Shown here: positions 1-64,000 of the stretch, one piece after another | Numbering within the stretch: the first letter of the stretch is position 1 | Layout: every line of letters starts with the position of its first letter | NCBI GenBank assembly: GCA_002269645.1 | Contig: NIVC01000598.1 | Coordinates: 470,286 to 534,285, forward strand | DNA: 64,000 nucleotides | DNA from: Macrostomum lignano | Taxonomy: Eukaryota | Reading direction: 5' to 3' | Translations under genes and position numbers: made by a program | The notes under the pieces: model-generated | Databases searched by the model: none | Told to the model about the DNA's origin: nothing | Seen by the model: only the letters and a program-made list of their open reading frames with translations

Positions 1-29171
<29,171 letters not shown>

Positions 29172-29224
29172 TGATGGGAGCGGCCGGGTCAGTGGGGTGG
29201 CAACTGCCGACGGATGGGTGAGGT

Positions 29225-30220
29225 GTGGGGTCTGAGAGTGTGGGATTTGAGAGTGCGGTATTTGAGTGTGGGATTTGAGAGTGTGGGATTTGAGAGTGTG
29301 GGATTTGAGAGTGTGGTATCTGAGAGTGTCGGATTTGAGAGTGTCGGATTTGAGAGTGTCGGATTTGAGAGTGTCGGATTTGAGAGTGTCGGATTTGAGA
29401 GTGTGGGATTTGAGAGTGTCGGATTTGAGAGTGTGGTATCTGAGAGTGTCGGATTTGAGAGTGTCGGATTTGAGAGTGTCGGATTTGAGAGTGTCGGATT
29501 TGAGAGTGTCGGATTTGAGAGTGTCGGATTTGAGAGTGTCGGATTTGAGAGTGAGGGATTTGCGTGTGGGATTTGAGAGTGTGGGATTTGAGAGTGTGGG
29601 ATTTGAGAGTGTGGGATTTGAGAGTGTCGGATTTGAGAGTGTGGGATTTGAGAGTGAGGGATTTGAGAGTGTGGGATTTAAGAGTGAGGGATTTGAGAGT
29701 GTCGGATTTGAGTGTGGGATTTGAGAGTGTGGGATTTGAGAGTGAGGGATTTGAGAGTGTGGGATTTGAGAGTGTGGGATTTGAGAGTGTCGGATTTGAG
29801 AGTGTGGGATTTGAGTGTGGGATTTGAGAGTGAGGGATTTGAGAGTGTGGGATTTGAGAGTGTGGGATTTGAGAGTGTCGGATTTGAGAGTGTGGGATTT
29901 AAGAGTGAGGGATTTGAGTGTCGGATTTGAGAGTGTCGGATTTAAGAGTGTGGGATTTGAGAGTGTCGGATTTGAGAGTGTCGGATTTGAGAGTGTGGGA
30001 TTTGAGAGTGTCGGATTTGAGAGTGTGGGATTTAAGAGTGAGGGATTTGAGTGTCGGATTTGAGAGTGTCGGATTTGAGAGTGTCGGATTTGAGAGTGTC
30101 GGATTTGAGAGTGTCGGATTTGAGAGTGTGGGATTTGAGAGTGTCGGATTTGAGAGTGTCGGATTTGAGAGTGTGGGATTTGAGAGTGTGGGATTTGAGA
30201 GTGAGGGATTTGAGTGTGGG
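29225..30220. repeat. 15-bp array (GAGAGTGT[C/G]GGATTT)n
   Basis: Direct reading. Confidence 0.97.
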
Positions 30221-30705
30221 ATTTATAAACATGAAAATTAAATTCTCTTGAATATAAGTGGACGAAAATCTCAGTTCGCTTGCTGTGGTTTAAGAATGTT
30301 TTGTTAAATCTTGGCTTCCTGCAGCGGGCTCTGCGTGCACTTTTTAAAAGACAGTATTTCGCCACTCAAGCATTTTGCAGTTTCCGACCGTCCTCTCTCT
30401 TTCTCTCCTCATGTTAGGCGATGAATGCCACTCTGAATGGGAACTTTTGCCGCCAGTTCTCCCTATCGTTTGTCGTTCCGCTCTCCTATGCAGCTGATCT
30501 CTCCCTTCCCGCACTCCCGCTTCAGAGATCGATACACTTTTTTGCCTTGTGGGCGGGCCGCCGCGGTGCCTGCTGGCTGATATGGCAGTTTTTTTCTGTG
30601 CCAGTCAGCCAAGCACGTTTTTTTTCAAACTGTTGCATGGATTATGGCTGGCCAATTCGACACAGCAATCGTTTCTTGCTTTTATACCGAAGTTTATTCC
30701 AGGCG

Positions 30706-31050
<345 letters not shown>

Positions 31051-31474
31051 AGACAGCAGTTGATGCAGTGTGCGTGAGAGAGACGGGAGCCTACAGTAGG
31101 GGTCAAGCTCTGCAGGAGGAGCAGGCAGCGAAGAAGTTTCGGATGGGGGCGCCGAGCAAGCGAGGAGGAATCTGGGCGCAGGGGAACGGGGCTAATCAAT
31201 ATTAATTTAGCCTGATAGACTGGGGAAACGAAATGAGTGAGGCCGAGGAGCCGGGGAGCGGGGTTGCGAGACTGGCTGCTGATCAACGCTCCCCGAACAA
31301 CTCCAAATTTTCCCACCGCTGAGGCGGCGGGCAACCAGCAAGTATTTCTCTGTCTGGCTGCGGTGGGAAAGATTCTGGAAGCTGAGTGCTTGATAAGAGG
31401 AACACGAAGAAAGCAAAGCCGAGAAATGAAGGCGGCTTCTACTGATGTGGAATTTCAATGTTTTTTGGGGATTT

Positions 31475-32105
31475 TCAGGGTGTGGGATTTGCAGGGTATG
31501 GGATCTTCAGGCTGTGGGATTCACAGGCTATGGGATTCGCAGGTTGTGGGATTCGCAGGGTATGGGATCTTCAGGGTATGGGATTCGCAGGGTATGGGAT
31601 TTGCAGGTTGTGGGATTCGCAGGGTATGGGATCTTCAGGGTATGGGATTCGCAGGGTATGGGATTTGCAGGTTGTGGGATTCGCAGGGTATCGGATCTTC
31701 AGGGTATGGGATTCGGAGGGTATGGGATCTTCAGGGTGTGGGATTCGCAGGGTATGGGATTCGCAGGGTATGGGATTCGCAGGGTATGGGATTCGCAGGG
31801 TATGGGATTCGCAGGGTATGGGATTCGCAGGGTATGGGATTCGCAGGGTATGGGATCTTCAGGGTGTGGGATTCGCAGGGTATGGGATTCCCAGGGTATG
31901 GGATTCACAGGGTATGGGATTCGCAGGGTATGGGATTCGCAGGGTATGGGATTCGCAGGGTATGGGATTCGCAGGGTATGGGATTCGCAGGGTATGGGAT
32001 TCGCAGGGTATGGGATCTTCAGGGTATGGGATTCGCAGGGTATGAGATTCTCAGGTATGGGATTCGCAGGGTATGAGATTCTCAGGTATGGGATTCGCAG
32101 GGTGT
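31475..32105. repeat. 16-bp array (GGGTATGGGATTCGCA)n
   Basis: Direct reading. Confidence 0.96.
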
Positions 32106-32774
32106 GAGATTAAGTCGCGCATTCTAGAACGTCAAGTCGTTTACAGGAAATCTCCGGCCACTTGGTGGATTAGCACATCTCAGGCAGAGCAGGTCCATTC
32201 AAAGCGAGCTTCACGGATGCCACTATTTCTCCTTACCGATTAATCGCTCCTTCTGTCTCAAAACACGCCGGATTTGAGCCGAGAATGACAGAGCGGGAGA
32301 GAAATGGAAGAGCGGGGACGGGATAAGGCAAGACAGGAAAGAGCTCAGGATTAAGTTGGTCGCGAAGAAGTTCTGAGACATCAGACTCACTCGGCCCATA
32401 ATTTTTAGGGTGGAGCGAAGAATAAGGCCGGGATGGAGGGTCTGTAGCGCCTGAGGATTAAAAAGTTAAAAGCACGATAGGCGTATTGCGGCATTGGGAA
32501 TTTCTCAGCTGGAGACGAGATCCAACTCTGCTCCCCATTTTTGCAGAAGTCTTCCTGTAACTTCACTAGCTGGGCTGTTTGGCCGAGCCCGGGGAGAGGG
32601 AGGGAGCGGATCGATACGAGGGGCGATGTTGGAACGACAAAGTGCTTATCTATATCCCAGGCAGCAACGGTGGTGGCGGGATGCGGGCCTGAGAGCTCAG
32701 TGATCCACACATTTTTGCGGTCCCCAACTGCTGTTCGACTGCAGTGGACTGAAACTCGAACTTTTTGGCTACTC

Positions 32775-34145
32775 TCCTCCCCTCTCTCCTTTCACCCTTC
32801 ACCTCTCTCCTCTCTCCTCTCTCCTCTCTCCTCTCTCATGTCTCCTCTCTTTTCTCTCCTCTCTCCTCTCTCCTCTCTCCTCTCTCCTCTCTCATGTCTC
32901 CTCTCTCCTCTCTCCTCTCTCATGTCTCCTCTCTCCTCTCTCCTCTCTCATGTCTCCTCTCTCCTCTCTCCTCTCTCCTCTCTCCTCTCTCCTCTCTCCT
33001 CTCTCCTCTCTCATGTCTCCTCTCTTCTCTCTCCTCTCTCCTCTCTCATGTCTCCTCTCTCCTCTCTCCTCTCTCCTCTCTCCTCTCTCATGTCTCCTCT
33101 CTCCTCTCTCCTCTCTCCTCTCTCATGTCTCCTCTCTCCTCTCTCCTCTCTCCTCTCTCATGTCTCCTCTCTCCTCTCTCCTCTCTCCTCTCTCATGTCT
33201 CCTCTCTCCTCTCTCCTCTCTCCTCTCTCATGTCTCCTCTCTCCTCTCTCCTCTCTACTCTCTCATGTCTCCTCTCTCCTCTCTCTTCTCTCCTCTCTCC
33301 TCTCTCATGTCTCCTCTCTCCTCTCTCTTCTCTCCTCTCTCCTCTCTCCTCTCTCATGTCTCCTCTCTTCTCTCTCCTCTCTCCTCTCTCATGTCTCCTC
33401 TCTCCTCTCTCCTCTCTCCTCTCTCATGTCTCCTCTCTCCTCTCTCCTCTCTCCTCTCTCCTCTCTCATGTCTCCTCTCTCATGTCTCCTCTCTCCTCTC
33501 TCCTCTCTCCTCTCTCATGTCTCCTCTCTCCTCTCTCCTCTCTCCTCTCTCATGTCTCCTCTCTCCTCTCTCCTCTCTCATGTCTCCTCTCTTTTCTCTC
33601 CTCTCTCCTCTCTCCTCTCTCCTATCTCTTCTCTCCACTCTCCTCTCTCCTCTCTCCTCTCTCCTCTCTCTTCTCTCCTCTCTCCTCTCTCCTCTCTCCT
33701 CTCTCCTCTCTCTTCTCTCCTCTCTCCTCTCTCTTCTCTCCTCTCTCCTCTCTCCTCTCTCCTATCTCTTCTCTCCACTCTCCTCTCTCCTCTCTCCTCT
33801 CTCCTCTCTCTTCTCTCCTCTCTCCTCTCTCCTCTCTCCTCTCTACTATCTCCTCTCTCCTCTCTCCTATCTCCTCTCTCCTCTCTCCTATCTCCTCTCT
33901 CTTCTCTCCTCTCTCCTCTCTCTTCTCTCCTCTCTCCTCTCTCTTCTCTCCTATCTCCTCTCTCCTCTCTCCTCTCTCCTATCTCCTATCTCCTCTCTCC
34001 TCTCTCCTATCTCCTCTCTCCTCTCTCCTCTCTCCTCTCTCCTATCTCCTCTCTCCTCTCTCCTCTCTCCTCTCTCCTCTCTCTTCTCTCCTCTCTCCTC
34101 TCTCCTCTCTCCTCTCTCCTCTCTCCTCTCTCCTCTCTCCTCTGT
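32775..34145. repeat. 7-bp based polypyrimidine array (TCTCCTC)n with ATG/CTA variants
   Basis: Direct reading. Confidence 0.97.
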
Positions 34146-34579
34146 TCTTTCTCTCCTAATTTCTGTCTCAATCACCTTTTATCTCCCATCTCACCTTTCC
34201 GTTCTCTCCTCTCCCGTCTCTCATCTCTCCACTTTCCTCTATCATTTCTGCTTTCACACACACTAATCTTCTCTCTTATTCCTCTCAATCACTGATGCCG
34301 GAATCTTTTCCTGACTCATCATTTAAACGTCTATTAAATATTTTAACTCGCAGCCCCAATGCCTTTGCCGCATTTTTGTGGCTTGTCCGTTGCTGTCTGC
34401 GTAGGAACAGGTGTAACCTGCCATTACTTTTTACAGCCAGCTTTCTGCTTTTATCTTGGTTAATCTCGACTTCTTTACATCCTAGAACTTACTTTGTGCA
34501 ATAAACATTTCCCGTGCGCTGAAACAACAGCATTCCTTTGGGTGCGTACACAGTGAAGATGGGAAAACTGAAGTCAGTC

Positions 34580-35110
34580 TCTCCCTCTCCCACTCTCCCC
34601 ACTTTCTCCCACTCTCCCCCACTCTCTACCACTCTCGCCCACTCTCGCCCACTCTCTCCCACTCTCTCCCACTCTCCCCCACTATCCATCACTCTCCCCC
34701 ACTCTCCCCCACTCTCTCCCACTCTCGCCCACTCTCGCCCACTCTCGCCCACTCTCCCCCACTCTCTCCCACCCTCTCCCACTCTCACCCACTATCCATC
34801 ACTCTTCCCCACTCTCCCCCACTCTCTCCCACTCTCCCCGATGTCCACCACTCTCCCCCACTCCCCCACTCTCCCCCACTCCCCCCACTCTCCCCCACTC
34901 TCCCCACTCTCCCCCACTATCCACCACTCTCCCAATTTTCTCCCACTCTCCCCCACTCTCCCCCACTCTCTCCCACTCTCCCCCGATATCCACCACTCTC
35001 TCCCACTCTCCCCCACTATCCACCACTCTCCCCACTCTCTCTCACTCTCCCCCACTCTCCCCCGATATTCACCACTCTCTCCCACTCTCCCCCACTTACT
35101 CCCACTCTCT
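34580..35110. repeat. 10-11-bp array (CCCACTCTCC)n
   Basis: Direct reading. Confidence 0.93.
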
Positions 35111-35451
35111 CCGAATCTCTACTCTTTTGCTTATCGAAGGGGGCCAAATCACACCAGATTTTCCGGCAAAAAATGTATCATTTGGGATCCCTTGCAAGCA
35201 GCGAAATTTCCCGTATTGCCAGCAATTAGTTTTTTGTGATGCTGGCCCAAGCAGCTAGTTTTGGATGGGGGTCGAATTCCAATAAATAAATATTTGAGGC
35301 TCGTTAGTAGCAGGTGTTTCCCGTCCCTGCTTTGAAAACTCGGGTCTAAACAGGGAGCTCTGAGAGTTAACTGCAAAACCAAAAGGATTCTTAGAAATAT
35401 TGTGACTTTGTGTGGCTTGCGACGCATTCGTGTTTTTACTTTGACAGTTGG

Positions 35452-36660
35452 ACTGACTGACTGACTGACTGACTGACTGACTGACTGACTGACTGACTGA
35501 CTGACTGACTGACTGACTGACTGACTGACTGACTGACTGACTGACTGACTGACTGACTGACTGACTGACTGACTGACTGACTGACTGACTGACTGACTGA
35601 CTGACTGACTGACTGACTGACTGACTGACTGACTGACTGACTGACTGACTGACTGACTGACTGACTGACTGACTGACTGACTGACTGACTGACTGACTGA
35701 CTGCCTGCCTGACTGACTGACTGACTGACTGACTGACTGACTGACTGACTGACTGACTGACTGACTGACTGACTGACTGACTGACTGACTGACTGACTGA
35801 CTGACTGACTGACTGACTGACTGACTGACTGACTGACTGACTGACTGACTGACTGACTGACTGACTGACTGACTGACTGACTGACTGACTGACTGACTGA
35901 CTGACTGACTGACTGACTGACTGACTGACTGACTGACTGACTGACTGACTGACTGACTGACTGACTGACTGACTGACTGACTGACTGACTGACTGACTGA
36001 CTGACTGACTGACTGACTGACTGACTGACTGACTGACTGACTGACTGACTGACTGACTGACTGACTGACTGACTGACTGACTGACTGACTGACTGACTGA
36101 CTGACTGACTGACTGACTGACTGACTGACTGACTGACTGACTGACTGACTGACTGACTGACTGACTGACTGACTGACTGACTGACTGACTGACTGACTGA
36201 CTGACTGACTGACTGACTGACTGACTGACTGACTGACTGACTGACTGACTGACTGACTGACTGACTGACTGACTGACTGACTGACTGACTGACTGACTGA
36301 CTGACTGACTGACTGACTGACTGACTGACTGACTGACTGACTGACTGACTGACTGACTGACTGACTGACTGACTGACTGACTGACTGACTGACTGACTGA
36401 CTGACTGACTGACTGACTGACTGACTGACTGACTGACTGACTGACTGACTGACTGACTGACTGACTGACTGACTGACTGACTGACTGACTGACTGACTGA
36501 CTGACTGACTGACTGACTGACTGACTGACTGACTGACTGACTGACTGACTGACTGACTGACTGACTGACTGACTGACTGACTGACTGACTGACTGACTGA
36601 CTGACTGACTGACTGACTGACTGTCTGACTGACTGAGTGACTTACTTACTTACTTACTTA
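35452..36660. repeat. (GACT)n microsatellite, ~295 copies, ending in (TTAC)n
   Basis: Direct reading. Confidence 0.99.
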
Positions 36661-37329
36661 CCGCTTCGTCAGCAGACGTGCCCAGTCCCTCACTCCGGTA
36701 GCTGATTGAAAAGTCGAGTTTGAGATTCAGTTGGCCAGCCGCGAGATTTAGTGTGCAGCCGTCATCTTTGTATAGCGGATTCGGGGAATTTCTTTAAAGC
36801 CTGCCTGCCCTGCCCGCCACTGTGACTGGTCTGTTTTCCCTCGACTGCAGTTGCTGGGGCTGGAGTTATCGAGGAGGCGGCTGTGGTTGGGGGGGGGAAG
36901 CGGAGAGAGGAGGTCACGGAGTAGGCAGAAGGGGTGCCCGGGCAGTATAAGAAATGGAGGGAGACAGAAAATCGACATGAAGGCTTCGCCGTCGCCAATT
37001 GGCTGGACAAAAATCGCCAGAAATGAAACAGGGGGGGGGGAGGCCAGTGCGCACGTGGGGGAGTGAGGATCTGGAAGAAGAGGCAAGAGCCTTACTGCCC
37101 GCCCGGCCGCTCTCCCCCGCCGACACGCAGCAAACAGCTGTGCCAGACTTTTGCTACCATATGATTCTTAATAGGCCCTATAATTTGTATTCTTTCCTTC
37201 CAGACTAATACAATTATTGAGCTATGCAGATATCAGTACTTTAATTATAAGTTTAAAGTACATCGTATAAAGCTAGAGGGATGGTACATAAAAGTTTGAG
37301 ATAAAGGTGAGAGAGAAGTTAATTAAGAG

Positions 37330-37506
37330 AGAGAGGGAAGAGAGGATGAGAGAGGGTGTGAGAGGGTGAGAGAGGATGAGAGAGGGTGAGAGAGGGTAAG
37401 AGAGGGTGAGAGAGGGTGAGAGAGGGTGAGAGAGGGTGAGAGAGGGTGAGAGAGGGTGAGAGAGGGTGAGAGAGGGTGAGAGATGGAGAGAGAGAGAGAG
37501 AGAGAG

Positions 37507-37547
<41 letters not shown>
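37330..37547. repeat. (GGTGAGAGAG)n followed by (GA)n
   Basis: Direct reading. Confidence 0.95.
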
Positions 37548-37550
<3 letters not shown>

Positions 37551-37620
37551 CGCCTCCAATCTCGGGCACTGACACGGTAGAAAGTCAGAAAGGACTGAAA
37601 AAAGTCAATTTAAATTGAGT

Positions 37621-37657
37621 AGCCGATATTTCGAAATTAAATTTCTTCGTCAGGGCT
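37621..37657 (-). ncRNA. minimal type I hammerhead ribozyme (PLE type)
   Basis: Minus strand reads AGCC CUGACGA A GAAAU UUA AUUUC GAAA UAU C^GGCU. It has both core boxes, a 5-bp stem II, a palindromic AUAU stem III, a UC cleavage site and a 4-bp stem I (AGCC/GGCU). Confidence 0.88.
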
Positions 37658-38489
37658 GTAAGCGAGTGAAGTTTATTTGGCGCGAATTGCCATCAATATA
37701 TAAAGGCGATATCGCCAGGGAGAGACGATCGATAAATTGATGTGCTCAAGCACTTAAAACAGTACGCATGGTCAGTACATAAAAACGAGTCCGAGACTAT
37801 GAGAAAAGCGGGGGGTGGCTAAAACTGTACAATTGGGCCAAGACGACCTTTGAGTGTAGAATAAAAATTGTAAAAATAAATGGCAAAATAAATAGACAAG
37901 GTAAATAAAAATTATTATTAAATGCTCAGAGCAAAAAATGCAGGTGCACCGTACACAGTGTCAGAAAAATGAATAAAAAGCAGAGAATAAATAATCTGAA
38001 TAAATCAAAATAAAGTCAATGAAAAAATCACAGAGGGGAAAAATAGCAGTAAAAGAGCCTCTGTACAGGCGTCAAAAGGGGCCTAGTTGGCAGGATCGAG
38101 CCGACTATGAGAGAGCAGAGTCCGGAGGCTTCTCCCCTTGGTGTAGGCGGGCAGCACCGGGGTCTCGCAGTGGCGTATCACCCTGTCCTTCACTTTGGCA
38201 GCCAGGGCGTCGGAGGTCGCACAGTGGGGCAGGATCAGCGGGATGGCCGGATTGTGCAGTATGCCGGCAAGTTCGTTGGCGCCGTGTGGAACATGAGTCC
38301 TCAGGACCTCGATAAACTTGGCCTCCTGGCGCTGACGCCGCTCGTCAGCTCTGGGTCCTGTGCCATCGCGTGTCCAGATGCCGGTGAAGACGAAGTCCGT
38401 CAGACTGTGGCCACCGCTGGTGAAGTGGCGCGCTACCGGAGTGTCACGGGTGTGCCGGATGTCACCGATGTGCGCCAGCATGCGACCAC

Positions 38490-39045
38490 GGATGAGAGAG
38501 GGTGAGAGAGGGTAAGAGAGGGTGAGAGAGGGTGAGAGAGGGTGAGAGAGGGTGAGAGAGGGTGAGAGAGGGTGAGAGAGGGTGAGAGAGGGTGAGAGAG
38601 GGTAAGAGAGGGTGAGAGAGGGTAAGAGAGGGTGAGAGAGGGTAAGAGAGGGTGAGAGAGGGTGAGAGAGGGTGAGAGAGGGTGAGAGAGGGTGAGAGAG
38701 GGTGAGAGAGGGTGAGAGAGGGTGAGAGAGGGTGAGAGAGGGTAAGAGAGGGTTAGAGAGGGTTAGAGAGGGTGAGAGAGGGGGAGAGAGGGTGAGAGAG
38801 GGTGAGAGAGGGTGAGAGAGGGTGAGAGAGGGTGAGAGAGGGTGAAAGAGGGTGAGAGAGGGTGAGAGAGGGTAAGAGAGGGTGAGAGAGGGTGAGAGAG
38901 GGTGAGAGAGGGTGAGAGAGGGTGAGAGAGGGTGAAAGAGGGTGAAAGAGGGTGAGAGAGGGTGAGAGAGGGTGAAAGAGGGTGAGAGAGGGTGAAAGAG
39001 GGTGAAAGAGGGTGAAAGAGGGTGAGAGAGGTTGAGAGAGGGTGA
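38490..39045. repeat. 10-bp array (GGTGAGAGAG)n inside the PLE relic
   Basis: Direct reading; same unit as 37330-37480. Confidence 0.97.
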
Positions 39046-39711
39046 GTGATGAGTGAGGGTAAGAAGCCCAGCTCCATCAGCACCTCTTATTTGATACGTG
39101 CGCAGGAAACGTCCGCTGTAGCCCTGGTGTCGCACCAGATTTTCTGGTGCAAGCTTCATCGAAGTCAGCCATCCGAGAGCGACGTCAAGGCGTATCTGAG
39201 AAGCTGGGACTTCACCACCCCTCGGAAAGTAGACTTGGGATGGAATGAGCTGCGATTGATGAGGGCTCGGACTGTCGGTGGGCTTGAAGAAAGTTATAAG
39301 TGGCACAGCAGAGAAAAATGTCCTTGGGGCGGCCGTAGCCCCCAGCACCCCCAGTTCACGGCATTCCCGAAGTCCATTCCCAGGTCAGGTGACTCCCAGT
39401 CTACGGCGCGGTGGAATGCAAAACTGGGCCGCACATTCGATGCCCTCGGTTGTCTCCCCCCCGCAAAATCAAGTTTTCCCAAACCGCATCGGTTTTCACC
39501 GGGATCTCCTGTAGCAGGGAACTGGCAGTCCATTGATCAGCCAGTGCCAGCGCTAGCCAAACTGCTGTGTGCCGGATGTACTAATACAGGGTGCGCTGAC
39601 TGACTGGTTGGCTGGATAAAAGATGCGATTTTTTGGGGAGATCCCGATGTAAAATTGACTTCTGCCAGCTGTTCTGAGGGGGAGAAATGTTGGTGAGGCT
39701 GGTTAAGCCGG

Positions 39712-40671
39712 TGGCGCCAAGGGAGACTGAATGGCGCCAAGGGAGACTGTATGGCGCCAAGGGAGACTGTATGGCGCCAAGGGAGACTGTATGGCGCAAA
39801 GGGAGACTGTATGGCGCCAAGGGAGGCCATGTGGCGCCAAGGGAGACTGTATGGCGCCAAGGGAGACTGTATGGCGCCAAGGGAGACTGTATGGCGCCAA
39901 GGGAGACTGTATGGCGCAAAGGGAGACTGTATGGCGCCAAGGGAGACTGTATGGCGCAAAGGGAGACTGTATGGCGCCAAGGGAGGCTAAGAGTGGGTTC
40001 AAGATACCTATGACTTACCTGAGTGCAAGTCACTCTGGAGAATATCGCTGGGCAGCGACAGAACTGAGCGTTAATTGACTGCAGAGTTGATTTAGCGGCC
40101 GCGAAGAACCCGAAAAATATTCCCGGAAATTGAAACTAAATGAACTTTTCCCTGGCTGGAGTAAGGGACTTCTTTGACTTAAAACAATCGAGGTTTACTT
40201 CCGCACGAGCTATCGGGTTCCAGATTCGTGTTTCGTAATGGAATTTTTAGACGCCCCTGATCACTGTCTTGGTGCAGTTGGAATAGCCTTATTGGCATTG
40301 GCTGAGGCGACTAAAAGCTTAAGTTCAGGGAAATGGCAGGCGAGCTTTTGCATTTTGGCGTTCCAAAGTTTGCATTTCCTCGGGGGGTTTGCAAGCAAAA
40401 TAGGGATTTCTAGATTCTGCTCAATCACTGCGCTGACCAGACCACTCAGTTCAGGGGGTCTGAAAAGTTTCTTCTAGAAATTATAAAAATAGAGTGACTG
40501 AAAGGCTGCTCAAATGCAGCTAACTGGTCCGCAGTCTTCTCGGGTATGGCGCCATACAGTCTCCCTTGGCGCCATACAGTCTCCCTTGGCGCCATACAGC
40601 CTCCTTTGGCGCCATACAGTCTCCCTTGGCGCCACCCGGTCCCCCTTGGCGCCACCCGTCTCCCTTGGCAC
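39712..40671. repeat. two arrays of one 20-bp unit (ATGGCGCCAAGGGAGACTGT) in inverted orientation, 39712-39985 and 40546-40671
   Basis: The right unit GGCGCCATACAGTCTCCCTT is the reverse complement of a rotation of the left unit. Confidence 0.95.
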
Positions 40672-40696
40672 CAAACAGACTAGATATCTACAGTCC

Positions 40697-41129
<433 letters not shown>

Positions 41130-42141
41130 CAAAACGTACATAAGTGTTCTCAGAATTGATCTGAGAGTGGGACAGCGGAGCCAAATCACTTGAATCGGGT
41201 GAACGAGTGGCTGCGTGTGTGCCGTGGCCGCGCATGCGCCTGCTTGAAATGTGATTGAAAGCCAGCCAAAGCCAAGTCTCTCTCTCTCTCCTCGGCTCCA
41301 ACTGTCGGCCGGTCATTAGAATCGATTTAGCAAGAGTAGAGGAGGGCATGGCGAGGTTTGAGTTCTCAAATCCTCAGTTGGGGGGGGGCGCGTCTCAAGG
41401 ATCTGGGGAATTCTCTCGCCAGGCCTTCCAAGTGCAGTGGGTTTGGAAACGAGGAAGGTAAAGGTGCAATCGCACTAGGAACTAAATATTCACCTCTGCA
41501 GTGATAATGATCACCAATAGTATTAAACAGCTGGCGATTGGAAAGCCAGGGCTCCTGTACACCATGCGTTGCGGTCAAAGGCAACGGCCTTCTTATTTAC
41601 CTCCTCGCTAGTCAAGGACTCGTCTTATTACAAGTAAAATTTAGATCACAAAAAAGATATAACAGCTTTTATTCTGTTAGTAGTACTGTTAGTAGGCTAG
41701 TAGCGATTCTATGATATTTTTATTTACCTATTCTTAAAAAATAATGAATCAGCATGTACTATTGCAAAGTTGCGCGCACTAATTCAAAAAGTACAAAGCA
41801 ATCAGTAATGCAAGTCAATTTAGTATTGACGTACCACAGGCAGAGACTCAAGCTTAAACATTTGGCTGACGGCAGCTGCAGCTCATTATTATGCATGAAA
41901 TGTTACAAGAACAGTCAGCATCCAGGCTTGCATTGCCTGCATACTTTGTTGCAGGCGTGCCACAGGAAAGCAAAGAAGGAGACCTGTTTAATTTAGAAGA
42001 ATTCTGGCTTGCTTGGCTTAAACTCAAACTCAAACTCAGTACAGCTGTTAAGCACCCGCAAACGATGCAATAAATTACCGCCTCAGGTGGACTTAAGCGG
42101 GGGAGCGCTCTCTTTTTCTCTATTTCAGTTTGTTTCTCGAA

Positions 42142-42155
42142 GTTTCCATGGAAAC
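42142..42155. promoter_or_regulatory. RFX X-box-like palindrome GTTTCCATGGAAAC upstream of copy A
   Basis: Perfect 14-bp palindrome (extends to 18 bp) fitting GTHNYYATRRNAAC, at -167 from the ATG. Confidence 0.65.
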
Positions 42156-42308
42156 TTGAGGCAGCCCCAAGACAATAGACTTTCCTACTAAAGCAGAGTT
42201 TGACTGCATCGGGTCTGCGCCACTTCCCCAGTTTGTTGAGATTCTCAAGCTCACAGCCTCTCACTCAGTGCTGCCTTCTCAGTCCTACTTACTGGACGGC
42301 CTTCCAAA

Positions 42309-43611
42309 ATGTCCTTATCGAGCATTGCCGTCATCGTGGCCATCTGGAGCTCTCGAGCTGCCGGTGAGACCTTCGTCTTCGACAAGAGGCCGGACCTGTG
42401 CTTCGCGGAGGCGGCCCCGGCTGCTGGCGACCAGCGCAAAGTGCTCGGAGTTGTTGACTCTCGAGTGTGCGCGGTTGAGTGCGCGGTCAACACCAGTTTG
42501 TGCTCCGTCTACCAATACCTGCCTGGCAACAAATCCTGCGTCCTTGGCAACAGCTGCGACCTGCTGCTGAAGTGGCAGAGCACCGGCGGGCCGGCGTGCG
42601 ACACGCAGACGCTTCGAGATCGGGCAGCGTGCGGGACCACAGCATCATCTACTGTCTCGACTACAGCTACAACCCAAACAACAACCACTGCACAAACCGC
42701 ATTTCATGGTAAATTGAGCATGAGATCTTCCGATCTAAATGCCGGGTCATGGGTGCCATTAGCGAACACTGTATCAGATTATAGCAATACAACACATGGA
42801 ACTTCTTCCAGCTCCTCCGTCGGACTCGAGCAACCAAACTGGATCGGTGCAGACTTTCACTCCGCCGACCGACGGCTGCTATCGAATCTCGGCTTGGGGC
42901 GCCAGAGGCGGCAAGTCATCCGCTAACGCGAACGGCGGCAGAGGCGCATTCAAGAGCGCCAATTTCATGCTGACCACGTCGCAAACTCTCACGCTTGTTG
43001 TTGGCAAGCCGGGAAACAGCGGCAGCAGCGGCGGAGGAGGCGGAGGAGGCGGAGGAGGCGGAGGAGGCGGCAGCTTTGTGTACACAACCGGCGACAACAC
43101 GCTGCTGCTGGCGGCCGGTGGCGGAGGAGGCGGCGGCGCCGAGTCGTCCTCGTCGGTCGGCAGAAACGGAACAAGCAGCACCGGAGGCTCTTGCGGCACA
43201 TCAGACGAACAAGGCGGTGACGGAGACAGCAACGATAACTCTGGCGCGGGCGGAGCTGGCTGGAGCTCAGACGGAGCAGCTCGAGCCACTGGCAATGGCG
43301 GAGGCCACGGTGGAAGAGGCATCGGCGGCAGCTGGGCCGGCGGCAACGCGGGAACGGGCAGCAACGGCTTCGGCGGCTACGGCGGAGGCGGCGGAGGCGG
43401 CAACAACGATGGTGACAAGGGAGGCGGCGGTGGAGGCGGCGGCTTCTCTGGCGGTTGCGGAGGATCCGGCGACAGCGATGACGGCTACGGAGGCAGCGGC
43501 GGCAGCTACGCGAGCTCATCCGGCAAGCAGGCCGCGGGAACGACAGGCGGCAACGGTGAAGTCTTCGGCAAGGTGAGCATCGCTCAGGTGGACGGCTCTC
43601 TGTGCCATTAA
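42309..43611 (+). CDS. copy A: secreted PAN/apple-like + Thr stalk + ALK/LTK-type glycine-rich protein, 399 aa; exons 42309-42708 and 42812-43611
   Basis: Signal-peptide-like N-terminus and an 8-Cys domain with CAVEC...CSVYQY...CVL. A 103-nt phase-1 intron (G|GTAAAT...TTCCAG) joins the two ORFs into TFTPPTDGCYRISAWGARGG...GGRGA...LTLVVGKPG...GGGGSFVY...LLLAAGGGGG. Confidence 0.85.
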
Positions 43612-44294
43612 CATGAGCACTCAGTCATTAGTTTGCTACTGTTTATAAATACAGGAAAATAAGGGGCTTGTGAATTGGATCAACTATTTGAAGGAGCGTC
43701 ATTTGAATTAACGTTGGGTTGGAAGATGTTGAGTGACAAACCAGCAACTTTGCAATCGTACAATTAAGACTTCTTACTTTCTGAATATATTTTTGATTAA
43801 ATATTTTTTCTTCACAAAGCCAATTCATTACGCGTATCGATTGACTTTCTCTTTTGTACTGCTCAGTTCTGAATTATGATTTATGCAGCCATGACCATAT
43901 TAGCCGTAATCCACTGACCCATGGTAACAAGCTTGAGTGCTTTGTCACAAAAATAAAAATTTTGTTCTGGTACAATTTGATTTTTTTCGAATGTCTTTAT
44001 ATAAAAGTTTCACTACTTACAGTAGGGTGACGTGTATTAGCAACTGCAAACTGGTTTTGTTGAACTTAAATAAATGGGCGAGTCATTCTGATGCAGTGGT
44101 TTCTCTTTAAATTCTCTAGCAAAAGGCAGCGTTCACCTATTCGAGTATATTTTATAAAGCAGTCTTTCTCTAATAAACTGAAATACGTTAATACGAGCAA
44201 TTTACTCTCTATAGCAACGTTATGGCTCTGTGACTTCTTCACGCTTAAGTCAGGCTTTGGAAGGATCTAAAAGCTGTGCGATCAGTGCTAGGCA

Positions 44295-45720
44295 CATTGG
44301 AAGGGTACAGTGGAAGGTTACAGTGGGTTCGCAGAGTTGAAGGGCACAGTGGAAGGGTACAGTGGAATGTCACAGTGGAAGGGCACAGTGGAAGGGCACA
44401 GTGGAAGGGCACAGTGGAAGGGCACAGTGGAAGGGTACAGTGGAAGGGTACAGTGGAAGGGCACAGTGGAAGGGCACAGTGGAAGGGCACAGTGGAAGGG
44501 CACAGTGGAAGGGCACAGTGGAAGGGTACAGTGGAAGGGTACAGTGGAAGGGCACAGTGTGGAAGGGTACAGTGGAAGGGCACAGTGGAAGGGTACAGTG
44601 GAAGGGTACAGTGGAAGGGCACAGTGTGGAAGGGTACAGTGGAAGGGCACAGTGGAAGGGTACAGTGGAAGGGTACAGTGGAAGGGTACAGTGGAAGGGT
44701 ACAGTGGAAGGGTACAGTAGAAGGGTACAGTAGAAGGGTACAGTGGAATGTCACAGTGGAAGGGCACAGTGGAAGGGCACAGTGGAAGGGCACAGTGGAA
44801 GGGCACAGTGGAAGGGTACAGTGGAAGGGCACAGTGTGGAAGGCTACAGTGGAAGGGCACAGTGGAAGGGCACAGTGGAAGGGCACAGTGGAAGGGCACA
44901 GTGGAAGGGCACAGTGTGGAAGGGTACAGTGGAAGGGCACAGTGGAAGGGTACAGTGGAAGGGTACAGTGGAAGGGCACAGTGTGGAAGGGTACAGTGGA
45001 AGGGCACAGTGTGGAAGGGTACAGTGGAAGGGCACAGTGGAAGGGTACAGTGGAAGGGTACAGTGGAAGGGTACAGTGGAAGGGTACAGTGGAAGGGTAC
45101 AGTAGAAGGGTACAGTAGAAGGGTACAGTGGGTTCGCAGAGTTGAAGGGTACAGTGGAAGGGTACAGTGGAAGGGTACAGTGGAAGGGTACAGTGGAAGG
45201 GTACAGTGGAAGGGTACAGTGGAAGGGTACAGTGGAAGGGTACAGTGGAAGGGTACAGTGGAAGGGTACAGTAGAAGGGTACAGTGGGTTCGCAGAGTTG
45301 AACGACACAGTGGAAGGGTACAGTGGAAGGGTACAGTGGAAGGGCACAGTGTGGAAGGGTACAGTGGAAGGGCACAGTGGAAGGGTACAGTGGAAGGGTA
45401 CAGTGGAAGGGTACAGTAGAAGGGTACAGTGGGTTCGCAGAGTTGAACGACACAGTGGAAGGGTACAGTTGAAGGGCACAGTGGGTTCGCAGAGTTGAAC
45501 GACACAGTGGAAGGGTACAGTGGAAGGGCACAGTGTGGAAGGGTACAGTGGAAGGGCACAGTGGAAGGGTACAGTGGAAGGGCACAGTGGAAGGGTATAG
45601 TGGAAGGGTACAGTAGAAGGGTACAGTGGGTTCGCAGAGTTGAACGACACAGTGGAAGGGTACAGTTGAAGGGCACAGTGGGTTCGCAGAGTTGAAGGGC
45701 AGAGTTGAAGGGCACATTGA
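44295..45720. repeat. 13-bp satellite (CAGTGGAAGGG[C/T]A)n between copies A and B
   Basis: Direct reading. Confidence 0.97.
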
Positions 45721-46879
45721 GTAATTCATCTCCACTTGAGAGCCGCGCGTGTCTCCGCTGCAAATATCCCGGCAATTTCATGAACCTGCTGTACGAATCA
45801 CTGAACGACTTGCTTCCAGGCTTACCTGACGCCTTCTTCTTCTTGGCCGAGCTGCTCCATTGCGGCTAGCAGAGATTGTAGCCGACTTGGCTCTCCCTCG
45901 TCCCGCAGACTTTGTTGGATCGCCTGCTGTCTTGGCTGGCTCCTTGCTCATTGCGTCCGGTTAGAGTCGCTGCAACGCCACTGTTATGGCTGAGACGGAT
46001 CACTGGCTTATTGGTTCATGGCTGATAAACGCCAAAATGTGTTATCAAGCTCAACTTTAATTTTTTCTACGAGTGCTAGCATTTCATATGCGCATCGCAT
46101 CTTTCAGCTACAAGCCGATGAAAATAAATGGTAGCAGTCCGTGCTGGCGATTCAAGTCTGTGATCGAGCCAGAGCAAACATTATGTGGGAAAAAGCGCCC
46201 ATCAGCTGGGATGTTCTACAAGTGTTTTAGTTAAGGTTTCTAAGCGAAACTCCCATGCCAGCAGTATCATAGTTTGAGGGATTGGGGGCCAGTGGCAGCT
46301 GATTGACTACAGAACTCGAATGATCTTTCCTTTAGAAAAAACCTTAAAGAATAATCACTGCATCAGACTGACTCGCCCGTTTATTCCAGTTCAACAAAAC
46401 CAGTTCAGAAATACGTGTCACCCTACTGTAAGTAGCAAAACTCGGATAGCTTTTTACATGAAAACGTTCAGAGAAAGGATCAAGTCTTTCAAGAAAAAAA
46501 GTTTAATTTTTCAGACAAAGCACTCAAGCTTGTTAACATGGGTCAGTGGATTACGGCAAATATGGTCATGCCTGCATAAATCATAATTCACAACTGAACA
46601 GCACAAAACCAGCAGAGAAAGTCAAACAAAGCTTGGCTCGCTTTGTGAATAAACGAATTTTATATTCAATATTTAATTAGAAAGATCACCCTAGGTTGCA
46701 AGCAAAATATAATATAAATATTTAATCATAAATATTCAATCATATCATTTTGGATTAAATCATAAATATAATCAAAAATTAATAAAAAATGACGTTCCTT
46801 CAAATAGTTGATCCAATTCACAAGCCCCTTATTTTCCTGTATTTATAAACAGTAGCAAACTAATGACTGAGTGCTCATG

Positions 46880-47835
46880 TTAATGGCACAGAGAGCCGTC
46901 CACCTGAGCGATGCTCACCTTGCCGAAGACTTCACCGTTGCCGCCTGTCGTTCCCGCGGCCTGCTTGCCGGATGAGCTCGCGTAGCTGCCGCCGCTGCCT
47001 CCGTAGCCGTCATCGCTGTCGCCGGATCCTCCACAACCGCCAGAGAAGCCGCCGCCTCCACCGCCGCCTCCCTTGTCACCATCGTTGTTGCCGCCTCCTC
47101 CGCCTCCGCCAAAGCCGCCGAAGCCGTTGCTGCCCGTTCCCGCGTTGCCGCCGGCCCAGCTGCCGCCGATGCCTCTTCCACCGTGGCCTCCGCCATTGCC
47201 AGTGGCTCGAGCTGCTCCGTCTGAGCTCCAGCCAGCTCCGCCCGCGCCAGAGTTATCGTTGCTGTCTCCGTCACCGCCTTGTCCGTCGGATGTGCCGCAA
47301 GAGCCTCCGGTGCTGCTTGTTCCGTCCTTACCGACCGACGAGGAAGACTCGGCGCCGCCGCCTCCTCCGCCACCGGCCGCCAGCAGCAGCGTGTTGGGGC
47401 CGGTTGTGTACACAAAGCTGCCGCCTCCTCCGCCTCCTCCGCCTCCTCCGCCTCCTCCGCCGCTGCTGCCGCTGTTTCCCGGCTTGCCAACAACAAGCGT
47501 GAGAGTTTGCGACGTGGTCAGCATGAAATTGGCGCTCTTGAATGCGCCTCTGCCGCCGTTCGCGTTAGCGGATGACTTGCCGCATCTGGCGCCCCAAGCC
47601 GAGATTCGATAGCAGCCGTCGGTCGGCGGAGTGAAAGTCTGCACCGATCCAGTTTGGTTGCTCGAGTCCGACGGAGGAGCTGGAGGGAGTTCCGTATGTT
47701 GTATTGCTATAGTCTGATACAGTGCTCGCTAATGGCACCCATGACCCGGCATTTAGATCGGAAGATCTCATGCTCAATTTACCATGAAATGCGGTTTGTG
47801 CAGTGGTTGCTGTTTGGGTTGTAGTTGTAGCTGTC
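46880..47835 (-). pseudogene. copy B: inverted, 5'-truncated paralogue (exon 2 46880-47679 intact, intron 47680-47782, only ~50 nt of exon 1)
   Basis: Reverse-strand match to copy A; homology stops near 47835, so it lacks the ATG, signal peptide, PAN-like domain and X-box; Gly-to-Cys change in WGARGG. Confidence 0.75.
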
Positions 47836-48077
47836 GACTGAATCCTTCGGGAACTTATGTCAATAAAACTCTCTTATTTGAAGTAAATTCTTATAGAATG
47901 AACCACGTTAATGCGCAGACTCTCTATAGCTTTCAGCGATCACAAAAGTTGTAGCTGTGTGACTTCATCATGCAATGGGTCGGTATGTGACAGTGTCAGG
48001 CTTTTGGGCTCCTCGCAACTGCCGGAATGCAGATTCCAGAAGTTCGCCATCTGCACATGGGAATGCACGGTTGAGAA

Positions 48078-48895
48078 GGATCTCGAGCATGCAGTCTCCC
48101 ATCTGTCAGATCTCGAGCATGCAGTCTCCTATCTGTCGGATCTCGAGCATGCAGTCTCCCATCTGTCGGATCTCGAGCATGCAGTCTCCTATCTGTCGGA
48201 TCTCGAGCATGTGAGCATGCAGTCTCCTATCTGTCGGATCTCGAGCATGCAGTCTCCCATCTGTCGGATCTCGAGCATGCAGTCTCCCATCTGTCAGATC
48301 TCGAGCATGTGAGCATGCAGTCTCCTATCTGTCGGATCTCGAGCATGCAGTCTCCCATCTGTCAGATCTCGAGCATGCAGTCTCCTATCTGTCGGATCTC
48401 GAGCATGTGAGCATGCAGTCTCCTATCTGTCGGATCTCGAGCATGTGAGCATGCAGTCTCCCATCTGTCGGATCTCGAGCATGTGAGCATGCAGTCTCCT
48501 ATCTGTCGGATCTCGAGCATGCAGTCTCCTATCTGTCGGATCTCGAGCATGTGAGCATGCAGTCTCCTATCTGTCGGATCTCGAGCATGTGAGCATGCAG
48601 TCTCCCATCTGTCGGATCTCGAGCATGCAGTCTCCCATCTGTCGGATCTCGAACATGTGAGCATGCAGTCTCCCATCTGTCGGATCTCGAACATGTGAGC
48701 ATGTAGTCTCCCATCTGTCGGATCTCGAACATGTGAGCATGCAGTCTCCCATCTGTCGGATCTCGAACATGTGAGCATGCAGTCTCCCATCTGTCGGATC
48801 TCGAACATGTGAGCATGCAGTCTCCCATCTGTCGGATCTCGAACATGTGAGCATGCAGTCTCCCATCTGTCGGATCTCGAGCATGCAGTCTTCCA
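48078..48895. repeat. 30/38-bp minisatellite (GCATGCAGTCTCCCATCTGTCGGATCTCGA[GCATGTGA])
   Basis: Direct reading. Confidence 0.96.
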
Positions 48896-50015
48896 TCTGT
48901 CGGTCTGAGAGCCCAAGCGCAACATATGCGGCACGAGACCGAAGAGGTAGCAACATCAAGGCCGCCTGTCTGCCACCGTCAGCACCGTATATGCACTATA
49001 GAGCATTTTCTGCGTTAGAGTCAAAGAAAGCGCTACCCTGTTAAATAGTTAAAGACATGTAAAGTCATGTTGAAGACATCTACATGTAAATGCAGCTCAG
49101 TTCAAAGCTACTTCGGCGCTGCCATCACAGGAGCCCAATATTTGCGTAATCACACGACTCGTTCACAAGCTGCTGTATCTTTGTACATCCTATGTGTGAT
49201 TTCATGGCAGCGTGAACGAGCTATTGAGTCACATCACTGACGTAACAAGCAACAACAAAAGTGAAGAATATTACAGAGGCGAGGGAGATATTTTTAAGTG
49301 GTGTCCAATCGAAATTCTCTGTGCCAGTATCATCAGTGCTATTGGCAGCTCATTGACTACCAAAATGGTCTCTGACAAGGTCAATTCACTAATAATTTTG
49401 TTTTTCTGGCTTTTAGAGGGCTTTTATATAACTTCCCGACGGATTCAGTCGATTCTTTGCCTGAAATCTCTCTTGCCTTAAATGCTTTGTCGCCCGTAGT
49501 GCCTTCAGTATGGTTCTGTCAGCAAGCCTAAAACTAGAAAGAAAATATGCACCACCCCCCAACACTGATGGCGCGCCAGGCATACCATGGGTCTCATTTA
49601 ACATCAGCTTAAAATGGAAGAGCTGAAATATCGACCGCTAATGGATAGCCTTCCCTCAAAAGAGAAGTTCTTTGGGTAACGACGCTAAGTGCCTTCACGA
49701 ATAGAGATTACTATAGAAAGTTTGCCAAGTCGTTTGTTGCAGAGCACCCATCCATTCTTAAGACTCGTCTCTCAGTAGACCGTGATAAGCCCCCCATTGG
49801 TAGAAATTTTTGTGGCACAGACTTTAACAAAAACTGAGTCTTTTTGCGTTTTCTAACATTTACAGCTTTTATCTCCCCATCAGGAGTTATCCCCTCCCAT
49901 TATCGCCTCCCATTTCAAGCTACGCTCGTACGCTACTGTGGCCTCTCGTTTCCCACTCTCGCTCCCCTCCTCTCTCACTCTCTCACATTTTCTCTCTGTC
50001 AGTTTGTTTCTCAAA

Positions 50016-50029
50016 GTTTCCATGGAAAC
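50016..50029. promoter_or_regulatory. RFX X-box-like palindrome GTTTCCATGGAAAC upstream of copy C
   Basis: Same motif, at -168 from the ATG. Confidence 0.65.
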
Positions 50030-50183
50030 ATTAGGCAGGCCCCAAGACAATAGACTTTCCTACTAAAGCAGAGTTTGACTGCATCGGGTCTGCGCTACTT
50101 CCCCAGTTTGTTGAGATTCTCAAGCTCACAGCCTCTCACTCAGTGCTGCCTTCTCATTCCTACTTACTGGACGGCCTTCCAAA

Positions 50184-51696
50184 ATGTCCTTATCGAGCAT
50201 TGCCGTCATCGTGGCCATCTGGAGCTCTCGAGCTGCCGGTGAGACCTTCGTCTTCGACAAGAGGCCGGACCTGTGCTTCGCGGAGGCGGCCCCGGCTGCT
50301 GGCGACCAGCGCAAAGTGCTCGGAGTTGTTGACTCTCGAGTGTGCGCGGTTGAGTGCGCGGTCAACACCAGTTTGTGCTCCGTCTACCAATACCTGCCTG
50401 GCAACAAATCCTGCGTCCTTGGCAACAGCTGCGACCTGCTGCTGAAGTGGCAGAGCACCGGCGGGCCGGCGTGCGACACGCAGACGCTTCGAGATCGGGC
50501 AGCGTGCGCGTCCACGAGCGACACTGCAGCCACAACTGCAGCCTCGACTGGAGCAGTTGCTACTACAACTACAACTACAACACCAACTACAACTACAACT
50601 ACAACATCAACTACAACTACAACACCAACTACAACTACAACACCAACTACAACTACAACACCAACTACAACTACAACACCAACTACAACTACAACATCAA
50701 CTACAACTACAACACCAACTACAACTACAACACCAACTACAACTACAACTACGACTACAACTACAACCCAAACAACAACCACTGCACAAACCGCATTTCA
50801 TGGTAAGTTGAGCATGAGATCTTCCGATCTAAATGCCGGGTCATGGGTGCCATTAGCGAGCACTGTATCAGACTATAGCAATACAACATACGGAACTCCC
50901 TCCAGCTCCTCCGTCGGACTCGAGCAACCAAACTGGATCGGTGCAGACTTTCACTCCGCCGACCGACGGCTGCTATCGAATCTCGGCTTGGGGCGCCAGA
51001 GGCGGCAAGTCATCCGCTAACGCGAACGGCGGCAGAGGCGCATTCAAGAGCGCCAATTTCATGCTGACCACGTCGCAAGCTCTCACGCTTGTTGTTGGCA
51101 AGCCGGGAAACAGCGGCAGCAGCGGCGGAGGAGGCGGAGGAGGCGGAGGAGGCGGCAGCTTTGTGTACACAACCGGCCCCAACACGCTGCTGCTGGCGGC
51201 CGGTGGCGGAGGAGGCGGCGGCGCCGAGTCTTCCTCGTCGGTCGGTAAGGACGGAACAAGCAGCACCGGAGGCTCTTGCGACACATCCGACGGACAAGGC
51301 GGTGACGGAGACAGCAACGATAACTCTGGCGCGGGCGGAGCTGGCTGGAGCTCAGACGGAGCAGCTCGAGCCACTGGCAATGGCGGAGGCCACGGTGGAA
51401 GAGGCATCGGCGGCAGCTGGGCCGGCGGCAACGCGGGAACCGGCAGCAACGGCTTCGGCGGCTTTGGCGGAGGCGGAGGAGGCGGCAACAACGATGGTGA
51501 CAATGGAGGCGGCGGCGGAGGAGGCGGCTTCTCTGGCGGTTGTGGAGGATCCGGCGACAGCGATGACGGCTACGGAGGCAGCGGCGGCAGCTACGCGAGC
51601 TCATCCGGCAAGCAGGCCGCGGGAACGACAGGCGGCAACGGTGAAGTCTTCGGCAAGGTGAGCATCGCTCAGGTGGACGGCTCTCTGTGCAGTTAA
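50184..51696 (+). CDS. copy C: secreted PAN-like + 98-aa Thr/Pro stalk + Gly-rich protein, 469 aa; exons 50184-50802 and 50906-51696
   Basis: Same structure; 103-nt phase-1 intron G|GTAAGT...CTCCAG; open frame. Confidence 0.85.
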
Positions 51697-51884
51697 CATG
51701 AGCGCGCACTGATACTCGTCATTTTTTATTGTTACAAACACTGGAAAACAATCAGCTTGCATACTTGCGCGACGGCTCTGCGCAAGAGGTGCACGGTGAT
51801 GGGCGGCACTTCTCGAAAAAGTTCCCCTGCCCTATCCCGCGACCAAAGCGTGGTTAGTTACATCAGCCTAATTAAATATCTTAC

Positions 51885-52107
51885 TACACTACACCTGTCC
51901 ACGGCTGTTCAGTGCAAGGACTGGGGGGTCGCCACACACAGCCTCAATTACCCCAGCTAATGCTGGCACCCATTTTACAGCTGGGTGAACTGAAGCAATG
52001 CAGAGTTAAGTGTCTTGCTCAAAGACACGAATTGTTCCGAGTGGGTCAGGAATCGAACCCCCGACCTTTTAGTTGTGAGTCCAACGCTCCAACCTATAAC
52101 CTAAGGC
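51885..52107 (-). mobile_element. tRNA-derived SINE with a conserved-type central domain
   Basis: Minus strand has a tRNA-like head with B box GGTTCGATTCC, followed by GTGTCTTTGAGCAAGACACTT...TTCACCCAGCTGTAAAATGGGTGCC, a body pattern typical of ancient metazoan SINEs. Left boundary is approximate. Confidence 0.7.
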
Positions 52108-52224
52108 TACAACCCAACCTACCTGTCCTTTATTACGTACAGCACATTAGCGCTTATCCATTGAGAATTCCAAAGTAGTCATGGTCCAAAAATTGAGTAT
52201 TGCGTATTAAATAAAATTCTGACA

Positions 52225-54542
52225 ACAACAAACAACAAAATACGCTGTCAGGATGGCAAAAGTCAGCATCACAGGGCGCGCTTCATGGCTTGGGCGCGAA
52301 CAAAGGCCGCACCACAGGCAGTGTCCGGGGCGCCGGCGTCAGCCAGCAGACAGTCGACATAACGCCGAGTTCGCGCTTGTCCTCGCCGGTAGGGTGCCTG
52401 CAGCGTGAGCAGCAGCACCTCCTGCACCGGCTGTGGGCAGTACGACTCGGCGCGGATGAGATGGCCTGCGAGCTGGAGTCGCCGACGGCGCAGTAGATCG
52501 CTTGGACGTGGCAGGCCAGCGCGGCGATAGAGTGCCGCGTTGGTGACTCGCTCGACGCCGATGTTGAAGGCGACGCGCAGCAGGCCAGCGTGCGCCGCAT
52601 CGACTTGCTGTTCGAGTGAGTCCGTCAGCGTCCAGGTCTCGGCGTTGTACAGCAGGACGGTCTCGATTACCGCCTGGAACAGCGCCGCCCTCTGGCGGTC
52701 CGGTAGGGCCTCGGACTGCAGGACTGCCCTCACAGAACGAAAGGCAGCCCAGGCAAGCCCGCGGCGGCGTCGCAGGTCCTCGCGAGCGTCTGGAACCAGA
52801 CCGCCGAGGTAGACGAACTGCTGACATCGCGGGAGTTCGGTCGCCTGCCCGTCAGTGCCTCGGCAGAATATTACAGTCTCGATGTCGTCCGGCACGCAGA
52901 GCACAACGGTCTTCTGCGTGTTGACCACCAGGCCGACGCTCGCCGCAACGGCAACTAGCGTGTCCAGCTGCCGTTGGGCGCCCTCGACGGTCGAGGACCG
53001 CAAGGCGAGGTCGTCGGCGTAGCCAAGCACGCTGAGCCGTTTCTCCGGTTGACGTCGACCCACGCGTCGCCGCAGCAGAAAACCGTCGTCGTCGGTAGGA
53101 AGAGCAATCCGCAGCACCCAGTCAAGCACCAGGACGAACAGGAACGGCGCCAGCGTATCTCCCTGAAGCACTCCGGAGGATGTCTCAAAGGAGTCCGATA
53201 GGCCATCCGGTGTTGTCACAGCAGCTGTCGTATCACGGTACATCGCCATGATGGCGGAGATCAGCTGCTTAGGCACGTTGTACGCGTGGAGCACCATTGG
53301 AAGCACGGCTCTGACAACCGAGTCGAATGCCTTCTTGAAATCGATAAAGATTAGAATCAGGATCGACTGGCGAATCCGCGCCTCCTCGATGACTCGGCGA
53401 AGAGCCAGGATCTGCGCCACTGTGCCGCGATGGGGCCGGAACCCGTTCTGCTCTGGGCGCAGGTACGGATCCAGCACGGGCTGCAACCGCGAAAGCAGCA
53501 TCCGGTTGAACAGCTTCGCTGCACAGGACTGAAGGCAGATGCCTCGATGGTCTTCAAGCCTAGTGGTGCCCGGCTTCTTTGGAACAGCGACGATGTGCGC
53601 CGATGTGTGCCGTGGTCCATTCGTTGGGCGCCGCCTCACCGAAGAGCACGCGGTTCATCACTCTAGCGACCTCAGCGGCCACACAGGGGATGCGCAGCGC
53701 CTCGATGGGCACCTCGTCCGGACCCAGCGCTTTCCCGCCCGGTGACTGCTGGGCGAGCTTGACAACGTCGGCTGCGTTGACTGGGGCTACGCTGAAACTC
53801 TTCTCTGCCGGCAACGGCGTCTCCGGCGGCAGCGTCAGACTGTCTGGCAGCGGGGGTGGCGGCGCGTTAACGATGGCGGCGAAGAACTCGCGCAGCTCGT
53901 TCCTGCGCTCGTCCGGAGTGTCACCAGCCAGGTTCAGCGGATTGCGCCGCTTTCGCCCCGTCAGAGCGTTGATGGCGGACCAGGCCACGCGCTCTCTGGC
54001 ATCGGGCCCAGCGGCAGAGACAGCCAGAATGGCGTCATCGACAGCCGCTTGTTGGCGCTGCAGGTAGACAGCCGCCAGAGCTGCCTCTGCCTCGCGGGTT
54101 GGTCGCCTGCTCAAGCGGAGCCTCTCCAGATCTTTCCTCGCTGCCTGAATCGCAGGGTCGTCCTGCCAGACCGGCTGCCCACGTTGAGCCGGTTGCATCA
54201 TCGGGACTACTTGCTCCGCGGTGGTTCTGACTGCAGCGCACACTTCCGCATACTCGGCACTTCCACGCTTGTCGCCCAGCGCGGTGTTAAAGGCGCTAGC
54301 AAAGCGACGCTGCGTATCGGTGGCTCTGAGCGCGCGGTAGTAGCACCGCGGTGGCCGCTTCGGCGGACGGTAGAGCGGATCGCAAAGGTTGAGGTCGCAG
54401 ATGAGGAGCCGGTGATCGGACCGCAGAGCCAGCGGCGTGATGGTGCGGCAGTTGACGGCGCGACGACGCTCACGGAAACGCACGAGCACGTGGTCGAGCT
54501 GTGCTTGTCTCCGGGTTGCGTACCTGCCACGCGCAGGAACGC
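52225..54542 (-). mobile_element. 5'-truncated RTE-clade non-LTR retrotransposon (APE C-terminus and RT), one frameshift
   Basis: SDH motif of APE; RT motifs EQNGFRPHRG, IDFKKAFDSV, GVLQGDTLAPFLF, YADDL, YLGG; short 3' UTR with TTG-rich tail; 10-bp TSD AATTCTGACA at 52215-52224 and 54543-54552. Confidence 0.93.
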
Positions 54543-55033
54543 AATTCTGACAGCTTGCTTTATATAGCTTCATCTTACCACTTCTAGTAGGCTAGTTGTA
54601 AAAATCCTCCAAGAAATGTACAAAGGCGACAAAAAAAGTAGAATCCGTGAATAGTAACCACGTGCGATGGCCGCATAAACGAGCTCTTAACATGGAGCTG
54701 GAAGTATTAAAATCACTTCTCCATAGTTGATAAGGAGCACTGATTAAAAAATTCGCTATTTAACGCAATAATTCTTTGAAATACGTGCGATGGTCAAAAT
54801 GTGCGCTTGTACCCCAAACTCGGTACTTTAGCGGCATCGATCAACTTATCCTCATGAGTAGAGATTTCTAAAGAGAACCATTTTTCCACGTCGTTTTTGC
54901 GGAGGACCCAACCCATTCCCACGACTGGTCTTTATTTTCTCCCCTCTCGCTCTACGTCCCCACCTTTCCCCGCTCTCCCTCCCCTCCTTTCTCGCTCTCT
55001 CACATGTTTCCCTCTGTCAGTTTGTTTCTCAAA

Positions 55034-55047
55034 GTTTCAATGGAAAC
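55034..55047. promoter_or_regulatory. X-box-like variant GTTTCAATGGAAAC upstream of copy D
   Basis: One mismatch to the A/C palindrome, same -168 position. Confidence 0.5.
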
Positions 55048-55201
55048 ATTAGCCAGGCCCCAAGACAATAGACTTTCCTACTAAAGCAGAGTTTGACTGC
55101 ATCGGGTCTGCGCTACTTCCCCAGTTTGTTGAGATTCTCAAGCTCACAGCCTCTCACTCAGTGCTGCCTTCTCATTCCTACTTACTGGACGGCCTTCCAA
55201 A

Positions 55202-56654
55202 ATGTCTTTATCGAGCATTGCCGTCATCGTGGCCATCTGGAGCTCTCGAGCTGCCGGTGAGACCTTCGTCTTCGACAAGAGGCCGGACCTGTGCTTCGCG
55301 GAGGCGGACCCGGCTGCTGGCCACCAGCGCAAAGTGCTCGGAGTTGTTGACTCTCGAGTGTGCGCGGTTGAGTGCGCGGTCAACACCAGCATGTGCTCCG
55401 TCTACCAATACCTGCCTGGCAACAAATCCTGCGTCCTTGGCAACAGCTGCGACCTGCTGCTGAAGTGGCAGAGCACTGGCGGGCCAGCGTGCGACACGCA
55501 GACGCTTCGAGATCGGGCAGCGTGCGGGACCACGAGCGACACTGCAGCCACAACTGCAGCCTCGACTGGAGCAGTTGCTACTACAACTACAACACCAACT
55601 ACAACTACAACTACAACTACTACTACAACTACAACACCAACTACAACTACAACTACAACTACAACACCAACTACAACTACAATACCAACTACAACTACAA
55701 CACCAACTACAACTACAACCCAAACAACAACCACTGCACAAACCGCATTTCATGGTAAGTTGAGCATGAGATCTTCCGATCTAAATGCCGGGTCATGGGT
55801 GCCATTAGCGAACACTGTATCAGATTATAGCAATACAACACATGGAACTTCTTCCAGCTCCTCCGTCGGACTCGAGCAACCAAACTGGATCGGTGCAGAC
55901 TTTCACTCCGCCGACCGACGGCTGCTATCAAATCTCGGCTTGGGGCGCCAGAGGCGGCAAGTCATCCGCTAACGCGAACGGCGGCAGAGGCGCATTCAAG
56001 AGCGCCAATTTCATGCTGACCACGTCGCAAACTCTCACGCTTGTTGTTGGCAAGCCGGGAAACAGCGGCAGCAGCGGTGGAGGAGGCGGAGGAGGAGGCA
56101 GCTTTGTGTACACAACCGGCCCCAACACGCTGCTGCTGGCGGCCGGTGGCGGAGGAGGCGGCGGCGCCGAGTCTTCCTCGTCGATCGGTAAGGACGGAAC
56201 AAGCAGCACCGGAGGCTCTTGCGGCACATCCGACGGACAAGGCGGTGACGGAGACAGCAACGATAACTCTGGCGCGGGCGGAGCTGGCTGGAGCTCAGAT
56301 GGAACAGCTCAAGCCACTGGCAATGGCGGAGGCCACGGTGGAAGAGGCATCGGCGGCAGCTGGGCCGGCGGCAACGCGGGAACGGGCAGCAACGGCTTCG
56401 GCGGCTACGGCGGAGGTGGCGGAGGCGGCAACAACGATGGAGTCCCTCCTGACGGCCGCGGTGGAGGCGGCGGTGGAGGAGGCGGCTTCTCTGGCGGTTG
56501 CGGAGGATCCGGCGACAGCGATGACGGCTACGGAGGCGGCGGTGGCAGCTACGCGAGCTCATCCGGCAAGCAGGCCACGGGAGCGACAGGCGGCAACGGT
56601 GAAGTCTTCGGCAAGGTGAACATCGCTCAGGTGGTCGCCTCTCTGTGCAGTTAA
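55202..56654 (+). CDS. copy D: secreted PAN-like + 76-aa Thr stalk + Gly-rich protein, 449 aa; exons 55202-55754 and 55858-56654
   Basis: Same structure and intron; open frame; unique VPPDGR insert. Confidence 0.85.
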
Positions 56655-57084
56655 CATGAGCAGTCAGTCTTTTCTCATCGACATTATGCAGGCCAGATTA
56701 TACTTACTGTACTTACTTTTTAAAGCTATTTAAACTTATTTAAACATGCTTACTTTCTCTATCGCAGCTACAGTAGTGCAGTTTCTATTGAAGATTCCTT
56801 TAGATTGCATATTAATGCATACATGTACTGTAGCTATGAAGTAGTATGCTCAGTAAAAATTTTTCTGTTCCTAATTGAACAAATATTGCCTCGTACAAGG
56901 AACTCCCGAATTTTTAAAGTTTTTTATCTCTGTCGTATTTATTTGTAATTAATTTTCTTCGCTTTTAAGCCTTAAATCTATACAACATATACAATAAGTT
57001 TAGATTGAAATAATAAAACAACTCTATTTGACACAGCTCCTTAAGTTACGTCATTTCTGGCTATTTAGTTATTGTGAACTTTGT

Positions 57085-57385
57085 GCATTGTGAAGTTTGG
57101 ATATTGTGGGTCTTGGATATTTGTGAAGTTTGGTGGTTGTGAAGTTTGGATATTGTGAGTCTTGGATATTTGTGAAGTTTGGGGATTGTGAAGTTTGGAT
57201 ATTGTGGGTCTTGGATATTTGTGAAGTTTGGTGGTTGTGAAGTTTGGATATTGTGAGTCTTGGATATTTGTGAAGTTTGGGGATTGTGAAGTTTGGATAT
57301 TGTGGGTCTTGGATATTTGTGAAGTTTGGTGGTTGTGAAGTTTGGATATTGTGAGTCTTGGATATTTGTGAAGTTTGGGGATTGT
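57085..57385. repeat. ~50-bp minisatellite with two alternating variants (~100-bp higher-order unit)
   Basis: TGTGAAGTTTGGATATTGTG[G/A]GTCTTGGATATTTGTGAAGTTTGG[TGGT/GGAT] alternation. Confidence 0.92.
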
Positions 57386-57389
57386 AGCT

Positions 57390-57870
57390 GCGCACTGCCC
57401 CACCTGGAAGACAAGCAAGATGAGCTTCTTCCACCCTAGTCAGATCCTCATGCGCACTGCGAATTCACAGTCTCAATCGGTCGCACACAAAGCGCAGAAA
57501 CTCTTAACTTCTCGATCGTTACATGTAGCTCTTTTAAATTGTCTGTCTAGTTGCCAAGGCTGTCTCTCTTGTTGGTCTTTGCATTGTCACCTTCGCCGTC
57601 CCAGACACTGCATGGAAGTCTTCCTTGCCTTGCGCCTCTGCACTTCATTTACTCACATAGAAGTGTACTACTAGTGTGTATGCATCTGCTGACGTGTGCT
57701 CCTAACACGTGATGAATTGCTTCCCATGGCCTTGCCGCAGCCTCCGCAAGGCCACTTTACCTACTCTTCTCTCTTAGTCTTTGCTGGTTCGATAGTTTCT
57801 TTTTGCAGTTGATCGCCCTGGTTCTGCCAGCCAAGCTTGGCCCTTTCGTTCCATTGTTGCTTTGCATTGA
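57390..57870 (-). mobile_element. old degenerate RTE-type LINE fragment with Cys-rich insert
   Basis: With frameshifts and stops it reads KWPCGGCGKAMGSNS ... EVKSFC ... AVRMRI*LGWKKL, like the post-YADD region of invertebrate RTE elements. Confidence 0.55.
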
Positions 57871-58779
57871 GTGGCAGTGGCGGTTGGTTGCTCCCAATTC
57901 CTCTTGGCCAGGTTGTCTCGGGTTCCTCCCTACTTCCTATTCCACTTGCTCACAGGGCTGAGCAGGGGCCACGGACCTCTTAGAGTCGCTTAGTTAGGGA
58001 TGATTCTTACACGTACCTGTGTCCTTTCATAGGTACCACAGCAACTGGAATCCGCAGATGAAACTGCTGCAATGCTTAGTAGCAGTAAGTCCCTAGTATC
58101 TGTGGTAGGTATGAGTACCCTGAGTAGCCTTTCCTCCACTTGTGGTCTTTTGAGCACAGTCAACAGGACCCTGGTGTCTATTGCCTAATTTACACGTCGC
58201 TTATATATGCACACAACCTGTGACATGCAATCTTATGAAGCAAATATTTAAAATTAATAAAAAATTCAAGCTTAAAATTCATACTTGGCAGGTTAATTAA
58301 CAGGTAATTGACCGGTAATCCTTACATTGTATCTCAACAAGTGAACTGGCTAACAAGAAGCAATAAAAATGCCAGAGAGGACTACACTATAATAAGAAAA
58401 AATTAGAAAACACTAATGCCTAAATTGCAATCGTGAACCAAATTAGAAGCTAATCATTGGCACGAAGAAGAGTGTATAGAGTATTTTCAGCAACAGTATT
58501 TTACTAATAGTAGTCAGTTCGCAGTTTAACAGATTATTTAAACACTTTGGTTACAAAAACAGGTAAGTAGGGAAAGGCAAAGTCATAGAGAACTGTACAC
58601 AACAGACAGCAAAGTTTAGTAGAAGGAAAACAGTTCCAAGAAAACAATATAGCCGAATGATGATGTGATGTAACACATCCTTACATTCCTTACATTCAGG
58701 AGCTGTGACAGCACTTCAATAAATCCCCATTCCAATCAACTCCCTCACTTCCCCACTCTACCCAACCACTACCAGTCCA

Positions 58780-59800
58780 TCCCGACTCTACTCAACCACT
58801 CTACCATTCCACCCCCTCTACCATTCCACCCCCTCTACCATTCCACCCCCACTCTACCATTCCCCCCACTCTACCATTCCACCCCACTCTACCATTCCCC
58901 CCACTCTACCATTCCACCTCACTCTACCAATCCACCCCACTCTACCATTCCACCCCCACTCTACCATTCCACCCCCACTCTACCAATCCACCCCCACTCT
59001 ACCATTCCACCCCCACTCTACCAATCCACCCCACTCTACCAATCCACCCCCACTCTACCATTCCACCCCCACTCTACCATTCCACCTCACTCTACCAATC
59101 CACCCCACTCTACCAATCCACCCCCACTCTACCATTCCACCTCACTCTACCAATCCACCCCCACTCTACCATTCCACCCCCACTCTACCAATCCACCCCA
59201 CTCTACCAATCCACCCCCACTCTACCATTCCACCCCCACTCTACCAATCCACCCCACTCTACCATTCCACCCCCACTCTACCATTCCACCTCACTCTACC
59301 AATCCACCCCCACTCTACCATTCCACCCCCACTCTACCAATCCACCCCACTCTACCAATCCACCCCCACTCTACCATTCCACCTCACTCTACCAATCCAC
59401 CCCCACTCTACTATTCCACCCCCTCTACCATTCCACCCCACTCTACCATTCCACCCCCACTCTACCATTCCACCCCCACTCTACCATTCCACCCCCACTC
59501 TACCATTCCACCCCCTCTACCATTCCACCCCCACTCTACCATTCCACCCCCACTCTACCATTCCCCCCACTCTACCATTCCACCTCACTCTACCATTCCA
59601 CCCCACTCTACCATTCCACCCCCTCTACCATTCCACCCCCACTCTACCATTCCACCCCACTCTATCATTCCACCCCACTCTACCATTCCATACACCCTAC
59701 CATTCCACCCCATTCTACCATTTCACCCACCCCCGGCCCCGATCTACCCAACCACTCTGCCATTTCACCCCACTCTACCCAACCACTCTACCATTCCACC
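58780..59800. repeat. 18-19-bp array (CTCTACCA[T/A]TCCACCCC(C)A)n directly downstream of the PIG-S stop
   Basis: Direct reading. Confidence 0.96.
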
Positions 59801-59813
59801 CACCCCTATTCCG

Positions 59814-62800
59814 CTATTCGTCTTTGGTCTTCTTGGCCTGCAGCGCCTTCAGCAGGCGGATAGCGGCCAGGCCAGATGCCATCAGGGAGATGCCGACAGG
59901 CAGAAAGTAGGGCACATAGATGGCGTACTTCTGGTCCTGAGGAAAGTACAGCAGCTGCAGCAAGCTGTGATCGAAGAAGGCCGATTCAGAATTTTTCAAA
60001 GCCGCTTTGCCCGCCACGAAAGCCTCAGTTAGGCCGCCGATCCTCAGATTATCCAGCGCCAGACTGAGGGCGCCAACCGAGGCGCTAATCTGGTCGGCAA
60101 CTCGCTCGCTAATAACCATATTTTCCACTCGGTCCAGCAGCTGCAGCAGCGAGCGCAGGGCCAGCTTGGTCCGCGCCGCGCTCTCCAGACTGCGCCGGCG
60201 GAGCCAGTGGCGGAGCTCCAATTGAGTTACCTGAAGATTTGGTCAAACCAATTTGCACTTCGGTCAAACAAATTTTGTGAAAAAAAATAATATCGATTGA
60301 AATTAACCTACAATCTGCTCAAACCAATCTACAATCTGGTCATAGCAAGCTTCAATCTGCTCAAACCAATCTACAATCTGGTCATAGCAAGCTTCAATCT
60401 GGTCAAAGTAATCTACAATCTGGTCTAACCAATCTACAATCTGGTCAGAGCAAGCTTCATTCTGGCCAAAGTAATCTACAATCTGGTCTAACCAATCTAC
60501 AATCTGCTGAAACCAATCTACAATCTGGTCTAACCAATCTACAATCTGCTGAAACCAATCTACAATTGGTCTAACCAATCTACAATCTGGTCAAGCCAAC
60601 CTTCAATATGTTCAAAGCAATCTTCAATTTGGTCAAAACAATCTACAATCTGGTCAGAGCAAATTCAATCTGGTCAGACCAAAAATCTGGTCAAAGTAAT
60701 CTTTAATCTGGTCAAACCAATAAACAATCTGGTCAAGCTAACCTTCAATCTGCTCAAAGCAATCTACAATACACCCAGGCCAGCAACAGAGCACCCTCAC
60801 CTGACTGTATCCTGGCGGCTCCAAAGGCAGGTAAATCCTTGGCAGCTGTCTGCGCAGTCCCAGAAGAGCTTTTAGCTGCGGCAGCAGGCCCGCCATCGCC
60901 TCGGTCATGTTGACCCGGTGCCGACCGTTGGGCCAGCTCTCGCCAGACGGCGGATTATAAAAGTACACGCCGCCCCAGCGGGCGCTCACCAGAGCGTTGA
61001 CGCTGACAGGCCGACCGTCGGGTCCGTAGAGTCGCAGCGGTGAATGCGCGGCTGGTGGCACGTAGATTAGCAGGCTGAGCTGTGGATTCGAACTCACGGC
61101 TGTCTGGACGTAGGGCTCCAGGCTGTTTAGTAAGTCTGGCAGAGCTGACTCATCGTAATAGTAGTGGCTGCCGTCTGAGGATCTGGGCGATCGAGACAGG
61201 GATGCTGACGACAATGATTGAAGAGTCTTAAGGGCTCTCGTGAGACTCTCACTCTCCACTTATCTCATTAGTGAGACTCTCACTCTCCACTTATCTCATT
61301 AGTGAGACTCTCACTCTCCACTTAATCTCATTAGTGAGACTCTCACTCTCCACTTATCTCATTAGTGAGACTCTCACTCTCCACTTATCTCATTAGTGAG
61401 ACTCTCACTCTCCACTTAATCTCATTAGTGAGACTCTCACTCTCCACTTATCTCATTAGTGAGACTCTCACTCTCCACTTAATCTCATTAGTGAGACTCT
61501 CACTCTCCACTTATCTCATTAGTGAGACTCTCACTCTCCACTTATCTCATTTGTGAGACTCTCACTCACCACTTAATCTCATTAGTGAGACTCTCACTCT
61601 CCACTTATCTCATTAGTGAGAGTCTCACTCTCCACTTATCTCATCAAATAGACACTATTACTTTACTTCTCTCATCAATAAACAGCAAAGCGAACCTCTT
61701 AGGTGGTCGATGGAAGGTCACGTGATGCACGATCTGGGATCGAACCGACAAGTTCACGTAGCGACTCAGTCGAGCCAGAAACGGGTCCAGCAGCAGCCTG
61801 ACGGCTTCCTGCACGTCCCAGCTCAGCCGGCGCTGGCTCGAAGGCTGGCTGTGCGCCAGGCTCAGCACGATGTCGTAGGCCGGCGCAGCGCCCGCCTGGC
61901 GGCGCGAATCGGCGCTGGACAGTCGCTGGTCGCCAATAGCGCTGGCGTAGGATTCTTCCAGGCCGTCGACGTCCAGTAGGACTCGGGTGACGATTCGCTC
62001 GATTTTGTCGCGAATCTCCTTGATGCCAGCGCCGCTGCTCAGGTAGACGCAGCCAGACTCGCGAACGTAGCCGCGTCTGTTTGATGTGACATGAGGCCTG
62101 TGGCGATTCTCAGGGCTGGATTGAGGCGATTCTCAGGGTTGGATTGGGGCGATTCTCAGGCTTGGATTGGGGCGATTCTCAAGGTTGGATTGAGGCGATT
62201 CTCAGGGTTGGATTGGGGCGATTCTCAGGCTTGGATTGGGGCGATTCTCAGGGTTGGATAGAGGCGATTCTCAGGGTTGGATTGGGGCGATTCTCAGGCT
62301 TGGATTGGGGCGATTCTCAGGGTTGGGTTGGGGCGATTCTCAGGGTTGGATTGGGGCGATTCTCAGGCTTGGATTGGGGCGATTCTCAGGGTTGGATTGA
62401 GGCGATTCTCAGGGTTGGATTGGGGCGATTCTCAGGCTTGGATTGGGGCGATTCTCAGGGTTGGATTGAGGCGATTCTCAGGGTTGGATTGGGGCGATTC
62501 TCAGGCTTGGATTGGGGCGATTCTCAGGGTTGGATTGGGGCGATTCTCACCATTTGATTGGGGCGATTCTTAGGGTTGGATTGGGGCGATTCTCAGGGTT
62601 GGATTGGGGCGATTCTCAGGGTTGGATTGGGGCGATTCTCAGGGTTGGATTGAGGCGATTCTCAGGGCTGGATTGGGGCGATTCTCAGCCAATCTCAGGG
62701 CTGGATTGGGGCGATTCTCAGGGTTGGATTGAGGCGATTCTCAGGGTTGGATTGAGGCGATTCTCAGGGTTGGATTGGGGCGATTCTCAGGGTTGGATTG

Positions 62801-64000
62801 GGGCGATTCTCAGGGTTGGATTGAGGCGATTCTCAGGGCTGGATTGGGGCGATTCTCAGGGTTGGATTGGGGCGATTCTCAGGGTTGGATTGGGCGATTT
62901 TCAGGGTTGGATTGGGGCGATTCTCAGGGTTGGATTGGGGCGATTCTCAGTGTCGGATTGGGGCGATTCTCAGGGTTGGATTGGGGCGATTCTCAGAGTT
63001 GGATTGGGGCGATTCTCAGGGTTGGATTGGGCGATTCTCAGGGTTGGATTGAGGCGATTCTCAGGGTTGGATTGGGGCGATTCTCAGGTTTGGATTGGGG
63101 CGATTCTCAGTGTCGGATTGGGGCGATTCTCAGGGTTGGATTGGGGCGATTTTCAGGGTTGGATTAGGGCCATTCTCACGGTTATATTGGGGCGATTCTC
63201 AGAGTTGGATTGAGGCGATTCTCAGGGTTGGATTGGGCGATTCTCAGGGTTGGATTGGGCGATTCTCAGGTTGGATTGGGGCGATTTTCAGGGTTGGATT
63301 AGGGCCATTCTCACGGTTATATTGGGGCGATTCTCAGAGTTGGATTGAGGCGATTCTCAGGGTTGGATTGGGCGATTCTCAGGGTTGGATTGGGCGATTC
63401 TCAGGGTTGGATTGGGGCGATTCTCACCATTTGATTGGGGCGATTCTTAGGGTTGGATTGGGGCGATTCTCACCATTTGATTGGGGCGATTCTTAGGGTT
63501 GGATTGGGGCGATTCTCAGGGTTGGATTGGGGCGATTCTCAGGGTTGGATTGGGGCGATTCTCAGGGCGGATATGGGCGATTCTCAGGGCGGATACGGGC
63601 GATTCTCAGGGCGGATATGGGCGATTCTTAGGGCGGATCGGGGTGATTCTCACCATTTGATTGGGGCGATTTTCACGGTTGGATCGGGGCGATTCTCAAA
63701 GCGGATTTGGGCGATTCTCCGAGCAGATTCGGGCGATTCTCAGAGTCAAAGCGGATTGAAGCGATTCTTATATGAACAACAAAAGCAATTTTCATAACTG
63801 AAAAGGGCAATTTTCATGAACACTTCATGGATGCCTCGATCTCCGCTCTCTCCCTCTCTCACTCAACTCACCTGCCGTTGCCGCCGCCGCCCCCCACGGA
63901 AGCCGGCGGTTCCAGCAGGCGAGACGAATTCGGCAGCAGCAAAATCGTCAGCATCGATTCCGCAGACGCAGCCCCGCCGCCACCACTGCTGGGAGACGCC
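59814..64000 (-). CDS. PIGS: GPI transamidase component PIG-S, 3' part; exons <63872-64000, 61667-62097 (alternative start 62076), 60801-61174, 59814-60230
   Basis: Phase-compatible GT-AG exons encode AYDIVLSL..WDVQEAV..DPFL, LLIYVP..AHSPL..SARWGG..YN and ESAFFDHSLLQLLYFPQDQKYAIYVPYFLP, then a TM segment and a KTKDE (KxKxx) ER-retrieval end. These match recalled PIG-S motifs. Confidence 0.93.
60305..60770. repeat. ~21-bp intronic minisatellite (AATCTACAATCTGGTCTAACC)
   Basis: Direct reading. Confidence 0.92.
61240..61645. repeat. 31-32-bp intronic minisatellite with internal palindrome AGTGAGA-C-TCTCACT
   Basis: Direct reading. Confidence 0.95.
62100..63745. repeat. 23-bp intronic minisatellite (TGGGGCGATTCTCAGGGTTGGAT)n
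   Basis: Direct reading. Confidence 0.97.

What the first reader, a model, noticed from the sequence alone, without database searches (positions are those of the whole stretch)
42100..56700. Tandem family of secreted 'ALK/LTK ectodomain without a receptor' proteins: PAN-like head, Thr stalk, glycine-rich domain
Seen: three intact two-exon genes and one truncated copy, each with a signal-like N-terminus, an 8-Cys module, a Thr-rich stalk and a C-terminal Gly-rich domain ending at the stop, with no TM segment or kinase. Known: the pattern TFT..G.Y.I.AWGA.GG..GGRGA..L.LVVG..G..GGGGSFV..LL.AAGGGGG is typical of the ALK/LTK glycine-rich (TNF-like plus polyglycine-II) domain, and C-x3-C-x6-C-x2-Y-x7-C-x-L resembles PAN/apple modules. 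Inference: a lineage-specific amplified secreted family acting as a ligand decoy for ALK-type receptors, or as a structural surface, mucus or adhesive protein. I do not recognise this architecture from any named protein.
Basis: partly seen in the sequence, partly recalled or inferred. Interest (0 to 1): 0.85.

Follow-up and report, generated by a model that had tools for sequence, protein, structure and literature searches.

The report
Secreted flatworm proteins with ALK-like domain
A tandem cluster of three intact genes and one fragment, most likely from the flatworm Macrostomum lignano, encodes apparently secreted proteins that join a small cysteine-rich head and a threonine-rich stalk to the glycine-rich binding domain otherwise known from the ALK/LTK receptors, here with no receptor attached; the domain is real, but similar receptor-less versions already sit uncharacterised in coral and bacterial databases.

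Summary
Three intact two-exon genes encode proteins of 399, 469 and 449 aa, and there is one 5'-truncated inverted copy. Each has a 103-nt GT-AG phase-1 intron.

The C-terminal exon encodes a complete TNF-like/polyglycine domain (GRD):
- phmmer against PDB gives LTK at E=2e-10.
- The 21 best Foldseek hits are all ALK/LTK GRDs.
- It aligns end to end with coral PF12810 proteins.

No kinase motif occurs in any frame of the window. The only hydrophobic segment is the N-terminal signal-like one.

The PAN/apple assignment of the head is borderline: PAN_1 scores 22.3 bits against a cut-off of 21.4, and other tests were inconclusive.

An exhaustive search found a single other protein with this head. 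It is a Macrostomum lignano entry named 'Apple domain-containing protein', with the same head-plus-GRD layout. An old chimeric gene model maps collinearly onto the window, so the window is M. lignano or a very close relative.

The interpretation as an ALK ectodomain or ligand decoy is not supported. The nearest GRDs are receptor-less proteins of corals (some PAN+EGF+GRD) and bacteria, not ALK.

Best reading: lineage-specific, tandemly amplified, O-glycosylated extracellular binding proteins. This is a new variant of a known but uncharacterised kind, of moderate interest.

The parts
42108..42308 (+). G1 conserved 5' flank (putative promoter/5'UTR). It starts at a ...TTTCAG|TTTGTTTCTC junction and contains the palindrome TTTCCATGGAAAC.
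   Evidence: 94-96% identical to the flanks of G3 and G4. Homology between copies begins here.
42309..42708 (+). G1 exon 1: signal-like N-terminus, 8-Cys PAN-like head, short Ser/Thr linker.
   Evidence: ORF and splice donor G|GTAAAT. PAN_1 19.6 bits.
42709..42811 (+). G1 intron, 103 nt, GT..AG, phase 1.
   Evidence: Joining the exons restores one open frame of 399 aa. The intron is 93-99% identical among the four copies.
42812..43611 (+). G1 exon 2: complete TNF-like/polyglycine domain (GRD), ending at the stop codon.
   Evidence: phmmer against PDB gives LTK at E=2e-10. The Foldseek top 21 hits are all ALK/LTK GRDs. Full-length alignment with coral PF12810 proteins.
46880..47830 (-). G2: truncated inverted copy (end of stalk, intron 47680-47782, exon 2 of 265 aa). 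No head exon, and R->C in the AWGARGG motif. Probable pseudogene or fragment.
   Evidence: Inverted repeat I1, 42661-43704 vs 46787-47830, 98%. Translation. Unrelated sequence upstream.
49982..50183 (+). G3 conserved 5' flank.
50184..50802 (+). G3 exon 1: signal-like N-terminus, head, and long Thr stalk. The stalk is an 18-nt repeat, 12 copies, at 50562-50779, encoding (TTTTTP)n.
50906..51696 (+). G3 exon 2: GRD to the stop codon. The intron is 50803-50905, 103 nt.
54966..55201 (+). G4 conserved 5' flank.
   Evidence: blastn block 49949-51703 vs 54966-56661, 91.7%.
55202..55754 (+). G4 exon 1: signal-like N-terminus, head, and Thr stalk (6-nt repeat at 55580-55719).
   Evidence: The isolated head scores PAN_1 22.3 bits against a 21.4-bit cut-off.
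55858..56654 (+). G4 exon 2: GRD to the stop codon, with a 5-aa insertion (GVPPD) and a shorter first Gly run. The intron is 55755-55857, 103 nt.

Best explanation
This is a young tandem gene family, most probably of the free-living flatworm Macrostomum lignano. It encodes secreted extracellular proteins made of three parts.
- An N-terminal 8-cysteine head that looks like a PAN/apple module.
- A Thr/Pro-rich stalk of variable length (inferred to be mucin-type and O-glycosylated).
- A free-standing TNF-like/polyglycine-II domain (GRD) that forms the C-terminus.

Shown:
- the gene structures;
- the identity and fold class of the GRD;
- the absence of TM and kinase parts;
- amplification by tandem and inverted duplication, with mosaic identity that suggests gene conversion;
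- repeat slippage that changes the length of the stalk and of the first Gly run.

Inferred:
- The GRD acts as it does in its two studied settings. In ALK/LTK it captures ligand, and in phage tail fibres it forms the receptor-binding tip. In both it is a rigid binding module.
- The head is a second binding module.
- The protein is therefore a stalked, two-ended extracellular binder or cross-linker, for example a surface-coat, mucus, adhesion or microbe-recognition component.
- It belongs to the receptor-less GRD protein class also found in corals and bacteria, and it is not part of ALK signalling.
For: **Gene models.**
- Three copies have intact 399-469-aa reading frames only after removal of a conserved 103-nt GT-AG phase-1 intron.
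- An in-frame stop lies 24 codons upstream of each ATG.

**GRD.**
- LTK at E=2e-10 and ALK at E about 1e-5 to 6e-4 by phmmer against PDB.
- Gap-poor alignment across the whole domain with 39 homologues, with 44 invariant columns.
- The AF2 model has pLDDT 84-96 in the beta-sandwich strands.
- Its 21 best Foldseek hits are all ALK/LTK GRDs, at E 1e-7 to 6e-5; the top 19 (human ALK/LTK) cover about 285-314 aligned columns, while the two C. elegans ALK chains align over about 123.

**Secreted, no receptor.**
- The only hydrophobic stretch is the N-terminal 24 residues.
- No HRDLAARN or DFG motif occurs in six frames of 64 kb.
- G1 is followed 3.2 kb downstream by the convergent copy G2. G3 is followed by a LINE and then by G4.

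**Long-term maintenance.**
- The divergent M. lignano protein P0137 is 38% identical over 326 aa. It has the same head-plus-GRD order, all 8 head Cys, and the C-terminal 'LC' ending.

**Receptor-less GRD class.**
- Coral PAN(+EGF)+GRD proteins end at the GRD.
- In Porites the whole GRD is one terminal exon behind a phase-1 intron, as here.
- Other relatives carry PEP-CTERM, Por-secretion or PKD domains, and none carries a kinase domain.

**Binding role by analogy.**
- The phage Pam3 fibre tip is a TNF-like plus glycine-rich domain, noted as similar to the C. elegans ALK GRD and proposed to recognise the host receptor (PMC9608196).
Against: - No transcript, protein or expression evidence was available. 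Splicing, secretion and glycosylation are all inferred.
- The signal-like N-terminus is weak: its h-region is 8 residues and it has no basic n-region. It could not be scored with SignalP.
- pN/pS among copies is 0.6-0.9. That is compatible with relaxed constraint in very young duplicates, so some copies may be decaying.
- The PAN identity of the head is unproven.
- No binding partner is known for any receptor-less GRD protein.
- The polyglycine part of the model has low confidence, pLDDT 33-50.
Confidence: 0.55

Rival explanations
1. Soluble decoy or modulator of ALK-type signalling. The free GRD would sequester the worm's ALK ligand (Jeb/HEN-1- or ALKAL-like), or heterodimerise with an ALK receptor.
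For: The domain is homologous in sequence and fold to the ligand-binding GRD of ALK/LTK. The proteins appear to be secreted and lack a kinase.
Against: - Similarity to ALK/LTK (22-43 bits, 21-28% identity) is lower than to receptor-less GRDs of corals and bacteria (53-90 bits).
- No ALK-specific flanking modules were detected.
- The same receptor-less class occurs in bacteria, which have no ALK.
- The presence of ALK and its ligands in Macrostomum was not established; literature look-ups were uninformative.
Confidence: 0.07
2. Pattern-recognition or antimicrobial surface protein. The GRD tip would bind microbial surfaces, as phage fibre tips do, and paralogue differences would diversify specificity.
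For: - GRD-type tips bind bacterial receptors in phage fibres (PMC9608196; weak Foldseek hits to Pam3 and Bxb1 tail proteins at E about 0.04).
- Many amino-acid differences among paralogues fall in the stretches between Gly runs, and pN/pS is high at 0.6-0.9.
- The family is tandemly amplified.
Against: - The substitution counts are small, and neutral drift after recent duplication explains them equally well.
- No immune-type expression or binding data exist.
- The phage hits are not significant.
Confidence: 0.15
3. Reproductive or structural secretion, such as a seminal-fluid, eggshell or adhesive-gland component. The Gly-rich domain and mucin stalk would serve as material rather than as specific binders.
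For: - Composition is 21-26% Gly, and the stalks are Thr-rich.
- Rapid copy-number and repeat-length change is typical of secreted reproductive and adhesive proteins (general knowledge).
- Automatic names for the coral relatives are 'loricrin-like' and 'glycine-rich cell wall structural protein-like'.
Against: - The Gly-rich part is a defined, conserved globular fold with 44 invariant columns, not a low-complexity material domain.
- Those database names are composition artefacts.
- The literature search for Macrostomum glycine-rich secreted proteins found nothing relevant.
Confidence: 0.15
4. A cluster of recently duplicated, non-functional or decaying copies in a repeat-rich region.
For: - One copy is clearly truncated.
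- pN/pS is close to 1.
- The locus is embedded in minisatellites and next to a LINE.
- An earlier annotation produced only a nonsense chimeric model here.
Against: - Three copies keep full open frames of 399-469 aa, the splice sites, all 12 Cys and the invariant GRD residues, despite length changes that are all in frame.
- A paralogue at 38% identity keeps the architecture.
Confidence: 0.08

Closest known systems
ALK / LTK receptor tyrosine kinases: the extracellular TNF-like + glycine-rich ('TG'/GRD) ligand-binding domain (PDB 7nx0, 7lrz, 7n00, 7lir)
   Same: - Homologous GRD by sequence (LTK E=2e-10).
- Same predicted fold: the top 21 Foldseek hits, TM about 0.5 on the target.
- Same order of motifs (FT..G.Y.I.A.GA.GG ... 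GGGGSFV ... LL.AAGGGG ... final beta-strand).
   Different: - No TM segment, no kinase, and no detected MAM, LDLa or membrane-proximal EGF-like module.
- Only 21-28% identity.
- The whole GRD lies in one terminal exon.
- N-terminal partners are a PAN-like head and a mucin-like stalk.
Predicted, uncharacterised scleractinian coral proteins with PAN + (EGF) + PF12810 and no kinase. Examples: Porites harrisoni KAM7432210.1 (P0021), Pocillopora verrucosa XP_058960210.1 (P0028), Porites lutea (P0063).
   Same: - N-terminal Cys-rich PAN-type module, with the GRD as the C-terminal end of the protein.
- 34-40% identity over the local BLASTP alignments, which cover about half of the 399-aa query; 38-48% over aligned columns in the multiple alignment, which spans the whole GRD.
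- The GRD is encoded by a single terminal exon behind a phase-1 intron.
- Multi-copy families.
   Different: - Coral heads are clear PAN_1 matches (27-32 bits). They are not detectably related to the flatworm head by profile comparison.
- Corals have a fibrinogen/COLFI-like piece and EGF domains instead of a Thr stalk.
- Coral GRDs carry a ~25-aa insertion (SVEVKGGQSTN..SVEDNAGT) that is absent here.
Macrostomum lignano A0A1I8IMG2, 'Apple domain-containing protein' (P0137)
   Same: - Same head (all 8 Cys, 46-51% identity) followed by a GRD.
- Same C-terminal ...LC ending.
- 38% identity over 326 aa.
   Different: - No Thr-rich stalk; it has a short linker.
- The head has insertions.
- It lies at a different locus and is a fragmentary, partly chimeric gene model.
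- Pfam finds neither domain in it at E<=0.1.
Phage tail-fibre tips with a TNF-like + glycine-rich domain (cyanophage Pam3 gp24; polyglycine adhesin gp38 of phage S16)
   Same: A stalk-mounted distal polyglycine-II lattice used for receptor binding. The authors note its structural similarity to the C. elegans ALK GRD (PMC9608196).
   Different: - Trimeric fibre proteins, with no significant match here (Foldseek E about 0.04).
- No PAN-like head and no mucin stalk.

Membership tests
ALK/LTK-type glycine-rich domain superfamily (Pfam PF12810 ALK_LTK_GRD) | Sequence match to the family profile at or above the curated threshold | tested here: not met
   17.2 bits for G1 against a 24.5-bit cut-off, and no hit listed for G4. 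Coral homologues that align end to end with the window proteins do pass, at 34.3 and 30.7 bits.
ALK/LTK-type glycine-rich domain superfamily (Pfam PF12810 ALK_LTK_GRD) | Significant pairwise or profile homology to solved GRDs, and the conserved motif series across the whole domain | tested here: met
   LTK 7nx0 at E=2e-10 and seven ALK constructs at E 3e-5 to 6e-4. There are 44 invariant columns in a 40-sequence alignment spanning residues about 141-390.
ALK/LTK-type glycine-rich domain superfamily (Pfam PF12810 ALK_LTK_GRD) | TNF-like beta-sandwich carrying a polyglycine-II lattice (fold) | tested here: met
   The AF2 model's top 21 Foldseek PDB hits are all ALK/LTK GRDs, at probability 1.00. 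Caveat: the Gly-rich lattice itself is modelled at low confidence (pLDDT 33-50).
ALK/LTK receptor tyrosine kinases | Single-pass TM segment and a cytoplasmic tyrosine-kinase domain downstream of the GRD | tested here: not met
   The stop codon follows the last GRD strand directly. No hydrophobic segment lies beyond residue 24. No HRD[LIVM]xxxN or DFG motif occurs in six frames of the window. Splicing to exons outside the window cannot be excluded without RNA data.
ALK/LTK receptor tyrosine kinases | Membrane-proximal EGF-like domain after the GRD and, in ALK, MAM and LDLa modules before it | tested here: not met
   Pfam finds none of them at E<=1.
PAN/apple domain (Pfam PF00024 PAN_1; PROSITE Apple) | Profile match at threshold over the domain | tested here: inconclusive
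   - 22.3 bits for the isolated G4 head against a 21.4-bit cut-off, but 19.6-19.7 bits in the full proteins.
- Only profile positions 14-51 of 76 are matched.
- The homologue P0137 is named 'Apple domain-containing protein' by UniRef, but has no Pfam hit.
PAN/apple domain (Pfam PF00024 PAN_1; PROSITE Apple) | Homology to bona fide PAN domains, or a PAN fold (helix packed on a beta-sheet, nested disulfides) | tested here: inconclusive
   - hhalign against the coral PAN heads aligns the CxxxC...C...C core in register, but at E=0.24.
- No PDB sequence hit.
- The AF2 model of the head has pLDDT 45, which is unusable.
Mucin-like O-glycosylated stalk | Tandem Thr/Ser/Pro-rich repeats in a secreted protein | tested here: met
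   (TTTTTP)n is encoded by an 18-nt repeat of 12 copies in G3 and by a 6-nt repeat in G4. Thr makes up 17-20% of those proteins.
Mucin-like O-glycosylated stalk | Actual O-glycosylation | not testable with these tools
   Needs biochemistry.
Secreted protein | Cleavable N-terminal signal peptide | not testable with these tools
   Only a hydropathy scan was possible. The top 19-residue window starts at residue 6 (Kyte-Doolittle 1.44), and AAG|E is a plausible cleavage site. No SignalP was available.

The most novel reading that the evidence does not exclude
The receptor-less GRD proteins of flatworms, corals and bacteria represent the ancestral, free-living form of the module that ALK/LTK later captured as its ligand-binding domain. 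In Macrostomum they would act as soluble, stalk-mounted recognition molecules. Their target would be either microbes or the same class of small ligands that activate ALK, which would make them natural ALK-ligand traps.
Probability: 0.12. Interest if true: 0.8.

Novelty: new variant of a known kind. Interest (0 to 1): 0.42.

Why it matters
Once its structure was solved in 2021, the ALK/LTK glycine-rich domain was treated as a peculiarity of two receptor kinases. This locus shows the same domain working without a receptor, in a bilaterian. It sits in a new combination (Cys-rich head, mucin stalk, GRD), is under active copy-number and repeat-length change, and appears to be limited to Macrostomum.

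Together with the coral and bacterial relatives, this points to a broad, unstudied class of secreted GRD proteins. That class could tell us what the fold binds in general, and where the ALK ligand-binding module came from.

M. lignano is a tractable model organism with established RNAi, in situ hybridisation and transgenesis, so the function is directly testable.

It also flags a mis-annotated locus: the old gene model here is a chimera of sense, antisense and repeat ORFs.

Tried and rejected
**Searches for the head.**
- Word-indexed homologue searches with the head plus the start of the GRD and with a 3-sequence profile found no head-bearing relatives. Only the exhaustive search did, with a single true hit. 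Its other four hits (P0135, P0136, P0138, P0139) are long repetitive proteins with no resemblance to the head outside short stretches, and were judged spurious.
- hhalign of the flatworm head against the coral PAN heads was not significant.
- A PDB profile search with the head gave nothing.
- The AF2 model of the head has pLDDT 45, so no fold search was run on it.

**Other checks.**
- Exact look-up of the three spliced proteins: absent from the 15-billion-protein collection.
- No contig is on record for P0137.
It was replaced by a six-frame kinase-motif scan of the whole window, which was negative.
- pN/pS among paralogues is 0.6-0.9, based on 10-17 synonymous differences. That is too few to separate relaxed from diversifying selection.

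**Literature.**
- Searches for a characterised receptor-less GRD protein, for Macrostomum glycine-rich proteins, and for ALK in flatworms gave nothing decisive.
- The only mentions were an uncharacterised PF12810 trio in the fungus Drechmeria (PMC4859500) and domain abbreviations in a sea-anemone proteome paper.

**Rejected.** The automatic names of the relatives ('loricrin-like', 'keratin', 'lysozyme-like', 'receptor protein-tyrosine kinase') are composition or domain-transfer artefacts.

Full report
**What is in the sequence**

The region 42.1-56.7 kb holds four copies of one unit. Reading the ORFs and the sequence shows the following for three copies on the + strand.
- An ATG-initiated ORF runs into a G|GTAAAT or G|GTAAGT donor.
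- Exactly 103 nt later, a pyrimidine-rich ...CCAG acceptor is followed by a second ORF in a different frame.
- Joining the two ORFs gives uninterrupted proteins of 399 aa (G1: 42309-42708 / 42812-43611), 469 aa (G3: 50184-50802 / 50906-51696) and 449 aa (G4: 55202-55754 / 55858-56654).
- The intron is phase 1 in all copies.
- An in-frame TGA lies 24 codons upstream of each ATG, with no intervening ATG.

The fourth copy (G2, minus strand, 46880-47830) starts inside the end of the stalk. It keeps the intron and a complete exon 2. It has unrelated sequence where the head should be, and an R->C change in the conserved AWGARGG motif. It is one arm of a 1,044-nt, 98% inverted repeat with the 3' part of G1. 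tblastn finds no further copy in the window.

The duplicated unit runs from about 200-235 nt upstream of the ATG to only 7-90 nt past the stop. Identity among copies is mosaic. For example, the intron is 99% identical between G1 and G4 and between G2 and G3, but 93-94% otherwise, while the exon-2 relationships differ. This suggests gene conversion.

Length differences are all in frame and come from repeats. An 18-nt unit (12 copies) or a 6-nt unit builds the Thr stalk. A GGN run makes the first glycine tract 14, 11 or 8 residues long.

The only slip is one residue in the Cys spacing.

**The C-terminal domain**

Pfam's ALK_LTK_GRD model scores only 17.2 bits, below its cut-off of 24.5, so the call needed independent support. 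Four results provide it.
- phmmer against all PDB chains returns LTK (7nx0) at E=2e-10, with a low-bias stretch over residues 139-209, and seven ALK constructs at E 3e-5 to 6e-4.
- A 40-sequence alignment with database relatives is nearly gap-free across the whole domain. It has 44 invariant columns and ends at the same final beta-strand.
- An AlphaFold model built on that alignment is confident in the TNF-like strands (pLDDT 84-96). It is poor in the glycine lattice.
- The model's 21 best Foldseek matches in the PDB are all ALK/LTK GRDs. They have probability 1.00 and E from 1e-7 to 6e-5, and the top 19 (human ALK/LTK) cover essentially the full target, the two C. elegans ALK chains about a third.

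The domain is a genuine, complete GRD.

**No receptor**

- The stop codon follows the last GRD strand.
- The only hydrophobic 19-residue window is at the N-terminus.
- Pfam finds no EGF, MAM or LDLa module.
- A six-frame scan of the whole 64 kb finds no tyrosine-kinase catalytic-loop or DFG motif.
- The gene order argues against downstream exons. G1 faces the convergent copy G2 across a 13-nt minisatellite. G3 is followed by a LINE reverse transcriptase (RVT_1, 101 bits) and then by G4.
- Splicing to exons beyond the window cannot be formally excluded without RNA data.

**The head**

The 8-Cys module gives a borderline PAN_1 match.
- The isolated G4 head scores 22.3 bits against a cut-off of 21.4.
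- In the full proteins the score is 19.6-19.7 bits.
- Only the central CxxxC...C...C part of the profile is covered.

Three further tests did not settle the matter.
- Profile-profile comparison with the clear PAN domains of the coral relatives aligns the same cysteines, but is not significant.
- No PDB sequence hit was found.
- The structure prediction on a three-sequence alignment is unusable, at pLDDT 45.

The one true relative of the head is named 'Apple domain-containing protein' by UniRef. I treat 'PAN-like' as plausible but unproven.

**Relatives and source organism**

The exhaustive phmmer search of 1.84 billion representatives with the head gave one genuine hit, P0137. This is UniRef100_A0A1I8IMG2 from Macrostomum lignano.
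- It is collinear with G1 (head, short linker, GRD), at 38% identity over 326 aa.
- It keeps all eight head cysteines and the C-terminal LC ending.

Separately, P0003 is a 520-aa UniParc-style entry from the first search. It is a chimeric gene model whose pieces map in order onto the minus strand of this window from 47.5 kb to 29.0 kb, at 91-100% identity. The pieces are the sense strand of G2 exon 2, the antisense of G1, and repeat ORFs. Its identifier is in the same numeric range as that of P0140, which clusters with the M. lignano protein. I infer that the window is M. lignano or a very close relative. The window's extreme minisatellite load fits this species, whose genome is known to be very repeat-rich (the genome property is from general knowledge). 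The exact spliced proteins are absent from the 15-billion-protein collection, so the locus appears never to have been modelled correctly there.

**The wider class**

The full-length search returned 140 relatives, of which the best 120 are listed.
- None of the 120 carries a kinase Pfam domain.
- The best scores (89-90 bits) go to about 300-aa receptor-less GRD proteins. One of them ends in a PEP-CTERM-like anchor tail.
- Others carry PEP-CTERM, Por-secretion or PKD domains, which are typical of bacterial surface proteins.
- The named hits are almost all scleractinian corals. There the architecture is PAN + a short fibrinogen/COLFI-like piece + 0-4 EGF domains + GRD, again ending at the GRD.
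- In Porites harrisoni the gene has three exons separated by phase-1 introns, and the whole GRD sits in the terminal exon. This is the same arrangement as in the window, with the intron about six residues further from the first conserved strand. That suggests a mobile phase-1 GRD exon, but it does not prove one.
- By bit score the window GRD is closer to these receptor-less proteins than to LTK (43 bits) or ALK (22-26 bits).

**Function**

Nothing in the literature that I could search characterises a receptor-less GRD protein. The two studied settings of the fold are ligand capture in ALK/LTK and the receptor-binding tip of phage fibres. The Pam3 fibre paper explicitly notes the similarity to the C. 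elegans ALK GRD (PMC9608196). In both settings the polyglycine lattice is a rigid scaffold for a binding surface.

I therefore commit to the following reading. These are secreted, probably heavily O-glycosylated, two-ended binding proteins. A Cys-rich head sits at one end of a variable mucin-like stalk and a GRD at the other. They act outside the cell as cross-linkers or recognition molecules in a surface coat, mucus, adhesion or microbe-binding role.

The ALK-decoy idea remains possible but is the less economical reading, for three reasons.
- Similarity to ALK is the lowest among the relatives.
- The class exists in organisms without ALK.
- No ALK-specific context is present.

The paralogue differences cluster between the glycine runs, and pN/pS is 0.6-0.9. 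The counts are too small to separate drift from diversification.

**Verdict**

- The domain identification is correct for the GRD and open for PAN.
- The 'ALK ectodomain / decoy' framing is not supported.
- The architecture is not unique, because corals have PAN+GRD without a kinase. However, the head-stalk-GRD combination is new, appears restricted to Macrostomum, and is uncharacterised.
- It is a new variant of a known, unstudied kind, and of moderate interest.

Noticed in passing
window 28992-47524 (- strand): The database protein P0003 (UPI0007A34941, 520 aa) is a chimeric gene model of this very locus. It strings together the sense strand of G2 exon 2, the antisense translation of G1, and ORFs inside repeats. 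It is an annotation artefact, but it ties the window to an annotated genome, probably M. lignano.
   Followed up: yes
window 52269-54573 (- strand): A LINE-type retroelement lies between G3 and G4. A 456-aa ORF carries RVT_1 (101 bits). It overlaps an upstream 337-aa ORF in another frame that has no Pfam hit.
   Followed up: partly
whole window, e.g. 14227-16952, 19757-21047, 35451-36658, 44294-45681, 62102-63743: Micro- and minisatellite density is extreme, with 67 TRF rows at score >=200. Examples are 2.7 kb of (TCTA)n, 1.2 kb of (GACT)n, and a 13-nt unit repeated 99 times at 100% identity. Many long 'ORFs' in the window are just translations of these arrays.
   Followed up: no
window 42115-42135, 49990-50010, 55008-55028 (approximate): Homology among the gene copies begins exactly at a pyrimidine-tract + CAG|TTTGTTTCTC junction about 190 nt upstream of the ATG. 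It is followed by the palindrome TTTCCATGGAAAC. This could be a cis- or trans-splice acceptor for a 5' leader, or a promoter element.
   Followed up: no
window 38083-39348 (- strand): A 421-aa ORF has non-repetitive ends (…HFTSGGHSLTDFVFTGIWTRDG…EAKFIEVLRTHVPHGANE…) interrupted by a 10-nt minisatellite. It has no Pfam hit and is incorporated into the chimeric model P0003. It may be a remnant of a repeated element.
   Followed up: partly
window 18751-19674, 8647-9111, 2947-3612 (all - strand): ORFs with long poly-Gln runs and non-repetitive flanks, with no Pfam hits. They could be exons of one or more real genes upstream of the cluster.
   Followed up: partly
L001 10001-13388 (Porites harrisoni JBDLLT020000386.1): The coral PAN+GRD gene has three exons, all separated by phase-1 introns, with the entire GRD in the last exon. 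This is compatible with exon shuffling of a GRD cassette.
   Followed up: partly
one search hit list (P0001, P0004, P0010, P0027, P0102, P0110): GRD-like domains occur with PEP-CTERM (PF07589), Por-secretion (PF18962) or PKD domains, or, in P0001 (no precomputed Pfam hit), with a PEP-CTERM-like C-terminal tail seen in the sequence. These are probably bacterial surface proteins. P0001 (90 bits) and P0004 (82 bits) score above all named animal relatives (53-63 bits).
   Followed up: no

What the first reader, a model, noticed from the sequence alone, without database searches (positions are those of the whole stretch)
42142..55047. RFX X-box at the same position upstream of all three intact copies, hinting at a ciliated-cell programme
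Seen: GTTTCCATGGAAAC at 42142 and 50016 and GTTTCAATGGAAAC at 55034, each starting 167-168 bp before the ATG, near the left edge of the ~200-bp block shared by the copies. Known: RFX/DAF-19 X-boxes (GTHNYYATRRNAAC) sit in proximal promoters of ciliary genes. Inference: the secreted Gly-rich proteins are made by multiciliated epidermis or ciliated sensory cells, and copy D may be weaker or differently regulated. The three sites share one ancestor, so they are not independent evidence.
Basis: partly seen in the sequence, partly recalled or inferred. Interest (0 to 1): 0.7.

Follow-up and report, generated by a model that had tools for sequence, protein, structure and literature searches.

The report
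Candidate RFX X-box upstream of secreted-protein genes
Three tandem genes for a secreted glycine-rich protein share a 14-base palindrome identical to a proven nematode binding site for the cilia-gene regulator RFX, so it is a good candidate regulatory site, but it counts as one inherited occurrence and its function is untested.

Summary
GTTTCCATGGAAAC lies at 42142 and 50016, and GTTTCAATGGAAAC at 55034, 167-168 bp before the ATG of three intact paralogues. Each site is about 34 bp inside the left edge of a ~200-bp shared upstream block.

The A/C motif is as good as X-boxes get. It is letter-for-letter the validated C. elegans xbx-6 X-box (-151 from ATG). It scores 19.6 bits on a matrix built from 29 other validated sites, above 23 of them. 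The copy-D variant breaks the consensus and scores 14 bits, a level chance produces about once per 64 kb.

The copies are 93-98% identical gene-conversion mosaics, so this is one ancestral event. The motif changes no more slowly than synonymous sites. No orthologue could be retrieved, so cross-species conservation, the informative test, could not be run.

The transcription start is unknown. A splice-acceptor-like tract ends 13 nt upstream of the motif, and the motif contains a CCATGG upstream ATG. The sequence also fits TTCN4GAA (STAT-type), which copy D keeps.

The genes encode signal peptide + PAN + Thr-rich linker + ALK/LTK-type glycine-rich domain, which is not a ciliary protein.

Verdict: a plausible functional RFX site (~45%); ciliated-cell expression is untested.

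The parts
42142..42155 (.). Copy A X-box candidate GTTTCCATGGAAAC. It is a perfect 14-bp palindrome, and 18 bp (AAGTTTCCATGGAAACTT) in this copy only. It lies 167 bp before the ATG.
   Evidence: 19.6 bits; identical to the validated xbx-6 X-box.
50016..50029 (.). Copy C X-box candidate GTTTCCATGGAAAC, 168 bp before the ATG.
55034..55047 (+). Copy D degenerate X-box GTTTCAATGGAAAC. A C>A change at position 6 breaks the consensus and the palindrome but keeps TTCN4GAA.
   Evidence: D-specific change aligned to 42147; 14.0/14.2 bits.
42108..42308 (+). Shared upstream block of copy A (equivalents: 49982-50183 in C, 55007-55201 in D). No TATA box. Inr-like YYANWYY sites at 42220, 42228 and 42279 are conserved in all copies. 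There is no ATG between the motif and the start codon.
42110..42128 (+). Pyrimidine tract + CAG (3' splice-site-like) ending 13 nt upstream of the motif. Copy A fits the [T/C]TNCAG trans-splice acceptor motif reported for Macrostomum lignano; copies C and D do not (TGTCAG).
   Evidence: motif from PMC8629364. Its function is not shown.
42309..43611 (+). Gene A: exon 1 42309-42708, intron 42709-42811, exon 2 42812-43611; 399 aa. Signal peptide, PAN/apple-like domain, short Thr-rich linker, ALK/LTK-type glycine-rich domain.
   Evidence: LTK 7NX0, E 2e-10; coral PAN + GRD homologues.
50184..51696 (+). Gene C: exon 1 50184-50802, intron 50803-50905, exon 2 50906-51696; 469 aa. The Thr-rich linker is lengthened by an 18-bp tandem repeat (50562-50779).
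55202..56654 (+). Gene D: exon 1 55202-55754, intron 55755-55857, exon 2 55858-56654; 449 aa. It is the most divergent copy but intact (dN/dS about 0.5).
46791..47830 (-). Copy B': a 5'-truncated inverted copy holding the end of exon 1, the intron and exon 2. It has no signal-peptide/PAN part and no upstream block. It lies tail-to-tail with copy A across a 13-bp minisatellite, and the 3'-flank homology runs on to about 46344.
52269..54573 (-). Non-LTR retrotransposon fragment (reverse transcriptase ORF plus an overlapping upstream ORF in another frame) between copies C and D. Its 5' side ends about 400 bp upstream of D's shared block.
   Evidence: RVT_1, E 1e-28.

Best explanation
The palindrome is a genuine RFX-type X-box that was present in the proximal promoter of the ancestral PAN + glycine-rich-domain gene. 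It has been carried into, and kept similar between, the paralogues by duplication and gene conversion. An RFX dimer would bind the two half-sites (GTTTCC / GGAAAC) some 65-135 bp upstream of a TATA-less start region and help drive transcription in RFX-expressing cells. In an invertebrate these are most often ciliated cells. Copy D has lost one half-site and should respond more weakly. Shown: the sequence, its position, its identity to a validated DAF-19 site, its high matrix score and the weaker score of copy D. Inferred: RFX binding in this animal, the position upstream of the transcription start, any effect on expression, and the cell type.
For: (1) The 14-mer is identical to the validated C. 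elegans xbx-6 X-box at -151. (2) It scores 19.6 bits on a matrix built from 29 other validated sites, above 23 of them. No hit at that level appeared in 20 shuffles of the window, and the next unrelated hit in the real window scores only 12.0. (3) The strict consensus is expected 0.23 times per 64 kb. About 1 in 1000 random 14-bp palindromes would fit it (my calculation), and the window holds only four other such palindromes. (4) The distance to the ATG (167-168) lies within the validated range of 60-285. (5) It sits inside the only 5' sequence that all three intact copies share. Homology runs ~200 bp upstream of the ATG but only ~8-15 bp past the stop codon, as expected if this block carries the common promoter. 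(6) No ATG lies between the motif and the start codon (weak, P about 0.13), and Inr-like sites lie downstream of the motif; both fit a start site downstream of it. (7) Palindromic X-boxes are over-represented among true Drosophila targets (PMC2375033). In a flatworm, an Rfx orthologue is linked to cilia gene modules whose promoters are enriched in the RFX motif (PMC12660999).
Against: There is only one independent occurrence. The motif is no more conserved than neutral sites: 1 difference in 14 bp against a dS of 0.046-0.072, and the 42 nt around it (42129-42170) differ by 5-12% between copies, while 42171-42308 differs by 0-1.4%. Copy D has already lost the consensus yet keeps an intact reading frame. 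No orthologous promoter could be examined. The one related locus fetched, a coral PAN + GRD gene, has no X-box upstream. The product is a secreted protein with no ciliary signature. The motif has T/A at positions 4/11, so it fails the stricter fly/mammal consensuses GYTRYY..RRHRAC and RTNRCC..RGYAAC quoted (by inspection). No forkhead (RYMAAYA) partner site is present in the block. The transcription start and the species' RFX genes are unknown.
Confidence: 0.45

Rival explanations
1. It is a chance palindrome with no regulatory role. A fortuitous 14-mer in the ancestral upstream region has simply been copied and homogenised along with the gene by duplication and gene conversion.
For: The three sites are one event. 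The copies are mosaics: in the upstream block C=D against A; in exon 1 A=C with 0 differences in 325 nt; in the intron A=D against B'=C. Identity therefore reflects conversion, not selection. The motif and its flanks change at or above the synonymous rate. D has lost the consensus without visible damage to the gene. 14-bp palindromes occur at about the chance rate in this window: 6 seen, about 4 expected. Laurencon et al. found single-species X-box presence non-predictive.
Against: A chance match of this quality is rare: none at 19.6 bits or more in 20 shuffles, 0.15 per 64 kb at 16.2 bits or more, and 0.23 per 64 kb for the consensus. Landing in the ~200 bp before a start codon makes it rarer still.
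Confidence: 0.25
2. It is a binding site for a different factor. TTCCATGGAA is a TTCN4GAA palindrome of the STAT type (from general knowledge, STAT6 and Drosophila STAT92E accept 4-nt spacing). Each half also carries a GGAA(A) core of the ETS/NFAT/Rel kind.
For: TTCN4GAA is present in all three copies, including D, because the D substitution falls in the spacer. So the only change seen destroys the RFX reading but spares the STAT-type reading. A secreted, tandemly amplified, fast-evolving family (dN/dS about 0.5) would fit an inducible or immune-type programme.
Against: TTCN4GAA specifies only 6 bases and is common by chance. It does not explain the outer GT..AC positions that make the 14-mer a perfect X-box. 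One substitution has no statistical weight. No STAT data exist for this organism.
Confidence: 0.12
3. The motif lies inside the mature transcript. The pyrimidine tract + CAG ending at 42128 is a cis- or trans-splice acceptor, which puts the palindrome 13 nt into the 5' UTR. There its CCATGG would start a short upstream ORF (MET* in A; 14 codons in C and D) and act on translation, not transcription.
For: A strong 3' splice-site-like tract lies at the very point where homology between the copies begins. Copy A fits [T/C]TNCAG. If the source is a flatworm such as Macrostomum, about 30% of genes are SL trans-spliced. The upstream ATG has an optimal CCATGG context.
Against: Copies C and D do not fit the acceptor motif. 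CT-rich tracts are everywhere in this genome (41% tandem repeats). The upstream ORF differs in length and frame between the copies. There is no significant RNA structure (z = -0.55, +0.85, +1.39). A strong upstream ATG would be costly for an abundant secreted protein. Cis-splicing would need three unrelated upstream exons. This reading does not exclude RFX binding, because human X-boxes cluster from -500 to +500 around the start site (PMC5838959).
Confidence: 0.12

Closest known systems
C. elegans DAF-19/RFX X-box promoters, especially xbx-6 (F40F9.1)
   Same: The 14-mer GTTTCCATGGAAAC is identical. The distance to the ATG is similar (-151 against -167/-168). It fits GTHNYYATRRNAAC. It is a single proximal site in a compact upstream region.
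   Different: The organism is different and unidentified. There is no evidence of RFX binding or dependence. The target is a secreted PAN + glycine-rich-domain family, not a ciliary or ciliated-neuron gene. One paralogue carries an off-consensus version.
Drosophila and mammalian RFX X-boxes (GYTRYY N1-3 RRHRAC; RTNRCC N1-3 RGYAAC; JASPAR RFX2 type GTTGCCATGGCAAC)
   Same: Palindromic full site with a 2-nt AT spacer. Fits the looser GYTDYY N1-3 RRNRAC. Lies close to the gene start. Palindromic boxes are enriched among true targets.
   Different: It has T/A instead of R/Y at positions 4/11, so it fails the two stricter consensuses (by inspection). In those systems cross-species conservation was needed for prediction, and that could not be tested here.
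STAT GAS-type palindrome TTCN4GAA
   Same: TTCCATGGAA / TTCAATGGAA matches in all three copies.
   Different: That motif has much lower information content. The outer GT..AC positions and the AT centre are unexplained by it. The assignment rests on general knowledge of STAT sites, not on a test.
ALK/LTK glycine-rich ligand-binding domain proteins (Pfam PF12810), including coral PAN + GRD secreted proteins
   Same: Residues ~139-371 align to human LTK and ALK ectodomains (7NX0 E 2e-10; 7MZW E 3e-5). Homologues carry PF12810, and some corals have the same PAN + GRD order (P0021, P0028).
   Different: There is no kinase and no transmembrane segment. The Pfam hits are below the curated cut-offs (PAN 19.6 against 21.4 bits; GRD 17.2 against 24.5). 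A variable Thr-rich mucin-like linker is present. Identity to the coral proteins is only about 35%, and the coral locus has no X-box.

Membership tests
RFX/DAF-19 X-box promoter element | 13-15 bp inverted repeat that fits the X-box consensus (C. elegans GTHNYY AT RRNAAC) | tested here: met
   Copies A and C match exactly, are identical to validated xbx-6 and score 19.6 bits. Copy D does not match (14 bits).
RFX/DAF-19 X-box promoter element | Fits the stricter fly/mammal consensus (GYTRYY N1-3 RRHRAC or RTNRCC N1-3 RGYAAC) | tested here: not met
   By inspection against the consensuses quoted: position 4 is T (not R) and position 11 is A (not Y). It fits only the looser GYTDYY N1-3 RRNRAC.
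RFX/DAF-19 X-box promoter element | Proximal position (C. elegans: mostly 60-285 bp before the ATG; human: -500 to +500 of the TSS) | tested here: met
   It lies 167-168 bp before the ATG, within the validated range. Its position relative to the TSS is unknown (one search gives the human window).
RFX/DAF-19 X-box promoter element | Conserved in sequence and position in orthologous promoters of related species | not testable with these tools
   No orthologue was retrievable. The N-terminal query gave 0 hits among 5.8 billion proteins. The metagenome scan gave none. Exact look-ups gave none. The paralogues are not independent.
RFX/DAF-19 X-box promoter element | More constrained than neighbouring neutral sequence | tested here: inconclusive
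   There is 1 variable site in 14 against a dS of 0.046-0.072. Its flanks (42129-42170) are the most variable part of the block. Gene conversion removes the power of this test.
RFX/DAF-19 X-box promoter element | Bound by an RFX protein, with expression dependent on RFX or on the box | not testable with these tools
   This needs EMSA, ChIP or DAP-seq, RNAi, and reporters.
RFX/DAF-19 X-box promoter element | Target expressed in ciliated cells or encoding a ciliary component | tested here: inconclusive
   The domain content (signal peptide, PAN, Thr-rich linker, ALK/LTK GRD) shows no ciliary component.
ALK/LTK glycine-rich domain (PF12810) proteins | Significant similarity to the ALK/LTK glycine-rich ligand-binding region | tested here: met
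   phmmer against PDB: LTK 7NX0 E 2e-10, ALK 7MZW E 3e-5. 140 homologues, most of them carrying PF12810. The direct Pfam hit is below the cut-off (17.2 against 24.5 bits).
PAN/apple domain (PF00024) | Pfam match above the gathering score | tested here: inconclusive
   E 8e-4, 19.6 bits against a cut-off of 21.4. Coral homologues with the same architecture carry PF00024.

The most novel reading that the evidence does not exclude
In this animal (possibly a free-living flatworm) the ciliogenic factor RFX has been recruited to drive a lineage-specific, tandemly amplified family of secreted, mucin-linked proteins built on the ALK/LTK ligand-binding fold. Multiciliated epidermal or ciliated sensory cells would then make a surface or secreted coat under the same switch that builds their cilia, and paralogue D would be escaping that control.
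Probability: 0.25. Interest if true: 0.5.

Novelty: new member of a known kind. Interest (0 to 1): 0.3.

Why it matters
If the box works, it gives a one-step handle on where and when an otherwise uncharacterised secreted family is made. That family combines PAN, a mucin-like linker and an ALK/LTK-type glycine-rich domain. It would also add a secretory cargo to the RFX regulon in a little-studied animal lineage. The A/C and D boxes would form a natural allelic series for testing half-site requirements. If it does not work, the case shows that paralogous promoter copies under gene conversion give no independent support for a motif. Either way the regulatory principle (RFX binding X-boxes near gene starts) is well known, so the gain is incremental.

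Tried and rejected
1. Orthologue search for cross-species conservation. The full protein found only distant GRD relatives, 40% identity or less. The N-terminal PAN part found nothing. A metagenome DNA scan found nothing.

2. Organism identification. Rfam and tRNA scans were empty. PIG-S gave only ~35% identity to sea urchin and crustacean proteins. The M. lignano spliced-leader sequence is absent from the window. The only trace of the source species is the UniParc chimera P0003.

3. X-box upstream of a related gene. The Porites PAN + GRD locus L001 has none upstream; the best hit, 13.9 bits, lies downstream of the gene.

4. Constraint test on the paralogues. It was uninformative because of gene conversion.

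5. RNA hairpin role for the palindrome. Rejected: z-scores -0.55 to +1.39.

6. Forkhead/FOXJ1 partner site, TATA box and TTCN3GAA in the block. None found.

7. ATG depletion between the motif and the start codon as a marker of the 5' UTR. Not significant (P about 0.13).

8. The palindrome as part of a dispersed repeat or transposon end. There are no other copies in the window and no extended inverted repeat beyond 18 bp in copy A (by inspection).


Full report
OBSERVATION. GTTTCCATGGAAAC occurs at 42142-42155 and 50016-50029, and GTTTCAATGGAAAC at 55034-55047, with no other match in the window and none in 100 shuffles. Only the first two fit the C. elegans consensus GTHNYYATRRNAAC, for which 0.23 matches per 64 kb are expected. 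Copy D has A where a pyrimidine is required. The start codons are at 42309, 50184 and 55202, so the boxes start 167, 168 and 168 bp upstream. Self-BLAST and alignment show that the sequence shared by all three copies starts at about 42108 / 49982 / 55007, 34 bp to the left of the box. C and D share a further ~67 bp of CT-rich sequence.

WHAT THE GENES ARE. Each intact copy has two exons and a 103-nt GT..AG intron (A: 42309-42708 + 42812-43611; C: 50184-50802 + 50906-51696; D: 55202-55754 + 55858-56654).
- The products are 399, 469 and 449 aa long.
- Each has an N-terminal hydrophobic signal-like segment and a PAN/apple-like domain (PF00024, E 8e-4, just under the cut-off).
- A Thr-rich linker follows; its length varies through an 18-bp tandem repeat.
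- The C-terminal domain is homologous to the glycine-rich ligand-binding region of human LTK and ALK (7NX0 E 2e-10; 7MZW E 3e-5).
- Distant homologues are common, and some corals have the same PAN + GRD order.
- A fourth copy (46791-47830, minus strand) is 5'-truncated. It has no upstream block and lies tail-to-tail with copy A across a 13-bp minisatellite.
- A non-LTR retrotransposon fragment (52269-54573, minus strand; RVT_1 E 1e-28) lies between C and D.
Nothing in the protein points to a ciliary component.

ONE EVENT, NOT THREE. The copies are 93-98% identical and are clear mosaics.
- In the upstream block, C = D against A.
- In exon 1, A = C (0 differences in 325 nt) against D.
- In the intron, A = D against B' = C.
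- Exon 2 is mixed.
This is the signature of gene conversion. Homology runs ~200 bp upstream of the ATG but stops 8-15 bp after the stop codon, and the flanks beyond are unalignable (78-83% variable columns). That asymmetry fits a shared promoter or 5' UTR kept together with the coding sequence. It says nothing specific about the box.

Within the block, the 42 nt around the box (42129-42170) are the most variable part (5-12% pairwise), whereas 42171-42308 differs by 0-1.4%. The box has 1 variable site in 14. At synonymous divergences of 0.046-0.072, 0.6-1 differences are expected, so there is no sign of constraint and no power to detect it. The evidence is a single ancestral occurrence.

HOW GOOD IS THE MOTIF. 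It is very good.
- Table 1 of Chu et al. (PMC3245922) lists 31 validated C. elegans X-boxes. One of them, xbx-6 at -151 from the ATG, is GTTTCCATGGAAAC, letter for letter.
- I built a log-odds matrix from the 29 other 14-bp validated sites. On it the A/C box scores 19.6 bits, above 23 of the 29 in leave-one-out scoring.
- No hit at that level appeared in 20 shuffles of the window, 0.15 per 64 kb are expected at 16.2 bits or more, and the best unrelated hit in the real window scores 12.0.
- Copy D scores 14.0-14.2 bits, below all but 3 validated sites and at a level chance gives about once per window.
- The distance of 167-168 bp is on the long side: the median for validated sites is 94, and 5 of 30 lie beyond it.
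- Against this, the box has T/A at positions 4/11. It therefore fails the stricter fly/mammal consensuses GYTRYY N1-3 RRHRAC and RTNRCC N1-3 RGYAAC, and fits only GYTDYY N1-3 RRNRAC (consensuses from PMC2375033; comparison by inspection).

PROMOTER OR TRANSCRIPT. This cannot be settled from sequence.

For a promoter position:
- The block has no TATA box.
- Conserved Inr-like sites lie at 42220, 42228 and 42279.
- No ATG occurs between the box and the start codon, though that depletion is not significant (P about 0.13).

For a transcript position:
- A pyrimidine tract + CAG ends at 42128, 13 nt upstream of the box, exactly where the homology between copies begins.
- In copy A this fits the [T/C]TNCAG trans-splice acceptor motif described for Macrostomum lignano (PMC8629364). 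In C and D it does not.
- If the box were transcribed, its CCATGG would start an upstream ORF of 3 codons in A and 14 codons in C and D, in different frames relative to the main ATG.

The palindrome gives no significant RNA structure. A position inside the transcript would not by itself refute RFX control, because validated human X-boxes cluster from -500 to +500 around the start site (PMC5838959).

OTHER READINGS OF THE SAME LETTERS. TTCCATGGAA is a TTCN4GAA palindrome of the STAT type, and each half carries a GGAA(A) core. The D substitution falls in the spacer, so all three copies keep TTCN4GAA while D loses the X-box. This is one substitution and a low-information motif, so I weight it lightly. 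No forkhead (RYMAAYA) site accompanies the box.

ORGANISM AND EXTERNAL EVIDENCE. The window is 41% tandem repeats. A PIG-S gene at 59814-61868 (minus strand) is only ~35% identical to echinoderm and crustacean proteins. The source is therefore a metazoan with no close relative in the searchable databases. A UniParc entry, P0003, is a chimeric gene model stitched from near-identical counterparts of several minus-strand pieces of this window. So the species was annotated around 2016. A repeat-rich flatworm such as Macrostomum lignano would fit (15% simple and tandem repeats, ~30% of genes trans-spliced). This is a lead, not a result, and its spliced leader is not in the window.

No orthologue of the gene family could be retrieved. 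Cross-species conservation is the test that made X-box prediction work in Drosophila: 16 of 25 genes with conserved boxes were confirmed, whereas presence in one species was 'not predictive'. That test could not be run. The one related locus fetched, a Porites PAN + GRD gene, has no X-box upstream. In planarians an Rfx orthologue is linked to cilia modules whose promoters are enriched in the RFX motif (PMC12660999), so the RFX-cilia link probably holds in flatworms. Human RFX factors also act in immune, gut, reproductive and nervous tissues (PMC5838959), so an X-box does not by itself mean cilia.

WEIGHING. A chance match of this quality in the ~200 bp before a start codon is rare. I estimate roughly 1e-4 to 1e-3 per promoter. 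True RFX targets make up perhaps 0.5-1% of animal genes (general knowledge). That arithmetic favours a real site. Four things pull the other way:
- the lack of any independent replicate;
- the non-ciliary, lineage-specific nature of the gene;
- the loss of the box in an otherwise intact paralogue;
I put a functional RFX site at about 0.45, a chance passenger at 0.25, another factor's site at 0.12 and a transcript-internal element at 0.12. The last is not exclusive of RFX binding. Expression specifically in ciliated cells I put at about 0.3-0.35.

VERDICT. The step to a ciliated-cell programme is untested. It is a candidate new target of a well-known regulatory system, of modest interest.

Noticed in passing
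window 28809-30365, 38083-39348, 42309-43364 and 46880-47644 (all minus-strand readings): UniParc entry UPI0007A34941 (P0003, 520 aa, unnamed) is a chimeric gene-model product. Its pieces are near-identical, but not identical, to a sense exon-2 fragment of a GRD copy, antisense frames of GRD exon 2 and exon 1 (including 18 nt of antisense 5' UTR), and two other minus-strand ORFs of this window with a tandem repeat skipped. It is the only trace of the source species in the searchable databases, and it suggests either a homeologous/allelic locus or a minus-strand read-through annotation.
   Followed up: partly
window 1-64000: About 41% of the window is covered by tandem repeats with periods of 4-60 bp, many of them over 1 kb long (for example the 13-bp unit at 19757-21047 with 100% matches, and (TCTA)n at 14227-16952). 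They create many long spurious ORFs in all frames.
   Followed up: partly
window 42634-42660, 50515-50802, 55533-55754: The Thr-rich linker between the PAN and glycine-rich domains varies by about 70 residues between paralogues, through expansion of an 18-bp (ACTACAACACCAACTACA) / 6-bp repeat. Copy A has essentially none. This is a mucin-like, probably O-glycosylated spacer under length variation.
   Followed up: partly
window 42108-43640 compared with 46791-47830, 49982-51703 and 55007-56672: The paralogues are gene-conversion mosaics whose sister relationships switch segment by segment. Homology ends 8-15 bp after the stop codon but extends ~200 bp before the ATG. The 3' UTRs of A/B', C and D are unrelated, so copy-specific probes are possible.
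   Followed up: yes
window 43612-44110 and 46344-46790, flanking 44294-45681: Copy A and the truncated copy B' form an inverted, tail-to-tail pair that shares ~500 bp of 3' flank (77% identity) on either side of a 1.4-kb 13-bp minisatellite (ACAGTGGAAGGGT)n.
   Followed up: partly
window 52269-54573 (minus strand): A non-LTR retrotransposon fragment. It has a reverse-transcriptase ORF (RVT_1, E 1e-28) that overlaps, in a different frame, an upstream 337-aa ORF with no Pfam match. The upstream ORF ends in an SDH-containing stretch that I recall as typical of the C-terminus of AP-type endonuclease domains, so the element is probably 5'-truncated and frameshifted. It lies about 400 bp upstream of copy D's promoter block.
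   Followed up: partly
window 59814-61868 (minus strand): Exons of a GPI-transamidase PIG-S gene (PF10510, E 1e-22), with minisatellites in its introns. Identity to the best database proteins (sea urchin, copepod, crabs) is only ~35%, which indicates a divergent metazoan lineage.
   Followed up: partly
window 42538, 50413, 55431 (plus strand): A weak X-box-like 14-mer, GCGTCCTTGGCAAC (9.7 bits), lies inside exon 1 of each copy. It is well below validated sites and is most likely chance.
   Followed up: no
window 2947-3612, 8647-9111, 18751-19674 (minus strand): Long polyglutamine- and polyproline-rich ORFs without Pfam matches. They may be exons of one or more low-complexity nuclear proteins on the minus strand.
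   Followed up: no
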